Origin: a candidate division WOR-3 bacterium UBA5631
GTDB lineage: Bacteria > Hydrothermota > Hydrothermia > UBA1063
Direction of reading: 5' to 3'
Assembly (NCBI GenBank): GCA_002421425.1
Contig: DIJZ01000024.1
Span: 349 to 64,348, forward strand
Length of the DNA: 64,000 nucleotides
Part shown: piece by piece, positions 1 to 64,000 of the stretch
How positions within the stretch are numbered: position 1 is the first letter of the stretch
How the letters are laid out: each line of letters begins with the position of its first letter
The notes under the pieces: model-generated
Told to the model about the DNA's origin: nothing
The model's database searches: none
Seen by the model: the letters and a program-made list of their open reading frames with translations, nothing else
Program-made: the position numbers and the translations under genes

Positions 1-52
1 GACAGTACAGTTAAAATAACTAATAATTCTACCATAACACGGAGGTTTAGAA

Positions 53-229
53 ATGCCAAAGGAAGAAGAGGGGAAGAAAGGGTCAGGGTTCAAGGTTGGA
101 TATATACTTATACCGATTCTCATTGCAGTAATTGCATTTATTGTCTATACTTTGATTCAGTACCTCCAATGGACCTCAGAATCCACAAAAGAAATTGAAT
201 GGTCTGAAAAGGACATTAATATAGGGTAA
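53..229 (+). CDS. small hypothetical single-pass membrane protein (58 aa), not in ORF track
   Basis: ATG at 53 lies 8 nt after GGAGG (41-45). It translates to MPKEEEGKKGSGFKVGYILIPILIAVIAFIVYTLIQYLQWTSESTKEIEWSEKDINIG*, with one clear hydrophobic helix and a charged N-terminus. It sits in otherwise empty sequence upstream of tRNA-Phe. Confidence 0.3.
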   Translation: MPKEEEGKKGSGFKVGYILIPILIAVIAFIVYTLIQYLQWTSESTKEIEWSEKDINIG

Positions 230-296
230 CACCGAGAAATATTTCAAAAAATTCAGCAGTCTCGATTTAAGTCAAACTTTGTTGTGAAATAAAAAA

Positions 297-369
297 TGCC
301 GGGGCCCAGAATTGAACTGGGGACACCAGGATTTTCAGTCCTGTGCTCTACCTACTGAGCTACCCCGGC
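297..369 (-). tRNA. tRNA-Phe (anticodon GAA)
   Basis: The reverse complement reads GCCGGGGTAGCTCAGTAGGTAGAGCACAGGACTGAAAATCCTGGTGTCCCCAGTTCAATTCTGGGCCCCGGCA. It has a 7-bp acceptor stem, GTTCAAT T-loop, anticodon loop cT-GAA-AA and discriminator A. CCA is not encoded. Confidence 0.9.
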
Positions 370-458
370 ATAATGTGTAAGTTCTCTTATTCTATTATAT
401 ACATCTGGTAAAGTCAAGAAAGTAGAACCGGAATAGCATAACTCGAGATGGCACTGAT

Positions 459-1067
459 CTAAAAATTGTAGTAGAATCCTATGCCCATTCCGACGCCTGC
501 ATAATTATACTCGTAGAAGTAATCACGAGTCCAGGGCCTTCCTCCTATAAGCTTTCTATAGTAAAGATTTAGAAGTTCAATCTGCAGTGTGAAATCATCT
601 TCTATATCTGTAGCCTTTCTCCTGAGTCTAGACGATTCCTCAAACAGTCCTTTTAAAAAGGAAAAAGGATAAATGTAAAGTCCAACGCCACCAATGCCAC
701 CGAGAGTTTTGTACTGGTAAGATTCCCAAAATAGAGAATCTTCGTTGAATACCCAGGCTTTCTCTGATGTACCTCCAACTCCAAAGGTTACATAAGGTCG
801 AATCCCTTTCTTTACCCCAAAGGGATACTCTACACGAAATTCGCCCTTTGCCCAGTGAAACTGCCCAACAGTGTCATAACTCGTATAGGAAGTGTCGTCC
901 AATGCGTTCCAACTAACGTAATTCCTTTCCCCCGCTCTTCCAGAAAGAATGAGTGCAAAGGTCCATCCTCCTGAACTGGAATATTTCACTGTTGCGCCTT
1001 GAGCAATAGGATCTGCAAAGACTCCAAGGGACCACCTCGAGACTATATATAATAATATCAAGCCCAT
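459..1067 (-). CDS. hypothetical secreted protein, putative outer-membrane beta-barrel
   Basis: The N-terminus is signal-peptide-like (…GVFA/DP). The sequence is Gly/Tyr/aromatic-rich with alternating hydrophobic residues, and it ends in YYNF with a terminal Phe typical of OMP beta-barrels. Confidence 0.45.
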   Translation of the reverse strand: MGLILLYIVSRWSLGVFADPIAQGATVKYSSSGGWTFALILSGRAGERNYVSWNALDDTSYTSYDTVGQFHWAKGEFRVEYPFGVKKGIRPYVTFGVGGTSEKAWVFNEDSLFWESYQYKTLGGIGGVGLYIYPFSFLKGLFEESSRLRRKATDIEDDFTLQIELLNLYYRKLIGGRPWTRDYFYEYNYAGVGMGIGFYYNF

Positions 1068-1154
1068 TTCTACCTCCCGATGAGATAATATAAACTAAAC
1101 CTGTTGAATCTTAAAAATCTTAAATTTTAGAATTTGCGACTTTTGAATGAAAAT

Positions 1155-1949
1155 ATGACGTTGATGAAAGGGAACAAAAGTATCAAAGCACTGCAGAAGA
1201 AAATGTTAGATAGCATCAGAAAAGCGGATATTTACTTTGAGTTTTTCGAAAAAGAATCTAATTTCGTCGCAGGAATATCTGGTGGATTCGACAGCCTTGT
1301 AATGGTTGACCTGATCGCTCACTACAAAGATAAGTACCTAAAAAACGTTAACTTTTTCGCACTTTTCGTGGAAAATGGACTGAAACCGCTTAAGAATCCC
1401 GAAATGGTAAGAAATTTTGTTGAGGAAAGAGGCTTCTCTTTCCATATTATTAAAGACACGGAGACCGCTGACAATATACTTCAGAAGAAAAAGCCCTTCA
1501 ACCCGTGTTTCATCTGCTCAAGAAAGCGCAGGAAAATCCTTCTGGAATTTGCGAGCTCGGTCCAGTCACACAGAGTTCTTCTGGCCCATAACCTGGATGA
1601 TGTGATAGAGACTCTCCTGCTCAATATATTTTATTCCAGAGAAATTAGTACTATGATGCCCATTCAGCCCCTATTCCAGGGACGTTACTTTATCGTAAGA
1701 CCTCTATCACTAATTGAAAGAAACTTAATCATGAAATACGCTTTAGCTCTGGGGATATCTGAAAAACTGGAAGGCACTTGCACTTTTGAAAATTCGAATA
1801 AACGCAAACTGATAAGAGATTATCTTATGACTCTGTATAAGATAGATCCTCGAATTCACACAAACCTGAAGCATTCTTTGTTTAACTGCAACTTTGACTT
1901 TCTATGGTGCAAGTATAAGAATGAAAAGCAACAAATCCATAGCGTTTAA
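1155..1949 (+). CDS. ttcA: PP-loop ATPase, tRNA 2-thiocytidine synthetase TtcA-like
   Basis: It carries the SGGFDS PP-loop and the motif C-x-x-C-SRKRRK, which matches the TtcA CxxC-SR(L/K)RRG signature. The first in-frame ATG is at 1155; the ORF track starts at an upstream TTG at 1134. Confidence 0.65.
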   Translation: MTLMKGNKSIKALQKKMLDSIRKADIYFEFFEKESNFVAGISGGFDSLVMVDLIAHYKDKYLKNVNFFALFVENGLKPLKNPEMVRNFVEERGFSFHIIKDTETADNILQKKKPFNPCFICSRKRRKILLEFASSVQSHRVLLAHNLDDVIETLLLNIFYSREISTMMPIQPLFQGRYFIVRPLSLIERNLIMKYALALGISEKLEGTCTFENSNKRKLIRDYLMTLYKIDPRIHTNLKHSLFNCNFDFLWCKYKNEKQQIHSV

Positions 1950-1984
1950 TTGATTGGTCGATCCCTTGGAATTAAAATATATCG

Positions 1985-2782
1985 ATGAAAAGGATCTACA
2001 ATGTAATAATCACATCGAACTCCGGGGACTTTGTTAGATCTTATTCTATAACTCACAGTAAGTGGAAAGTAATCCGTATTTTACTGTGCATTCTTGCAGT
2101 ACTTATTTTTGTATCTGCACTCTTCTACGGAAGACTATATCTAATGGCGCTCCGAGTTCGAAGTCTTGAGGTTGAAAACAAAATCCTCAGAGAGGAAAAT
2201 GCCAAAGTGAAGGAGCTTCAGAAACAGCTTTATGCTCTGGAAGAACTCAGGGTTAAAATTTACAACATGTTAGGCATTGACAAAACACCAACGATGGAAA
2301 CCGTTTTTACGTTCACTAACCCGGAAAAGCCAAATGAACAGAATATACAGATCACTCAGGAAGACTATGCAAAGGTCTCTTCAGAATTTCAGAAGTACGC
2401 AAAAATTCTTTACGATGAAGAAAGATATGTCCCTCGAGGGATGCCAACTGATGGTTTTGTTTCCCAGAAATATGGAAGCACCCACCGAGGGCTGGACCTT
2501 GTAGCTCCCATAGGTACACCTGTATTGGCCCCCGCCGATGGAATAGCAAAGGATATCAGAGAAGACCGATACCTGGGCCTCGTCTTGACATTGAGCCACG
2601 GTTCAAAATATGAAACCCTATATGGGCATCTGAAGGAAGTTTTAGTGAAAAGAGGGCAGATTGTCAAAAAAGGCGATGTTATAGCCCTCACCGGGAACAG
2701 TGGAATCAGCACCGGACCTCATCTTCATTATGAGATCAAATATATGGGCGAAAACGTAAATCCTGAAAATTACACGCACTAA
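1985..2782 (+). CDS. M23/LytM family metallopeptidase with N-terminal TM and coiled coil
   Basis: The C-terminus carries M23 motifs HRGLDLVAPIGTPVLAPADG and GNSGISTGPHLHYEI. The N-terminal half has a TM helix and a coiled coil (LEVENKILREENAKVKELQKQL). Confidence 0.75.
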   Translation: MKRIYNVIITSNSGDFVRSYSITHSKWKVIRILLCILAVLIFVSALFYGRLYLMALRVRSLEVENKILREENAKVKELQKQLYALEELRVKIYNMLGIDKTPTMETVFTFTNPEKPNEQNIQITQEDYAKVSSEFQKYAKILYDEERYVPRGMPTDGFVSQKYGSTHRGLDLVAPIGTPVLAPADGIAKDIREDRYLGLVLTLSHGSKYETLYGHLKEVLVKRGQIVKKGDVIALTGNSGISTGPHLHYEIKYMGENVNPENYTH

Positions 2783-2787
2783 TCCAG

Positions 2788-4245
2788 ATGAAAATCTTTA
2801 CAGCTGCAAAAATTTTTCTTAATGGAAGCTTTGTTGAGAATCACTCAATCGTTGTAATTAGAGATTTTATTGAAGATATTGTCCCGTCACAAGAATTGGC
2901 CAATTTAAAACAATTTGCCGAAATTTACGATTTCGGAGATTCCTTTATAATTCCTGGATTTATCGACACTCACACTCATATGATCGGCCACGGCCTCAAT
3001 CAGCTCTCCAGCCTAAGCAATTTTAGTTCCTTTAAGGAAGTGAAGGATTATATCTCAGACGCGATCAGACAGCGAGAGGAAGAAGTTTTTATTTTTACGG
3101 ATTTCGATGAGTCCCGATGGAAGGAGCGGAAATTCCCGGAAAAGAAAGATCTCGATGAAATATCAGAAAAGCCTATATTTCTCAGGAGAATCTGCGGTCA
3201 TATCGGAATTGGGAACTCAGCATTTATCGAAATGCTTTCAAAAATGTATCCTTCCGTTGCAGTGAAGCTGAACTACGAAAAAGGTATTTTCTGGGAAGAC
3301 GTCCCACTTCAGATTCATTCATTGTTCCCTCCATCTTCAGAAGCTCTGGAGATGGCCTTTCAGAATGCTCAGAGCGAATTTATCAGGAATGGAATTACAA
3401 CCATCCACGAAATCGGTTCCCTTAGAAATTTCAGATTTTTCCAGGAAATGATGAGAAAGGGAAAGCTCAAATTAAGGTCCAGGTACTACGTTTCCGGAGC
3501 ATCTCCAGAAGATTATAAAAGATGTGGCATAGAATATGGCTTCGGAAATGCTCTTTTTAAGTTTCAAGGATTGAAATACTTTGCAGACGGCTCTGTAGGT
3601 GCTGAGTCTGCACTTTTTTCCTTCGAGTACGGAAGCAAAAAAGAAAAAGGGATGTGGCTTCTACCTGAAAATATGGAAAATATCTTAAGAGAAGCTGTAA
3701 GAGCCAATCTTCAGGTTGCAATCCACGCCATAGGGAACCTTGCAATAAGAGAAGTACTTAATCTTATTGAGAAAATCAACAACGTGAACCTGGTTCGAAT
3801 TGAACACTTCGAATTTCCTGACATGGAGGACATCGAAAGAGCTGCAAAAATGAGCATCAAAATTTCTGTGCAACCAAATTTTGCTCTTAATTGGGGCACT
3901 GAAAATGGCTTATATCAGTCAAAAATTGCTGAACATTACAAGAAAAACAATCCACTGAATACTTTGAAGGAGAAAAACGTGAACTTCGCTTTTGGTTCAG
4001 ACGCAATGCCTCCGTCGCCCCTGTTTGGAATACAGGCTGCTACTGAGCATCCAAACAGAGCTGAGGCAATTGATCTGACAGAAGCCATTCTCAGATATAC
4101 TGCATGGGGCGCATACCTTACAGAGGAAACTAACACGTTGGGAAAAATCGAAAGGGGATACGCAGCAGACTTCGTTGTGACGGATACTGAAATCAAAAAA
4201 ATCAAAGCAACGGTTATTAGCGGAGAAATTATTTCTAATGGATGA
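2788..4245 (+). CDS. amidohydrolase-family metal-dependent hydrolase
   Basis: It has the FIIPGFIDTHTHM metal-binding motif (HxH) and an amidohydrolase-like C-terminus (…FGSDAMP…). Its size of 485 aa fits the family. Confidence 0.65.
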   Translation: MKIFTAAKIFLNGSFVENHSIVVIRDFIEDIVPSQELANLKQFAEIYDFGDSFIIPGFIDTHTHMIGHGLNQLSSLSNFSSFKEVKDYISDAIRQREEEVFIFTDFDESRWKERKFPEKKDLDEISEKPIFLRRICGHIGIGNSAFIEMLSKMYPSVAVKLNYEKGIFWEDVPLQIHSLFPPSSEALEMAFQNAQSEFIRNGITTIHEIGSLRNFRFFQEMMRKGKLKLRSRYYVSGASPEDYKRCGIEYGFGNALFKFQGLKYFADGSVGAESALFSFEYGSKKEKGMWLLPENMENILREAVRANLQVAIHAIGNLAIREVLNLIEKINNVNLVRIEHFEFPDMEDIERAAKMSIKISVQPNFALNWGTENGLYQSKIAEHYKKNNPLNTLKEKNVNFAFGSDAMPPSPLFGIQAATEHPNRAEAIDLTEAILRYTAWGAYLTEETNTLGKIERGYAADFVVTDTEIKKIKATVISGEIISNG

Positions 4246-5269
4246 AGTAATTCAATATCTTGAAAAATACGCAAGCATTGTTGAAATTCAGGATAACATC
4301 TTCACAGTAATTTTCCACGAAAATCCCGACAACTCGATACGAAAGCTCAAGAAGGATCTAAGTAAAAAAGATATTATTTTCAGAGTTACAAGAGAAGGGG
4401 ATTATTATCGTCTGACCTTTGTAGAGTGGAAAGCTCCTAAGAATAATATTCTCGTCCCATTGCTACTCCTCCTCGGCACTATTTTTACAACCCTCGTGGC
4501 AGGGGCGCTGCAGCAGGGTTACATTCCATGGAAGAACTGGTCATATCTTGCAAAAGGTGTACCTTTTTCATTCTCAGTAATTCTTGTTCTCGGTACTCAT
4601 GAACTTGCCCACTTTCTTACCTCCAAAAAGAATGGTATTGCAGCAACGTTACCGTACTTCATACCCTTTCCAAACCCTCTAATTGGAACTATGGGTGCAT
4701 TTATAAGGGTAAAGGCACCGCTTTCTGATAGAAAAGCTCTCTTAGAAATCGGCTCCTCTGGGCCAATAGCGGGGTTTATTATGTCGATCCCGCTTTCAAT
4801 CATTGGATTGCTCCACAGCAAAATAGGAGAAATACGGGAAGGAATGATATCCCTTGGAACGCCGGTTATTTTTCAAATCCTGTCAAGACTATGCCTTGGA
4901 AAGATTCCAGAGTCTTCCTCATTAATCCTGCACCCGATGGCTTTCGCTGGATGGCTTGGATTTTTCGTTACGTCTCTGAACCTAATTCCCATCGGACAGC
5001 TTGATGGAGGTCACATCTTATTTGGAATACTTGGTAAAAAATACCACAATATCTTCTCCCGAATCCTGCTTCTGGCCCTTGTTCCCCTCGGTTTTCTGTG
5101 GAGTGGCTGGTGGATGTGGGCAATTCTTTTACTAATACTTGGGACCAGACATCCAGAACCTCTGTACACCGAGGAAAAACTATCTACTTCGGGATATATT
5201 CTTGCAATGCTATCTATGCTAATATTCGGGCTCACTTTTACCCCAACACCAATCAGGGTGGTACCATGA
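4238..5269 (+). CDS. site-2 protease (M50) family membrane metalloprotease
   Basis: It has an HELAH (HExxH) motif inside a TM helix and an NLIPIGQLDGGH (LDG) motif. It is polytopic. It overlaps the amidohydrolase stop by 8 nt. Confidence 0.65.
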   Translation: MDEVIQYLEKYASIVEIQDNIFTVIFHENPDNSIRKLKKDLSKKDIIFRVTREGDYYRLTFVEWKAPKNNILVPLLLLLGTIFTTLVAGALQQGYIPWKNWSYLAKGVPFSFSVILVLGTHELAHFLTSKKNGIAATLPYFIPFPNPLIGTMGAFIRVKAPLSDRKALLEIGSSGPIAGFIMSIPLSIIGLLHSKIGEIREGMISLGTPVIFQILSRLCLGKIPESSSLILHPMAFAGWLGFFVTSLNLIPIGQLDGGHILFGILGKKYHNIFSRILLLALVPLGFLWSGWWMWAILLLILGTRHPEPLYTEEKLSTSGYILAMLSMLIFGLTFTPTPIRVVP

Positions 5270-5787
5270 AAGTTGCCTGGTGCATTACCGGTGCAGAAAT
5301 GTTCCTCAATGATGTCATTAGCCTAATCCTCGAAATCGGGCCTGAACGGGCAGAAGTTTTCACATCAAAAGCAGCTGAGGAACTCCTTCTGCGATATAAA
5401 CTCATGGAAAAATTCGCACACTTCAAAGTCCATCCCGACGAACAAACGTCGTACTTTCAAGTTAGAAGACTGTTTTCAGGGAAATTCGACATCGTTGTGA
5501 TTGCTCCATGTTCTACAAATACCATCGCAAAAATGGTCCATGGTATTAGCGACAACCTGGTAACCAACATATTCAGCCAGGCAGGAAAAATAAGGTTACC
5601 AATCTACATACTACCAAGTGATACTGCCGAGGTAATGCAGTTTTCAACAAAAAGCGGCAAAACCCATATTCTCTATTTGAGAGAAATTGACAAAGAAAAC
5701 CTCAGAAAATTGAAAAACTTTGAAGGTGTTAAGGTCCTGGACTCATTTATATCTTTCAGAAACGCAGTAATCGAGGCAATACTATGA
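5266..5787 (+). CDS. flavoprotein, UbiX/PAD1/CoaC-like (FMN-binding decarboxylase/prenyltransferase fold)
   Basis: Motifs MKVAWCITGAE and IAPCSTNTIAKMVHGISDNL resemble the flavoprotein family PCSANTLAK signature. I start the CDS at the internal ATG 5266 (ATGA overlap with the upstream gene stop), not at the upstream frame start 5098. Confidence 0.55.
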   Translation: MKVAWCITGAEMFLNDVISLILEIGPERAEVFTSKAAEELLLRYKLMEKFAHFKVHPDEQTSYFQVRRLFSGKFDIVVIAPCSTNTIAKMVHGISDNLVTNIFSQAGKIRLPIYILPSDTAEVMQFSTKSGKTHILYLREIDKENLRKLKNFEGVKVLDSFISFRNAVIEAIL

Positions 5788-7064
5788 AGAAAATTCCTGA
5801 GGTGTGCATTGTAGGGCGTGTGAATACCGGAAAGTCAACTCTTTTTAACAAACTGATTAAGAAACCTCTTGCCATTACTGACTCAAAACCTGGGTTAACC
5901 AGGGACAGGATTAGAAAACTTGTTTCGTACGCCGATGTTCCTTTTTATCTTACTGACACCGGAGGGTTGTATCCACCCGAAGAGGACAGTCTTTGGGAAA
6001 AGGTTCGTGAGAAAATCGAGAAAACTGTTGAAAGCTCAGAGATTGTGCTTTTCGTCGTGGATGCTTCCCAGGGCGTGCTTCCCCATGACTTTGAAATTGC
6101 AGAATGGCTAAGGAAAAAATCTAAAGAAGTAATTGTTGTTGCAAATAAAATTGACATTAAGAAACAGGACCTCCTTTCATTTTATTCGCTGGGCGTTGGA
6201 GATCCCGTGGGGGTATCAGCAACACATAGCACAGGTCTTCAGGATCTTATTGATGCCATTACTCAAAAACTACAAAAGTTGGGATATACCGGTACAACAT
6301 CGGAAGCCACATCTGAAAAACCAAGATTATCTATCCTCGGGAAACCAAATGTGGGTAAAACTTCCCTCTTTAATGCATTATGTGGAGAAGAAATAAATAT
6401 CATATCATCTGTTCCTGGAACCACAAGGGATTCTGTTGACGTTGAAACTGAGGATTTTATTATAGTAGATACTGCTGGGATCCGCAGAAAGTACGACGAT
6501 GCTGTGGAACTTTACGGAGCTATTAGAAGCGAAAGGTCCCTCAGATTTTCAGAGATTGCAATTCTGGTAATCGATGCCTCACAGGAAATTGCAAACATTG
6601 ATAAGAAAATTGCAAACCTTATCGTGAAAGAGGGTAAAGGAATTGTAATTGCCCTCAATAAAGCAGATCTCATCGAGAAGAAGAAAAGGTCATCAGTGCT
6701 GGACTACATGAAAAGAGAGTTTTCTTTTGTAAATTATGCTCCAATGCTTTTTACATCAGCAATTACCGGTGAGGGACTGAATTTGCTCAAAGAAGTGGTG
6801 AGGAATGGGAAAAAATCGTGGGAGAAACAGTTAACAAAAAGGGAAATACAGGGTTTCATGAGAGAGCTCTCTGAAAAATTCCCTTTTTCTGCGTCGGTTA
6901 TCCGAATCAGGCAAGAAGGAATAAGGCCTCCTACCTTCTCGATTCTCACCAACAAGAAGCTGAGAGGAAATGAGCTGAAATTTATTGAGAACCGACTCAG
7001 GGAAATGTACGGATTTTACGGATCGCCACTTAAGTTAAAAAACATAGTACCAGAGAAAAAGTGA
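5784..7064 (+). CDS. der: ribosome-biogenesis GTPase Der (EngA), tandem GTPase domains + KH-like domain
   Basis: It has two P-loops (GRVNTGKSTLFN and GKPNVGKTSLFN), two DTAG/DTGG motifs and NKID/NKAD motifs. ATGA overlap with the upstream gene. Confidence 0.85.
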   Translation: MKKIPEVCIVGRVNTGKSTLFNKLIKKPLAITDSKPGLTRDRIRKLVSYADVPFYLTDTGGLYPPEEDSLWEKVREKIEKTVESSEIVLFVVDASQGVLPHDFEIAEWLRKKSKEVIVVANKIDIKKQDLLSFYSLGVGDPVGVSATHSTGLQDLIDAITQKLQKLGYTGTTSEATSEKPRLSILGKPNVGKTSLFNALCGEEINIISSVPGTTRDSVDVETEDFIIVDTAGIRRKYDDAVELYGAIRSERSLRFSEIAILVIDASQEIANIDKKIANLIVKEGKGIVIALNKADLIEKKKRSSVLDYMKREFSFVNYAPMLFTSAITGEGLNLLKEVVRNGKKSWEKQLTKREIQGFMRELSEKFPFSASVIRIRQEGIRPPTFSILTNKKLRGNELKFIENRLREMYGFYGSPLKLKNIVPEKK

Positions 7065-7132
7065 ACCCCTCTTCATTTTGCGAGTTATGATCAAGATTTC
7101 CTGCCCAAATTCTAGGGGAAATTGGAAAGTAA

Positions 7133-7161
7133 TTGACTTTTATTCAGTGTGAAATTAAAAT
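7133..7161 (+). promoter_or_regulatory. sigma70-like promoter: TTGACT, 17 nt spacer, TAAAAT; 9 nt before pilT ATG
   Basis: TTGACT is at 7133-7138, followed by an exact 17-nt spacer and TAAAAT at 7156-7161. The ATG is at 7171 and there is no SD sequence. Confidence 0.45.
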
Positions 7162-7170
7162 TAATACACT

Positions 7171-8325
7171 ATGGCAATTGACCTTGAGAGATTGTTGCTT
7201 GATGCAAAAGACAAAGAAGCTTCTGATGTCCATATAAAAGTTGGACATCCTCCAATATTCAGAATTTATGGAAAGCTTTACATGAGAGAAAACTATTCAG
7301 TCGTTACGAAAGAAGATACTGAAGAACTTATCAGGCTATATCTTTCTCCAGCAAAGCAGAAAGAACTGAGAGAGCGTTACAGCGTCGATGTAGCTTTTAG
7401 TTTTCCCAACATTGGACGTTTCAGGGTAAATATATACAGTCAGAGAGGAACCTGGTCCTTCGCTATAAGGGCAATCCCTCCACTTATTAAGAACGTTCAA
7501 GATCTGAACTTACCACCGGTACTTGAGAAAATCGCGCTGGAAGATAGGGGACTAATCCTTGTCACAGGTGTCGCAGGATCGGGAAAATCTACAACCCTTG
7601 CAGCAATTTTGAATCACATCAATATGAACAAAACATCACACGTTGTGACAATTGAAGACCCTATCGAATACCTCCTCCGAGATATGAAGAGCATCATAAG
7701 TCAGAGGGAGGTGGGGCTTGATGTTATGAGTTTTGCAGACGGACTGAGAGAAGCCCTCAGACAGGACCCTAACGTAATTATGGTTGGAGAAATTCGAGAT
7801 CAGGAAACTGCTGAAATAGCTCTTCTTGCAGCGGAAACGGGACACCTTGTGATGTCAACACTTCACACATTGGATGCACGTGAAACAATAAACAGAATAG
7901 TAAGCATCTTCCCAGCTCATCAACAGGAGCAGATTCGTCATCAAATGGCATCAGTTCTAAAAGCTATTATCTCGCAGCGCCTTATTCCGAGGGATGATAT
8001 GCCAGGAAGAATCCCGGCCTGTGAAGTGATGATAAATACAGCACGAATCAAGGAAATGATCCTTGATCCAAAGAAAACCCATGAAATCTTTGATGCCATC
8101 GCAGATGGGTACATACCTTATGGTATGCAGACCTTTGACCAATCTCTTTACTATTGGTATAAATTGGGTTACATTTCCGAAGACACGGCCCTGTCCTATG
8201 CAACAAAGAGAGAAGTACTTGAACTCAGAATGAAAGGGATAGCATCAGGAGGAGAGGGCGGTCGCAACTGGGAAATCTTTGAAAGAATGGCATTGAGAAA
8301 AATTAAGGAGAAAGGAGGCATTTAA
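7171..8325 (+). CDS. pilT: type IV pilus retraction ATPase PilT
   Basis: It carries FRVNIYSQRG…AIRAIP, Walker A GVAGSGKSTTLAAIL, Walker B/Asp box, and a His box VMSTLHT. Its length of 384 aa fits PilT. Confidence 0.8.
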   Translation: MAIDLERLLLDAKDKEASDVHIKVGHPPIFRIYGKLYMRENYSVVTKEDTEELIRLYLSPAKQKELRERYSVDVAFSFPNIGRFRVNIYSQRGTWSFAIRAIPPLIKNVQDLNLPPVLEKIALEDRGLILVTGVAGSGKSTTLAAILNHINMNKTSHVVTIEDPIEYLLRDMKSIISQREVGLDVMSFADGLREALRQDPNVIMVGEIRDQETAEIALLAAETGHLVMSTLHTLDARETINRIVSIFPAHQQEQIRHQMASVLKAIISQRLIPRDDMPGRIPACEVMINTARIKEMILDPKKTHEIFDAIADGYIPYGMQTFDQSLYYWYKLGYISEDTALSYATKREVLELRMKGIASGGEGGRNWEIFERMALRKIKEKGGI

Positions 8326-8327
8326 AA

Positions 8328-8696
8328 ATGGCAAAAATTGATGATGTGATGCAGGAATTCCTCGGAAACGTAGATGAAGTCCTCATGTCGATGATTGTAA
8401 ATATGGACGATGCAATCCCAATTACCGGCCATACTACCGATGAATCTATTGATGTCACAGTTCCTCTCGCATTCCTTACAGAAGTTGCAAGGAAAGCTAT
8501 GTCAGCTACTGATAGTTCGGGTCTTGGTTCCTGTGAAGACGTTCTCTTAACCACAAACGAGTATTTCATAATCATACGCATAATCCCTAATTCGAACTAT
8601 GCGCATATTGTCGTTCTAACGAGAAAAGGAAACTGGGGAGTAACGAAAATTTTGATGGGTAAATTCGCGACGAAGTTCAGGGAAGCTTTACCTTAA
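8328..8696 (+). CDS. Roadblock/LC7 domain protein, MglB-like
   Basis: At 122 aa it has an alpha-beta-beta-alpha-like pattern (…VLMSMIVNMDDAIPITGHT…HIVVLTRKG…) typical of the roadblock/LC7 fold. It starts 2 nt after the pilT stop and lies next to mglA. Confidence 0.5.
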   Translation: MAKIDDVMQEFLGNVDEVLMSMIVNMDDAIPITGHTTDESIDVTVPLAFLTEVARKAMSATDSSGLGSCEDVLLTTNEYFIIIRIIPNSNYAHIVVLTRKGNWGVTKILMGKFATKFREALP

Positions 8697-8776
8697 GAAT
8701 TATAGAGAATATAGAACAATTTAAACCCTTCTTTTCTCTGATTATTAACTTTAATAAGCGCTGAATTAAATTTTAA

Positions 8777-9409
8777 TTATTTCTTTTGCTGCTGCTGTTG
8801 CTGATGAATCAGGAAGTTCAGTTGTTGCTGTCTTAAAGAATACTTAACTACTTCGTTGATCATTTGTTGAAGGCACTGAAATACACCCTTCCCCTCGGTA
8901 GCGATGGAGAGAACGTATGGATATTTGTAGATGTTAACTTTCTCCTCCATGACCGGAACAGGAAGAGCATTTGGATCGTCTCTTTTGTTATACTGAACAA
9001 TTATCGGAACTTTTTTAGTAGCAGACCACATCCCAAATTCCGTAAGGGAATCGTGCATTTCCTTGTATATCGCTATGTTTTCTTCAAATCTTTCTGGGTT
9101 CGAGTCAGCGACAAAAATAACTCCATCAGCACCCTTAAGGACCAGTTTCCTTGCTTGTTTATAGAATACTTGACCTGGAACAGTATAAAGGCTGAAGATC
9201 GTCTTATAGCCCTTTAATATAGGAAGTTCTAAGGGCAGTAGATCGAAAAATAGAGTTCTTTCTCCTTTGGTATCAATAGACAGAAGCTGCCCCTTTTTGC
9301 CTGAAAATCTCTCATAAATTCTCTTGATGTTTGTCGTTTTCCCGCTCAAACCAGGACCATAGTATACGATCTTGAACTTTATTTCGTGCTTTTTAAAGTC
9401 AATTAACAC
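8777..9409 (-). CDS. mglA: Ras-like small GTPase MglA with Gln-rich C-terminal tail
   Basis: KIVYYGPGLSGKTTN is the characteristic MglA P-loop, and TKGERTLFFDLLP the switch region (MglA RTLFFDFLP). It has an NKRD G4 motif and a C-terminal QQQLNFLIHQQQQQQKK. Confidence 0.8.
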   Translation of the reverse strand: MLIDFKKHEIKFKIVYYGPGLSGKTTNIKRIYERFSGKKGQLLSIDTKGERTLFFDLLPLELPILKGYKTIFSLYTVPGQVFYKQARKLVLKGADGVIFVADSNPERFEENIAIYKEMHDSLTEFGMWSATKKVPIIVQYNKRDDPNALPVPVMEEKVNIYKYPYVLSIATEGKGVFQCLQQMINEVVKYSLRQQQLNFLIHQQQQQQKK

Positions 9410-9450
9410 AAGAACTCCCCAGATAAATTATAATGTGATTCGAAGGAACT

Positions 9451-10908
9451 TTACAGTACCTTTGCGATCTCTGTAATGAGCTCTTTGATCTTAATCTTCA
9501 CCAGTGCAATCTTCATGCTCTTAACAGGGATAACTGCAACGATAATCAAACTGCCGTTCCTAGCGTCTGTAATGAGAATATGATACTTATCTGAAGCAAG
9601 AGTAATATCTTTTATCGTGCCAATTGATGTCCTGGAAGCAGATTGGATAATGTTCTTGAAAGCAGGTGCCCAAATCTTGAGTACCTGTGTGACACCCGTA
9701 GAAATCCGTTCTGAGATATTTAAAATGTTCCCTTCTCCATCAATGGCAACAAGGGCCTGAATGTCAGATATTTCTTTTACGACACTGGCACACTTATCTC
9801 GCAATTCCTGACTTAGTTTCGATGTTACAACTTTGGCTTCTTCTGAGGGTCCTTCGATTTTTCTTTCTGTGACATGTTCTATTTCCTGAACTGGAATCTC
9901 AATCTCTTCCCTTTCTAACTCCTCAGAGGCTGGGGCTACTTCCTTTTCTTCTTTCTCAGCATGTTCTTCAATTTTCTCAACATGAGAAACTTCCAGTGGA
10001 ACCTCTTCACCCATACCCTCAAGCAAACTCTCAACTTCCTCTAAAGTCACCACAGGCTCTTCTTTTTCCGGTTCTTCAATAGAAGGTTTGACTTCAGGAA
10101 CTTCTTCTATCGGGACAACAAAACTCTCTTCCTCAATAGGAACTTCCGCCTTAGGTGCCTCTGCCTCCTCGGAAACTCCCTCATCTTTAAAGAGCTCCGA
10201 GAGTGCCTGTAGATCTATCCCAGATATTTCCTCCTGAACTGCTACCTCTTCATCCTTTTGGACGGCAGCAGAGAGAAGCAAAGCGTGAAAAGGTTTTTCG
10301 ATTTCCCTCTTAACCTTCGGGCTACCCCACTTTACTTTAAAGGAGCTATCCGGTTCCCTTAGTATCCTGTTGAATGCCTCTTCACCTCTTAATTTCCCTA
10401 TGGAAGCATTAACTACCTCACCCTCCTCAAGGAAAATTTTTCCTTCTCCCTCAGAGGTATTTACCATTACTTCACAGGATTTGCCTTCCATCGATACAAG
10501 TTGCAGGAACTGTTGTAACGTAAGGTTCTTCAGTGTTTCTTCCTCTCCACCTTTCTCTTTCTCAACTATAACCCCAAGAATCTGGTCGAAATCAAAGGGT
10601 TTCTCCAAGTAGCTTATTGCACCTTTTGCCATTACGTCTTGCCTTATCTCGTCGGAACCATAGGCAGTCATAACGATCACTTTAATTTCTGGCTGTACTT
10701 TTCTGGTCTCCATGAGAAGCTCCACGCCGCTTAGACCCGGCATTCTAATATCCGTTATCAAAAAATCAAACTGTTTCTTCTTTATTTTCTCGAGGGCCTC
10801 AAGTCCGTTTGATGCCGTATCCACATCTATCTTATTTCGGCTAAGTTCTTCGGAAAGTCCCCAGAGAATGTCCTCTTCATCATCAACGATAAGAACCCTG
10901 ATGGGCAT
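9451..10908 (-). CDS. response-regulator receiver / DUF4388-like / poly-Glu linker / C-terminal Roadblock-LC7 hybrid protein
   Basis: The N-terminal REC domain has VLIVDDEE, DIRMPGLSG and a VMTAYG-type motif. The middle region (TLQQFLQLVSMEGKSCEVMV…) resembles DUF4388/PATAN-like domains. A roughly 150-aa E/P/V-rich acidic low-complexity stretch follows. The C-terminal ~110 aa (ALVAIDGEGNILNISE…) is roadblock-like. Confidence 0.6.
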   Translation of the reverse strand: MPIRVLIVDDEEDILWGLSEELSRNKIDVDTASNGLEALEKIKKKQFDFLITDIRMPGLSGVELLMETRKVQPEIKVIVMTAYGSDEIRQDVMAKGAISYLEKPFDFDQILGVIVEKEKGGEEETLKNLTLQQFLQLVSMEGKSCEVMVNTSEGEGKIFLEEGEVVNASIGKLRGEEAFNRILREPDSSFKVKWGSPKVKREIEKPFHALLLSAAVQKDEEVAVQEEISGIDLQALSELFKDEGVSEEAEAPKAEVPIEEESFVVPIEEVPEVKPSIEEPEKEEPVVTLEEVESLLEGMGEEVPLEVSHVEKIEEHAEKEEKEVAPASEELEREEIEIPVQEIEHVTERKIEGPSEEAKVVTSKLSQELRDKCASVVKEISDIQALVAIDGEGNILNISERISTGVTQVLKIWAPAFKNIIQSASRTSIGTIKDITLASDKYHILITDARNGSLIIVAVIPVKSMKIALVKIKIKELITEIAKVL

Positions 10909-10920
10909 AATTACACCTCC

Positions 10921-12303
10921 TTATCCTTTTTTCAAACAACCCATTGCTTCGGGTGTTATAGTATGAAAGTATAGCACAAAACTCGTGCCTTTTCCAACTT
11001 CTGAAAACACCCTAATCAAACCCTTGTTTTCCTTCACCATTTTGTCCACTACATATAGCCCAAGCCCCCATCCCTCAGCCTTCGTGGAGAAACCAAGGTT
11101 AAAAATCCTCTCAATATCTTCCTTCTTTATACCTGGTCCTGTATCTCTGACAGCTATTTCCAGAAAGTTGCTACCACAGTAAGGGCATCTCGTATCACTC
11201 CTCTTAGCAACAACCTGAATCTTACGTAACCCCCTGACATTCTTCATCGCATCAATTGCATTCTGCACAAGATCGGAAAGGATCTGCTGGAAATGAACCT
11301 CATCGGCATATATAGAGTCATTTCCATCCTGGGCAAACTCAAAAATAATTCCATTGTTAATAATGTCATTGCTCAGGAGGGATTTTACCCTATCAACGAC
11401 CTTTTTCACGTTACACTTCTTGAATTCAGTGGGTTTGGTCTTTACTCTGCTATAAAACGCCCTTACATGATGATTAATCTTATCGATATGCTTTATCATT
11501 CTATCGACCATTTCAAGGTGTACCGGCGAATCCAGTTGCCTCTTCAGGTTTAATGCTGTGAATTTCAAAGGAGTAAGTAGATTTTTTATGTGATGAGTAT
11601 AAATAGAAACCAGATCTACATATGAAAAATAACCCCCTGGTCCACCTGCAGATTTTTCAAAATTCTTTTCTTCGGTAATATCCTTCAACTTGATAATATA
11701 GCCTTTCAATTCGGCCTGCTCCAGATGGTATACATTTACTCCCACATACTGCCCGGGAACATATTCCAGATCAATGTTTTTCTGACCGAGACGTATTCTC
11801 TCAATTAACTTATTTCCGAGACCAAAGGGCAGTTGTTCGAGATGAACAAAGGTGTGTCTCTGAAAATAACTTGAAATGAAATTGTTATGAAACAAAACTC
11901 TGAAGTCCTTGTCTACGACTATTATTCCAAAATCCAGGTAATCAAGTACGGCTTTTTCTGGCCCTTCAGACTCTTCCTTTTTCAGGAACAAGAATATCTT
12001 TTCACCAGAAGCAAAAAACGTCATTACGTAAGGAACGTAAGTGTTTTCTCTGCTCCTCAAAATCACCCTCTGTCCAAAGAAAATTCTGTTCGTAGCCTCA
12101 TTTAGCTTCCTCTCCACTAAAGGTCTGACATGCCCCGCAACAAAATTCATGAAGTTATTGCTGAGGACCTCTTCTTCCGAATATCCAAGTGCCTTAATGC
12201 CATCACTTGCATAAAGAATGTATTTCTTTCCATCAAGAATAAGGTATATATCGGAACTTAATGAGAGTAACCTGTCTATTTCGCTGGTGCCAACAATTTC
12301 CAT
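10921..12303 (-). CDS. cytoplasmic PAS-domain sensor histidine kinase
   Basis: No TM segments. It has N-terminal PAS-like repeats, an H-box THHIKNLLTPL, an N-box LVQNAIDAM, G1 VRDTGPGI and G2 GWGLGLYV. Confidence 0.75.
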   Translation of the reverse strand: MEIVGTSEIDRLLSLSSDIYLILDGKKYILYASDGIKALGYSEEEVLSNNFMNFVAGHVRPLVERKLNEATNRIFFGQRVILRSRENTYVPYVMTFFASGEKIFLFLKKEESEGPEKAVLDYLDFGIIVVDKDFRVLFHNNFISSYFQRHTFVHLEQLPFGLGNKLIERIRLGQKNIDLEYVPGQYVGVNVYHLEQAELKGYIIKLKDITEEKNFEKSAGGPGGYFSYVDLVSIYTHHIKNLLTPLKFTALNLKRQLDSPVHLEMVDRMIKHIDKINHHVRAFYSRVKTKPTEFKKCNVKKVVDRVKSLLSNDIINNGIIFEFAQDGNDSIYADEVHFQQILSDLVQNAIDAMKNVRGLRKIQVVAKRSDTRCPYCGSNFLEIAVRDTGPGIKKEDIERIFNLGFSTKAEGWGLGLYVVDKMVKENKGLIRVFSEVGKGTSFVLYFHTITPEAMGCLKKG

Positions 12304-12312
12304 TAATATAAC

Positions 12313-13593
12313 CTATTCAGATAAGATCTGCAGCGCAAAGGAGGAATTATGAAACCATTTATACTCTGGTTTAGGCCTCAAGAATTCGCCAAAAGTCGTA
12401 AATCCAATAACAGGAACTGCAAGTTTCCTCTGAAACAAGTTCACCTCAGAGAAGAAATCCGCCCCAAGAGAAAAATAGCGATGAAGGCTCTCCATTACAA
12501 TCGCACCAAGGGGTTTATGTTGATCAACATAAGTAAAAGCTTCATCTATACTCTGAGATACTGCTTCCGTCATCCTGTCTTTTCTCGCTTCCATTAACCA
12601 AACTGTTGAATTCTCTGGTATGTCTCCCGCTAACTTGATCCCACCTTCTCTCGTAATCCCGACAGCAATCCTCACTTTTGGATATTTTGGAAAATTCGGA
12701 TCTGGAACCCCAAACTGGTATCTACCAAGAAATTGTGTAGGATCTTTAATAATTTCTGCCTCTGATATTCCTTTCTTAACGAGGAACTCTTTCCAGACCT
12801 CAAAGGCAGGGCGGTCATCCAGGTGATATATTATGTTTCCGCCAACTTTTGTGGCTCTCTTGGGAACTATCGGATGCAGACCGTGACCGTATCCCATAGC
12901 TGCTGGATTCTTCGAATAAATCCCAATGCATACGATTCCACCGTTTACAACCTGGTTGGCAACGTGTAACTGACATTCCTTCGATAGCTCGGCAAAATCT
13001 AAAATTCCTCCATAGAACGAAATACCCGGGTCATACCTGTCTACAATCCTTGACAACTCGGTGACAAGGACATCTCCATTAATGTATGAATCCATTAACA
13101 GGAAAAGATTTAAGAATTCGTAACCTTCTGCTTTTCTTGCCCTGATCTGGTCGAGTATGGGTAAGCACGCCTTTTCCAGCGCAGAGTGAAGGCCCTGGTG
13201 TATATTAGCACCAAAAGAGTATATAATCCTGAAAGAATCACTCTTCACTACAGCAGCAATCACTCCTGAAGATACTATCTGCCCCTCATTAAAGATCACT
13301 CCGAGCGTCTTTACACCAACGTAAGGCACATCCTTTCCAACAGATTGCAGCACGCCTTTTACAACAGGTTCAAGTTCATAACCAGCCGTTGCACCAATCA
13401 GAACAAAATCTGGTTTTGCCCTTGAAAGTTTTTCCCACGCACTCTTACCAGCTTGAACTCCAGCCTTCCAGGGCGAGGGATCTTCTGAAATACCAGTAGT
13501 CATTCCAGTCACATAAATAGGCCGTTCAGATGTTACTTCCCCCTCTGCCCCTTTACCCACGCCTATTTTAGGGGCAGTAGGTTCTCTTTGCAT
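12313..13593 (-). CDS. FIST-domain sensory protein (FIST_N + FIST_C)
   Basis: It is a roughly 400-aa soluble protein whose C-terminus PVIGFTTFGEF matches the FIST_C GFY(S/T)YGEI signature. The N-terminal region is FIST_N-like. It sits 10 nt upstream of the histidine kinase. Confidence 0.55.
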   Translation of the reverse strand: MQREPTAPKIGVGKGAEGEVTSERPIYVTGMTTGISEDPSPWKAGVQAGKSAWEKLSRAKPDFVLIGATAGYELEPVVKGVLQSVGKDVPYVGVKTLGVIFNEGQIVSSGVIAAVVKSDSFRIIYSFGANIHQGLHSALEKACLPILDQIRARKAEGYEFLNLFLLMDSYINGDVLVTELSRIVDRYDPGISFYGGILDFAELSKECQLHVANQVVNGGIVCIGIYSKNPAAMGYGHGLHPIVPKRATKVGGNIIYHLDDRPAFEVWKEFLVKKGISEAEIIKDPTQFLGRYQFGVPDPNFPKYPKVRIAVGITREGGIKLAGDIPENSTVWLMEARKDRMTEAVSQSIDEAFTYVDQHKPLGAIVMESLHRYFSLGADFFSEVNLFQRKLAVPVIGFTTFGEFLRPKPEYKWFHNSSFALQILSE

Positions 13594-13696
13594 TTTCTTC
13601 CACCAATCATCGTTCAGGAAAATTTTCTAATCCTCCTTTTAGTCACTCTATATTAATAAAGCAAATTCAGTCAAAAGTCAAGAAGTCCCGTTTGTT

Positions 13697-16192
13697 TTAT
13701 TTATTTGACGCGGAAAGCCAGCTGTCCCCCACTCCAATCTCTACTCTCAGAGGGACACTAAGAGTTACATTTGCTTCCATTTTTTCCTTCACTATTTCCT
13801 TAGCTGCCTCTACCTCTGTCTCGGGCACTTCCAGGAGCAATTCATCGTGAACCTGCAATATTATGCGGGAATTCATCGATTTTCTTTTAAACTCCTCATA
13901 TATTTCTACCATACCGAGCTTGATAATATCGGCAGCCGTCCCCTGAATAGGCGTATTGATGGCGATTCTTCTACCCTGTTCAAATAGATTTGGGTCTCCA
14001 GAATTCAAATACGGAATACGGCGTATCCTACCGAATAGTGTCTTCACGAAACCGTTCTTCTGTGCGAAATCGACATTCAGCTGAATCCACTTCATTACAC
14101 CCGGGAAAGATGCAAAGAAGTTTTGAATAATTGCCTCTGCCTCACTTTGAGTCACATTTAATTCTTTGGCAAGTCCGTAGGGAGAAATGCCATAAATAAT
14201 TCCAAAGTTTACGGTTTTTGCTTTCCTCCTCTCACTTTCTGTGATCTCCTGGATCCGTTTGCGAAAAATATAGGAGGCAGTCATAGAATGAACATCCAGA
14301 TTATTCTCAAAGATCTCCTTAAGATTCTTATCTCCCGAAAAATGAGCAAGGATTCGCAGCTCAATCTGAGAGTAGTCAGCGGTCATAATCTTGTAACCCT
14401 TTTCAGGTACAATAATGTCCCTAACACTTCTTCCAAGTTCTGACCTCACAGGGATAGTCTGAAAGTTTGGATTTACGCAGGAAATCCTTCCCGTTGCTGC
14501 GCCTACCTGATTGTACGTAGGAAAAATCCGGTGACTCTTTTGATCCACGAGGTTTATAAACGCGTCAACATAGGCACTCTTCAGTTTAAAAACCTCCCTG
14601 TAATCGAGGATCGCTGCAGGAAGGGGATGAATCTCGGCGAGTTTTGCGAGAGTCTCCTCATCAGTAGAGTATCCTGTTTTTGTCTTCTTCACGGGCTTCA
14701 ATTTATGCTTCGTAAAAAGGACTTCTGCGATCTGCTTGGGTGAATTAATGTTAAACTTCGTTCCCGCCAAATCGTAAATCTTCTCCTTAATCTCCTCTAG
14801 ATTTCTGGCCATCTCTTCGCTCATTTTTTCTATTTTGTCGACATCAATCTTAATTCCAACTTCTTCCATATCCGCAAGGACTTTCTGGAGTGGGAGTTCG
14901 ATCTTCTCCAGAACTTCCTGAAGGCACCACCGCTGAATTTCCTTTTGAAGTAAATTATAGGCAATTCTAGAGGCAGCGCAAATCTCTGCGACCCTTCGTT
15001 CTTCGTTATCCCGAGAAAGTCCGATACCTGAATATTCGAGAAAAATTGTCTCCGGGTCGAATTTTGGTCTATCACTGTCAAGCAAAAATGCGGAAATCAG
15101 AATATCAAAATCAAAATGAATGGTCTTCTTTATTTTTTTGAACTGCTTCTTCGTTTCGAAGGATATAATTCTACCACGGAATTTGTCAAGGAATTGAATA
15201 CCAGCATCTAGAGGAATCCTGTAGACCACCTTTCCATTAGAAGAAATTAAGACATTTTCATTGAAACATTCAACAGAAATTACCTCTGCATTCAGCAAAT
15301 CCATAGGAATGAATGTTGTTTCAACCAACTCTACACTGGGTTTTTGAGCAATTTCTCGCATAAGTGAGTAAAATTCCATTTCACCAAAAACCTTGAAAAG
15401 CTTCTCCTTATTCCACTCCCTGACTCTTAAATCCTCTAGATCGAATTCTATTGGGATGTTATCCCTGAGTTTAACAAGGCTAAGTGCCTCAAAGAACCTA
15501 TCCTTGTAGGACTTTATGTGTTCAATTATCTCGTCTTTTACGTCAGGACTTTCCATCCTTTCAATGATGTTTCCATAGTTTCTTATGAGTTCTGCAGCAG
15601 TTTTTTCTCCTATGCCCGGGATTCCCGGGACGTTATCAATCTTATCACCTGTTAGAGCAAGAAGAATCGGAATGTCCTGAGGTTTAACACCAAACCTATC
15701 TTCAATGTCTTTTTCAGTTAGAATCTTAACTTCTCCCTGCCTCGTGTCAACGATTTTTATGCGCTCACTCACAAGCTGAAAAAGATCTTTATCCAAAGAA
15801 GCAATGAAGACCTCCATTCCCCGTCGTTCAGCCTCTTTACCGAGAGAAGCAATCACATCATCAGCTTCCACCTCAGGAATTTCAAATCTCTTTATGTTGA
15901 ATCCATCAAGTATTTCTTTAATATAGGACAACTGTATTACAAGGTCAAGAGGTGTCTTTGGCCTCTGGGCCTTATAGTCTTCAAAGATCTCGTGCCGGAA
16001 AGTTTTACCCTTTGCATCAAATATAACAGCAATATGTGTCGGCTTTATCTCATTCAGGAGCTTGAGCAAAGAGTTTGTAAAAGCGTAGGGCGCACTGGTT
16101 TTGATTCCCTTGCTACTTATGAGTGGTTTGTCTTTAAATGCAAAATAGGATCTGTAAGCCAGCGAAGCACCATCAATCAAGAGTAATCTCAT
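13697..16192 (-). CDS. polA: DNA polymerase I
   Basis: The N-terminus is a 5'-3' exonuclease (MRLLLIDGASLAYRSYFA). The C-terminal polymerase domain has motifs DYSQIELRILAH, RRKAKTVNFGIIYG and QVHDELL. Confidence 0.9.
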   Translation of the reverse strand: MRLLLIDGASLAYRSYFAFKDKPLISSKGIKTSAPYAFTNSLLKLLNEIKPTHIAVIFDAKGKTFRHEIFEDYKAQRPKTPLDLVIQLSYIKEILDGFNIKRFEIPEVEADDVIASLGKEAERRGMEVFIASLDKDLFQLVSERIKIVDTRQGEVKILTEKDIEDRFGVKPQDIPILLALTGDKIDNVPGIPGIGEKTAAELIRNYGNIIERMESPDVKDEIIEHIKSYKDRFFEALSLVKLRDNIPIEFDLEDLRVREWNKEKLFKVFGEMEFYSLMREIAQKPSVELVETTFIPMDLLNAEVISVECFNENVLISSNGKVVYRIPLDAGIQFLDKFRGRIISFETKKQFKKIKKTIHFDFDILISAFLLDSDRPKFDPETIFLEYSGIGLSRDNEERRVAEICAASRIAYNLLQKEIQRWCLQEVLEKIELPLQKVLADMEEVGIKIDVDKIEKMSEEMARNLEEIKEKIYDLAGTKFNINSPKQIAEVLFTKHKLKPVKKTKTGYSTDEETLAKLAEIHPLPAAILDYREVFKLKSAYVDAFINLVDQKSHRIFPTYNQVGAATGRISCVNPNFQTIPVRSELGRSVRDIIVPEKGYKIMTADYSQIELRILAHFSGDKNLKEIFENNLDVHSMTASYIFRKRIQEITESERRKAKTVNFGIIYGISPYGLAKELNVTQSEAEAIIQNFFASFPGVMKWIQLNVDFAQKNGFVKTLFGRIRRIPYLNSGDPNLFEQGRRIAINTPIQGTAADIIKLGMVEIYEEFKRKSMNSRIILQVHDELLLEVPETEVEAAKEIVKEKMEANVTLSVPLRVEIGVGDSWLSASNK

Positions 16193-16227
16193 AAAAATAT
16201 TATAAAGTCTTGATCACAATCACTATT

Positions 16228-16626
16228 TTAATTGAAAAACCTGCTTTTTAGGAGTCCATAAAAAATCTGGGCTGCAACAAGCGAAATTGCAAGGATTCCG
16301 TAAATTCTGTGAACATTTCTACTCAACTTTCTTCTTCTGAAAAGAATCCCACTGAGCAACGTAAAGGAAACGTATATGTATATAGCTAATCCAAGAATGC
16401 AATGAACATTCGCTAAACCCCTAAAGAGAACGAGCATAAAACCTACCGCAAAGGTCATCAGTACAATTGTTACAAAAATAAAGAAATGGTGCCTTCTTAG
16501 ATTGTGCCTCTTCGCAAAGATAACTGCCATAATTACCGAAAACAACGCTAACAAATTTGCTACCAGATGAAGGACAATCAAGATATCACCTCCCAATCTG
16601 AATTGTAGTTGAACCCTTGAACACAT
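16228..16626 (-). CDS. hypothetical 4-TM membrane protein (His-rich, possible b-type cytochrome partner)
   Basis: It has four hydrophobic helices with conserved His/Arg at the helix ends. It overlaps the upstream secreted protein gene, so the start is probably internal. Confidence 0.3.
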   Translation of the reverse strand: MCSRVQLQFRLGGDILIVLHLVANLLALFSVIMAVIFAKRHNLRRHHFFIFVTIVLMTFAVGFMLVLFRGLANVHCILGLAIYIYVSFTLLSGILFRRRKLSRNVHRIYGILAISLVAAQIFYGLLKSRFFN

Positions 16627-17164
16627 CGTGCTTTCTTTTCAGATTGCTGTCCCTGGCAGAGGCAAAGATGATTTTAACCTTTTTCCCCTCAGCAACGGGC
16701 CTGTCAAAGGGATCTCTGGTATCAAGGAGCCTTTTGAACTCCACCACTACATATAGAGAATCTCTTTTCCCAGCTGAAACAATCAAATCCTCCCTCCCTC
16801 CAAAATCGGTATCTGCCTTGTGAGGACCGTAGATTCCTCTGGAATATGCATCTATGATCTTCACCTTACTCCCTTCGTCATATGCAATAATCATATCCGC
16901 ACCTTTCATTGCCACCTCGGGATCTATTCCGAGACCGACCCATCCCTTGCTTTTCACCTTTACTGCAGCATAGATATAAAGGCTATCGATAAAATAGTAA
17001 AAAAAGAATTCACCCGGTTTCAGTTCCACAACATACTTGTATTCAGTTTTTCCAATAATGCCATCAGCCTTCCAGCCAGCCCCATTGCCCTCCTGTCCCC
17101 AGGATAATGAACATGTTGCAGCACACAAAATATACATAGTTACCTTTCTCAGGTCCACTCTCAT
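16586..17164 (-). CDS. secreted hypothetical protein, DOMON-like beta-sandwich (tentative)
   Basis: It has a signal peptide (MRVDLRKVTMYILCAATCSLSWG). The pattern of beta strands and a conserved Met/His is consistent with DOMON/ethylbenzene-dehydrogenase-like heme-binding domains. Similarity is weak. Confidence 0.35.
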   Translation of the reverse strand: MRVDLRKVTMYILCAATCSLSWGQEGNGAGWKADGIIGKTEYKYVVELKPGEFFFYYFIDSLYIYAAVKVKSKGWVGLGIDPEVAMKGADMIIAYDEGSKVKIIDAYSRGIYGPHKADTDFGGREDLIVSAGKRDSLYVVVEFKRLLDTRDPFDRPVAEGKKVKIIFASARDSNLKRKHDVFKGSTTIQIGR

Positions 17165-17278
17165 ACTTCCTCCTCAATATTGATACTAATTTTAAAGCAC
17201 AGACCAAGACTTCATTTGAAAAAGAAAAAAGGCACGGAACGTATAACTTTCCCTGTATTGCATTATACTTATATTACT

Positions 17279-17764
17279 ATGATTAAAAGGTCGCTGTTTA
17301 TAATACTGATTGGAGTTTCGGTGCTCTCAGCCCGCACAGCGGGCTCCATGTTTCGAATTGGTGCAAACACATCCGTGCTATTTGAAAACGGAAATGCATA
17401 CCCCGTCATTGGCATTACCGCTGGATTCTACCCAGTAAACTTCTTCTTCATGGAGGGGAGTGGGGAATATGTTTTCAGAAATGATTATAAAGAATTCGCT
17501 CTTCCGGTCACAGCAAACTTAGCATATAAAACCAGATACTTTCAGCCCTATGCAGGGGCTGGCATTGCCTACCATCTTTACGACTATTCAGATCATGATG
17601 AACATTCCTTCGGAGCGAGGGTCAAAACGGGTGTGACACTTTTCGATACCAAGGGGGCTTCAGGTTCCTTCGAAGTAACTTACGATGTCCCAGACCTGAA
17701 AGGCTCTAAAGGCAGATGGTACTTCACAGGAAGACTTGATAAGAGTTTTAACCTGCAATTTTGA
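17279..17764 (+). CDS. putative outer-membrane beta-barrel protein (OmpW/opacity-like)
   Basis: I start at internal ATG 17279 (MIKRSLFIILIGVSVLSA signal peptide). It has alternating aromatic/Gly beta-strands and a C-terminal …SFNLQF. Confidence 0.45.
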   Translation: MIKRSLFIILIGVSVLSARTAGSMFRIGANTSVLFENGNAYPVIGITAGFYPVNFFFMEGSGEYVFRNDYKEFALPVTANLAYKTRYFQPYAGAGIAYHLYDYSDHDEHSFGARVKTGVTLFDTKGASGSFEVTYDVPDLKGSKGRWYFTGRLDKSFNLQF

Positions 17765-17772
17765 GAAAACAG

Positions 17773-17801
17773 TTGAATTAACGAATATAAGCTCTTAACA
17801 T
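17773..17801 (+). promoter_or_regulatory. sigma70-like promoter TTGAAT, 17 nt spacer, TAACAT; 8 nt before ATG 17810
   Basis: TTGAAT is at 17773-17778, followed by a 17-nt spacer and TAACAT at 17796-17801. The first ATG is at 17810 and there is no SD sequence. Confidence 0.35.
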
Positions 17802-17809
17802 TGATACAT

Positions 17810-18652
17810 ATGAAAGAGAGTGTTCGCGTTGGACTTGCGCAGATCTCTGCACGACTTGGGGATATAGAATATAACAAGTCTCAAATAATAAATTCCCTGA
17901 AGATAGCAAAGAACGAAGGTGCTGAGATTGTTATATTTCCTGAACTTGCAACAATCGGGTACGGTTCTGGGGATATCTACCTGGACAAAGTGGATGAGAA
18001 TCTTGACGCACTTGCACACATCGTGGAAGAGGCTGGCAGAATCGGCATCTGGGCGGTCGTGGGATATGTAGAGAAGGATGAGCGTGGTTTCTTCTATAAC
18101 GCAGCGGCTTTGATTGGTGAAGGAAGAATTCAGGGAAGATTCGCAAAAACCCAGCTGGTGAACTACAGATTGTTTGACGAAAAGAAATACTTTAAACCGG
18201 GATCTTTACTTCCGGTATTTGAGACCCCTTTTGGAAAGATTGGGATTCTCATAAGCGAGGATGTTTGGTTCCCTGAAGCTGCAAGAGCTTTAACCTTTAG
18301 GGGAGCCCAGCTGATTTTTGTTCTCTCTGCATCTCCCTTCGATAGAGGAAAAGTCGAAATCTGGGAGGATTTTCTCAAAGTAAGGGTACTTGACAACATC
18401 CTTCCAATTGTCTTCGTGAATATGAGCGGTGTCCAGGAAGGAGTTACTTATTGGGGTGGTAGTGCAGTATATTCAGCCTCAGGGAAAGTTGTAAAAAGGT
18501 TAAAGATTATAGAAACTGATTACGATACCGTCACCGTGGACCTCGAGGAATCCAAAAGGTTACGAAGAAGAGATATCAGAATCCGCGAAGTCAGAAAAGA
18601 AATCCTTGAAGAAGTACTTAGGGCCTTTGAGGAGATGACACGATGGATATAG
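17810..18652 (+). CDS. carbon-nitrogen hydrolase (nitrilase superfamily), glutaminase subunit of a split glutamine-dependent NAD synthetase
   Basis: It has the catalytic Glu context VIFPELATIGY and the Lys context RFAKTQL. The expected Cys motif reads GILISEDVWFPE, with Ser where Cys is expected. It overlaps nadE by 10 nt. Confidence 0.65.
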   Translation: MKESVRVGLAQISARLGDIEYNKSQIINSLKIAKNEGAEIVIFPELATIGYGSGDIYLDKVDENLDALAHIVEEAGRIGIWAVVGYVEKDERGFFYNAAALIGEGRIQGRFAKTQLVNYRLFDEKKYFKPGSLLPVFETPFGKIGILISEDVWFPEAARALTFRGAQLIFVLSASPFDRGKVEIWEDFLKVRVLDNILPIVFVNMSGVQEGVTYWGGSAVYSASGKVVKRLKIIETDYDTVTVDLEESKRLRRRDIRIREVRKEILEEVLRAFEEMTRWI

Positions 18653-19494
18653 ACATTTACCTGAAGGAAGAAGAGCTTGAGCTTTACAGGAAAATTATAG
18701 TTCATTCAATTAAAGACCGTCTTGAAAAACTCAGAGTCTCCCTTGGGATAGTGGCCCTTTCAGGAGGAGTTGATTCTTCCCTTGTTGCTGTTTTGAGCAA
18801 AGAAGCCCTAAAAGATAAATTACTCTGCTTAATAATGCCTGAAACCGGCGTTTCAAGTCAAGAGGATATCGACCATGCAATGGAACTGGTTAGAAAATTT
18901 GATATAAATTACCGCATCATTCCGATTAACGGAGCTATTGAGTGGTTTAACCAGCGTTATGAAGAAATCAAAGGACCCAACAAAAACGAAAGACTCGCAA
19001 TTGCGAACGTAAAACCAAGAATTAGAATGATAATGAATTATCTCTACGCCAATACGTTAAACGGATTCGTAATCGGCACTTCCAACAAAACCGAACTCTT
19101 GCTTGGATATGGCACAAAATATGGCGATATTGCAGTTGATTTCTATCCAATTGGAGATCTTTACAAAACCCAGGTATGGCAGCTTTCAGACTATGTTGGA
19201 ATCCCAACGGAAATTATAAGGAAGAAACCCACTGCAGGTCTGTGGGTCGGTCAAACCGACGAAGACGAACTTGGCCACACCTACTATGAGATTGACAGGG
19301 TTCTTTACTGCCTCGTAGAACTGGAACTCTCCGTTCGCGAAACTTGCAAAGTCCTTGGTATTCCGAGAGATGCAGTAATGGACATCTATAGAAGAGTGGT
19401 TTCTTCTGAGCACAAAAGAAAGATCCCCACAATTACCAGGCTATCCCGTATGTGCCTTGACAAAGACTGGAAATATCCCAGTGACCGACACTGA
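18643..19494 (+). CDS. nadE: NAD+ synthetase (PP-loop amidotransferase domain)
   Basis: It has the SGGVDSS PP-loop, NYLYANTLNGFVIGTSNKTE and YGDIAVDF motifs. Confidence 0.85.
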   Translation: MDIDIYLKEEELELYRKIIVHSIKDRLEKLRVSLGIVALSGGVDSSLVAVLSKEALKDKLLCLIMPETGVSSQEDIDHAMELVRKFDINYRIIPINGAIEWFNQRYEEIKGPNKNERLAIANVKPRIRMIMNYLYANTLNGFVIGTSNKTELLLGYGTKYGDIAVDFYPIGDLYKTQVWQLSDYVGIPTEIIRKKPTAGLWVGQTDEDELGHTYYEIDRVLYCLVELELSVRETCKVLGIPRDAVMDIYRRVVSSEHKRKIPTITRLSRMCLDKDWKYPSDRH

Positions 19495-20047
19495 GAAAAG
19501 AAATCTCACCAGAAGCTGGGTGTTCTTTCTTCTTGCCGTAATTCTGTATCAAATTCTTCATGAAGGTTCTCACCTCCTAACATCCCTTTTTTTCGACGAA
19601 TTTGAAGGACTTAGATTTGCGACTATTGGTCCAGAAGTGGTTTACAAAACACCGGTCCCTGAGAGAAGCGGGTTTCACTGGACTTTAATCTCGGGAATGA
19701 GTAGTATCATAACAATAATCCTCGGATATATTTTGCTCATTAACTCAGAAAAAACAGCTTCTTTAAGAAATGTTAACCTTAAGGCTCTGTTGTTCTACAC
19801 AACGCTAGTTCTGCTCATTACAGATCCTTTAAATCTTTCTGTCGGACCCTTCCTCTACGGAGGAGATGCTCCGGGAGTAGCAAAAGGTATGAATGTTCCT
19901 GTGTATCTCGTTCAGGGGCTGTTCTTTGTGATTTTCCTGATAAATAGGGAACTTGTTGCATCGATTCTGCTTTCAACATACAAAATAGAGACAAAGCATT
20001 TCCTTTTTAGGAGCTGGCTTAGAAAATCCCCCAGAGTCGGAAGATAA
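19457..20047 (+). CDS. hypothetical polytopic membrane protein with HExxH (HEGSH) motif, putative zincin-like
   Basis: HEGSHLL lies in the first TM region and there are 4-5 predicted helices. The start is uncertain because the ORF overlaps the nadE 3' end by 38 nt. Confidence 0.35.
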   Translation: MTKTGNIPVTDTEKRNLTRSWVFFLLAVILYQILHEGSHLLTSLFFDEFEGLRFATIGPEVVYKTPVPERSGFHWTLISGMSSIITIILGYILLINSEKTASLRNVNLKALLFYTTLVLLITDPLNLSVGPFLYGGDAPGVAKGMNVPVYLVQGLFFVIFLINRELVASILLSTYKIETKHFLFRSWLRKSPRVGR

Positions 20048-20117
20048 CTGGAAAAAGTCTTTAGATTCGCGTAGCAGAGATTCATTCATCAAATCTTCAA
20101 AAAATCTCTATGAATGA

Positions 20118-22553
20118 CTATTCTAAGGGGGCTTTTTCAAACTTCACTTCCCCATCGTAATCTATTACAATCCTGTCTCCTGCTTTGAACTCACCCGCAA
20201 GAATTTTATCAGCTATCGGATTTTCGACATACACCTGGATAGATCTCCTCAAAGGCCTTGCGCCAAGGTCAGGATTGTAGCCCGCTTCGGATAGGTACTC
20301 CACTAATTTTTCTGTCCAGGATACTTCAATTCCATTTTCTTTGAGACTGTCCTGCACTTCTTTAAGCTGAAGTTCCACAATCTCTTTAACTTCTTTGTGA
20401 CCGAGGGCGTTAAAGAACACGAATTCGTCTATCCTGTTCAAGAATTCAATCTTGAAGAATTTTAGAAGTTCTGGCATTATTGAATTTACCCTGGACTGAT
20501 GAACCTTCGTAAGTTCAGAATCTTTCTTAATAAATCCAATCTGAGGCCCTTCGGAGAACTGATATTGAATGTTGGATGTCATAATTATCAGGGTATTTTT
20601 GAAATCTACAACATGTCCCTGTGCATCGGTCAGTCTGCCGGCATCGAAAATCTGAAGCATTATGTTAAATACGTCTGGATGTGCCTTCTCAATCTCATCA
20701 AAAAGGATCACCTGATAGGGTCTTCGTCTGACAGCCTCCGTGAGCTGCCCACCTCTCTCAAAGCCAATGTATCCTGGAGGCGCTCCGATAAGCCTTGAAA
20801 CGGCGTGCTTTTCCATATACTCAGACATATCAATACGAAGGAGCGCATCTTCGTCGTTGAAAAGGAACCATGCAAGCTGTCTGGCGAGGTGGGTTTTTCC
20901 AACACCGGTGGGGCCAAGGAACATAAAAACGCCAATGGGTCTGTTTCTCTGACCAAGTCCGGCTCTTGAACGCCTTATAGCCTCTGCAACTACCTTTATA
21001 GCATAATCCTGTCCCTTCACTTTCTTCTTGAGTTCATCCTCTACATAAAGCAACCTCTTTGCCTCATCTTCAAGAAGCCTCATGGCAGGAATACCCGTCC
21101 ATCTGGAGACTACGTAAGCGATGTCATTTTCGTCAACAAAATCATCCATGTTCTTTTCCCTTAACCATGTTTCCTTCTTCCCTTCAAGCTCTTTTTCCAG
21201 GAATTCTACCTGTTTCTTCAGATTCTCAACCTCTCCTCTGTTGCTGAACTGATCCATTAGAGTTATCTGATCCCTCAATGAGGCAATTCTATTCTGCAGA
21301 GCCTTTATGTCCTCTGGCATATCTGAAAGTTTTATCCTTAAATACGAACAGGCTTCATCCAGAAGATCTATTGCCTTATCTGGTAACTTCCTGCCCTGAA
21401 CATATCTATCTGCAAGTTTCGCCGAAGCGATTATTGCAGAGTCAAGAATTTTAACTCTGTGATGTTCCTCAAATTTGTTTTTCAACCCTCTTAATATCTC
21501 TACCGTTTCCTCAATAGAAGGTTCCTTTACATAGACAGGCTGAAATCTCCTTTCCAGCGCGCCATCTTTTTCTATTCGCTCCCTGTACTCGTCAAGAGTG
21601 GTCGCTCCAATAACTCTGAGCTCCCCCGATGCAAGCCACGGCTTCAATAAGTTGGCAGCATCTATAGCTCCCTCTGCACCGCCTGCTCCAACTATCGTAT
21701 GAAGTTCATCTATGAAAAGAATGATACGGTCTTTCTGCCGCTTCACTTCATCTATCACCGCCTTCAATCTCTCTTCAAACTCACCCCTGAACTTCGAACC
21801 TGCAAGGAGAGCACCCATATCAAGCATAAGAATTCTTTTATCTCTTAAAAAATCAGGTACTTTCTTCTCATGGATTCTCTGGGCGAGCCCATGTACAATG
21901 GCAGTCTTCCCCACACCCGGTTCACCAATTAGAACAGGATTGTTTTTGGTTTTTCTCAGAATAATTTGAATTACCCTTTCTATTTCATCATTTCGACCTA
22001 TTACAGGATCAAGTTTCCCGGTTTCCGAAAGTTTTGTAACATCGACGGTATACTTCACAAGAGCATTGTATTTACTTTCAGCGGTGGGTTCAGTAACCCT
22101 CTGACTGCCGCGAATCTCGTAAAGAGCTTTGTAAATCTTTTCACGGTCGATCCCAAATTCCTTCAGAATCCTTGCTGAAGGGCCACCAGCTGAATTTTCA
22201 ATTGCGAGAAGAAAATGCTCCTGGGCAACATACTCGTCCTTCAGTTTTTCGGCTTCCACGAATGCCTGTTGGAGGACGTCCTGTGCTCTTGGTGTGATAT
22301 AAATCTGAACGGGCCTGGATCCCTGAATCTCCGTCTGTGGTACCTTTAAAAGAGCCTCTTTCAGTTTTTCCTTAACCAATACAGGATGTATATTTAGCTT
22401 CTCAAATATTTGAGAAACCACCCCTCCTTCTTCCTCCAGAAGCCCGTAAAAAATGTGTTCAACATCCAGTTGATTGTGCTTGAATTTTACCAGCGCCTCC
22501 TGTGCCCGTATAAGAGCCTCCTGAGCGCCCTCAGTAAATTTGTCCATTCTCAT
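20118..22553 (-). CDS. clpB: AAA+ disaggregase ClpB
   Basis: It has Clp_N repeats, two AAA modules ([22 protein letters not shown]) and a long coiled-coil M-domain between them. Confidence 0.85.
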
Positions 22554-22693
22554 TATTCAAAAACCTCCAGAACTGTTTATTGAATTAATAGCATCATAAA
22601 GGCGAACTGTAAAGGAAGAACGTTTCTCGCGAGTGGATTTAATGCTATTTCGTGCGTTTTCCCAGGTGTATCGATTAAAATTAATACACTACA

Positions 22694-23539
22694 ATGAAAG
22701 TGTTTAAGTATTTTGTTTTTTGCGGACTTTTTATATTTTTTCTGTATCTTTTTGCATATCCATTTCTTTTCAGGGTAAAATCTCTGGAGTCTGAGAATCC
22801 TGTTCAAACGGCTCTGATGATCTACAGGATCCATCAGTGGAAATCGCAGGGGAAAAATATTAGGATATCCCATACATGGGTGCCACTAAAGAGAATATCA
22901 CCATACCTGGTAAAAGCAGTTTTGATCTCAGAAGATGATAAATTTTTCCAGCATGAAGGATTTGACCTTGAAGGAATCAAACTCGCCATAGAGAAGAATA
23001 TTAAGAAAAAGAAATTAAAATATGGAGGGAGTACTATAAGCCAGCAACTCGCGAAGAATCTGTTTCTTGGACCACGAAAAAGTCTCGTAAGAAAAATTCA
23101 CGAAGCGATTCTGACAGTGAGGATTGAGAAAACTCTGTCCAAACGAAGAATCCTAGAGCTTTATCTTAATGTTGCCGAATGGGGTCCGGGTATATTTGGT
23201 ATTGAAGCTGCATCAGAATACTACTTTTCAAAACCAGCAATTACCCTCACCCCTGAGGAAGCTGCTTTACTTGCTGCTGTTTTACCAAACCCGCAGAAAT
23301 ATTCTCCCGTTAACCCATCAAGATACATAAGTCAAAGGGCAGAAAAGATTCTTTACATAATGAAATTGAGGAATATCATTTCAGAAGAGTATGACAGTAA
23401 TGTAACAAAATCTACACATGATTCACTTTCTAAAGATTCACTCGGTATATATCATGAAACACCACAGGACACATTGAACGTTTACGACACACTGCCAGGC
23501 GCCTCAAGCACCACGAACCTTCAAAATTCAGAAAATTGA
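22694..23539 (+). CDS. mtgA: monofunctional peptidoglycan glycosyltransferase (GT51)
   Basis: It has an N-terminal TM helix and GT51 motifs ISEDDKFFQHEGFD and GGSTISQQLAKNLFL…RK. There is no transpeptidase domain. Confidence 0.75.
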   Translation: MKVFKYFVFCGLFIFFLYLFAYPFLFRVKSLESENPVQTALMIYRIHQWKSQGKNIRISHTWVPLKRISPYLVKAVLISEDDKFFQHEGFDLEGIKLAIEKNIKKKKLKYGGSTISQQLAKNLFLGPRKSLVRKIHEAILTVRIEKTLSKRRILELYLNVAEWGPGIFGIEAASEYYFSKPAITLTPEEAALLAAVLPNPQKYSPVNPSRYISQRAEKILYIMKLRNIISEEYDSNVTKSTHDSLSKDSLGIYHETPQDTLNVYDTLPGASSTTNLQNSEN

Positions 23540-24606
23540 ATTCCTGATTTCTTTAAATGCCCAAGAAACTCATGGGAAAATTCATCATTTAAGCCAAGCA
23601 GTTCCAGAGGCAAAACACCACTTTGATTAATCTTTCCATCTAAAAACATCTTCGTAAGAATAGCTGGCGGAATCCCGGTTAACTCACTCATAGCAGTTCG
23701 CTTTCTATCCATGTTATAGTAGTGAATTAGTTCAAAACCACTTACAGTACCATCTCTCCAGAACTCAATCCTTAAAATAGCAAGATCCTCCTCGCTACCC
23801 TGTTTCAACCTATCCCAAAGCCAATCCCGAAATACTTCGTAAATTGGGCAATCCTTATTCAGAAGACCAATTTCTACTAATACTCTAAAAATTTCAGCAT
23901 GTCCTCTGTAACGAACCGTTTTCTCTTCCAGATTAGGAACATCAGAAATCGTCCTTAATAGCGTTCTCAAACCATCGGTATAGAAGGATTCGAATTTCCC
24001 GCCTATCCCTGCGAAAACCTCCTCTTTAACTCCGGAGAGGGCAGGAACAACCTGAATGGTCCCTCCAATCCTTATCCTAGCAGGCCTTCTGTACTCCTCC
24101 AGCAGGTCTTCTGGCGACCACGTCAAATAATAATTAAAGGGAGGAATCGGTTTGGCAGGAATCCCGCCCACTTTTATAGTGATCCTGTCAAATACACCTC
24201 CGAATTTTCTGTATCCCTAACCAATTAGAAAATTTGAGACCCCTGGAGCAAAACCGGCGTCAACTATAAACTTTAGACCCATCCTCAAGGCATCCTCTTC
24301 ATAATCAAAAGGGTCTTCCTCCATATATGAGATATCAATGCAATGCGCCTTCCTGGAAGCAGCAAACTTCAGAACTTTGTCTCCAAATCTTGCAGGAAGA
24401 CAATTAAGGATCAGGTCACCTTCTTTTACAACTTTGCTGATTTCTGGAGAATCGAAAGAACTGCCTATTACTCTGTATCCGAGAGCCTGCGCCTGGGCTG
24501 CGTTTTTTTCATCCCTCTCCACAGCTATCACATCATATATTCCAAGATCTTTTAAAGTCTCAAGGGTCACGTATCCCTGCCTTCCAGCTCCAAAAAGATA
24601 AATCAT
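23521..24606 (-). pseudogene. saccharopine dehydrogenase / carboxynorspermidine dehydrogenase family gene interrupted by an in-frame TAG (at 24217-24219)
   Basis: The N-terminal part (24220-24606) is an NAD(P)-binding Rossmann domain ending DAGFAPGVSNFLIG (family GLDPGI motif). After the TAG the same frame continues through 15 codons into the C-terminal domain (YYLTWSPEDLLEEYRRPA… matches Sacchrp_dh_C). The total is 361 codons. Confidence 0.5.
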
Positions 24607-25013
24607 CCGAACCTCCAGTGCAACTATTCTAAAGCAATGAAGTTATTCACAAAATCCAATAGTCTCCGGATGCTGAATTGTCACTCAACAGGCTCCACTC
24701 ACGGCGAGTTTAATTTTCTGGCGGAGAAACATTTATACATGCTTAAAAAATGGAGTAATCCTGGATTCTCTGAAAATTCATTTTTAGGTCTGCGACTGAA
24801 AACAAGGTGCATTCTCAATCTTCGCATAAAATTGCCTTAAGCAGTTAAAGGTCTTCACAGGTTTATGGTGTGGGGCATCGGAAATATTCGAAGTTATGGT
24901 TTATGAACAACCATAGGCATATTCAAGAAACACTATTTCTGGACGTTAGCCAGGACGCAGCTCCACCACCCAAGGAAAACTAATAAAGACTAATTTTATT
25001 GATTATGTAGCTA

Positions 25014-25042
25014 TTGACTTTCTGAAAGAGTGATGTTATAAT
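25014..25042 (+). promoter_or_regulatory. consensus sigma70 promoter TTGACT, 17 nt spacer, TGn-TATAAT; 6 nt before ATG
   Basis: TTGACT is at 25014-25019, followed by an exact 17-nt spacer ending in TGT, then TATAAT at 25037-25042. The ATG is at 25049. Confidence 0.5.
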
Positions 25043-25048
25043 CCTAAT

Positions 25049-27202
25049 ATGGACCTGAGAAATGTTATTGAGAAAGTTGAGGATCTTAAGGAAAAACACA
25101 GCTCTGTTACCAGAGCCCTTTCAAAACTTAACGAATTTTACAACAAAGGTGAGATTACCGAGAAACAATTCAAGATCCTCAAGGGCGATTACGAGAAAGA
25201 AATCAACTTTCTGGGAAAGGAATTGGAAGACTTACTGACATCAGTGAAACAGCAACTTGAAGATCTGGAAAGAACTTTGAAAGACCTTAACATGGAGTAT
25301 AATAAAACGAAAATTGATATTCTTCTCGGCGAAATCCCCACAGAGAAAGGAAAAGCAGAACTTGCCAAGATCGCCAAGCAAATTGCCCTTTCACAACATA
25401 CGTACAATCAATGTAAAGCTATTCTCGAAGCGGAAACCGAAGAAGATTTTGAGAGCATAAAGAAAATGGCACCTCCAGCGAGTATAAAAGTTGAAAACGT
25501 TGTATCGGTGCAGGAGTTACTTCACCAGGAAGAGGAACTTAGAAACAAGCGTTTTGAAGGAAAAGCACAGGCTTATTTAAAACCCCTCGAAGAACTTTAC
25601 AATAGACTGGAAAAAATAAGAGATTTCATCTCTGAAAGCATCAAAGAAGTTGAGTCCCAAAAGAACTCTCTGGAAGAAGAAGCGGGGAAACTGGTAATCA
25701 AAATCCGAATGGGAGGCACCGAGGAGCAAGCAGCGCGAAACAGATTAATGGAAGTTATAAAGAAAGTTAAAGAATACGACGAACTCCTGGCAAAAATGAG
25801 TAAAACAGCAGAACAGATTAATCAAAGGCTCGGCATAAAAGAAACTGTACTGGTGGGTGCAGAAGAAGATGCTTCAAAAATAGGACAGATCGAAGAAATA
25901 AACCTTGAGGAAGCCTCAAAAATACTTGAAGAACTCGAAAAACAGGGTCTTGAAATCATTAGTACGGAAACTGTAGAACCTTTAGAAGAAAAACTTATGG
26001 AAGAAGAAAAGGAAGTTGTCGAAACCGAAGCTCCGTCTTCGATTAAGACGGTAAAAATAAAGAAAAAGTCTCCCGTACCCGTTATTGCAGCAGCAGTTCT
26101 TGTAGTTTTGGGAATTCTTTTCGGAGTTTACAGGAAGTTCTTTTTTGCACCCGAAGAAAAAGCCCAGGTCATTTACCCAGTTTATATGGGGAATCCTGCG
26201 CACAACTACGACGTTAGAGCTCAGATTTCCACTCAACCACCAAGAATTGAATGGTCCAGAAATTTTCAGGGCACTCCAGCTCAGCCAGCTGTAAGCAACG
26301 GAACCATATACGCGGGAACAGCTGATGGCAAGCTCTACGCCATTGATTTTTCGGGAAATATCCTCTGGAACGTAAGTCTTAAGGGGTCAATATTGCACAC
26401 CCCTGTGATTGCCAATAACAACATCATTGTCGGAACCCTTGAGGGAATTTTGTACGTCCTCAATACATCTGGTCAAATTATTAGAACAAAAACCTTTACA
26501 GGGGGAATTGCTTCTCCTCCTGTCGCTTTTGGTGAGGTAATCTATGTTCCAGTATTCCAGGAAGGCGTCTATGCTTACAACATAAATCAGGATAAGGTCG
26601 AATGGAAATTCACTACAGAAGGAATGGTTAAAAACATTCCCATTGTTGACGAAGCGAACCTTTATATTGCAGACCTTTCCGGGAAACTTTACGTGGTAAA
26701 TCGTTCTAATGGTATTGAAATCAATAATTTCAAGACTTCAGGACCGATCGAAAGCTATCCGGTACTGTACGAAGGAAAAATTTTCTATGGGAATAATACT
26801 GGAGAGATAGGTTGCTACGATGCAAAGAAAAACGTGTTGCTCTGGTCTTTCAACCTGATGGAACCCGTTGTGGGAAGCCCCACTATCCAGGATTCCTTCT
26901 CCATTTATACTACTGCCTTCGGCAGGGTATTTTGCCACAACAATAGAACAGGTATGAGGATCTGGGATTTCAATACTGGAAATCTGATTTTCTCTACCGC
27001 AGTTATAGTAGATTCGTTTGTTTTTGTAACAACCACAACCGGTGCAGGAGACTTTGGAGAGCTCTACTGTCTTAGCGTTCGGAGTGGAAACCTTGTGTGG
27101 GTACTCCCAATACCCAGAATTCTCGAGACAGCACCTGTCTTCTGGGGAAACCGTCTATTCCTGGCAGCAAGAGACGGCACCTTCTATGCCATGAGTTTTT
27201 GA
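25049..27202 (+). CDS. type-II membrane protein: long N-terminal coiled coil, single TM, C-terminal PQQ-repeat beta-propeller
   Basis: About 330 aa of heptad-rich E/K sequence is followed by a TM helix (VPVIAAAVLVVLGILFGVY). After that come repeated GxLYA(I/L)D…G…W motifs typical of PQQ/BamB-like propeller blades. Confidence 0.6.
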   Translation: MDLRNVIEKVEDLKEKHSSVTRALSKLNEFYNKGEITEKQFKILKGDYEKEINFLGKELEDLLTSVKQQLEDLERTLKDLNMEYNKTKIDILLGEIPTEKGKAELAKIAKQIALSQHTYNQCKAILEAETEEDFESIKKMAPPASIKVENVVSVQELLHQEEELRNKRFEGKAQAYLKPLEELYNRLEKIRDFISESIKEVESQKNSLEEEAGKLVIKIRMGGTEEQAARNRLMEVIKKVKEYDELLAKMSKTAEQINQRLGIKETVLVGAEEDASKIGQIEEINLEEASKILEELEKQGLEIISTETVEPLEEKLMEEEKEVVETEAPSSIKTVKIKKKSPVPVIAAAVLVVLGILFGVYRKFFFAPEEKAQVIYPVYMGNPAHNYDVRAQISTQPPRIEWSRNFQGTPAQPAVSNGTIYAGTADGKLYAIDFSGNILWNVSLKGSILHTPVIANNNIIVGTLEGILYVLNTSGQIIRTKTFTGGIASPPVAFGEVIYVPVFQEGVYAYNINQDKVEWKFTTEGMVKNIPIVDEANLYIADLSGKLYVVNRSNGIEINNFKTSGPIESYPVLYEGKIFYGNNTGEIGCYDAKKNVLLWSFNLMEPVVGSPTIQDSFSIYTTAFGRVFCHNNRTGMRIWDFNTGNLIFSTAVIVDSFVFVTTTTGAGDFGELYCLSVRSGNLVWVLPIPRILETAPVFWGNRLFLAARDGTFYAMSF

Positions 27203-27237
27203 TAGTACGGAACGCCCCCTTTATAATCTAACTTTGC

Positions 27238-27310
27238 GGGCCGTTAGCTCAGGAGGTAGAGCACCGGATTTTTAATCCGGTGGCCGCAGGTTCGAGTCCT
27301 GCACGGCCCA
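27238..27310 (+). tRNA. tRNA-Lys (anticodon UUU)
   Basis: Sequence GGGCCGTTAGCTCAGGAGGTAGAGCACCGGATTTTTAATCCGGTGGCCGCAGGTTCGAGTCCTGCACGGCCCA, with anticodon loop TT-TTT-AA and a 7-bp acceptor stem. Confidence 0.9.
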
Positions 27311-27353
27311 GTTTAGTTCTGTTCTAAGCATCGTTTTTTTAGAAGGAGGTTTT

Positions 27354-27833
27354 ATGCCCCTCGCTGTAATAATAATGGGCTCCAAAGCGGACATTCCCCA
27401 TTGCGGGGCGATCAGGAAAGAGCTTGAGAAGTTTGGAATTCCCTCCATCATGAGGATTGCTTCCGCTCACAAAACTCCTATAAAGGTTCTTGAAATATTA
27501 AACGAATACGAAAAAGAAGCAGATGTTTTCATTACTGTTGCGGGAAAAAGCAACGCGCTCAGTGGATTCGTTGATTCACATACTTCTAAACCTGTAATTG
27601 CTTGTCCACCATATTCTGAGCAGTTCTCCGGAGTGGACCTGTACTCCTCTCTTAGAATGCCAAAAGGAGTAGCTCCAATGGTGGTTTTAGAGCCCGATCA
27701 GGCTGCCCTTGCCGCTGCAAAAATTATTGGACTGAAAAGCGACGAAGTCAGAGAGGCAGTTCGACAGTATAGAAAAAAACTTCAGGAAGAAATTGAGAAA
27801 GCCGATAAGGAGCTTTTCGATGGGCAGCGTTAA
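27354..27833 (+). CDS. purE: N5-carboxyaminoimidazole ribonucleotide mutase PurE
   Basis: It has VIIMGSKAD, the AHKTP (AHRTP) motif and a 159-aa size. A GGAGG SD lies 7 nt upstream. Confidence 0.85.
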   Translation: MPLAVIIMGSKADIPHCGAIRKELEKFGIPSIMRIASAHKTPIKVLEILNEYEKEADVFITVAGKSNALSGFVDSHTSKPVIACPPYSEQFSGVDLYSSLRMPKGVAPMVVLEPDQAALAAAKIIGLKSDEVREAVRQYRKKLQEEIEKADKELFDGQR

Positions 27834-28854
27834 GGACCTGAAAATTATACGAACTCCATCAGAAGATTCTCCAGGAATTGGGAGATTCGTTTTCTCTGAC
27901 AGATACTCGGTCTTCGACTGGGGGGAAATGCCCGATCTCATTCCAGATAAGGGAAAAGCTATCTGTCTAGTTACCTGTCACTTTTTTGAAGTTGTAGAAC
28001 GCCTTGGAATCAAAACCCATTATATTGGCATCGTTGAAGATGAGCGGGTGAAAAAACTATGTGAACTTACCGAACCAACCAACGTAATGGAATTCAAAAT
28101 GGTCAGAGTTATAAAGCCCAAATTTGACGGCATTAATTATGATTATTCACCTTTCAAATATCTAAAATCTAACTTCCTAATCCCCCTTGAAGTGATCTAC
28201 AGAAACAGCATCCCGGAGGGCTCTTCACTCCTCAAGAGGCTACGGTCCGGTGAGATAGCCCCAGAAGATGTGGGATTAAAGGGAATACCCGAACCAAATA
28301 CGAGACTGGAAAGACCAATTCTTGACTTCTCAACAAAACTCGAAATCACAGACAGGTATCTCAAGGAAGACGAAGCATATAATATCAGCGGCCTTAGCGA
28401 GGGCGAATTCATGGAACTTAAGAGGGTAGCCTTGAGGCTAAATGAACTTATTTCAGAGAAAGCAGGAACTCTCGGGCTTTACAACGAAGATGGCAAATTC
28501 GAATTTGGACTGGATGAGAACAGAAATCTGATGTTGGTGGATGCCATAGGGGCCTTAGACGAATGTAGATTTACTTATGAAGGGATTCCTTTCAGTAAGG
28601 AAGTGCTGAGAATATATTACCGCTCTACTCGATGGTACAGCGAAATTGAAAACGCAAAGAAGGAAGATAGGCAGAACTGGAAGAAACTTGTTGGAGAAAA
28701 CCCTCCTCCGCTTCCTCCTGAGTGGAAGCAACTAATTAGCGATATGTACAAAAGTTATGCCAACGAAATTACCGGACGTCGTTTTTTCGATACAAAACCC
28801 ATCAATGAAGTTCTTGTCGAACTAAAAAATCTAATACAATTTTTCAAGAATTAG
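27820..28854 (+). CDS. purC: SAICAR synthetase PurC (long form)
   Basis: GSVKDL…DRYSVFDW matches the PurC GKVRD/DRISAFD motifs. I start at ATG 27820; the ORF-track start 27793 is upstream in the same frame. Confidence 0.65.
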   Translation: MGSVKDLKIIRTPSEDSPGIGRFVFSDRYSVFDWGEMPDLIPDKGKAICLVTCHFFEVVERLGIKTHYIGIVEDERVKKLCELTEPTNVMEFKMVRVIKPKFDGINYDYSPFKYLKSNFLIPLEVIYRNSIPEGSSLLKRLRSGEIAPEDVGLKGIPEPNTRLERPILDFSTKLEITDRYLKEDEAYNISGLSEGEFMELKRVALRLNELISEKAGTLGLYNEDGKFEFGLDENRNLMLVDAIGALDECRFTYEGIPFSKEVLRIYYRSTRWYSEIENAKKEDRQNWKKLVGENPPPLPPEWKQLISDMYKSYANEITGRRFFDTKPINEVLVELKNLIQFFKN

Positions 28855-28867
28855 AGTCATTGCTGCT

Positions 28868-30769
28868 TCACTGAAATTTTTGATCAAATTGTTCCTGTTC
28901 TTCAAGAATCTTGATTACGATCTCCACAAGATCGGGGTCAAACTGCTTTCCCTGCTCTCTTTTCAATTCGTGGATCACCTGTTCGCGATTCAAAGCGCCT
29001 CTATATGGCCTATCAGAGCGCATAGTTACAACTGCATCAGCGATGCCAAGGATTCTTGCGCCTAATGGAATCCCCTTTCCGCGCAGGCCAAGCGGATAAC
29101 CGGTCCCATCAAACCTTTCATGATGAGACTCGACATATATTGAAACCTGCTCAAGGCCCGGAACGCTTTTGAGAATCTCTTTTCCAATATTTGGATGCCC
29201 CTTAATTTCCTCCCACTCTACATCATTAAGAGGACCGTCCTTCAACAGGATTGATTTCTCTACAATAACTTTCCCAATGTCGTGCAAAAGACCTGCAAGG
29301 TAAATGTTCTTCTTTTCCTCGCTTGTCAAACCTAACTTCTCTGCAATCCTGAGCGAAAACTCTGCTACATCCCGGGAATGACTCGCAGTGAAAATGTCTT
29401 TCTTACTTTCCAGTTGAGAAAGTACATCTATAATACGATCGAGAGTCTCCACACTCTTCTCATAAAGAGAAAGATTTTTCATAGCAATCCCGAGGGAATT
29501 CCACAGAACTTTCACGTACTCAACATCCTCGCTGCTCATAATTTCCTTACTTTTAGAACCAATAAGGGCAATAATCTCAGGGCGAGTATCGATAATCAAG
29601 GGGATCGTCAGAAGCAACTTGTAGCCGCATTCATTGGCCACGGACTTATTAATGCATCCGAATCTCAATTGTTCTTCCGTATTGAATTTTACAAGTTCCC
29701 GGAGGCATTCATTGCGGATTTCGAATCTATCAAGGTCCTTCCGATTAAAGCCATGATTATAAAGTAAATGAAGCTCCATTTCATCAAATTTGAAAAAGGC
29801 ACAATTTTCCATTTTCAGAATCTCCTTACAATATTCTCTTGCAATATCAAAAATCTTTCCGAGGTTTGTCTCAGTCAGGATATCCTCAGAGAGGGTTTTC
29901 ACGAAAAGTAGAGCTTTTAGTCTTCGGATTGAATCCTCCTGATACCTAAGTAATTTTAGAACGCCCAGAAGATAAGGAATAGAAATCCTCAAAACTTCAA
30001 TATCATCATCAACATAAGAAGGTAACCCTTGAAATCGTCCAAGATAAATGAAACCAAAAAGCTCTTCTTCCACAAAAAGTGGAACAACGATAACCCTTGC
30101 AACTTTGTAGTACTCAACGAACTTCTTCAAGATTCTCCTTTCGCTCCAAGTATCGTTTATTACCAGAATATCCCTCAATTCAAGAGCTGTTGCAGCAGCA
30201 GTATCAGGAATAAGGGGAAAGTTAAAGTAGTTCTCTATATCAACATTCCCATGAAGTTCTGTATTAATGTAACCGCTTGCTTTACCAAACAGCATATTAC
30301 TTGACTTATCGTATACCGTCAACGCCCCAATTGTTGAATAGGTCAACTTGCAAATATCAGAAATAATCCTGCTGTAGATTTCATAGTAATCGCGCACATC
30401 ACCAAGACTCTTTATCAGATCGTTGATACTCAACAAAACAAAACGACTCTTAAGAATGTCAATTATGAACTCTACAAAGCTAGAATGCCTGTTAAGCCAT
30501 TGAATAAGCTTTTCCTTATCAGAAGGCCCTCGGAAAATAAGAGATCTCGGCCAGGAAATGTAAACCACAGATTCTCCCAGTGCAAAAGCTCCTTCAGTAT
30601 CGTGTTGAACACCATGCAAGTCCTGATTCAGCTTTGAAAAAAGAATATTGTGCACATAATCCACTCCCTCAACGTCAATGCCCGAAGATTTCAAAAGCCT
30701 CATTAAACGAATTTCGGAGTAAAACATGAGGTAATTATAACAAGGTTGATTAAGTAAATCAAACTCCAT
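28868..30769 (-). CDS. tandem-GAF / HD-GYP domain c-di-GMP phosphodiesterase-type signalling protein
   Basis: The C-terminus has HD-GYP motifs LLHDIGKV and HHERFDGTGYP. The N-terminal two-thirds has GAF-like repeats. Confidence 0.75.
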   Translation of the reverse strand: MEFDLLNQPCYNYLMFYSEIRLMRLLKSSGIDVEGVDYVHNILFSKLNQDLHGVQHDTEGAFALGESVVYISWPRSLIFRGPSDKEKLIQWLNRHSSFVEFIIDILKSRFVLLSINDLIKSLGDVRDYYEIYSRIISDICKLTYSTIGALTVYDKSSNMLFGKASGYINTELHGNVDIENYFNFPLIPDTAAATALELRDILVINDTWSERRILKKFVEYYKVARVIVVPLFVEEELFGFIYLGRFQGLPSYVDDDIEVLRISIPYLLGVLKLLRYQEDSIRRLKALLFVKTLSEDILTETNLGKIFDIAREYCKEILKMENCAFFKFDEMELHLLYNHGFNRKDLDRFEIRNECLRELVKFNTEEQLRFGCINKSVANECGYKLLLTIPLIIDTRPEIIALIGSKSKEIMSSEDVEYVKVLWNSLGIAMKNLSLYEKSVETLDRIIDVLSQLESKKDIFTASHSRDVAEFSLRIAEKLGLTSEEKKNIYLAGLLHDIGKVIVEKSILLKDGPLNDVEWEEIKGHPNIGKEILKSVPGLEQVSIYVESHHERFDGTGYPLGLRGKGIPLGARILGIADAVVTMRSDRPYRGALNREQVIHELKREQGKQFDPDLVEIVIKILEEQEQFDQKFQ

Positions 30770-30831
30770 AGGACATCCAACATCTTTACTTGTCCTTTCA
30801 GTGGTGTTGGATTATAATAATTGAATTGCAA

Positions 30832-30909
30832 GGCGCCATCGTCTAGTCTGGCTAAGGATACCTGGTTCTCAGCCAGGAGACCCGGGTTCAAATCCCGGTG
30901 GCGCTACCA
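30832..30909 (+). tRNA. tRNA-Glu (anticodon CUC), CCA encoded
   Basis: Sequence GGCGCCATCGTCTAGTCTGGCTAAGGATACCTGGTTCTCAGCCAGGAGACCCGGGTTCAAATCCCGGTGGCGCTACCA, with anticodon loop TT-CTC-AG. Confidence 0.85.
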
Positions 30910-30910
30910 C

Positions 30911-30982
30911 TGGGGGATCGTCTAACTGGCAGGACAGCTGACTCTGGATCAGCCGGTCGGGGTTCGAATCCCTGTCCCCCAG
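30911..30982 (+). tRNA. tRNA-Gln (anticodon CUG)
   Basis: Sequence TGGGGGATCGTCTAACTGGCAGGACAGCTGACTCTGGATCAGCCGGTCGGGGTTCGAATCCCTGTCCCCCAG, with anticodon loop CT-CTG-GA. It sits 1 nt after the tRNA-Glu CCA. Confidence 0.85.
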
Positions 30983-30994
30983 TATAATAAATAA

Positions 30995-32880
<1,886 letters not shown>

Positions 32881-32965
32881 AGAAATATTGTAAAGGAAAG
32901 AACCCGAAAAAAATAGGTCCTGACGAAGGAAGCCATGTGATTTGATTGTATGCCCAAATTAGAAC

Positions 32966-32994
32966 TTGAATGTAAAATACCAATGTTTTAAAAT
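32966..32994 (+). promoter_or_regulatory. sigma70-like promoter TTGAAT, 17 nt spacer, TAAAAT; 6 nt before ATG 33001
   Basis: TTGAAT is at 32966-32971, followed by a 17-nt spacer and TAAAAT at 32989-32994. The ATG is at 33001 with no SD. Confidence 0.45.
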
Positions 32995-33000
32995 TTCCAC

Positions 33001-33549
33001 ATGTCGACGATTGAAGTTACTGTTCCTTTCGACAATGAAACCGTCGGAGCTTTTAAAGCAGGCCAACGCCTTTTACTCTCGGGTATAATATATACTGCAA
33101 GAGACGCAGCTCACCGGAGGATACAGCAACAATTGCTCAGCAATGAATTTAACGCTTTCCCCCTCCATGGATCTGTAATCTACTACTGTGGACCAACACC
33201 TACGCCTCCTGGAAAAGTGATAGGTTCAGCAGGACCCACCACATCCTACAGGATGGACCCTTTCGTACCACTTCTCCTGGAAAACGGAGTTAAGGGATTT
33301 ATTGGAAAAGGGAAGAGAAGTGAAGAAGTAAAAGAGTACCTGAAAAAATTCCGGGGAGTTTACCTGATCGCCACAGGCGGTGCCGGAGCTCTGCTCTCCA
33401 CAAGAATAAATTCGTGTAGAATAGTAGCCTACCCAGAACTTGGTCCTGAAGCTATATACGAGCTCACAGTCCAGGATTTCCCTGTCATTGTGGGTATCGA
33501 CGTCTTCGGAAATGACGTCTACGAAATAGGTCCCTTCGCACGAGTTTAG
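33001..33549 (+). CDS. Fe-S hydro-lyase beta subunit (class I fumarate hydratase / L(+)-tartrate dehydratase C-terminal domain type)
   Basis: It has GPTPTPPGKVIGSAGPTTSYRMDPF and FIGKGKRSEEV motifs and a 182-aa size. No alpha subunit is adjacent. Confidence 0.6.
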   Translation: MSTIEVTVPFDNETVGAFKAGQRLLLSGIIYTARDAAHRRIQQQLLSNEFNAFPLHGSVIYYCGPTPTPPGKVIGSAGPTTSYRMDPFVPLLLENGVKGFIGKGKRSEEVKEYLKKFRGVYLIATGGAGALLSTRINSCRIVAYPELGPEAIYELTVQDFPVIVGIDVFGNDVYEIGPFARV

Positions 33550-33550
33550 T

Positions 33551-34516
33551 TTATTCTTGAAAAAACCTTGAAAAACCCTCCGAAAGGTAGGTGGAATCGT
33601 CAGTAATAATGTAATACTCCATTCCCTCAAAACTCTTCTGCAAATCTTTAGCCTTTTCGGGTCCCAGCACAAATATTGCTGTCGCCAGCGCGTCACAAAG
33701 TGTCGCATCCTTATATATTACTGTAACGCTCCGAACACCACTCGAAACCGGGTACCCCGTGAAGGGAGAGAAAATGTGACTGTACCTTTGTCCGCCCTGT
33801 TCAACGTACCTTTCGTAATCTCCAGAAGTGCAGCATGCTACATTTGAAAGGAAAATAACCCTATTAATTTCCTCTTCATGGGGATCTCGAATACCCACAC
33901 GCCATTTCGCTCCGTCCTTACTTCCCAGGAGGTACAGGTCACCTCCAGCATCTATTATACCTGACAACGTACCTTTTGATTTCAGATATTCCGCCGCAAG
34001 CTGAATTGCATAACCCTTCGCGATGCCAGCCAATGTGATTCGCTGATGTGGTCCGAGGGCAATCTTTCCGTCAGAGATTCTGATGTTTCTGTAATTAATG
34101 TATTTTTGGTATTTTAATATGGAATCTTCTTCAGGAAATACGTACTTTCCCTGTTCATCGAAGTGCCAGAGATGAACAATGGCTCCAACTGTTATGTCAA
34201 AGGCGCCCCCTGTAGCTTCCGATACTTGAATGGCTTTTCTTATGCACTCAAGTGTGTAAGGGTGCACTGCGACCAGGCTTCTGGAGCTGTTTATCCTGTA
34301 AACATCAGACCAGGGCTTTATCGGATTCATGAGGGAATCAATGGTCTTGAAGATCTGAAATACGGAGTCACACAGGGTTGAGCAGGAATCGGGCAGAGTT
34401 ACATTCAAGACTGTTCCCATTACAAGATAAGTTTTCGTAACGAAGTCCTGTTTTCTTTTGCAACCTGTATAATGAACCAGGAAAACCAGAAGAAAGAATC
34501 TCAGAAATCTCCTCAT
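33551..34516 (-). CDS. apbE: FAD:protein FMN transferase (ApbE/Ftp)
   Basis: It has a signal/lipoprotein-like N-terminus and ApbE motifs GGAFDITVG, GIAKGYA, AGGDLYLLG and TSGDYERY. Confidence 0.8.
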   Translation of the reverse strand: MRRFLRFFLLVFLVHYTGCKRKQDFVTKTYLVMGTVLNVTLPDSCSTLCDSVFQIFKTIDSLMNPIKPWSDVYRINSSRSLVAVHPYTLECIRKAIQVSEATGGAFDITVGAIVHLWHFDEQGKYVFPEEDSILKYQKYINYRNIRISDGKIALGPHQRITLAGIAKGYAIQLAAEYLKSKGTLSGIIDAGGDLYLLGSKDGAKWRVGIRDPHEEEINRVIFLSNVACCTSGDYERYVEQGGQRYSHIFSPFTGYPVSSGVRSVTVIYKDATLCDALATAIFVLGPEKAKDLQKSFEGMEYYIITDDSTYLSEGFSRFFQE

Positions 34517-35946
34517 TTAGAAGGCAATACCTGTACATTTGTAAATTTACAAGGTGGACTCCCGTGCCCCACTCTCATTACCTGCCCAGGTTCACCTTTA
34601 CCACATCCCGTAATTCCATACATTTCAAACTCTCCCTCGTTACCAACCATCACCAGATTATTCCAGAAAACCGGGGTAATTCCAGTATAGGAAGGATTTC
34701 TGACCATACTCTTGACTTTTCCATTTACAACAAGATACCCCAATTCTGTTCCAAATTGAAAGTTGAGACGCTTATCATCTATGGACCACGATTTGTTGGT
34801 TTTGAGCAAAACACCATACTTTGTGCTGTCAATCATACGTTCCAGCGATGATTCTCCAGGTTGAAGATTAATGTTGGTCATCCTCACAATGGGAATTCTT
34901 GACCAGTCCTGAGCCCTCGCAGCGCCAGAGCTTCTCTTTTTGATATGAAACGCACTTTCCCTTGAGGAGAGGTACCCCCTCAGTATACCATTCTCAATCA
35001 GTTGCAGTTTCTGCGCCTTTACACCTTCATCATCATAACCAAAGGTTCCAAGGCCATATTGAATAGTTGAATCCTGAAATACATTAAGGATATCGGAACC
35101 ATACTTGAAAGTACCCAGCTTATCAATGGAGGCAAAACTTGTACCCGCATACGATGCTTCAAACCCCAGCACCCTATCAAGTTCCAGAGCATGACCAATA
35201 GACTCATGAATTTGCAGGGCCATCTGATCAGGTGCAATGATGACGTCCATTTCGCCAGAAGGGCAGACCGGAGCAAAGAGTAGCTCCTGAACCTCCTCAA
35301 CAAGTCTCCCGGCAATCTCAGTAAGATTAAGTTCCTCTACATATTCGTAGCCCCTTCTTAATACATTAGAAAAGGATCGCTGCTGTAATTCATTGCGCCT
35401 TGCTGCGAGAACAGTTAACGATGCCCCAGAATCCACAAATCTCTGATCAATAAGGCTACTTTCGGTATTTGCAAAAACCTGTTTGAAATCGCGGAATTCA
35501 AGGGATGAAATCCTTTGCTTCACGTACCTTCCCCTCTTCATAACTTCATCCACTGCAAGTAGCAACGCGATTTTGTCATCAAGAACTACTTTAAAGGGGT
35601 TTATCCGAAACTTACTAACGTAAGAGTCTACATATACGTCTTCTTTGCTCAGATATGCTTCTCTTCCTACTTTTGATAGCGACGTGGCTATTTCAATTGC
35701 GCGTGTCAAAGCTTCCTCTGCGTCTTTTATGGAAAGAGAGCTTACCGCCGCAAATCCCCACCTGTTATTTACAAGAACTCTTATGCCAATACCTTCCGTC
35801 TCACTTCGAGAAATGTCCTCAACAATCCCATCCTTCACGGAGATATATTCATTCACTATTTTTACAATCCTGACATCACCATAGAAAACTTTTTTGAGTT
35901 TTAGAAGATCAATTATGTTAAGGGCCAGCTCTTTCATTTTAACCAC
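34513..35946 (-). CDS. tldD: TldD/PmbA family metalloprotease
   Basis: It is 477 aa with GIRVLVNNRWGFA and a C-terminal HESIGHALE…GTSF region typical of TldD. Confidence 0.75.
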   Translation of the reverse strand: MVKMKELALNIIDLLKLKKVFYGDVRIVKIVNEYISVKDGIVEDISRSETEGIGIRVLVNNRWGFAAVSSLSIKDAEEALTRAIEIATSLSKVGREAYLSKEDVYVDSYVSKFRINPFKVVLDDKIALLLAVDEVMKRGRYVKQRISSLEFRDFKQVFANTESSLIDQRFVDSGASLTVLAARRNELQQRSFSNVLRRGYEYVEELNLTEIAGRLVEEVQELLFAPVCPSGEMDVIIAPDQMALQIHESIGHALELDRVLGFEASYAGTSFASIDKLGTFKYGSDILNVFQDSTIQYGLGTFGYDDEGVKAQKLQLIENGILRGYLSSRESAFHIKKRSSGAARAQDWSRIPIVRMTNINLQPGESSLERMIDSTKYGVLLKTNKSWSIDDKRLNFQFGTELGYLVVNGKVKSMVRNPSYTGITPVFWNNLVMVGNEGEFEMYGITGCGKGEPGQVMRVGHGSPPCKFTNVQVLPSK

Positions 35947-36721
35947 CTATAACCACATTTTTCCCAATACTCTTCAAAATTTCAAGGCAGGATAGAGCAG
36001 CAAGAAAGCTGGTTTTAGGATTACTGGGGAAAGGAACATTTTTCAGAACTATCTTCAAATTTCCAGCCTCCGATTTAACTTCGATGGTGTGCTCATTAGA
36101 TTTAACCTTCGGATCTGCTATAATCACAACCTCAAGCTTTTCCAGCATATCACCAGCAAGGCCAAGGGCAACTGCCACATTTATATTCTGCGGAAAAAGT
36201 CGCGCAGCATCAACGGCAGACCCGCTGAAAAGAATTTCTGGTTTCGTGAGCGACCTTCCAAGAGTAGCTGGCGGCTTTCTCGTTGTGAGCTTTGCGCTCC
36301 TGATCTTTACATTAGAAAGAGCCTTAAGACCGTCCAGTCCTGCAACAGCTCCAGAAGGAACGTAGATTTTCCTTCCCTTTCGCTTTACGTATTCAAACAA
36401 ACGACCTCTGAACTCGTCATCGGCAAGAGCCCCAGCACTCATAACTACGAGGTCCTTCCCTGCGTCAATAATCTTGAATGCATAAGCCCTGAGGGCTTCC
36501 TGGGAGGCTGCTTCCAGAACAACGTCAATATCACCCTTCAAGAACTCTTCAAAACTCTCCGCAATTACAGGACGCTTTTCAAGGGAAGAGTAGAGCCAGA
36601 AGGCTTTATCAACCTGAGTATCGTAAATTACGTTAAGGACCACGTTCTCCACGTTGCCTTTGTCTATTTCCTGGGCAATATAGGAACCAATGGCTCCGCA
36701 GCCAATAATTCCAAGCCTCAT
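35939..36721 (-). CDS. nadX: L-aspartate dehydrogenase NadX-like
   Basis: It starts [16 protein letters not shown] (Rossmann), is 260 aa, and sits immediately downstream of nadC as in Thermotoga-type nad operons. Confidence 0.65.
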   Translation of the reverse strand: MRLGIIGCGAIGSYIAQEIDKGNVENVVLNVIYDTQVDKAFWLYSSLEKRPVIAESFEEFLKGDIDVVLEAASQEALRAYAFKIIDAGKDLVVMSAGALADDEFRGRLFEYVKRKGRKIYVPSGAVAGLDGLKALSNVKIRSAKLTTRKPPATLGRSLTKPEILFSGSAVDAARLFPQNINVAVALGLAGDMLEKLEVVIIADPKVKSNEHTIEVKSEAGNLKIVLKNVPFPSNPKTSFLAALSCLEILKSIGKNVVIGG

Positions 36722-37596
36722 AACTCCACCTCAAGACTGACATCACAGCTTCTGACAGTTTTCGTTAAAATTCCAGCGGAAATCACGTTCACTCCCGTCT
36801 TTGCATATTCCTCCACGTTATCGAAATCTATTCCTCCAGACGCTTCCAGAATTACACTTCCGTAGTATCCTCGGCTTTTATATGCTGCCACCACCTTTGA
36901 AACTTCTTCGGGATTCATGTTGTCGAGCATTACGATACTCGCACCCATCTCTGCTGCTTTCATGGCGTCTTCAAAGGTTTCAACTTCCATTTCTATCTTG
37001 TGGGCGAAACTTGACGCCCTTGTTGCTGCTTTCAATGCACTCTCAATACCTCCAAGTATTCTCAGATGATTATCCTTCAACATTACCTGATCCGAAAGCG
37101 AGAAGCGGTGAGTATCTCCTCCTCCAGCCTCAAAAGCCATTTTCTCAAAGTACCTCAAACCTGGAGTAGTTTTTCGAGTGCATGCTATTTTGACTTCTGG
37201 ATTAATTGCCTTTGCTTTCATTACAAAAAAAGCGACCTGCGTCGTTATTCCAGAAAGGTGAGAAATAACGTTAAGGACAGTTCGTTCTACACTGAGGATT
37301 TTTCGCGCATCACCTGTTATGTGAACAAGAATATCACCCTTTACCACCCAGTCCCCATCCCTCTTATTGAGTTCAGCCCTGATTCCAAGATAGTCCAGCA
37401 AAACCTTAGAATAGTAAAGGCCAAAGACCTTGAAGTTTTCCCTGGCCTCAATTCGGGCCTTGCAGATTGTATGTTCAGGGATCAACTTTGATGAAATATC
37501 ATCAAAGGGCAGATCCTCGTCCAGAAAATCAAGCATTTTCTTTAAAATTCTGTGTTCCATCGTTATAATTATTAAACTTGTTACTGGAATAAGCAA
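36718..37596 (-). CDS. nadC: nicotinate-nucleotide pyrophosphorylase (quinolinate phosphoribosyltransferase)
   Basis: It is 292 aa with typical QPRTase regions (…MLKDNH…, …VMLDNM…, EASGGI). Confidence 0.8.
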
Positions 37597-37605
37597 GGAG
37601 GAATT

Positions 37606-38475
37606 ATGGCTATACTTGTGAACAGGAATTCAAGAGTCGTAGTTCAGGGAATCACAGGAAGAGATGGGGCTTTTCATGCAAAACTTATGAAAGATTACGG
37701 CACCCGGGTTGTCGCGGGTGTAACGCCGGGAAAAGGTGGAAATTTTGTTGAAGGAATTCCTGTCTTTAATACAGTAAGTGAAGCAGTTGAAAAGGAAGGC
37801 GCAGATGTTTCTTGTATTTTTGTGCCTGCGCCCTTTGCTGCGGACGCCATAATGGAGTCTGCAGATGCTGGTATAAAGCTCATCGTAGCAATTACGGAAG
37901 GGATACCAGTTCAGGACATGGTGAAAGTTGTTGCTTTTGTAGAAGAAAAGGGAGCAAGGTTAATAGGACCAAATTGTCCTGGTTTAATTACACCGAAAGA
38001 AGCTAAGGTAGGGATCCTCCCGGGTCATATATTCTCTAGGGGACCTGTGGGTGTAATTTCGAGGAGTGGTACCCTAACATATGAAATAGTCAGCCACCTT
38101 ACTGCCTATGGAATTGGGCAATCTACTGCGGTAGGAATTGGTGGAGATCCGATTATTGGTACGAAGTTCATTGATCTTCTGAAAATCTTTAAAGAAGACA
38201 GGGAAACCGAAGCAGTGGTCCTGGTTGGAGAAATAGGAGGAACCGACGAACAGGATGCAGCCCTCTACATCAAAAACGAATTTGGAAAACCCGCAGTAGC
38301 CTTCATTGCAGGAAGAACTGCGCCGAAAGAAAAAAGGATGGGACATGCAGGGGCAATTATTTCGGGAAGTGAAGGGACTGCTGAAGAGAAAACCAGAGCT
38401 TTCAATGAAGCGAACGTAGCTGTTGCGAAGGAGCCGCAGGAAGTTGCAATACTAGTGAAAGATTTGCTGAAATGA
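37606..38475 (+). CDS. sucD: succinate-CoA ligase alpha subunit (CoA-binding, phospho-His MGHAGAI)
   Basis: It has [26 protein letters not shown] and the active-site His loop [11 protein letters not shown]. An AAGGAGG SD is upstream. Confidence 0.8.
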
Positions 38476-38969
38476 CCTTACTTTTGGCCATCCTATTATC
38501 ACTTACCTCAGACAGCCTTTTCTCGAATTTAAAGGATTTAGATTTTCAGACGGGTTTCGTGGAAACAGTTACCTACAAAAATTCTCAAACTGTTGATACC
38601 TTCAAAGGAAATCTCAAGCGCAAAGGATCAAAATTAGTGATGGAAGTAAAATATCCTTATGAAGAAAAATACGAGATTCGTGGTGACACCCTTTATGTTT
38701 ACAGTGATGGGAAGATTTCTTACTATCCCCTGGAAGAAGATGCCATAAGTCTTTTGAACTTCAATTTCTTATTGGACTCGACTCGCTTCTATACTAAAAT
38801 ACATGGGGACGTAATAGAACTCCGTCCAAAGCAGGATGCATGGTTTAATTCTGCAAAACTTTTTATTTCAAAGGACTTACCGAGGGCCATTGAAGTCGAG
38901 GACAATGAAAAAATAATAAAGTTTACGTTCAGGAACTGGAAGTTTTATGACAGAAAAACTGGAGAGTAA
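38472..38969 (+). CDS. LolA-like periplasmic beta-clam protein (tentative)
   Basis: It is 165 aa with a signal-like N-terminus and beta-rich sequence with LolA-like spacing. Evidence is weak. Confidence 0.35.
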
Positions 38970-39357
38970 TCCTTTTTGCTTCGTTTGCGGACAGGAAAAT
39001 CCCAGGGGACTTAAGGCAAAAATTGCAAAACAAGCGGACGGATGTTCCATAAGTATTACACTTGAGAATACACTGGAGGGATACCGAGGGATAATCCACG
39101 GTGGAATCCTCGTAAGTCTTATGGATGAAGTGATGGCCTACGCCGTTTCCAATGACAATTTGTGGGGTGTTACAGCATCCCTTGAAGTGAAATTCAAGAA
39201 GAAAGTGAGTTCAGAAAAACAAATAATCGTGACTGGCAAGGTTATCGAAAGAAAAGGCTCCTGGGCAAAGGCTTATGCTCAGATAAAATACGAAAACGAT
39301 GAAGAAATCCTTGCCGAAGCAAAGGGCCTTTTCAAATTACTCCCACTGAAACAATAG
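38947..39357 (+). CDS. hotdog-fold acyl-CoA thioesterase (PaaI/YiiD-like)
   Basis: It has CFVCGQENPRGL and HGGILVSLMDEVMAYA motifs typical of the PaaI family. Confidence 0.7.
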   Translation: MTEKLESNPFCFVCGQENPRGLKAKIAKQADGCSISITLENTLEGYRGIIHGGILVSLMDEVMAYAVSNDNLWGVTASLEVKFKKKVSSEKQIIVTGKVIERKGSWAKAYAQIKYENDEEILAEAKGLFKLLPLKQ

Positions 39358-39407
39358 ATTACCTTCAAGCTTCCGTATTCTTATGAGGACATTGTTAATA
39401 TTTCAGT

Positions 39408-40355
39408 TCACCAGAGAGTTAAAACCTTTCCAGATCTCAATATGATGCGCAGAAAACTCTGGTGGTTTTCATCATCATACTCATATTTTCTGCCCTGTAC
39501 ATCGCCAATTTCTGTATTGTTCCCAAAAAAGATGCCTGAAATCGTACGATAACGCCTTTCCGTAGTATCAAGTTTTACTCCAGAAACCGCAGCATGGAGA
39601 ACGAAATTTACCCCAAAACGTACAAAACCAACAACTACCCCTCTTGTTGAGTCCTGAAGGCAGTTAGCAGTTACTACAATCGTATCTCCTTGATGGGCTC
39701 CTCCAATCCTGATCGCTTCACCTGCAATTGTACCAACAAATCCGGGGCTTTTCCCTGTTGGAGTTGCACCAACATGACAGTGAACCACATCTTTAATTTC
39801 ATACTCCAATCCAAGAACGTTCTCAACGATAGAAAAAGATGACGTATACAAGCTTACATGACCCTTTTCAAGAATGAGGCCTCCCTGCAAAACGTGCAAA
39901 TATTGACCTTCCTCTATGTACTCATCAACGGAAAGTGTCAGATTCAAGGTATCACCACTAACATTTATCCACGTAAGAACAATCACCGAAGAGTCCCACC
40001 TCTGGGTAGTGACCCATCCTGTGTCACTATAGAAATATTGCCCAAAGGAATAATAATCCCTCAAATACAGATTTCTGTAAAGGTTAACGACATTTATAAA
40101 TGGGGTTGGATCCGTGGGGTCTTCGACCGGGTAACCTTTATCTATCCCAACAAGAATGGGAATGCCTTCAGGTTCGGGAAGTTGCGCAAGCTGAATATGA
40201 GCTTCACTGCTATCTATATCATTAATAAGCTGCCCAAGTTCACCTGTTGCAACTTCTGCTTCGTCCTCGTAAGGAAGTGAAGCCTTTTTACAGGAAAGAG
40301 TAAGCAGCAACAAAGCTATCAATATCACCAAAGATTTTTTCATTTTCACCTCCAT
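39408..40355 (-). CDS. hypothetical lipoprotein
   Basis: It has a signal peptide with lipobox LTLSC, followed by a beta-rich sequence without recognisable motifs. Confidence 0.4.
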   Translation of the reverse strand: MEVKMKKSLVILIALLLLTLSCKKASLPYEDEAEVATGELGQLINDIDSSEAHIQLAQLPEPEGIPILVGIDKGYPVEDPTDPTPFINVVNLYRNLYLRDYYSFGQYFYSDTGWVTTQRWDSSVIVLTWINVSGDTLNLTLSVDEYIEEGQYLHVLQGGLILEKGHVSLYTSSFSIVENVLGLEYEIKDVVHCHVGATPTGKSPGFVGTIAGEAIRIGGAHQGDTIVVTANCLQDSTRGVVVGFVRFGVNFVLHAAVSGVKLDTTERRYRTISGIFFGNNTEIGDVQGRKYEYDDENHQSFLRIILRSGKVLTLW

Positions 40356-40382
40356 AAATTTATTTTACTCTTCACAGGGTTA

Positions 40383-43300
40383 TCAGTCAAGATTTTTATT
40401 TACCACCCGAAGAACGCCCAGTAAAAGGTGCGCCCCCTGCTCTCTCAGCATCCCAAACAGATAGCCTCTTGCTTTGGCGTCCGGTATCTTTGGGAACACA
40501 TCGATACTGCAAATCAACTTCAGATTCTCCTCATGGAGCAGCGAATGAAGCTCACTGGATCTCTCACCGCCCTGTAGAGCAAAAAGGGTCAACCATGAGA
40601 GCCTTATCTCGAGAGAAGCATTTCTTATTAAATCCAGCCACTGCATAAGGTTGTTCGGCTCAAGAAATGAAACCTTTCCATTACAAAGATATTCAAGCAT
40701 TCCAGCATTTATTAAGGATTCAACGTACCTCAACCCCTGTTCGGAAGAAGAATATTCTTTTACTTCCTTTATTATCTTTTCAGTTATCTGACAATCTCCT
40801 TTTAGTCCTCTGACTACTGCAATGTATACTCTTGCCTGCAGAACTCTTCCTGGATTGTTGAGCTTCAAAAATATCTCCTCCGCCCGCGTGAGCATATCAA
40901 TTGCCTGATCGAATTCCATTCTTTTATAAGCAATTATTCCTCGAAGCAGATATGCAATCCCAAGCCTTGAAGGAGCAAGCTCTGAAGCACTTAACATTAC
41001 TTCGTCCAGTAGAGACTCCGCCTTGTCAAATTCATGCAATTCTAAATTTATTCCAGCAAGATTAATTCTTGCTTCAGAATAGTAGTCGGGAGACTTCAAA
41101 TCCTTGAAGATCCTCATCGCTTCTTCATAATGCTGTCTCGCCTCATTAATCTTTCTCCGATTCACGAATACACGGCCAAGATTATTCAAGACCACAGCCA
41201 GAAGAAACCTGCTCCCGGATTTTTTCACGATTGCAAGGGCCTGATTTAAGGACTCCTCAGCACCATCGAGATCCCAGTTCCCAAGATAAATCTGGCTAAC
41301 ATTAATCAATATCTTCGCTCTGGAAATTAGCTCGCCGAGCTCCTCAAAAATTGACATGGCTTTTTCGTAATATGCGAGAGCACTACTAAAGTTGCCGTTA
41401 ATTTGCTCAATGTTACCAAGGAGGTTGAAATCTGCCCCAAGGGTTTTCAGTGACTCTCTCGAACTCAGTCCTGCCTTTTCAATAGCCTTAATACTCAATT
41501 GTGCGAAATGTAGAGCGTTTTTGTAATCACCTAATCTCCAGTATACCCAGGCCTTCTTGTAGCCGGCATAAGCCTGCAGCTCCGGGTCCGCAGACTTTGC
41601 GGGCTCCTCGAGATATTTGAATGCTTCTTCAAATCTCGACTGTTTCTCATAAATACTCGAAACAAGAATTTCGTACTTAAGTTTAATTGCAGAGTTTTCT
41701 TGAAGACCGTCCATATTCGCGTAAAGAATTTCCAGTGCGCTGTCATACTCTCCCAGACCCTCGAGACACTGAGCTATTTTGTAGGCTACCTCCTCATTCA
41801 TTCCAAGATTCCTGTAAGCCCTCAGAGCATAGCCATAAAACCCTTTTGAAAAGGCAAGATCACCAGCTTTTTCGTAGTATTCGAGAGCCTTTTCTTCGTC
41901 ACCAGAGTTTTCGAAATGGAAGCCAACCAGATAAAGCAAATGCTCATCCTTGGTTTTTACTCTCTCAAGTTCATGAGCCACAAGGCCATGCAGTCTCTCT
42001 CTTTCCCGCCTTGTTAGCAACGAATACACCGCATCTTTAAGTAATTCATTTTTAAAAATATATTCAAAATCCCCTTCAATGAATGTGGATCCCTGGGAAA
42101 TAATGAAACCTTCCTTTTCAAGAATGTTAAGGTCCTCCTCTACACTTCGATCCAGTATCTTTACAAGAATACCCTTCCAGAAATGTTTGCCAATCACCGA
42201 GGCAGCTTTCAGGACGTCTTTCTCTCTTTCAGGCAGGCTATCAATAGACTCCACAAGCAAGCCACTAATAGTTTCAGGCAGATGAAATTCTTCTGCTTTG
42301 AGCCTCAGAGGTCCATACTGGAGAAGGTCCTTGACCCTCAGGAAGAACACCAATTCTTCGATAAAGTAGGGATTACCTCGAGTCTTAGACAGCAGTGTCT
42401 CAACAAACTCCTGTGAAACATCTTCCTGGGCCATCTGAAGAATAGTTCGGCAAACGTCTCTTACGAAACCCTCTCCCATACCCGTAAGTTCAATCAAATA
42501 ATCAAATGGAATTGCCTCCATCGATTCTCTGGAAACAAAAACAAATATCATGGAACCCGATTGAATTTTCTCCCTGAACCCGAGGAAGAATTTTCGAGAT
42601 TCTCTATCCAGGAACTGCGCGTCATCCAGAAAAACCACCACTCTCTGCAAATCCTTCAACAATACTTCAACAATCCAGGACATTTGAGCTTCCACATCTT
42701 TCAAAATCTCCGGGGAGAAACGAACCTCACCGCTAAGGACACTTAAAATTCTAGAAGACAGCAAATCTGCATCATTTTTAGAAAAATTATGCATAGACTC
42801 GAGATATCTTGATATACTCTCAGAATCTAGTACTCCTTCCGTGACTATAGTAAATATGTCCTCTACGACCTTCCTGAAGCCATAAAGGGGAGTTTGCTTT
42901 ATGGGATCACACCTGAGATAGGTCTGCTTCACATTTTCAAGTTCTGTAGCAATATTGTTTCTTAATTCCGCGCAAAATCTGGTTTTTCCAATACCTGCAT
43001 CCCCGTAAATATTTACAAAGTAAATCCCACTATTCTTAAAAGCACCCCGCAGCCAACGGGAAACCGATTCAAGTTCTTCTTTCCTACCTGAAAAAGGGGT
43101 CTTAAACCTGCCACGAATGGAAAACTCACTCTCCACAGGCTTTTCTCCAAGCACCTCAAAAACCCTGATAGGCTCCTCTCTTCCTTTAACCTTTACCTGC
43201 CCAAATTCCCTGAAGAAGAAAAACTGGAAAGTAAGATTAACCATCGCCTCTGTAACATAAATCTTCCCGGGTTCTGCGAGTTCTTCTATCCTCTGCGCGA

Positions 43301-43712
43301 CATTTACAGTATCACCAAGCACCGTAGGCTTTTCTCCTGCGATTGAAGACCACAAAACTTCACCCGTATTTATCCCAATTCTCATTTTTATATCTACGCC
43401 TCTTTTTGCGTTCACTTCCTCTAGGTATTTCTGCATCGCCATAGCAGTGGCTATAGCTCTTCGCGGGTCATCACCGTGGGCAACAGGTGCCCCGAACACG
43501 GCCATCACAGCGTCACCGATGAATTTGTCCAGGTACCCTCCATTTTTCTCGATAATTTCCTTAAATTCTTTAAAAATCTCGTCAATCAGTTCCTGCAGGT
43601 CTTCTGGATCCAGGAATTCGGAGAGGCTTGTAAAACCCTTAATGTCCCCAAAGATCACCGTAACGCTTCTTCGTTCAGGCTTAACCTGCTTGCTTGAATA
43701 CATAGATGCCAT
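40383..43712 (-). CDS. class III adenylate/guanylate cyclase fused to STAND-type NTPase and C-terminal TPR array
   Basis: The N-terminal cyclase has VTVIFGDIKGFTSL…FIGDAVMAVFG. The NTPase has Walker A GDAGIGKTRF and Walker B VVVFLDDAQ. About 500 aa of TPR-like repeats follow. Confidence 0.75.
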   Translation of the reverse strand: MASMYSSKQVKPERRSVTVIFGDIKGFTSLSEFLDPEDLQELIDEIFKEFKEIIEKNGGYLDKFIGDAVMAVFGAPVAHGDDPRRAIATAMAMQKYLEEVNAKRGVDIKMRIGINTGEVLWSSIAGEKPTVLGDTVNVAQRIEELAEPGKIYVTEAMVNLTFQFFFFREFGQVKVKGREEPIRVFEVLGEKPVESEFSIRGRFKTPFSGRKEELESVSRWLRGAFKNSGIYFVNIYGDAGIGKTRFCAELRNNIATELENVKQTYLRCDPIKQTPLYGFRKVVEDIFTIVTEGVLDSESISRYLESMHNFSKNDADLLSSRILSVLSGEVRFSPEILKDVEAQMSWIVEVLLKDLQRVVVFLDDAQFLDRESRKFFLGFREKIQSGSMIFVFVSRESMEAIPFDYLIELTGMGEGFVRDVCRTILQMAQEDVSQEFVETLLSKTRGNPYFIEELVFFLRVKDLLQYGPLRLKAEEFHLPETISGLLVESIDSLPEREKDVLKAASVIGKHFWKGILVKILDRSVEEDLNILEKEGFIISQGSTFIEGDFEYIFKNELLKDAVYSLLTRRERERLHGLVAHELERVKTKDEHLLYLVGFHFENSGDEEKALEYYEKAGDLAFSKGFYGYALRAYRNLGMNEEVAYKIAQCLEGLGEYDSALEILYANMDGLQENSAIKLKYEILVSSIYEKQSRFEEAFKYLEEPAKSADPELQAYAGYKKAWVYWRLGDYKNALHFAQLSIKAIEKAGLSSRESLKTLGADFNLLGNIEQINGNFSSALAYYEKAMSIFEELGELISRAKILINVSQIYLGNWDLDGAEESLNQALAIVKKSGSRFLLAVVLNNLGRVFVNRRKINEARQHYEEAMRIFKDLKSPDYYSEARINLAGINLELHEFDKAESLLDEVMLSASELAPSRLGIAYLLRGIIAYKRMEFDQAIDMLTRAEEIFLKLNNPGRVLQARVYIAVVRGLKGDCQITEKIIKEVKEYSSSEQGLRYVESLINAGMLEYLCNGKVSFLEPNNLMQWLDLIRNASLEIRLSWLTLFALQGGERSSELHSLLHEENLKLICSIDVFPKIPDAKARGYLFGMLREQGAHLLLGVLRVVNKNLD

Positions 43713-44086
43713 TATTATATAGGATTATGTGGGTTTTGTGGGGTGTAATCACAGGTTTAATTGCGGGCATTGTGAGTGGATTTTTTGGCGTCGGTGGTGC
43801 CACTGTAATCACTCCCATTCTGATTTATTTTTTTAAGATGTCGCAACACAAAGCCCAAGGAACTTCTCTTGCTGCTTTGCTGCTCCCTGTAGGCCTGCTC
43901 GCCTTTCTTCAATATTACAAAGCAGGAAACGCCGACATCAAACTCGGTCTATCCATCGCCGTTGGAGTCTTTATGGGTGGGCTTCTGGGGGGGTCCCTGG
44001 CTCAGAAAATAAACCCTGTTGACCTCAGAAAAGCTTTTGCAATTTTCCTAATACTTGTAGGAATTCAGTTGTTCTTCAAAAAATAG
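43706..44086 (+). CDS. half-size TSUP (TauE/SafE-like) 4-TM membrane protein
   Basis: It has four helices and a Gly-rich GFFGVGGATVITP motif. The probable start is ATG 43727 (MWVLWG). Confidence 0.45.
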   Translation: MPLLYRIMWVLWGVITGLIAGIVSGFFGVGGATVITPILIYFFKMSQHKAQGTSLAALLLPVGLLAFLQYYKAGNADIKLGLSIAVGVFMGGLLGGSLAQKINPVDLRKAFAIFLILVGIQLFFKK

Positions 44087-44618
44087 GACTGACTTCAAAT
44101 TTGTTCCGTATCTTGTAGAAAATCTTCCCACTTGCGTATCCAAGTATTGCACCACATAAAACATCGGTGGGCCAATGTCTCCTCAAGTAAACCCTTGAAA
44201 GGGAAACCCCGCCTGCCCATAGGTACAGGGGTACGCTGTATTTGGGGTGCAGCGAGCTGAAGTAGGAAGCCACATAAAAAGCCGCAGTTGCATGCCCTGA
44301 GGGAAAAGAGGAATTGCTCCTTGAAGTGAAATTATCAGGTCTCTCCCTGTTTGTGATATATTTTAGAGACTGAACGATAAGGGAAGTGGCGCCAAATCCT
44401 ACAGCATAAGATCTCATTGACTTCATATCCATTGGTTCGTCAAAAGACCAGTACACGAGGGAACAAAAGAGCACGACTTCACCCTCGCCGCTTTTCGTCA
44501 GAGATTTAAATACTGCATCAGAAAATGGAGAATTAAGCCCCACTGATATTCTTTCAAGACCGATGGAATCAGCCCTGGCGAAGGAGAATAGAAGCAAAAA
44601 CTCCATAAGAATCTTCAT
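44076..44618 (-). CDS. PAP2-family lipid phosphatase
   Basis: It has the motifs KxxxxxxRP (KYITNRERPD), PSGH (FPSGHATAAF) and SRxxxxxHxxxD (SRVYLRRHWPTDV). Confidence 0.7.
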   Translation of the reverse strand: MKILMEFLLLFSFARADSIGLERISVGLNSPFSDAVFKSLTKSGEGEVVLFCSLVYWSFDEPMDMKSMRSYAVGFGATSLIVQSLKYITNRERPDNFTSRSNSSFPSGHATAAFYVASYFSSLHPKYSVPLYLWAGGVSLSRVYLRRHWPTDVLCGAILGYASGKIFYKIRNKFEVSPIF

Positions 44619-44878
44619 AAACTAAGCCTCCTTTTTAGCTCTTCATGCGAAATATCTTCAAGTATTTCTAAAATTTTCCTCCTGGACCTCAGACCCGAGA
44701 CTATTCTTATATTTTCTCTTCTAACTCCTATTTTCTTTGCAATAAAATCTAAGAGGCCGTTGTTGGCTTTCCCCTGAATCGGCGGTTCTTTTACCATAAC
44801 CGTAATCTTTGAACCCTTGAATTGCATACCATATCTTTTTGAAGAGGGGATCACCTCAACCTCCAGACTAACTCCCAT
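44615..44878 (-). CDS. DUF167/YggU-family small protein
   Basis: It is 87 aa with …VKEPPIQGKANNGLLDFIAKKIGV… typical of UPF0235. Confidence 0.55.
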   Translation of the reverse strand: MGVSLEVEVIPSSKRYGMQFKGSKITVMVKEPPIQGKANNGLLDFIAKKIGVRRENIRIVSGLRSRRKILEILEDISHEELKRRLSL

Positions 44879-44987
44879 TTTAGTATTATAATGTAAAAAA
44901 TTCGAATTCGGGCTTTAAATCAAATGAATTTCCGGTCGATTTTTAATACTTGCTTTTGAACCATTTTTCATTTAAAATATTTTTAAT

Positions 44988-47900
44988 ATGGAAGAACTGT
45001 TTTTGGTAGACCCCTTAACTCAGCTGTACCATCACAATTATTTCATCGTAAGAATTGGGGAAGAAGTTGCGAGAGCCAAAAGAAAAGGTACTCCACTTTG
45101 TCTGCTTTTCATAGATTTGGACTTCTTCAAGATGATCAACGATAACTTTGGCCACCCTGTAGGGGATGAGGTCTTGAAGCAGTTCGCAATTTCTCTGAAA
45201 AATGCTGTGAGAGAATCTGACCTGATCTTTCGCTATGGAGGAGATGAATTCACCATAATTCTTCCGGAGACTTCTAAGGACGATGCAATAAAAATTGCCC
45301 AGAGGATCAAGGAGACCCTTGAGGATCAGGGATACGGCCCTTCAAAGAATCTGAAACTGTCTTTAAGTATCGGGATTTCACAATTTCCCCTTGATGGAGT
45401 AAATGCCGATGAGATCCTTCAAAAAGCAGATGAAAGAACGTTGAGCAGCAAAAAAACAGGAAGAGGAAAGATAGTATATACCAGCGATATAAGAGAAGAA
45501 ACGCTCAATATATCCCTTTCCGCTGCCCGCATTATTGGGAGGGAAAAGGAAATTAGCAGCTTTACGCAGCTTCTCACAGAGTTCAAGAACACTTCAAAAA
45601 GATTTATTGCCCTCCTGAAAGGCGTAAGGGGCGTGGGGTTAACCAGGCTCCTCGAAGAAATTTCGAAAGTTGCCGATATTCTTGGCATAAGGACATTACA
45701 TGTAACCGTCAAGGAGAAGGATGTAAAAGAGCCTTTCCCGCTCTTGAAAGCAATGCTTCGCGAGCTTATACGCGACGAACACCAGCTGGTCCTGGATGAG
45801 GCGCAGAAGAATATTGTTGCATACTTGATCCCAGAGGCTTTCCCTGGGGAATCCCTTAGAACTATCACCATAAGTGAACACAAAGTAATCCCTGTAGTTT
45901 TAGATTTACTCTGCGCAAAGAAGGCAGAAGATAAGTTACTCTTAAACATCGACAATGGGCAGAATATTACAAAGAGATGTATCCTCCAGCTAATTCATAT
46001 CCTGAAAGAAGAAAGCGCGAGAGACATATCTCTCATTATTGCGAAGACGAGCAGAAATATGTTTGAAGAAGAACTGAAAACCCTTTATGGTGACCTCTAC
46101 AATTTCGAGATCCTGCCACTAAAACGCGAAGAGATAAAGACAATCCTGTGGCAAATCCTGAGATTCGAGCCTGAAGATGAATTCCTTGATTGGATAATGG
46201 CAAAAACTGGGGGAAGGCCACTCTATGTCGATAGAGTCCTGAATACCCTGTTACTTTCCAAGAAACTGTTCCCGGGAGAGACGCACTGGATACTTAGTGA
46301 GTCATATTACTCAGGTGTTGAGGACATTTCGCTACCTCTTGCCGAAGAAATTACAAGCCTTGCACCTCAGGAACGTGAAGTCCTTGAGTTCTGTGCAGTT
46401 TACAACCTCGACTTTTCCACCTCTGTGATAGCAGCCCTTACAGAATTAACCATTACACAGGTTCTGGAGATATTTGATAATCTAACAAGAAATGGATACC
46501 TCGAAGAAATAATTCCTTACAATTTATATAGATTTGCAAACCCCTTTGTCAGGGAGATCATCTATTCACAAATTCCAAAAGAGAAGCGTACAAAGATGCA
46601 CTTCAGAATTGCAAGAATCCTCGACAATAATCCTGATGAAACGGCCAGACTGAACCCACAGATATTATATGAGCACTATATTCAGGGCGGTATGGAGAGT
46701 AAAGCAATCCCGTATATGGAGCTCATGGTAAAGAATGCCATTAAGAAGAGGGAATTCAAGAAAGCAATTCGTCTGATTCAAAGAATATTCGAAATTGCCG
46801 AATATAAACTCCAGATTTCAGAAAAAATAAGATTGTTGAGGGAATTGGCTGTTTGTTTAAGAAACGAAGGTGAAATAGAAGATAGTATTACAAAATTGAA
46901 GATGGCTCTGGAACTAGCAGAAAAATATAACGAAAAATATGAAGAAGCTCTGGTAAGGCTTGAGATTGCATGGATTCAGCATGAGAAGTACGAATCTAAA
47001 GAGCTTTTTATTAACATAGAAGAAATTCAGCAAATAGCGAATCAGATAAAGGACAAAGAAATTCTCGCAAGAGCCTTAATTTACAAAGCATTATATTATA
47101 TAGACTTTGAAAACAATAAGACAAAAGCAGTACTCACCCTTGATGAAGTACTAAACCTCGTAAAAGAGGAAGAGAATCACGAGATTCTTGCACAGGTGTA
47201 TGGAAATCTCGGGAAATGCTATTCACAGCTGAAACAGAACAATAAAGCAAAGGAGAGCTTTGAAATCGCGCTTTATCATGCAAGATTGTGCGAAAATCCG
47301 GATTACCTTGCGTCAATAATGCTGAACTATGGAACTACGCAGTATATTATGCAAGATGTCGAAAGCAGCCGGAAAACCTTCGAAAAAACTCTCGAATTAA
47401 TAAGAAGGGAAAATATCAGGCATCTTATGCCTCATCTTTATTCGAACCTCGCAATGATTTACGTCAACTATGGTGAATATCCAATATCCATAAACTATCT
47501 GGAACAGGCTTTGGATTATGCAAAGGATATGAATCTTGAAGCAGAGGCGCTCACATATTCAGCATACCTTTATGGAGTGAGGGCGTATCTGGGTGATCAC
47601 CAATACTATGAGTCCAAACTTCGTGAGGTTGCGGAAACCGCAAAATACAAGAACTATATGCAAGCATGGGAACGTGCAAATATGTATCTCGTTCACATTT
47701 ATTCCTTCCTCGGCGACTTCACCAATCTTGGGAAGGTAATTAAGAACATCGAGAGCTTCAGGAACCCGAGATCGAAAATGCTCGCAGAAATTGCTGTTTT
47801 GGAAAACCTCGTTGTTTTCTTAAAGGATCCTCGTAAAATAAGAGAACCTTTAATTAATAGAAGAAGGGAAGCCATTGAAAAGGGAGACTTCACCAGTGAA

Positions 47901-48344
47901 ATTGGGTGCAGTGTAGCCTCCTATCTCTATTATTTGCTTACTGGAGATCCAATAGAAATCAACCTCGAAAAGGTACTGGAATCCTCAAAAGCCGCAAAAG
48001 TGACAAAGTGTTACATTGATGCGATTCTTTACGAGCTAGTTTTAGGTAACGCCAGTCGAAAGTACCTTGAAGAGGCAAAATCCCTTGAAAGTCACTTCAA
48101 TCTTAAACAAAAACTACTTTTTGATATTGCCAGTCTGAGGGTGGAGCTGGTAAGTGGCGAAGTAGAAAATCCTGTAGAAAAGCTTGATGAGCTTGAGAAA
48201 AAACTGAAAGAAGTAAAAGCCAGATTATTGATGAATTTTCTTTACAGAGTTGCCATCAAATACTTCAGCGATATTGATGCTTCTCTGGCCTCATCCTTCA
48301 GTGAAAAATTGCAACCACTACTTACGAATCAGATGGCCCCGTAA
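44988..48344 (+). CDS. GGDEF diguanylate cyclase fused to degenerate STAND-type NTPase and TPR array
   Basis: The GGDEF domain has an RYGGDEF A-site and an RESD I-site. The NTPase-like region has GVRGVGLT in the Walker A position (Lys replaced by Leu) and LLLNIDN in the Walker B position. A long TPR region follows. Confidence 0.75.
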   Translation: MEELFLVDPLTQLYHHNYFIVRIGEEVARAKRKGTPLCLLFIDLDFFKMINDNFGHPVGDEVLKQFAISLKNAVRESDLIFRYGGDEFTIILPETSKDDAIKIAQRIKETLEDQGYGPSKNLKLSLSIGISQFPLDGVNADEILQKADERTLSSKKTGRGKIVYTSDIREETLNISLSAARIIGREKEISSFTQLLTEFKNTSKRFIALLKGVRGVGLTRLLEEISKVADILGIRTLHVTVKEKDVKEPFPLLKAMLRELIRDEHQLVLDEAQKNIVAYLIPEAFPGESLRTITISEHKVIPVVLDLLCAKKAEDKLLLNIDNGQNITKRCILQLIHILKEESARDISLIIAKTSRNMFEEELKTLYGDLYNFEILPLKREEIKTILWQILRFEPEDEFLDWIMAKTGGRPLYVDRVLNTLLLSKKLFPGETHWILSESYYSGVEDISLPLAEEITSLAPQEREVLEFCAVYNLDFSTSVIAALTELTITQVLEIFDNLTRNGYLEEIIPYNLYRFANPFVREIIYSQIPKEKRTKMHFRIARILDNNPDETARLNPQILYEHYIQGGMESKAIPYMELMVKNAIKKREFKKAIRLIQRIFEIAEYKLQISEKIRLLRELAVCLRNEGEIEDSITKLKMALELAEKYNEKYEEALVRLEIAWIQHEKYESKELFINIEEIQQIANQIKDKEILARALIYKALYYIDFENNKTKAVLTLDEVLNLVKEEENHEILAQVYGNLGKCYSQLKQNNKAKESFEIALYHARLCENPDYLASIMLNYGTTQYIMQDVESSRKTFEKTLELIRRENIRHLMPHLYSNLAMIYVNYGEYPISINYLEQALDYAKDMNLEAEALTYSAYLYGVRAYLGDHQYYESKLREVAETAKYKNYMQAWERANMYLVHIYSFLGDFTNLGKVIKNIESFRNPRSKMLAEIAVLENLVVFLKDPRKIREPLINRRREAIEKGDFTSEIGCSVASYLYYLLTGDPIEINLEKVLESSKAAKVTKCYIDAILYELVLGNASRKYLEEAKSLESHFNLKQKLLFDIASLRVELVSGEVENPVEKLDELEKKLKEVKARLLMNFLYRVAIKYFSDIDASLASSFSEKLQPLLTNQMAP

Positions 48345-48747
48345 GTTTAGCCTCGAATCGAAACAGTAAATTCCTTAATCTCGCATCGAAAAGTCTCAGC
48401 ACAAGGAAGTACACAGCCATTAGTATAAACCCTGAAATAGCACTAAAAACTTCTTTGAATCCAAGCCATTGACCAGTATAGTAACCTGCAACAAAGGCAA
48501 AAATTGGAAAAATAAAAATTAGTGCCGCTGCAATTAGAATTCCTATTGTGTTTTCTTCAACGATAACAATATCTGCAGTCTTCAAGTCGCGACCTCTAAC
48601 TTCGATTACGTCCTCACTTTCCGTCTTACGCCCAAGGCTACAGAATTTCGCGAGAGTACAGGACGAGCAGGAACTGTCCTTAAAGACCTTAACCTGATAT
48701 TTCCCACTTGAAAGTTCTGACAATACAATTCCTTTGATTTCCGCCAT
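48322..48747 (-). CDS. rseC: RseC/MucC-family protein (Rnf-associated)
   Basis: It has an N-terminal Cys cluster (CSSCTLAKFC) and C-terminal TM helices. It is adjacent to rnfB. Confidence 0.55.
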   Translation of the reverse strand: MAEIKGIVLSELSSGKYQVKVFKDSSCSSCTLAKFCSLGRKTESEDVIEVRGRDLKTADIVIVEENTIGILIAAALIFIFPIFAFVAGYYTGQWLGFKEVFSAISGFILMAVYFLVLRLFDARLRNLLFRFEAKLTGPSDS

Positions 48748-49575
48748 CTATAATGTCTTAACCTCCGCAAACTTACTGTCCAGCGCAATAGCACCCGTTG
48801 GACAAACTCCAATCACCTTTTCAGCCACTTCATCGACTTTATGTGAATCGATTATATACGCAAGATTGTTTTCAAGCTTCATCGATCCTTCGGGTGCTTG
48901 CTTTACACAAAGGCCACAACCAATGCAGGCAACCTTACAGTAGCTCTTCGCCACAGGGCCTCTATCCAGGCTCTTGCAGAACACAAAGACCTTTCGGTCC
49001 TGAGGCACGAGTTCAATAATTTCCCTCGGGCATGCCTCCACACACTTTCCGCAAGCAGTGCACTTCTCTTCAATAATGTGAGGCAATCCATCATCACCAA
49101 GATACATAGCACCAAATTTGCATGCTTTTACACAGTCACCAAAACCGAGGCATCCGTATATGCAGCCCTTATCACCTTTTATCGTCATATCTGCAACTCT
49201 GCACGAGTTTATTCCGTTGTACTCAGCTCTCCTAATTGCATTCTCAAGAGACCCATTGCACATCAGCTTTGCAACTCTCTTTTCAACACTCACTGCATCA
49301 AGACCGAGGATATGGGCAACTTTATTGGCAACATCCTGACCGCCAGGTGCACACTTCCCGGGATTTTTTTCCTGGCCACTGGCAAGAGCTTCTGCATACC
49401 CTGCGCATCCTGCATACCCGCAAGCACCACAGTTTGCACCAGGAAGTGCATCAAGAAGTATTTCAACTCGAGGGTCTTCGTGAACTGAAAGTTTTTTGTA
49501 TGAAATCACAAGGAACAATCCGAAAAAAAGACCGAGACCAAGGGTAAGCAAAAGGCTTATAAGAATAATGTTCAT
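48748..49575 (-). CDS. rnfB: Rnf complex subunit B (polyferredoxin)
   Basis: It has an N-terminal TM helix, CGACGYAGCAGYAEA and multiple CxxCxxCxxxCP ferredoxin motifs. Confidence 0.8.
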   Translation of the reverse strand: MNIILISLLLTLGLGLFFGLFLVISYKKLSVHEDPRVEILLDALPGANCGACGYAGCAGYAEALASGQEKNPGKCAPGGQDVANKVAHILGLDAVSVEKRVAKLMCNGSLENAIRRAEYNGINSCRVADMTIKGDKGCIYGCLGFGDCVKACKFGAMYLGDDGLPHIIEEKCTACGKCVEACPREIIELVPQDRKVFVFCKSLDRGPVAKSYCKVACIGCGLCVKQAPEGSMKLENNLAYIIDSHKVDEVAEKVIGVCPTGAIALDSKFAEVKTL

Positions 49576-49586
49576 TTCTTGCCTCC

Positions 49587-50171
49587 TTACTGTAATGTAA
49601 TAATTCCAGAAAACCCCATAAACGCAAAAGCCATTAATCCTGCAATGAGGAGGGTTATTGGCGCACCCTTTAGGGCTTTTGGAACATCCCGTACTTCCAG
49701 TTCTTCTCTAATTCCCGAAATTAACAAAAGGGCTATGGTGAAACCAACACCAGCGCCAAATCCAAAGAACGTGTTCTCTATTAAATTGTAATTTCTCATC
49801 GCACCAAGGAGAGCCAGACCCAGAACAATACAATTGGTTGTAATGAGCGGCAGAAAAATGCCAAGGGCCTTATAAAGAGAAGGAGATGCCTTCTTGATGA
49901 CCATCTCCACAAACTGCACCAGCACAGCAATAACAAAAATGAAAACAATCATCTGAAGAAAATCCAAATGTAGAGGCCTTAAGATAAGATGGTCAACAAC
50001 ATTCGTAATAATTGCCGTCATTGTCATCACAAAAGTTGCTGCAAAACCCATACCTATAGCCGAAGAAACTTTGGCTGACACACCCAGAAACGGACACAAA
50101 CCTAAGAAGTATGTGAGAATAAAGTTGTTGGTGATCGCTGCAGCTATAAAGATAATCAATGGTCTTACCAT
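49587..50171 (-). CDS. rnfA: Rnf complex subunit A
   Basis: It is a 194-aa polytopic protein with a typical RnfA/NqrE N-terminus (…LGLCPFLGVS…). Confidence 0.85.
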   Translation of the reverse strand: MVRPLIIFIAAAITNNFILTYFLGLCPFLGVSAKVSSAIGMGFAATFVMTMTAIITNVVDHLILRPLHLDFLQMIVFIFVIAVLVQFVEMVIKKASPSLYKALGIFLPLITTNCIVLGLALLGAMRNYNLIENTFFGFGAGVGFTIALLLISGIREELEVRDVPKALKGAPITLLIAGLMAFAFMGFSGIITLQ

Positions 50172-50183
50172 GGTGTTGCCTCC

Positions 50184-50789
50184 TTATTCCTTCCTTGTTA
50201 TGAAGTTCATAAAGCCTATAAGCATTGCAAGGGTCAAAAATGCTCCGGGAGGAAGAATCATCACCAGGATTGGTTTGAAAGAAGAACCAAAAATCCTAAA
50301 TCCCAGGATACTGCCAAACCCAAGTATTTCTCTGATGATCCCCATAAGCAGTATAGCGATCAAATAACCAGCACTCATGCCTAATGCATCCATTATGGAA
50401 GGTAATAACTTATTCTTTTTCGTGAAGGCTTCTTGTCTTCCAAGAATTATGCAGTTCACAACAATAAGCGGGATGTAAGGCCCAAGAGCTTTAGAGATGT
50501 CAGGAAACTTGGCCTTCAGGAACAGGTCAGCAATAGTAACAAACGTGGCGATTACAACAATGAAAGCAGGGATTCTCACTTCAGAAGGTATCAAATCCTT
50601 TACAAGTCCAATTACAAAAGAAGAGAAGAAAAGCACAAACAACACTGCAATTCCCATGGAAATGCTGTTTACGACAGTATTCGAGACTGCAAGGACTGAG
50701 CACAATCCCAGAAGCTGCACCAACACAGGGTTTTCCTTAAAAAACCCCTTGAAAAATTCAAAACCGAGATTTCTGTTATTTGATGCCAT
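50184..50789 (-). CDS. rnfE: Rnf complex subunit E
   Basis: It has the RnfE/NqrD-type sequence …NPVLVQLLGLCSVLAVS…. I start at internal ATG 50789, just after the rnfG stop. Confidence 0.85.
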   Translation of the reverse strand: MASNNRNLGFEFFKGFFKENPVLVQLLGLCSVLAVSNTVVNSISMGIAVLFVLFFSSFVIGLVKDLIPSEVRIPAFIVVIATFVTIADLFLKAKFPDISKALGPYIPLIVVNCIILGRQEAFTKKNKLLPSIMDALGMSAGYLIAILLMGIIREILGFGSILGFRIFGSSFKPILVMILPPGAFLTLAMLIGFMNFITRKE

Positions 50790-51741
50790 TTTTGATCTCC
50801 TTTTTGAGGATTTCAAACCCCGTGTTCACTGCGGAAATGATAGCATCCTGAGTTACTGTTGCACCGGTCACTACCTCTACCCCTTTAATGTTCAGTGGCA
50901 GAGCCTTTCCCTTCAATTTCTGAGAAAACTCTTCGAATTTTGTTCTATTGACAGCCACTTCAGAACCATCAAGAACCAGCAGGTCTTCAATTCTCGAAAC
51001 TTTTGTGTCTACGCAAAGAAAAACTGCGACACTATCACTGTACCCAAGCCCTCTTGCAATTATTCCATAGCCAAGAATTTCGCCTTCCTCTTCTAAGAAA
51101 TACAAGGACCCTCTTTTCTCCATTCTGACTCCTGGCATTACTTTCTGCAGGTATCCTTCCACTTTTACCTCCAGACTATCTTTCCCAGTCTCACCTGATA
51201 AATTCTCCTTCAGCACCTTTTGAGCATTATTCACTATCGCCGCCACAGATTTCGAAGATATAGTAGCCCCAGTAATAGCCTGTACTTGCGATTTCTTTTC
51301 AGGCTTCTGACCCTTTAACACCTCAATAGGTGGGGTAGTCCCCTCAAACTGCTTTTTGAAGCCATCCTCTACTATTCTATTCCCAAGCCCAGGAGTCTCA
51401 ACGTTTTCAAGAACTTCGATTCCAAGCACCGTGTCTCCACTGGGGTTGAATCCCACCATTAGCTTTATCGCGCCCTGAAATCCTCCACCGGTTATCATAA
51501 CACCGTAACCCAGAACTGAACCGTCGCTCCCTTTTGCAGTTAGAATTGAAGTCTTGTCATCAATCACCTGCTCCTCGTAGCTCTCAGTTCCCTTCACCAC
51601 TGAAAGGAGTGCCGTTTTCTTCGAATTATCCAGATTTCGCTGAATGGCTTCCTGGGTAGAGACATATGTGTATGCAAGAATACTTCCAGCAAAAGCGATA
51701 ATCACAGTAAGAACGATGATCATCCTGTATTCTTTTCTCAT
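50776..51741 (-). CDS. rnfG: Rnf complex subunit G with two FMN-binding domains
   Basis: It has an N-terminal TM helix. The first FMN_bind domain has ETPGLG and AITGATISS. The second FMN_bind-like domain ends VVTGATVTQ. I start at ATG 51741, adjacent to the rnfD stop. Confidence 0.7.
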   Translation of the reverse strand: MRKEYRMIIVLTVIIAFAGSILAYTYVSTQEAIQRNLDNSKKTALLSVVKGTESYEEQVIDDKTSILTAKGSDGSVLGYGVMITGGGFQGAIKLMVGFNPSGDTVLGIEVLENVETPGLGNRIVEDGFKKQFEGTTPPIEVLKGQKPEKKSQVQAITGATISSKSVAAIVNNAQKVLKENLSGETGKDSLEVKVEGYLQKVMPGVRMEKRGSLYFLEEEGEILGYGIIARGLGYSDSVAVFLCVDTKVSRIEDLLVLDGSEVAVNRTKFEEFSQKLKGKALPLNIKGVEVVTGATVTQDAIISAVNTGFEILKKEIKNGIK

Positions 51742-52694
51742 CTTCGAACCTCCCCAAGAATTCTTGGCTCCGTAAGCCTGTCTATCCATGGTCTTATCGT
51801 ATTCATTATAAGAATACTGAACATTACCCCCTCAGGGTAACCTGAGAAGAGTCTTATTAACACCACAAAAAATCCTGCGAATATCCCGTAGATAACCCTT
51901 CCCTTAGAAGTAATAGGAGAAGTAACCATATCCGTAATCATGTAAAAGGCTCCGAGCATTAGACCTCCTGACAGGATGTGGAAGAGCGGGTCTGGATACT
52001 TCGCTGGATTAATTAGCCACATAATCCCTCCGAAGAAGAAGACCGATGCGATGTAAGAAAGAGGAAGCCTGAAATCGACATAACCCTTCAATATTAGAAT
52101 TAATCCACCAATAATCAAAAGGAGTGCGGATGTTTCCCCCATAGACCCTGAGACATTTCCGAAAAAGAGATCTTTGTAAGGAGTGAGTACCTTCATAAAT
52201 TTGAAAGTAGCAAGAGGAGTGGCACCTGTAAAAGTGTCGGGAGCCATAAGTCGCGTTGGCACCCAGGTAGTACCATCAACTGGGAAAGCTGCCATCAGAA
52301 ACGCCCTTCCAATTAGAGCAGGATTGAAGATATTCTGACCTATGCCACCGAAAAACTGTTTAGCAAAGACAATTGCAAAAGCCGACCCAAGGGCTGCTTC
52401 CCATAAAGGAAATCTCGGAGGAAGCGTAAGGGCGAGAAGGATTCCAGTAATTACTGCGCTTCCGTCAAGGCACTGTGAGACATCTCTTCCTCTTAATTTG
52501 AGAAAGATGGCTTCCACGACTACTGCTGTCGCAGCACTTACAAGCATCACAAGAATAGGATAAAATCCAAAGAAATAAACAGCCCCAGCAGCGGGAAACA
52601 GCAGTGTAAAAACGGTAAACCACATCACCCTTTTAACACTTTCTGAAGTTCTAATATGAGGTGATACAGATAAAATGAAATTTGGCTCACTCAT
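51738..52694 (-). CDS. rnfD: Rnf complex subunit D
   Basis: It is a polytopic NqrB/RnfD-like protein with the flavinylation-region motif …TGATPL…. I start at ATG 52694, adjacent to the rnfC stop. Confidence 0.85.
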   Translation of the reverse strand: MSEPNFILSVSPHIRTSESVKRVMWFTVFTLLFPAAGAVYFFGFYPILVMLVSAATAVVVEAIFLKLRGRDVSQCLDGSAVITGILLALTLPPRFPLWEAALGSAFAIVFAKQFFGGIGQNIFNPALIGRAFLMAAFPVDGTTWVPTRLMAPDTFTGATPLATFKFMKVLTPYKDLFFGNVSGSMGETSALLLIIGGLILILKGYVDFRLPLSYIASVFFFGGIMWLINPAKYPDPLFHILSGGLMLGAFYMITDMVTSPITSKGRVIYGIFAGFFVVLIRLFSGYPEGVMFSILIMNTIRPWIDRLTEPRILGEVRR

Positions 52695-54007
52695 GAGGCC
52701 CTCCTCAATTCCTGCTTCCCGTATTTGATCCACTGCACATGATTAATCTTTGAAGGACAGGCATAGGCACAGGATCCACACTCAATGCAATCCAGAAGCC
52801 CGTACTTTTCCTTCGCATCAAAATATCTTCCTGCTTTGACATACTCCACCAACATAAGTGGCAATAACCCCATTGGACATACGTCAACACATTTTGAACA
52901 CCTAATGCAATTGTATTCCTCAAATTTTTTAGCAGTCTTATGAGTGAAAAGCAATATTCCTGAGGTGCCCTTAATTACCGGGACATCCAGAGTATACTGA
53001 GCTATGCCCATCATAGGTCCACCATTTATAACCTTAACAACCTTTTCTTCCATACCACCTGTCATTTCGATGACATCAAGGAATTTCGTCCCGATCCTTA
53101 CAAGGTAGTTACCAGCGCCCCGGGCACCATCTCCCGAAAGAGTTAACACTCTCTCTATTAGAGGCTTCCCGTACCTCACAGCTTCGTAGATTGCAAGGGC
53201 TGTCTGAACGTTCTGAACGAGACACTTCACATCCATTGGCAAACCGCCCCTGGGAACTTCCCTTTTTGTAAGAGCCTTTATTAGCTGTTTCTCAGCACCC
53301 TCCGGGTACTTTGTCTTCACGATTTTGAGTTCAAACCCGTCAAATTCACCAATAACCTCGCTTACCTTCCCTGCAGCTTCTGGCTTGTTATCCTCTATGG
53401 CAACTATAACTCTACCCGCCCCCAAAGCCTTCTTTATAAGATATGCACCCAAAAGTACCTCTTTAGCCCTTTCCTGCAAAATTCTATCATCAGCTGTGAG
53501 AAATGGCTCGCATTCCGCACCATTAATAATTACCGTATCTATTGGCTTATCTTTAGGTGGAGATAGCTTCACATGCGTGGGAAAAGCAGCACCGCCCAAT
53601 CCAACTATTCCAGCCTCCTTTACAGCACTTACAATATCCTCAGGGCTGGATTCCTGCCAGTTAGCTCTTTCTGCAGGCTCCTCAAACCACTCATCCTTTC
53701 CATCAGGCTCAATCACAATAACCGGGGAAGAAGTCAGAAGAACTGGATGAGGATGTTCAATTATCGTTCTGATTTTACCGGAGGTTGGAGCATGGATATT
53801 TGCTGAAATAAAACCATCAGCCTCGGCTATCTTCTGGCCTTTCTTTACGTCATCTCCCCTTTTTACCAGGGGTTTTGCTGGCTTTCCCGTATGCTGGCAC
53901 AGAGGTATGAACAGAGCAGACGGGACTTGAAGCCTTTCAATTGCTTTACCAGTGGTTACCTTATGATAAGGGGGATGAATTCCTCCTGGAAATGTGTATT
54001 TCGCCAT
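52691..54007 (-). CDS. rnfC: Rnf complex subunit C (NADH-binding, 2x[4Fe-4S])
   Basis: It has GLGGAAFPTHVK, a C-terminal CIRCSKCVDVCP and CIECGSCAYACP. Confidence 0.85.
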   Translation of the reverse strand: MAKYTFPGGIHPPYHKVTTGKAIERLQVPSALFIPLCQHTGKPAKPLVKRGDDVKKGQKIAEADGFISANIHAPTSGKIRTIIEHPHPVLLTSSPVIVIEPDGKDEWFEEPAERANWQESSPEDIVSAVKEAGIVGLGGAAFPTHVKLSPPKDKPIDTVIINGAECEPFLTADDRILQERAKEVLLGAYLIKKALGAGRVIVAIEDNKPEAAGKVSEVIGEFDGFELKIVKTKYPEGAEKQLIKALTKREVPRGGLPMDVKCLVQNVQTALAIYEAVRYGKPLIERVLTLSGDGARGAGNYLVRIGTKFLDVIEMTGGMEEKVVKVINGGPMMGIAQYTLDVPVIKGTSGILLFTHKTAKKFEEYNCIRCSKCVDVCPMGLLPLMLVEYVKAGRYFDAKEKYGLLDCIECGSCAYACPSKINHVQWIKYGKQELRRAS

Positions 54008-54021
54008 ATTTAAGGCTCCTT

Positions 54022-54612
54022 TTAAGTCTTTTTATAATCTCTTCCAAGTTTAAAGGCTCTCAGGTTTGCATCTACAGTTTCTTTCTTCACACTTTCAGAA
54101 ATTACTTTCTGCCAGCTGTCTTCGCTAAAAGGCAAGTAGTTTGAGAGTGCACCAAGAAGCACTGTGTTAGCCGTTCTCGGGTCTCCTGCTTTCTTTGCAA
54201 GATCAGTAGCAGGAACAATAATGACATCAGCATTAACCTTTCCCCTGATGATACTCTCGATATCCTGCGGATATACGTCAAGTTTCATAGAAACCGTGAT
54301 TGGAACGATTTCAAGGTCATTAATAATCACTCTCGCACCATCTTTTTTAAGATAGTGAATCCACCGAAGAGCTTCAGATTTTTCAAAGGAAAGAATCAAA
54401 TCGCAGGAACCCTTTTCCACTAGAGGCGAGTATACTTTTGGACCCAGCCTCACATGACTTACGACACTTCCGCCTCTTTGAGACATACCATGAACTTCGC
54501 TCTTCTTCGCATCTAAGCCGGATTCCATTGCAACTTTCGAGAGAAGCTCAGAAGCAGTTAGAATCCCCTGACCACCTACGCCTGAAATAATTACGTTCAA
54601 AACCCTTTCCAT
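54022..54612 (-). CDS. iorB: indolepyruvate:ferredoxin oxidoreductase beta subunit (2-oxoacid:Fd oxidoreductase gamma-type domain)
   Basis: It has VIISGVGGQGILTASELL and is about 196 aa from internal ATG 54612. It lies directly downstream of iorA. Confidence 0.7.
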   Translation of the reverse strand: MERVLNVIISGVGGQGILTASELLSKVAMESGLDAKKSEVHGMSQRGGSVVSHVRLGPKVYSPLVEKGSCDLILSFEKSEALRWIHYLKKDGARVIINDLEIVPITVSMKLDVYPQDIESIIRGKVNADVIIVPATDLAKKAGDPRTANTVLLGALSNYLPFSEDSWQKVISESVKKETVDANLRAFKLGRDYKKT

Positions 54613-54625
54613 TTCCCTTACCCCC

Positions 54626-56368
54626 TTAAGAGATTGCCCCGAAGGGACAGACCTGAATACAAAGATCACAACCGACGCAAAGGAGCTCCGAAATGAACGC
54701 TTTTCCATCCTTGATACTAATGGCAGGACAACCAAGCTTCACACAACCAAGGCACTTTTCTCCCCTGCAGATATCAGCATTAACTTTCCTTTTCGGTCTT
54801 AAAGACTGAATCTTTCTCTCTTCAGGTAGCAAAGCACACGGCCTTTTTGAAATTATTACTGCAGGCTCATCAAGCTCCATAACTTCCTTCAGCACTTCCC
54901 TTGTACCCCTTAAATCGTGGGGATCAACTTCATAGACTTTCTGAATACCGCAAGCTCTGACAATTTCTTCAATCTTTATAGCCCTGGTGGGCTCACCTTT
55001 CGCCGTTTTTCCAGTACCCGGATGATCTTGATGCCCCGTCATCGCAGTGATGCGGTTATCAAGGATTATTATTTTGGTAACTCCTTTATTGTAAACTACA
55101 TCAATCAAGCCGGGAATGCCAGTGTGCAGAAACGTCGAATCGCCAATTACACCAAATACCTTCTTCGAAAACTCCTTGCCCCTCGCCAGTTCAAAACCAA
55201 AAGCGTTGGTAATTCCTGCGCCCATACATATCGTAGTGTCAATGGATTCATAAGGTGGAAGCGCTCCAAGAGTATAACATCCGATATCACCGGTTACTGT
55301 GGCCTTCAGCCTCCAGAGGTTGTAAAAAATTCCAGTGTGTGGGCAACCGGCACAGAACACTGGAGGTCTCATAACCGACTTTATTGGTTCCGGGTGTGGA
55401 AGTTCCTCTCCCAGAACACCCTTTCTCACAACTTCCGGTGAAAGCTCATCGCAAAGGGGAATGTATTTCTTTCCTTCTACGCTAAAACCGAGGATTTTGA
55501 TTTCCTCTTCTATAAAAGGTTCATTTTCTTCAATTACAATAATTCTATCAACCATTTCTGAAAACTTCTTAAATAAATCAACTGGGAATGGATATGACAT
55601 ACCCAGCTTCAAGTACGTCGCATCTGGAAACACTTCTCTGGCGTACTGATAGGAAATCCCGCTGGTAACAATCCCGAGGGCGTGACTTCCTTTCTCAATC
55701 CGATTAAGTTTTGTAGAACAAGAAAATTCCTGCAGTTTCTTCAGACGCTCCTCAACAACGTAGTGCCTTACCCTGGCATTAGCGGGTAGGATCACGTATT
55801 TCTTAAAATTCTTCACGTACTCTTTTATCTCAGCTTCTTCCCTATCGCCAAGTTCCACTACGGATTTTGAATGAGAAAGTCTTGTCGTCATCCTGAACAG
55901 TACGGGAGTATCAAACATCTCGGAAATACTGAAGGCTTCCTTCAGGAAATCCTTTGCTTCCTGAGAATCTGATGGCTCTATAAGTGGGAGTTTTGCAAAT
56001 TTCGCGTACCTTCTATTATCCTGTTCATTTTGAGAAGAATGCATTCCAGGATCATCACAGGTAACCACAACAAATCCCGCATTGATTCCAGTGTAAGAGG
56101 AAGTGAAAAGCGGATCAGCAGCAACGTTGAGACCAACGTGCTTCATAGAAGTAATACTTCGAGCACCAGCGATAGCTGCTCCCATAGCTACCTCAAAGGC
56201 AACCTTCTCATTAGTGGACCACTCAGCGTAGATTTCCTTATATTTTGCTATATTTTCAAGGATTTCCGTGGAGGGTGTGCCAGGGTAGGCAGTAGCAACT
56301 TTTACACCAGCTTCCCACGCTCCTCTAGCAACGGCCTCATTGCCTGACATTAAATCTCTAACTGGCAT
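54626..56368 (-). CDS. iorA: indolepyruvate:ferredoxin oxidoreductase alpha subunit (TPP-binding, C-terminal 2x[4Fe-4S])
   Basis: It is 580 aa with a TPP motif GDIGCYTLG…GDSTFLHTG and a C-terminal CxxCxxCxxxCP pair. Confidence 0.8.
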   Translation of the reverse strand: MPVRDLMSGNEAVARGAWEAGVKVATAYPGTPSTEILENIAKYKEIYAEWSTNEKVAFEVAMGAAIAGARSITSMKHVGLNVAADPLFTSSYTGINAGFVVVTCDDPGMHSSQNEQDNRRYAKFAKLPLIEPSDSQEAKDFLKEAFSISEMFDTPVLFRMTTRLSHSKSVVELGDREEAEIKEYVKNFKKYVILPANARVRHYVVEERLKKLQEFSCSTKLNRIEKGSHALGIVTSGISYQYAREVFPDATYLKLGMSYPFPVDLFKKFSEMVDRIIVIEENEPFIEEEIKILGFSVEGKKYIPLCDELSPEVVRKGVLGEELPHPEPIKSVMRPPVFCAGCPHTGIFYNLWRLKATVTGDIGCYTLGALPPYESIDTTICMGAGITNAFGFELARGKEFSKKVFGVIGDSTFLHTGIPGLIDVVYNKGVTKIIILDNRITAMTGHQDHPGTGKTAKGEPTRAIKIEEIVRACGIQKVYEVDPHDLRGTREVLKEVMELDEPAVIISKRPCALLPEERKIQSLRPKRKVNADICRGEKCLGCVKLGCPAISIKDGKAFISELLCVGCDLCIQVCPFGAIS

Positions 56369-56440
56369 GAAAACCTCCTGGGGAATTTCTAAAGTTATAA
56401 TAAATATTTAAGAAATGAACAAATCGGTGAAAAACAGAAT

Positions 56441-56469
56441 GCGAAAGGCTGACTCCGTCAGCCTTTCGC
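56441..56469 (-). terminator. rho-independent terminator downstream of rplQ (13-bp perfect stem, 3-nt loop, U-tract on minus strand)
   Basis: GCGAAAGGCTGAC-tcc-GTCAGCCTTTCGC is a perfect 13-bp stem with a 3-nt loop. On the minus strand it is followed by ATTCTGTTTTTC. It overlaps the rplQ stop. Confidence 0.6.
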
Positions 56470-56847
56470 ATTAATCTCAAAAGGTTTTTGTGGCTTCTCG
56501 AGCAATTCCAGTATTGCCATCTGTGCATTGTCTCCCTTCCTAGGTGGGAGCCGCATTATCCTCGTATAACCCCCATTTCGTCCAGCGAAAAGGGGAGCAA
56601 TATCTTTAAACAATCTTTCCAAAACTTTCTTATTGCTAATAAATCTCGCAGCGTATCTAACAGCAGAAAGATCGTTATCTTTAGCGATGCTGATTAATCT
56701 TTCAGCTATCTTTTTTGCCTCTCTTGCCTTAGGTAACGTAGTCACAATTCTGCCATTAATAAATAAAGAAACAACTTGGTTCCGAAACACGGCTTCTCTA
56801 TGCTCTTTGACCATTCCGAGTTTTTTCACTTTCTTCAGGTGCCTCAT
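56458..56847 (-). CDS. rplQ: 50S ribosomal protein L17
   Basis: MRHLKKVKKLG…RYAARFI is typical L17. Confidence 0.9.
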   Translation of the reverse strand: MRHLKKVKKLGMVKEHREAVFRNQVVSLFINGRIVTTLPKAREAKKIAERLISIAKDNDLSAVRYAARFISNKKVLERLFKDIAPLFAGRNGGYTRIMRLPPRKGDNAQMAILELLEKPQKPFEINAKG

Positions 56848-56858
56848 TCTCCGTCCTC

Positions 56859-57875
56859 CTAGTCCTCAAAATCCTTAAGATTCATTCCAAAGGATAAGCC
56901 AAAAGCGTCAAGCTTTTCCTCAATTTCCTTAATAGATTTTTCTCCGAGATTACGCATCTTCGCTAAATGCTCTTTGTTCAGGGTTACGAGTTCTTTTATC
57001 TTTGTAATACCCTCATCCTTCAAGACATTAAGAAGTCTGCGAGGCAACTCCAGCTCGTCAATATCCTTTCCGAGGAGCTCTTTAATTTTCAGTTTTCTTT
57101 CCAGGTCAACGGTTGGCTTAATCTCTTTGAATAGTTCGGTCTCTTTCTGGAATCTTGAGAATACATCAAGTAGAAGATCAACAGAGTACTTCAACACCGT
57201 TTCCGGGGAGAGGGTTCCATCTGTCCATATCTCTAGTACGAGTTTCTCAAAATCGGTCCTTGCCTTTACCCTCACATTCTCAACGCTGAAATTCGCTTTG
57301 GTCACAGGAGTGAATAGGCCATCCATCATTATGTAACCAAGAGGCAAATCTGGAAGCTGTATCTCTTCCGCGGGGACGTACCCACGACCTCTAATGGCGA
57401 TCAGTTCCATATTTACTACAACATCATCCCCGGTAATAGTGAAAAGATGCTGTTCAGGATTTACGATAGTTACGTACGCTGGGAGTTTAATATCTTTCGC
57501 TCTATACTCTCTCTTCTCTGTTGCAGTAAGTCTGAGGGTAGCGACTGGTTCAATTTCGGGATCAAACTTCACTCTCACTTTCTTAAGATTCAATATGATT
57601 TGCGTTACATCTTCAAGCACACCCTCGATTGTGGAAAACTCATGAGCAACTCCATCAATCTTCACAGCAACAAGAGCATACCCGGGAATAGACGAAAGCA
57701 TCACTCTTCTCAGCACGTTCCCAATAGTATGGCCGTAACCCCTCTCGAGAGGTGAGAAAACAAATCTTCCAAAATCGTTTGTAAGCTCCTCTTTATACAC
57801 TCCGAGAGGAAACACATACTTTATTTCTTTAACAAAACTAAAATCTATTACTTCCAGTGGCTTATATTCCGGCAT
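56859..57875 (-). CDS. rpoA: DNA-directed RNA polymerase alpha subunit
   Basis: It has N-terminal and C-terminal alpha subunit domains (…LRRVMLSSIPG…, C-terminal …NCLK-type HhH region). Confidence 0.9.
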   Translation of the reverse strand: MPEYKPLEVIDFSFVKEIKYVFPLGVYKEELTNDFGRFVFSPLERGYGHTIGNVLRRVMLSSIPGYALVAVKIDGVAHEFSTIEGVLEDVTQIILNLKKVRVKFDPEIEPVATLRLTATEKREYRAKDIKLPAYVTIVNPEQHLFTITGDDVVVNMELIAIRGRGYVPAEEIQLPDLPLGYIMMDGLFTPVTKANFSVENVRVKARTDFEKLVLEIWTDGTLSPETVLKYSVDLLLDVFSRFQKETELFKEIKPTVDLERKLKIKELLGKDIDELELPRRLLNVLKDEGITKIKELVTLNKEHLAKMRNLGEKSIKEIEEKLDAFGLSFGMNLKDFED

Positions 57876-57884
57876 ATTCTTACC

Positions 57885-58514
57885 TCACTTAGAGTATAAC
57901 TCAACTATCAATGTTTCATTAATGGGGAAGGTAACATCGCTTCTTTCTGGCAACCTTACAACCCTGCCCCTAAAATGTTCTTTATCAAGTTCAAGCCAGG
58001 TGGGAACATCAAAAGCGTTCCTTTCCTCAAGACTGTCAACAACGAAGGCTACTTCTCTCGATGTCTCGCGAATTTCAATGAGGTCGTTTACGTTTACAAG
58101 ATAAGAAGGTATATTTACTTTCTTTCCGTTAAGAAGGATGTGACCATGTCTCACAAGCTGCCTTGCCTGATTCCTGGATTTCGCAAAACCGAGGAGATAA
58201 CAAACATTATCCAGTCTTCTTTCCAACAGACTCAGCAAATTCTCACCCGTATTTCCTGGCATCTTTCTGGCAATTTCAAAATATTTTCTGAACTGTGATT
58301 CAAGAACCCCGTAAATCCTCTTTACTTTCTGTTTTTCTCTGAGCTGTATTCCATATATGGAAAGCTTCTTTCTCATTGCGTTAGGTGGAGAACCCGGAGC
58401 TGATTTTCTTCTCTCAAGGGCACACTTGTTTGTTTTACAACGGTCTCCTCTCAAAAAGAGTTTGTTACCTTCGCGTCTGCACAATCTGCATTTCGAAGAA
58501 GTATAACGTGCCAT
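57885..58514 (-). CDS. rpsD: 30S ribosomal protein S4
   Basis: [16 protein letters not shown]…, zinc-ribbon type S4. Confidence 0.9.
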
Positions 58515-58519
58515 TTCTA

Positions 58520-58930
58520 CTAAACCCTCCTTCTCTTAGGTGGTCTGCATCCATTATGAGGAATAGGCGTCACATCTCTAATACCAATTACCTCAATTCC
58601 CGCCGATTGAATGGCTCTTATTGCCGTCTCTCTTCCCGGTCCGGGACCCTTCACCCACACTTCCACTTTCTGTAACCCAAGGTCTTTTGCCTCTTTCGCA
58701 GCCTTCTGAGCCGCTGCGCCTGCAGCGAATGGCGTACCTTTCCTTGTTCCCGAAAAACCAACAGTGCCGCCACTTGCCCAGGTAATCGTATTACCCTTCA
58801 GATCGGTGAAACTAATAATCGTATTGTTAAAAGTTGAATAAACATGCACTATTCCAACAGGTTCAACACTTCTCGCCTTTCTTTTGCGCTTTTGAGCCTG
58901 GGATTCTCTTGGATTCTTTGGCGCCGCCAT
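58520..58930 (-). CDS. rpsK: 30S ribosomal protein S11
   Basis: …[18 protein letters not shown]…[13 protein letters not shown]…. Confidence 0.9.
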
Positions 58931-58947
58931 ATAAATCGCACCTCCCC

Positions 58948-59325
58948 TTATTTACCAGCAACCTTTTTCTTCTTGAACATGTTGCCTCTTGGACCTTTTC
59001 GTGTCCTCGCGTTGCATCTCGTCCTCTGTCCTCTCACAGGTAAACCAGCCTTGTGCCTCAATCCGCGATAGCATCCAATATCAATCAACCTCTTAATATT
59101 CCGCTGTACCTCAGCCCTGAGTGCACCCTCGACCTTAAACTTTGAAACTTCGTCCCTGAGTTTTGCCACTTCTTCAGGGGTAAGGTCTTTTGTCCTCTTT
59201 TCAGGAGAAACTTGAGCAGCTTCAAGAATTTTCTTTGCAGTAGAAAAACCGATACCGTAAATGTAAGTCAGCGCAACAAAAACCTTTTTATCCCTCGGTA
59301 AATCAACTCCAGCTATTCTTGCCAT
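58948..59325 (-). CDS. rpsM: 30S ribosomal protein S13
   Basis: [15 protein letters not shown]…CYRGLRH…. Confidence 0.9.
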
Positions 59326-59333
59326 CTTTCCTC

Positions 59334-59447
59334 CTAACCCTGCCTCTGCTTGTGCTTAGGATTCTGACAAATAACCATAACTCGTCCTTTTCTCTTAATT
59401 ATCTTACATTTATCACAAATTTTCTTTACAGAAGATCTAACTTTCAT
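59334..59447 (-). CDS. rpmJ: 50S ribosomal protein L36 (not in ORF track)
   Basis: The minus strand translates to [37 protein letters not shown]. It ends with TAG. Confidence 0.8.
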
Positions 59448-59515
59448 TAACAAAACCTCCCTTCGTAAAGTTTAAGAATTTTACAGCAAAAGCCTCAGAG
59501 TGTCAAAACAAATCC

Positions 59516-59734
59516 TTACTTATACCTAAATACAATTCGCCCTCTGGTAAGATCGTAAGGGGACAACTCCACCACCACCCTATCTCCTGGTAAAATCTTA
59601 ATGAAATTCATTCTCATCTTACCAGAAACGTGTGCAAGTACAATTACACCATTATCAAGGGCAACCCGAAACATAGCGTTGGGCAACACCTCTTTAATTG
59701 TTCCTTCCATTCTAATTACATTTTTCTTATCCAT
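59516..59734 (-). CDS. infA: translation initiation factor IF-1
   Basis: The 72-aa S1-like sequence …[14 protein letters not shown]…RIVFRYK. Confidence 0.9.
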
Positions 59735-60488
59735 ATACCACCTTGGTCAAATTTTCAAAGCCTTCCCGTGTCACGAGAACCGTCTCTTCAAAATGAGCAG
59801 CCCAGGAGCCATCACGGGTAACGATCGTCCAGCCATTTTCTCTTTCCAGAACATCACCGTTTCCGAGAGTAAACATAGGCTCAATGGCAATAATTACTCC
59901 GTTGTTTAAAATAGGACCCGTCCCCGGCTCGCCATAATTTGGCACAAAAGGGTCTTCGTGAAGCCTCAGCCCTACGCCATGGCCACCCAGTGCCTTCACC
60001 ACACCCAGTCTGAACCTATCTGCAGTACTTTCAATGGCACTGGAAATATCACTAACGTGAATACCTTCTTTTAGTGCCATCATTCCATTTAAGAGTGCCA
60101 ACTTAGTCCCGCTAATGAGTCTGTTAATATTCAGGTCACTCTCGCCATTATTGAGAAAATAGGTCTTGGCTGCATCACTGAAATACCCCTTGTAATTCAC
60201 TCCAATGTCAACTTTTACAAGGTCTCCCTGCTCAAACTTCCTTTCATCGGGGATACCATGAACAACCTCGTCATTTAGGGAGATGCAACTGGATGCAGGG
60301 AATCCCCTGTATCCAAGAAATGCGGGTTCCGCACCCATTTTCGTAATTGACTCGTAAATGTATTCATCAAGATCCCTTGACCTGACTCCAACTTTGACAA
60401 ACTGATCCACCTTTTCGAAAACTACTCTTAGAATTTCAGCCGATTCTTTAACCATCTCAATTTCATGTCTCTTTTTAATATAGATCAT
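59727..60488 (-). CDS. map: methionine aminopeptidase type I
   Basis: It has metal ligands in …[13 protein letters not shown]…HGVG…IAIEP… contexts. Confidence 0.9.
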
Positions 60489-61129
60489 ATCTTCAAAACC
60501 TCAAGCAGATTATGATAGACTTCGTCTGGCATCTTGTTTCCATCAATTCTCGTAATAGTTCCTCTTTCCTCATAATACTCTAAAAGAGGAAGGGTTTGCT
60601 CATAATAGACCTTAAGTCTGTTCTCAACAGTTTCTTCGTTATCATCGGCTCTGGTTACAAGAGATATTTTACATATATCACAGATCTCATCCTTTGAAGG
60701 GGGATCTGTTATCATATTATACACTTTATTACATTTAGGACACACTCTTCGTGCAAGAAGTCTTCTCTTAACTTCCGCATCAGAAACCTCAAAATAAAAG
60801 ACATGCGTGAGCTTTTTCCCAAGAACTTCGAGTAACCTGTCAAGGCCCTCAGCCTGGTTAACATTTCTCGGAAATCCGTCAAGGGTGAAGTCTCTCAAAT
60901 TAACGATCTTTTCTCTTACGAGCCCAATTATAATATCGTCAGGGACCAGTTCTCCCCTGTCCATATAAAGCTTGGCGACCTCCCCAAGCGTAGTCCCCAG
61001 TGAGACCGCTTCACGGAGAATATCCCCAGTGGAAATCTTCACAATACCAAAAGATTCTTGCAGCTTTGCTGCCTGAGTGCCTTTCCCTGCTCCAGGGGGT
61101 CCAAGGAAAACCAGTCTTAACCCCTCCAT
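60485..61129 (-). CDS. adk: adenylate kinase (Zn-lid type)
   Basis: It has a GPPGAGKGTQA P-loop and a Cys4 lid CPKC…CDIC. Confidence 0.9.
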   Translation of the reverse strand: MEGLRLVFLGPPGAGKGTQAAKLQESFGIVKISTGDILREAVSLGTTLGEVAKLYMDRGELVPDDIIIGLVREKIVNLRDFTLDGFPRNVNQAEGLDRLLEVLGKKLTHVFYFEVSDAEVKRRLLARRVCPKCNKVYNMITDPPSKDEICDICKISLVTRADDNEETVENRLKVYYEQTLPLLEYYEERGTITRIDGNKMPDEVYHNLLEVLKI

Positions 61130-62430
61130 CCTCTTATCTTTCCCTTCTTGAGAAGACCTTCGTACTGATTCATAATGAGGTAGGAGTTGATTTGCTGCAT
61201 CAGTTCAAGGGCAACACCCACTACAATTAGAATCCTCGTTCCTCCAAAATACAGTTGCGCTCCAGTCCACTTCATAATGTGATAAGGGATAATGGCAATG
61301 ATCGCAAAAGCAATGGCGCCAGGCAGAAGGATTCTGCTCATCACTTTATCAATATATTCAGCAGTCTTCTGACCGGGTCTCACTCCCGGTATGAAACCTG
61401 AATATCTCTGCAGGTTATCAGCAAGGTCTTTTGGATTGAGAACAATTGAAGTGTAGTAATAGGCGAAGAAAATAATCATTACAGCATATACAAGATCATA
61501 GACTATGTGGCCTGGACTGAACTTCGTTGCAAAATTTTGAAGGGCATCCACCTTCGCAAACATCGCAATATTGCTGGGTATCATTAGAATTGTCTGTGCA
61601 AAGATGATTGGAATCACTCCTGCAGTATTAAGAGTAAGAGGTAAGTATGTAGATTGACCGCCGTAAACTTTCCTCCCCACAATCTTCTTTGCATATTGAA
61701 TTGGAATACGCCTCTGAGCCTCCGTAATCATAACCACGCCTGCTATTGTGAGAATAATCACTATAAGCAGGAAGAGAAATGCGAGAGGCGAAATCGAACC
61801 GGTTTTAAGCAGCTGAAATGTGTTCGCAAACTCGTAGGGAATTGAGTCCAAAGATCCTGCAAAAATAAGCACGGAAATTCCATTACCGATTCCATTATCT
61901 GTGATTTGCTCTCCCAGCCACATCAGAAATAGCGTCCCCGCAACAAGGGCAACGATGGTTTGAAACATAAAGGCAGGACCAGGGCTTGGTACAACCCTCA
62001 TTCCCGACGGTGAGGTAATGTTTGAAAGGAATATGGCGATTCCGAACGCCTGAATTCCTGCAACCACTACGGTAAAATACCTCGTGAACCTATTTATCAA
62101 CCTACGACCATGTTCACCCTCTTTTTGCAATCTCTCAAGGTAAGGCCAAGTTGTAGTTAAAAGCTGCATAATAATTGATGCAGAAATGTACGGCATGATT
62201 CCTGCACCGAAGATGGCTGCCCTCTGAAGAGCACCACCTACGAAGATGTCATAGAGTCCGAAAATAGTGCCAGTAAACTGCGTTTTAAAGAACTCTGCAA
62301 GAGCTTGCCCGTTAATTCCAGGTAATGGAATGTGGGTACCAATTCTATAAATGATTATGATGAAAAGGGTGAACAGGATCTTTTTCCTGAGTTCTCCTAT
62401 CTTTGGAATTGCGTTAAGATTCTTTAACAT
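61117..62430 (-). CDS. secY: preprotein translocase subunit SecY
   Basis: It is 437 aa with 10 TM helices and typical SecY motifs. Confidence 0.9.
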   Translation of the reverse strand: MLKNLNAIPKIGELRKKILFTLFIIIIYRIGTHIPLPGINGQALAEFFKTQFTGTIFGLYDIFVGGALQRAAIFGAGIMPYISASIIMQLLTTTWPYLERLQKEGEHGRRLINRFTRYFTVVVAGIQAFGIAIFLSNITSPSGMRVVPSPGPAFMFQTIVALVAGTLFLMWLGEQITDNGIGNGISVLIFAGSLDSIPYEFANTFQLLKTGSISPLAFLFLLIVIILTIAGVVMITEAQRRIPIQYAKKIVGRKVYGGQSTYLPLTLNTAGVIPIIFAQTILMIPSNIAMFAKVDALQNFATKFSPGHIVYDLVYAVMIIFFAYYYTSIVLNPKDLADNLQRYSGFIPGVRPGQKTAEYIDKVMSRILLPGAIAFAIIAIIPYHIMKWTGAQLYFGGTRILIVVGVALELMQQINSYLIMNQYEGLLKKGKIRGWRG

Positions 62431-62866
62431 TTACCTTACCGCCTGCTTTTTCAATTTTACTCTTTGCACTCTCAGAAATTTTTTCCACATCGAAGGTGAG
62501 GGCTTTGCTGATTTCGCCACGACCAAGAATTTTCACAGGCATTTTTTCATCTTTTAAAATGCCCTTCTCCAGTAAAGACTTAGTATCTACAACCTCTCCT
62601 GCACTGTAATTCCTCTCTATAGTATCAAGATTCACCACCTGGTACTCAACTCTGAAAGGATTTTTAAACCCTCTCTTTGGCAGTCTCCTGTAAAGGGGCA
62701 TCTGACCACCTTCAAACCAGATGGGTTTAGCGCCCCCACTCCTGGCCTTCTGACCCTTGTGCCCCTTACCTGAAGTCTTTCCATGGCCCGAACCGGGACC
62801 TCTGCCAACTCTTTTCTTCCCTTTCTTTGCGCCCTTGTTAGGCCTTAAAGAACTCATATCAATCAT
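62414..62866 (-). CDS. rplO: 50S ribosomal protein L15
   Basis: It has a Gly/Arg/Lys-rich N-terminus and …GGQMPLYRRLPKRGF…. Confidence 0.9.
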   Translation of the reverse strand: MIDMSSLRPNKGAKKGKKRVGRGPGSGHGKTSGKGHKGQKARSGGAKPIWFEGGQMPLYRRLPKRGFKNPFRVEYQVVNLDTIERNYSAGEVVDTKSLLEKGILKDEKMPVKILGRGEISKALTFDVEKISESAKSKIEKAGGKVNVKES

Positions 62867-63069
62867 TTCTTATCCTCCTCTATCTCCTCAACCTTCAAAA
62901 GATACTCGACCTGCTTCACCATTCCTCTAATCTGCGGTGTATCTTGATGAACTTTAGTCTTACCAATTCTTCCAAGGCCAAGGGCTTTCAATGTCAATTT
63001 GTGATTCCTGTTAACGTCAATTGAGCTCTTGATCTGCTGGATTTTCAACAGTTTTTGTGACACGGCCAA
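62863..63069 (-). CDS. rpmD: 50S ribosomal protein L30 (start uncertain, probably TTG/GTG internal to the listed ORF)
   Basis: …LKIQQIKSSIDVNRNHKLTLKALGLGRIGKTKVHQDTPQIRGMVKQVEYLLKVEE matches L30. The listed start overlaps the rpsE 3' end by about 50 nt, so a later non-ATG start is likely. Confidence 0.7.
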   Translation of the reverse strand: MAVSQKLLKIQQIKSSIDVNRNHKLTLKALGLGRIGKTKVHQDTPQIRGMVKQVEYLLKVEEIEEDKK

Positions 63070-63580
63070 ACCTCCTTAAAGCTTTTTCAGGATTTACACC
63101 CCTATCTTTCAGGATTTTCTCAGGATCTTCAAGGGTTGTCAACGCCTTATATGTTGCCTTCATAAGGTTTATTGCATTATTCGATCCCAGCGATTTTGTT
63201 AGGACGTTCTGATAACCTGCAGCTTCCAGAACGGCTCTGACAGCCTGAGTTGCGATAATTCCGGTACCGGGGGCTGCTGGTTTCAAAAGAATTACAGAGG
63301 CCCCATCCTTCATCATCACCTCATACGGGAGCGTTCCATTTTTAATGATACACTGCTTTAAATTTTTGCGAGCCCTTCTTAGTGCTTTCTGAATGGCCTC
63401 TGGAGTTTCTGCAGCCTTTCCGTGTCCAATTCCGACTCTTCCATTCCCATCGCCTACCACAACCCACACAGACATTTTTAGATTCTTGCCACCCTTCGTC
63501 ACCTTTGTTACCCGGTTAATATAAACAATATTTTCAATCAACTCCGCGGTTTCTCTTTCAAATTCGTCAAAAAGTGCCAT
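63017..63580 (-). CDS. rpsE: 30S ribosomal protein S5
   Basis: …INRVTKVTKGGKNLKMSVWVVVGDGNGRVGIGHGKA…. Confidence 0.9.
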   Translation of the reverse strand: MALFDEFERETAELIENIVYINRVTKVTKGGKNLKMSVWVVVGDGNGRVGIGHGKAAETPEAIQKALRRARKNLKQCIIKNGTLPYEVMMKDGASVILLKPAAPGTGIIATQAVRAVLEAAGYQNVLTKSLGSNNAINLMKATYKALTTLEDPEKILKDRGVNPEKALRRFGRVTKTVENPADQELN

Positions 63581-63590
63581 CCCTTACCTC

Positions 63591-63968
63591 CTAAAAATCA
63601 AGACCTGCTTCTCTCGCAGATTCTGCGAGGGCTTTGACTCTTCCGTGATACTTGTATCCGCCTCTATCAAAAACCACTCTCTTGAAGCCTTTTTCCTGAG
63701 CCCTCTTTGCAATAAGTTTACCTACCAGCTTTGCTTTCTCGATCTTGCCCTTTACAGACTTAAGCTCTTCCCTGATATCCGGTGAAAGCGTAGACGCGCC
63801 ACAAATCACCTTACATGGACCAAAGGGAGGGTCAATAACAAGCTGTGCATAAAGATGGCTTGCAGATTTGTAAACAACGAGTCTTGGCCTTTCTTCTGTA
63901 CCTTTTACGATCTTTCTCACCCTGAGATGTCTTCTTCTTCTCTTAAGAACTTTAGTCTTTCTATCCAT
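63591..63968 (-). CDS. rplR: 50S ribosomal protein L18
   Basis: …[20 protein letters not shown]…. A GGAGG SD is upstream on the minus strand. Confidence 0.85.
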
Positions 63969-64000
63969 TATTTACCTCCAGCTTTGACTCCAGCCTTTCC
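63968..64000 (-). CDS. 3' end of a ribosomal protein gene (probably rplF), truncated by the window edge
   Basis: The frame ends …[10 protein letters not shown] and its TAA overlaps the L18 ATG by 1 nt. Gene order predicts L6. Confidence 0.3.

Follow-up and report, generated by a model that had tools for sequence, protein, structure and literature searches.

MalT, the STAND transcription activator of Escherichia coli with a TPR-like sensor, requires ATP binding for oligomerization and, like the archaeal protein 6mfv, has the module fold followed by a MalT-like TPR superhelix; its effector is a C-terminal DNA-binding domain. The Mycobacterium tuberculosis cyclases of the Rv0386/Rv1358/Rv2488c type run from a class III cyclase through an AAA_16 NTPase with canonical Walker A/B motifs to TPR (or HTH) domains, and the mycobacterial cyclase-STAND proteins end in LuxR-type HTH domains. 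The NCBIfam family TIGR03903 describes TOMM kinase/cyclase fusions. In WOR-3, Aegiribacteria, and Stahlbacteria, proteins annotated as “diguanylate cyclase” have the order GGDEF-AAA_16-TPR; all of these pass AAA_16, and 48/51 possess the Walker A Lys. The same STAND module family includes three Ser/Thr kinase-AAA_16-TPR proteins (P0254, P0260, and P0282), which have lost that Lys independently. Finally, the plant NLR pairs RGA5/RGA4 and RRS1/RPS4 are adjacent, divergent STAND genes that form heterocomplexes and in which one of the partners can dispense with a working P-loop (PMC9528088).

Two proteins, here termed A and B, are encoded in the window, a stretch of 64,000 nucleotides from the candidate division WOR-3 bacterium UBA5631. 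A has the order of the mycobacterial cyclases and is an ordinary member of a very large cyclase-AAA_16-TPR family, with thousands of homologs annotated as “class 3 adenylate cyclase/predicted ATPase.” TIGR03903 matches it at 1e-46 over aa 8 to 626; however, the score of 159 bits falls short of the cutoff of 706, and A has no kinase domain. B shares the architecture and length of the “diguanylate cyclase” proteins, from which its clade alone departs by the P-loop signature G-x-[KR]-G-x-G-[LI]-[ST] and the loss of the HWAD Asp. Unlike MalT, it has an N-terminal enzyme as its effector and lacks the Walker A Lys. The lysine-less kinase proteins (P0254 reads GGFGLGLS with VDN) differ from B in their Pkinase effector and in passing AAA_16 at 58 to 62 bits. 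As for the plant NLR pairs, these are strictly head-to-head with a shared promoter and demonstrated heterocomplexes, whereas A and B have three genes between them; further, the P-loop of the plant sensor NLR is present though dispensable, whereas in B the Lys itself is gone, and A and B differ from the plant pairs in having enzymatic effectors on both partners.

Architecture and neighborhood of A and B

TABLE 1 Features of the A/B locus, in window positions; the spacer genes (43706..44878) are listed to delimit the pair and are not counted in it
Feature	Position	Strand	Details
HD-GYP/GAF protein	28868-30769	minus	HD_5 6e-34 + GAF
315-aa ORF	39408..40355	minus	27 nt downstream of A, same strand; lipoprotein-like N-terminus
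ORF A	40383..43712	minus	1109 aa; class III adenylate cyclase + AAA_16-type STAND module + TPR array
A, TPR sensor array	40863..41915	minus	about aa 600-950
A, Walker B VVVFLDDAQ	42615..42641	minus	aa 358-366; then conserved distal Asp (FLD)
A, Walker A GDAGIGKT	42981..43004	minus	aa 237-244; canonical
A, cyclase catalytic domain	43170..43673	minus	aa 14-181
Half-size TauE	43706-44086	plus	A-B spacer gene
PAP2 phosphatase	44076-44618	minus	A-B spacer gene
DUF167/YggU	44615-44878	minus	A-B spacer gene
ORF B	44988..48344	plus	1118 aa; GGDEF diguanylate cyclase + lysine-less STAND module + TPR array
B, GGDEF domain	45006..45467	plus	aa 7-160; TIGR00254 1.2e-47
B, I-site RESD	45210..45221	plus	aa 75-78; 5 residues upstream of GGDEF; invariant in 8 orthologs
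B, A-site GGDEF	45237..45251	plus	aa 84-88; invariant; RYGGDEF = aa 82-88
B, STAND module	45531..46787	plus	aa 182-600; nucleotide-binding-like + helical domain + winged helix
B, degenerate Walker A GVRGVGLT	45621..45644	plus	aa 212-219; Lys to Leu; basic residue at loop position 3
B, Walker B-like strand LLLNIDN	45936..45956	plus	aa 317-323; first Asp retained, second acid = Asn
B, TPR sensor array	46788..47927	plus	about aa 601-980

A preliminary description of this DNA reported two divergent ORFs of about 1,110 aa across a three-gene spacer, and the coordinates and sizes agree with this (Table 1): the 5' ends of A and B point toward one another, with 43713-44987 between them. In one related locus (L002), the TauE gene is not called, leaving two spacer genes there.

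Pfam identifies in A a Guanylate_cyc domain (1.1e-32), AAA_16 (1.4e-11; 45.6 bits against a cutoff of 32.6), TPR_12 (6e-33), and TPR_MalT. The cyclase domain possesses the metal Asp residues D23 and D67, the substrate pair K63/T130, and N137/R141, all of which are invariant across 11 relatives; in an alignment with Pseudomonas aeruginosa CyaB (3r5g), K63 and T130 fall on the equivalent K and T. The canonical Walker motifs described earlier for A are indeed found, and all its orthologs keep canonical NTPase motifs: D363, D364, and D369 are invariant, and the Walker A Lys is present in 107/107 cyclase-STAND relatives.

In B, the corresponding matches are to GGDEF (1.2e-42) and TPR_MalT (6.7e-11), which is common to both proteins, with AAA_16 reaching just 19.8 bits, below the cutoff of 32.6. 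Both the A-site and the I-site of its GGDEF domain are intact, as first reported, and invariant among orthologs. The helical domain of the B module carries a TGGRPLY (GxP) motif. A ligand-free AF2 model of the module (pLDDT 83.8, pTM 0.72) has Apaf-1, CED-4, MalT (8bob), and the STAND-TPR protein 6mfv as its top Foldseek matches, and the module is thus predicted to adopt the Apaf-1/CED-4/MalT fold. The label “NACHT-like” had been applied to these NTPases, but it is wrong: Pfam ranks AAA_16, ATPase_2, and TPR_MalT highest, and they are of the AAA_16/MalT type.

A and B align in BLASTP searches (E of 6e-16 over about 970 aa) with their NTPase motifs opposite each other, and profile-profile comparison of the modules with hhalign gives 99.9% (E of 4.6e-35, 755 columns). 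The homology of the two NTPase regions proposed at the outset therefore holds, and Pfam, BLASTP, hhalign, and Foldseek agree on the common effector/STAND/TPR architecture. Overall identity is about 18 to 21%; the switch (NOD) module of B is 18% identical to that of A and 19% to those of canonical GGDEF-STANDs, and the TPR arrays are about 17% identical. A and B are not recent duplicates.

The 315-aa ORF beside A matches no Pfam family but is kept in 7/7 loci, and a homolog with 24% identity adjoins distant cyclase-STANDs in two other loci (L087 and L089); we list it as a putative partner of A. The HD-GYP/GAF gene, also present as described before, sits inside the same conserved block as A and B. 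No defense-system signature was found.

Degeneration and conservation of the B module

The altered Walker A and Walker B-like motifs initially noted in B are confirmed in position and residues. The clade signature is seen in 11/11 B orthologs, none of which has GKT, so the lysine loss is neither chance nor a sequencing error. In the wider family, the Lys is found in 139/145 best module matches from a search of 1.84 billion proteins. P0241, the nearest relative of B (30% identity over the full length), reads GDRGCGKT and VDDAHWMD and is its positional ortholog, being convergent to rseC-rnfB like B. As this protein, beside the same rseC-rnf genes, keeps both the P-loop Lys and DD, the lysine loss is a derived state that has become fixed in a single WOR-3/Hydrothermia lineage; the outgroups L007, L008, L040, and L024 read GVGK[ST]. 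Beyond the lysine, the HWAD motif has lost its distal Asp and the sensor-1 Arg is no longer fixed in the clade; both changes are specific to B. The module identity between B and A is 0.178, versus 0.211 between canonical GGDEF-STAND outgroups (L007, L008, and L040) and A; the divergence of the B module took place on its stem.

The change of DD to DN, taken earlier as a further sign of a dead NTPase, is real; it does not carry that meaning, since 24/51 GGDEF-STAND relatives pair DN with an intact GKT (24 DN versus 18 DD among those with an intact Walker A). Nonetheless, the B module is very probably unable to hydrolyze NTP. The broader claim that it probably cannot bind NTP either goes too far: sequence is no guide to binding here, because B still has the Gly-rich loop, the Ser/Thr, and the first Asp of Walker B.

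The mean pairwise identity among orthologs is 0.39 for the module core of B and 0.38 for that of A, and 0.56 and 0.52, respectively, for the helical and winged-helix part. The P-loop segment is conserved above the module average in both proteins (B, 0.73 versus 0.61; A, 0.72 versus 0.55), the GxP and winged-helix motifs of B are highly conserved (0.88), and the B ORF is uninterrupted, at about 1,120 aa, in 11/11 orthologs with identity down to 52%. Since the B module is conserved as much as that of A, it is evidently maintained by purifying selection as strong as that on A and is not decaying; this selection after the lysine loss suggests that the module still works.

Possible workings of the pair and of the B pocket

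The best explanation, which we hold with slightly more confidence than doubt, is that A and B are separate STAND enzymes and that the module of B turned into a hydrolysis-independent scaffold in one WOR-3/Hydrothermia lineage. Each combines an N-terminal cyclase needing dimerization, a central switch module, and a C-terminal TPR sensor. A most likely works in a MalT/Apaf-1-like manner: a signal at the TPR array would open the module, ADP would be exchanged for ATP, and in the resulting oligomer the class IIIb adenylate cyclase domains would pair to produce cAMP. The ancestor of B was an equally ordinary GGDEF-AAA_16-TPR protein, whose module would have become a pseudo-NTPase by replacement of the Walker A Lys with Leu/Ile, loss of the distal acid after Walker B, and relaxation of the sensor-1 Arg. 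We infer that it now probably serves as a scaffold independent of nucleotide hydrolysis that relays the TPR-sensed input to pairing of the GGDEF domains, and that the intact I-site, not an ATPase reset, would cap the c-di-GMP output.

An alternative, in line with the preliminary description, is an obligate pair, in which the pseudo-NTPase module of B hetero-oligomerizes with the ATP-competent module of A and one TPR-sensed event controls both cAMP and c-di-GMP (different messengers rather than the “opposite” outputs first supposed). This might resemble the plant sensor/helper NLR pairs, with their heterocomplexes and dispensable sensor P-loop, or the inactive subunits of clamp loaders. A and B are adjacent and divergent in 7/7 loci reaching far enough, their ortholog clusters are equal in number (8 per protein), and the conservation of the B module would be equally expected if its retained job were docking onto A. 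Further, lysine loss co-occurs with adjacency: around L007, L008, and L040, the P-loop-intact B relatives on sufficiently long contigs, no cyclase-STAND lies within 10 kb. However, the contig of P0241 is too short to date the adjacency relative to the lysine loss, and about 25 kb of neighborhood (nadC/sucD, rnf, POR, and rpoA) is syntenic in the same loci, so that the adjacency has no independent weight; lineage-wide, it is indistinguishable from general synteny. A and B are not head-to-head, the intervening genes being unrelated and in their own orientations, nor are they mutual closest relatives, and distant cyclase-STAND relatives of A have no GGDEF-STAND neighbor. A heterodimer of GGDEF and class III cyclase domains would form neither active site, and hence higher-order mixed rings would be needed. 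Nothing in the divergent TPR arrays suggests a common ligand. Given the synteny, the unpaired relatives of A, and the low identity, hetero-oligomerization or a shared ligand is possible but unsupported, and we regard the obligate pair as unlikely.

It is also conceivable, if quite improbable, that B binds nucleotide without turnover, the position-3 Lys/Arg, the Ser/Thr, and the Walker B Asp holding ATP-Mg in a slow or locked-on switch. Position 3 of the P-loop, which we take to be that of Ras Gly12, facing the gamma-phosphate, is K/R in 11/11 B orthologs versus 0/107 cyclase-STAND relatives and 9/145 family modules; G212, G215, G217, [ST] at 219, and R220 are conserved within the well-conserved P-loop segment, and a single ortholog lacks the first Walker B Asp. 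Against this, the basic residue co-occurs with the canonical Lys in P0241 and 7 other family members and thus predates the loss rather than having been acquired as compensation, and P-loop NTPases can generally no longer bind nucleotide once the Walker A Lys is replaced.

In FleQ, the Walker A region of the AAA+ domain is a binding site for c-di-GMP, and by analogy the B pocket might have been repurposed as a sensor of cyclic nucleotides (cAMP from A, or c-di-GMP), which would constitute direct cross-talk between two messengers. The conserved Gly-rich loop with its extra basic residue would fit such a role, as would the presence of the adenylate cyclase and the HD-GYP/GAF protein in the same conserved block; however, Pfam detects no known cyclic-nucleotide-binding motif in the B module, and we consider this very improbable. 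A reading of the NTPase-like region as a relic undergoing decay, or of B as an incipient pseudogene, is barely credible: the subthreshold AAA_16 score and three degenerate motifs are outweighed by the intact ORF, the confident model, the conserved GxP and winged-helix motifs, and conservation equal to that of the active paralog. The family includes a c-di-GMP-making STAND enzyme, judged by its GGDEF domain, that lost its switch lysine lineage-wide and yet stays conserved.

Two STAND Proteins with Different Effectors

ORF A and ORF B lie with their 5' ends facing each other across a 1.3-kb spacer, and the divergent arrangement around three intervening genes was recovered as the preliminary description had it, as was every motif quoted there for the two proteins. 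In Pfam terms, ORF A combines a Guanylate_cyc domain (aa 14-181; 1.1e-32), an AAA_16 domain (aa 207-379) and a TPR array that includes TPR_MalT; ORF B combines a GGDEF domain (aa 7-160; 1.2e-42), a weak AAA_16 region and TPR_MalT/TPR_12 repeats. Against the AAA_16 (PF13191) gathering threshold of 32.6 bits, ORF A scores 45.6 bits, whereas ORF B stays below it at 19.8 bits (E = 1.2e-3). A direct BLASTP comparison nevertheless aligns the two over about 970 residues (E = 6e-16; 21% identity) and brings both Walker motifs opposite their counterparts, and alignment by hhalign of a profile of 8 ORF B orthologs to a profile of 11 ORF A relatives gives 99.9% probability (E = 4.6e-35; 755 columns). Hence, the homology of this region to the module of ORF A is secure despite the subthreshold domain score.

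Features at the locus
Feature	Position (nt)	Strand	Remarks
HD-GYP/GAF protein	28868-30769	minus	GAF and HD-GYP (HD_5) domains
315-aa ORF	39408-40355	minus	lipoprotein-like N terminus (…LLLLTLSCKK…); 27 nt downstream of cyclase gene
ORF A (cyclase-STAND-TPR)	40383-43712	minus	1109 aa
TauE/SafE-family gene	43706-44086	plus	spacer gene; half-size, 119-126 aa
PAP2 phosphatase		minus	spacer gene
DUF167/YggU		minus	spacer gene
ORF B (GGDEF-STAND-TPR)	44988-48344	plus	1118 aa
Degenerate Walker A of ORF B	45621-45644		GVRGVGLT
rseC-rnfBAEGDC operon	48322-54007 and beyond	minus	complete; immediately downstream of ORF B

A sequence search of solved structures with the switch modules returned matches only to the effector and TPR parts, so a search by fold was needed. 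A confident AlphaFold2 model of ORF B residues 165-601 (pLDDT 83.8; pTM 0.72) was compared with the PDB by Foldseek, and the top matches were Apaf-1 (1.6e-10), CED-4, Cdc6/Orc1, MalT (8bob), the archaeal STAND-TPR protein 6mfv, and plant NLR resistosomes. The 2004 definition of STAND NTPases by Leipe, Koonin, and Aravind comprises a Walker A of the form GxxxxGK[ST], a Walker B of the form hhhhD[DE], a tripartite fold with a GxP motif, a repeat sensor with a separate effector, and a nucleotide-dependent oligomerization switch. ORF B has the tripartite fold, with an alpha/beta P-loop domain, a helical domain bearing the GxP motif (TGGRPLY, invariant) and a winged helix; both proteins have C-terminal repeat sensors (TPR_12, TPR_MalT) and N-terminal effectors. 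ORF B thus carries a genuine STAND switch module (NOD), and while the shared effector-NTPase-TPR architecture proposed earlier holds, the NTPase is of the AAA_16/MalT kind rather than NACHT-like.

The cyclase of ORF A has the metal-binding aspartates D23 and D67, the substrate pair K63/T130 and the transition-state residues N137 and R141, all invariant in 11 relatives. The substrate pair aligns with the Lys/Thr of Pseudomonas aeruginosa CyaB (3r5g); the same positions in the guanylate cyclase Cya2 (2w01) are Glu/Gly. In the Linder-Schultz classification, ORF A would most likely belong to the adenylate cyclases of class IIIb. The GGDEF domain of ORF B scores 145.8 bits against Pfam GGDEF and 161.8 bits against TIGR00254, and 8 orthologs share D43, D45, K48, N51, D60, R75-E-S-D78, G84-G-D-E-F88, K155 and R159 without variation. 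The A-site and I-site that had been reported are thus intact; together with the metal and GTP residues and the position of the RxxD I-site five residues upstream of the A-site, they predict an active, product-inhibited diguanylate cyclase, the residues being presumably equivalent to those of PleD. Both class III cyclases and GGDEF domains need to dimerize, and such effectors would be well suited to activation through STAND oligomerization.

The Walker A Lysine of ORF B

The Walker A of ORF A (GDAGIGKT) is canonical in all of its orthologs. That of ORF B is replaced by the pattern G-x-[KR]-G-x-G-[LI]-[ST]-R in 11/11 orthologs (52 to 60% identical to the protein in the window; drawn from the protein database and the loci L006, L085, and L086), with Leu or Ile in the place of the lysine; none keeps GKT, whose presence would have told against the preliminary description. 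Elsewhere in the family the lysine is nearly universal: it is kept in 107/107 cyclase-STAND relatives and in 48 of the 51 GGDEF-AAA_16-TPR relatives. When 1.84 billion representative proteins were searched with a profile of the ORF B module, 139 of the best 145 matches also had it; in that library the ORF B clade forms just one cluster at 50%. Outside this clade the closest relative is the GGDEF-AAA_16-TPR protein P0241 (L088 1160-4564; JGI 3300013103; E = 4e-62), which is 30% identical to ORF B over its full length and has canonical GDRGCGKT and VDDAHWMD motifs. It is a positional ortholog, being likewise convergent to rseC-rnfB, and its upstream gene is related to none of YggU, PAP2, and the cyclase. 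Since GVGK[ST] is also present in other outgroups from Aegiribacteria, Stahlbacteria and another WOR-3 metagenome-assembled genome (MAG), the loss of the lysine is derived and restricted to a single lineage, with members that appear at NCBI under WOR-3 or Candidatus Hydrothermia. The module of ORF B is, to judge from its motifs, very probably a pseudo-NTPase that cannot hydrolyze nucleotide, and it may not bind nucleotide either.

Two further changes accompany this loss. The Asp of the HWAD motif after Walker B is absent from ORF B, and the sensor-1 Arg is not fixed (T, K, K, R, and R in five orthologs), whereas ORF A and the outgroups, including the canonical GGDEF-STANDs, keep these residues. 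The Walker B itself (LLLNIDN) has its first Asp in all but one ortholog and always Asn second, where ORF A has DD. This substitution had been read as a second sign of a dead NTPase; it is real but uninformative as an inactivation marker, because DN occurs alongside an intact GKT in the outgroups L007, L008, and L040 and in 24/51 GGDEF-STAND relatives (DD in 18), which makes it a tolerated family variant.

Besides the first Walker B Asp, all three glycines of the loop survive in ORF B, as do the Ser/Thr and the following Arg. The protein also has a basic residue at loop position 3 in 11/11 orthologs, found in 0/107 cyclase-STANDs and in 9 of the 145 best-matching family modules. A rival reading takes the module to be locked in a nucleotide-bound state by this Lys or Arg. 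However, P0241 and seven other lysine-containing modules combine an Arg here with the canonical Lys, so the basic residue is older than the loss and was rejected as compensation for it. Another rival has the pocket re-used for a cyclic nucleotide.

Conservation speaks to a further rival, decay of the module. Expressed as mean pairwise identity across the same five genomes, the values for ORF A and ORF B, respectively, are 0.74 and 0.69 in the effector, 0.38 and 0.39 in the module core, 0.52 and 0.56 in the helical and winged-helix domains, and 0.49 and 0.53 in the TPRs; the P-loop segment lies above the module average in both (0.73 versus 0.61 in ORF B; 0.72 versus 0.55 in ORF A). Relaxed selection or decay of the ORF B module is contradicted by these domain-wise identities, nearly the same as those of ORF A, and by the conservation of its P-loop segment. 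The ORF B module did change faster along its stem: the comparison with ORF A gives 0.178 for it and 0.211 for the canonical GGDEF-STANDs, which fits a burst followed by renewed constraint.

Taking these findings together, we propose, as the likeliest mechanism, that ORF A would be a conventional ATP-switched STAND adenylate cyclase, and ORF B a STAND diguanylate cyclase whose module, turned pseudo-NTPase, is kept as a structural coupler from the TPR sensor to the pairing of GGDEF domains. Its output might be capped by feedback through the I-site in place of an ATPase reset.

Locus Organization and the Question of Pairing

That the two proteins form a hetero-oligomer, as the preliminary description envisaged, or an obligate complex is unsupported and seems unlikely to us. 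Every locus long enough to show it, seven in all (the window, L001, L002, L003, L006, L085, and L086), has them as neighbors, and in plant NLR pairs the P-loop of the sensor is dispensable (PMC9528088), an analogy that offers a lead rather than a test. On that sensor/helper model, a pair is genetically linked and its products assemble into a heterocomplex. However, everything else in these seven loci is collinear as well, namely, pmbA, aspartate dehydrogenase, nadC, sucD, a thioesterase, the Rnf operon, pyruvate:ferredoxin oxidoreductase (POR), rplQ, rpoA, and rpsD, so common descent alone accounts for the adjacency. Loci in which this gene order is lost show no pairing: there is no cyclase-STAND within 10 kb of the canonical GGDEF-STANDs of L007, L008, and L040, and no GGDEF-STAND at the more distant cyclase-STAND loci L087, L089, and L090. 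Conserved adjacency was accordingly set aside as uninformative. The known contigs with P0241 span only about 6 kb, too short to date the adjacency relative to the loss of the lysine. Further, no recent duplication links ORF A to ORF B, whose TPR arrays are only about 17% identical; hence, nothing points to the common ligand suggested earlier.

The GAF and HD-GYP gene, about 10 kb from the cyclase gene, was confirmed at its place. It keeps this position in the most distant syntenic loci, L085 (22859 onward) and L086 (22920 onward), and belongs to the same conserved block, so its position is no specific evidence for action on the c-di-GMP made by ORF B.

The association of ORF A with the 315-aa ORF extends further than that with ORF B. 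This ORF has no Pfam, NCBIfam or PADLOC match and is kept in 7/7 syntenic loci at 43 to 52% identity. A 24%-identical homolog, convergent in orientation, adjoins the distant cyclase-STANDs (35 to 37% identical to ORF A) of L087 (13282-14136) and L089 (11294-12133) in otherwise unrelated neighborhoods; none lies beside the cyclase-STAND of L090.

In the spacer, a scan of 43400-45200 found no promoters or terminators. The TauE/SafE-family product covers only the C-terminal half of its Pfam model (125-237 of 237), and this half-size form is kept in most orthologous loci, though not called in L002. As listed, its ATG (43706, plus) and that of the cyclase gene (43712, minus) give the genes a 7-nt overlap. 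Since the TauE genes of orthologous loci are called at 118 to 119 aa, the true start is probably Met8, and the divergent genes would then lie about 14 nt apart (43713-43726). The 3' end of ORF B shares 23 nt (48322-48344) with the convergent rseC-like gene. In the orthologous loci rnf is followed by POR genes and then rplQ-rpoA-rpsD, ordinary housekeeping surroundings that argue against a mobile or defense island. A Pycsar-type system would have the cyclase gene beside a cyclic-nucleotide-binding effector in a variable defense-island context. For ORF A, the PycC models match only the generic cyclase domain (1e-21), and PADLOC returned no match for ORF B or the ORF downstream of ORF A; on these results and the conserved housekeeping neighbors, a Pycsar or Avs-like defense reading was rejected.

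Related Proteins and Significance

Cyclase-AAA_16-TPR proteins are abundant and routinely annotated, the nearest curated family to ORF A being NCBIfam TIGR03903, whose threshold it misses by a wide margin; WOR-3 and its relatives commonly encode GGDEF-AAA_16-TPR proteins. The searchable literature yielded no characterized GGDEF-STAND or AAA_16 protein of this kind. Beyond ORF B, lysine-less modules occur in three Ser/Thr-kinase-AAA_16-TPR representatives, and two other modules have Arg instead. The former, P0254, P0260, and P0282 (GGFGLGLS, GEMGMGVS, and AETGMGSS; AAA_16 at 58 to 62 bits), are by their P-loops predicted to be further natural pseudo-NTPase STANDs with another effector. A separate GGDEF family (L009, L010, L018, L038, L039, and L022; P0009, P0010, P0012, P0014, and P0043) has tandem P-loop modules and spans several phyla, in MAGs labeled Longimicrobiaceae, Bacillota, Rubrivivax, Trueperaceae, and Pilimelia. 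Its first P-loop, directly after the GGDEF domain, is mostly GxxGSG[RH][ST], with Arg or His (one Phe) at the lysine position; some 250 aa further on, the second has the canonical GPGGIGKT of an NB-ARC. The fusion of GGDEF to a noncanonical P-loop module thus recurs independently.

STAND proteins such as MalT, Apaf-1, the NLRs, and Avs are thought to rely on an ADP/ATP switch, and to our knowledge dispensable P-loops are known mainly from plant sensor NLRs. In its most ambitious form, the proposal would make ORF B a STAND enzyme that natural evolution has rendered independent of nucleotide, with an ATP pocket now vacant or put to a new use (for cAMP supplied by the cyclase next door, or for docking on the ATP-competent module of ORF A), and the two proteins the first bacterial “sensor/helper-like” STAND pair, with cAMP and c-di-GMP synthesis on a common switch; we consider this a long shot. 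If the two are independent, the finding shrinks to one more lineage-specific pseudoenzyme domain. As predicted from its motifs, ORF B is a STAND pseudo-NTPase fixed in its lineage, whose effector can be assayed and for which nature supplies well-matched controls: its Walker A lysine is absent lineage-wide while the module is still under selection, its c-di-GMP output makes it a bacterial case that can be read enzymatically, and the controls are built in, namely, the canonical positional ortholog P0241 and the neighboring ATP-competent paralog ORF A. With it one could test directly how a STAND module functions when it does not turn nucleotide over, and whether a pseudo-NTPase STAND needs an active partner.
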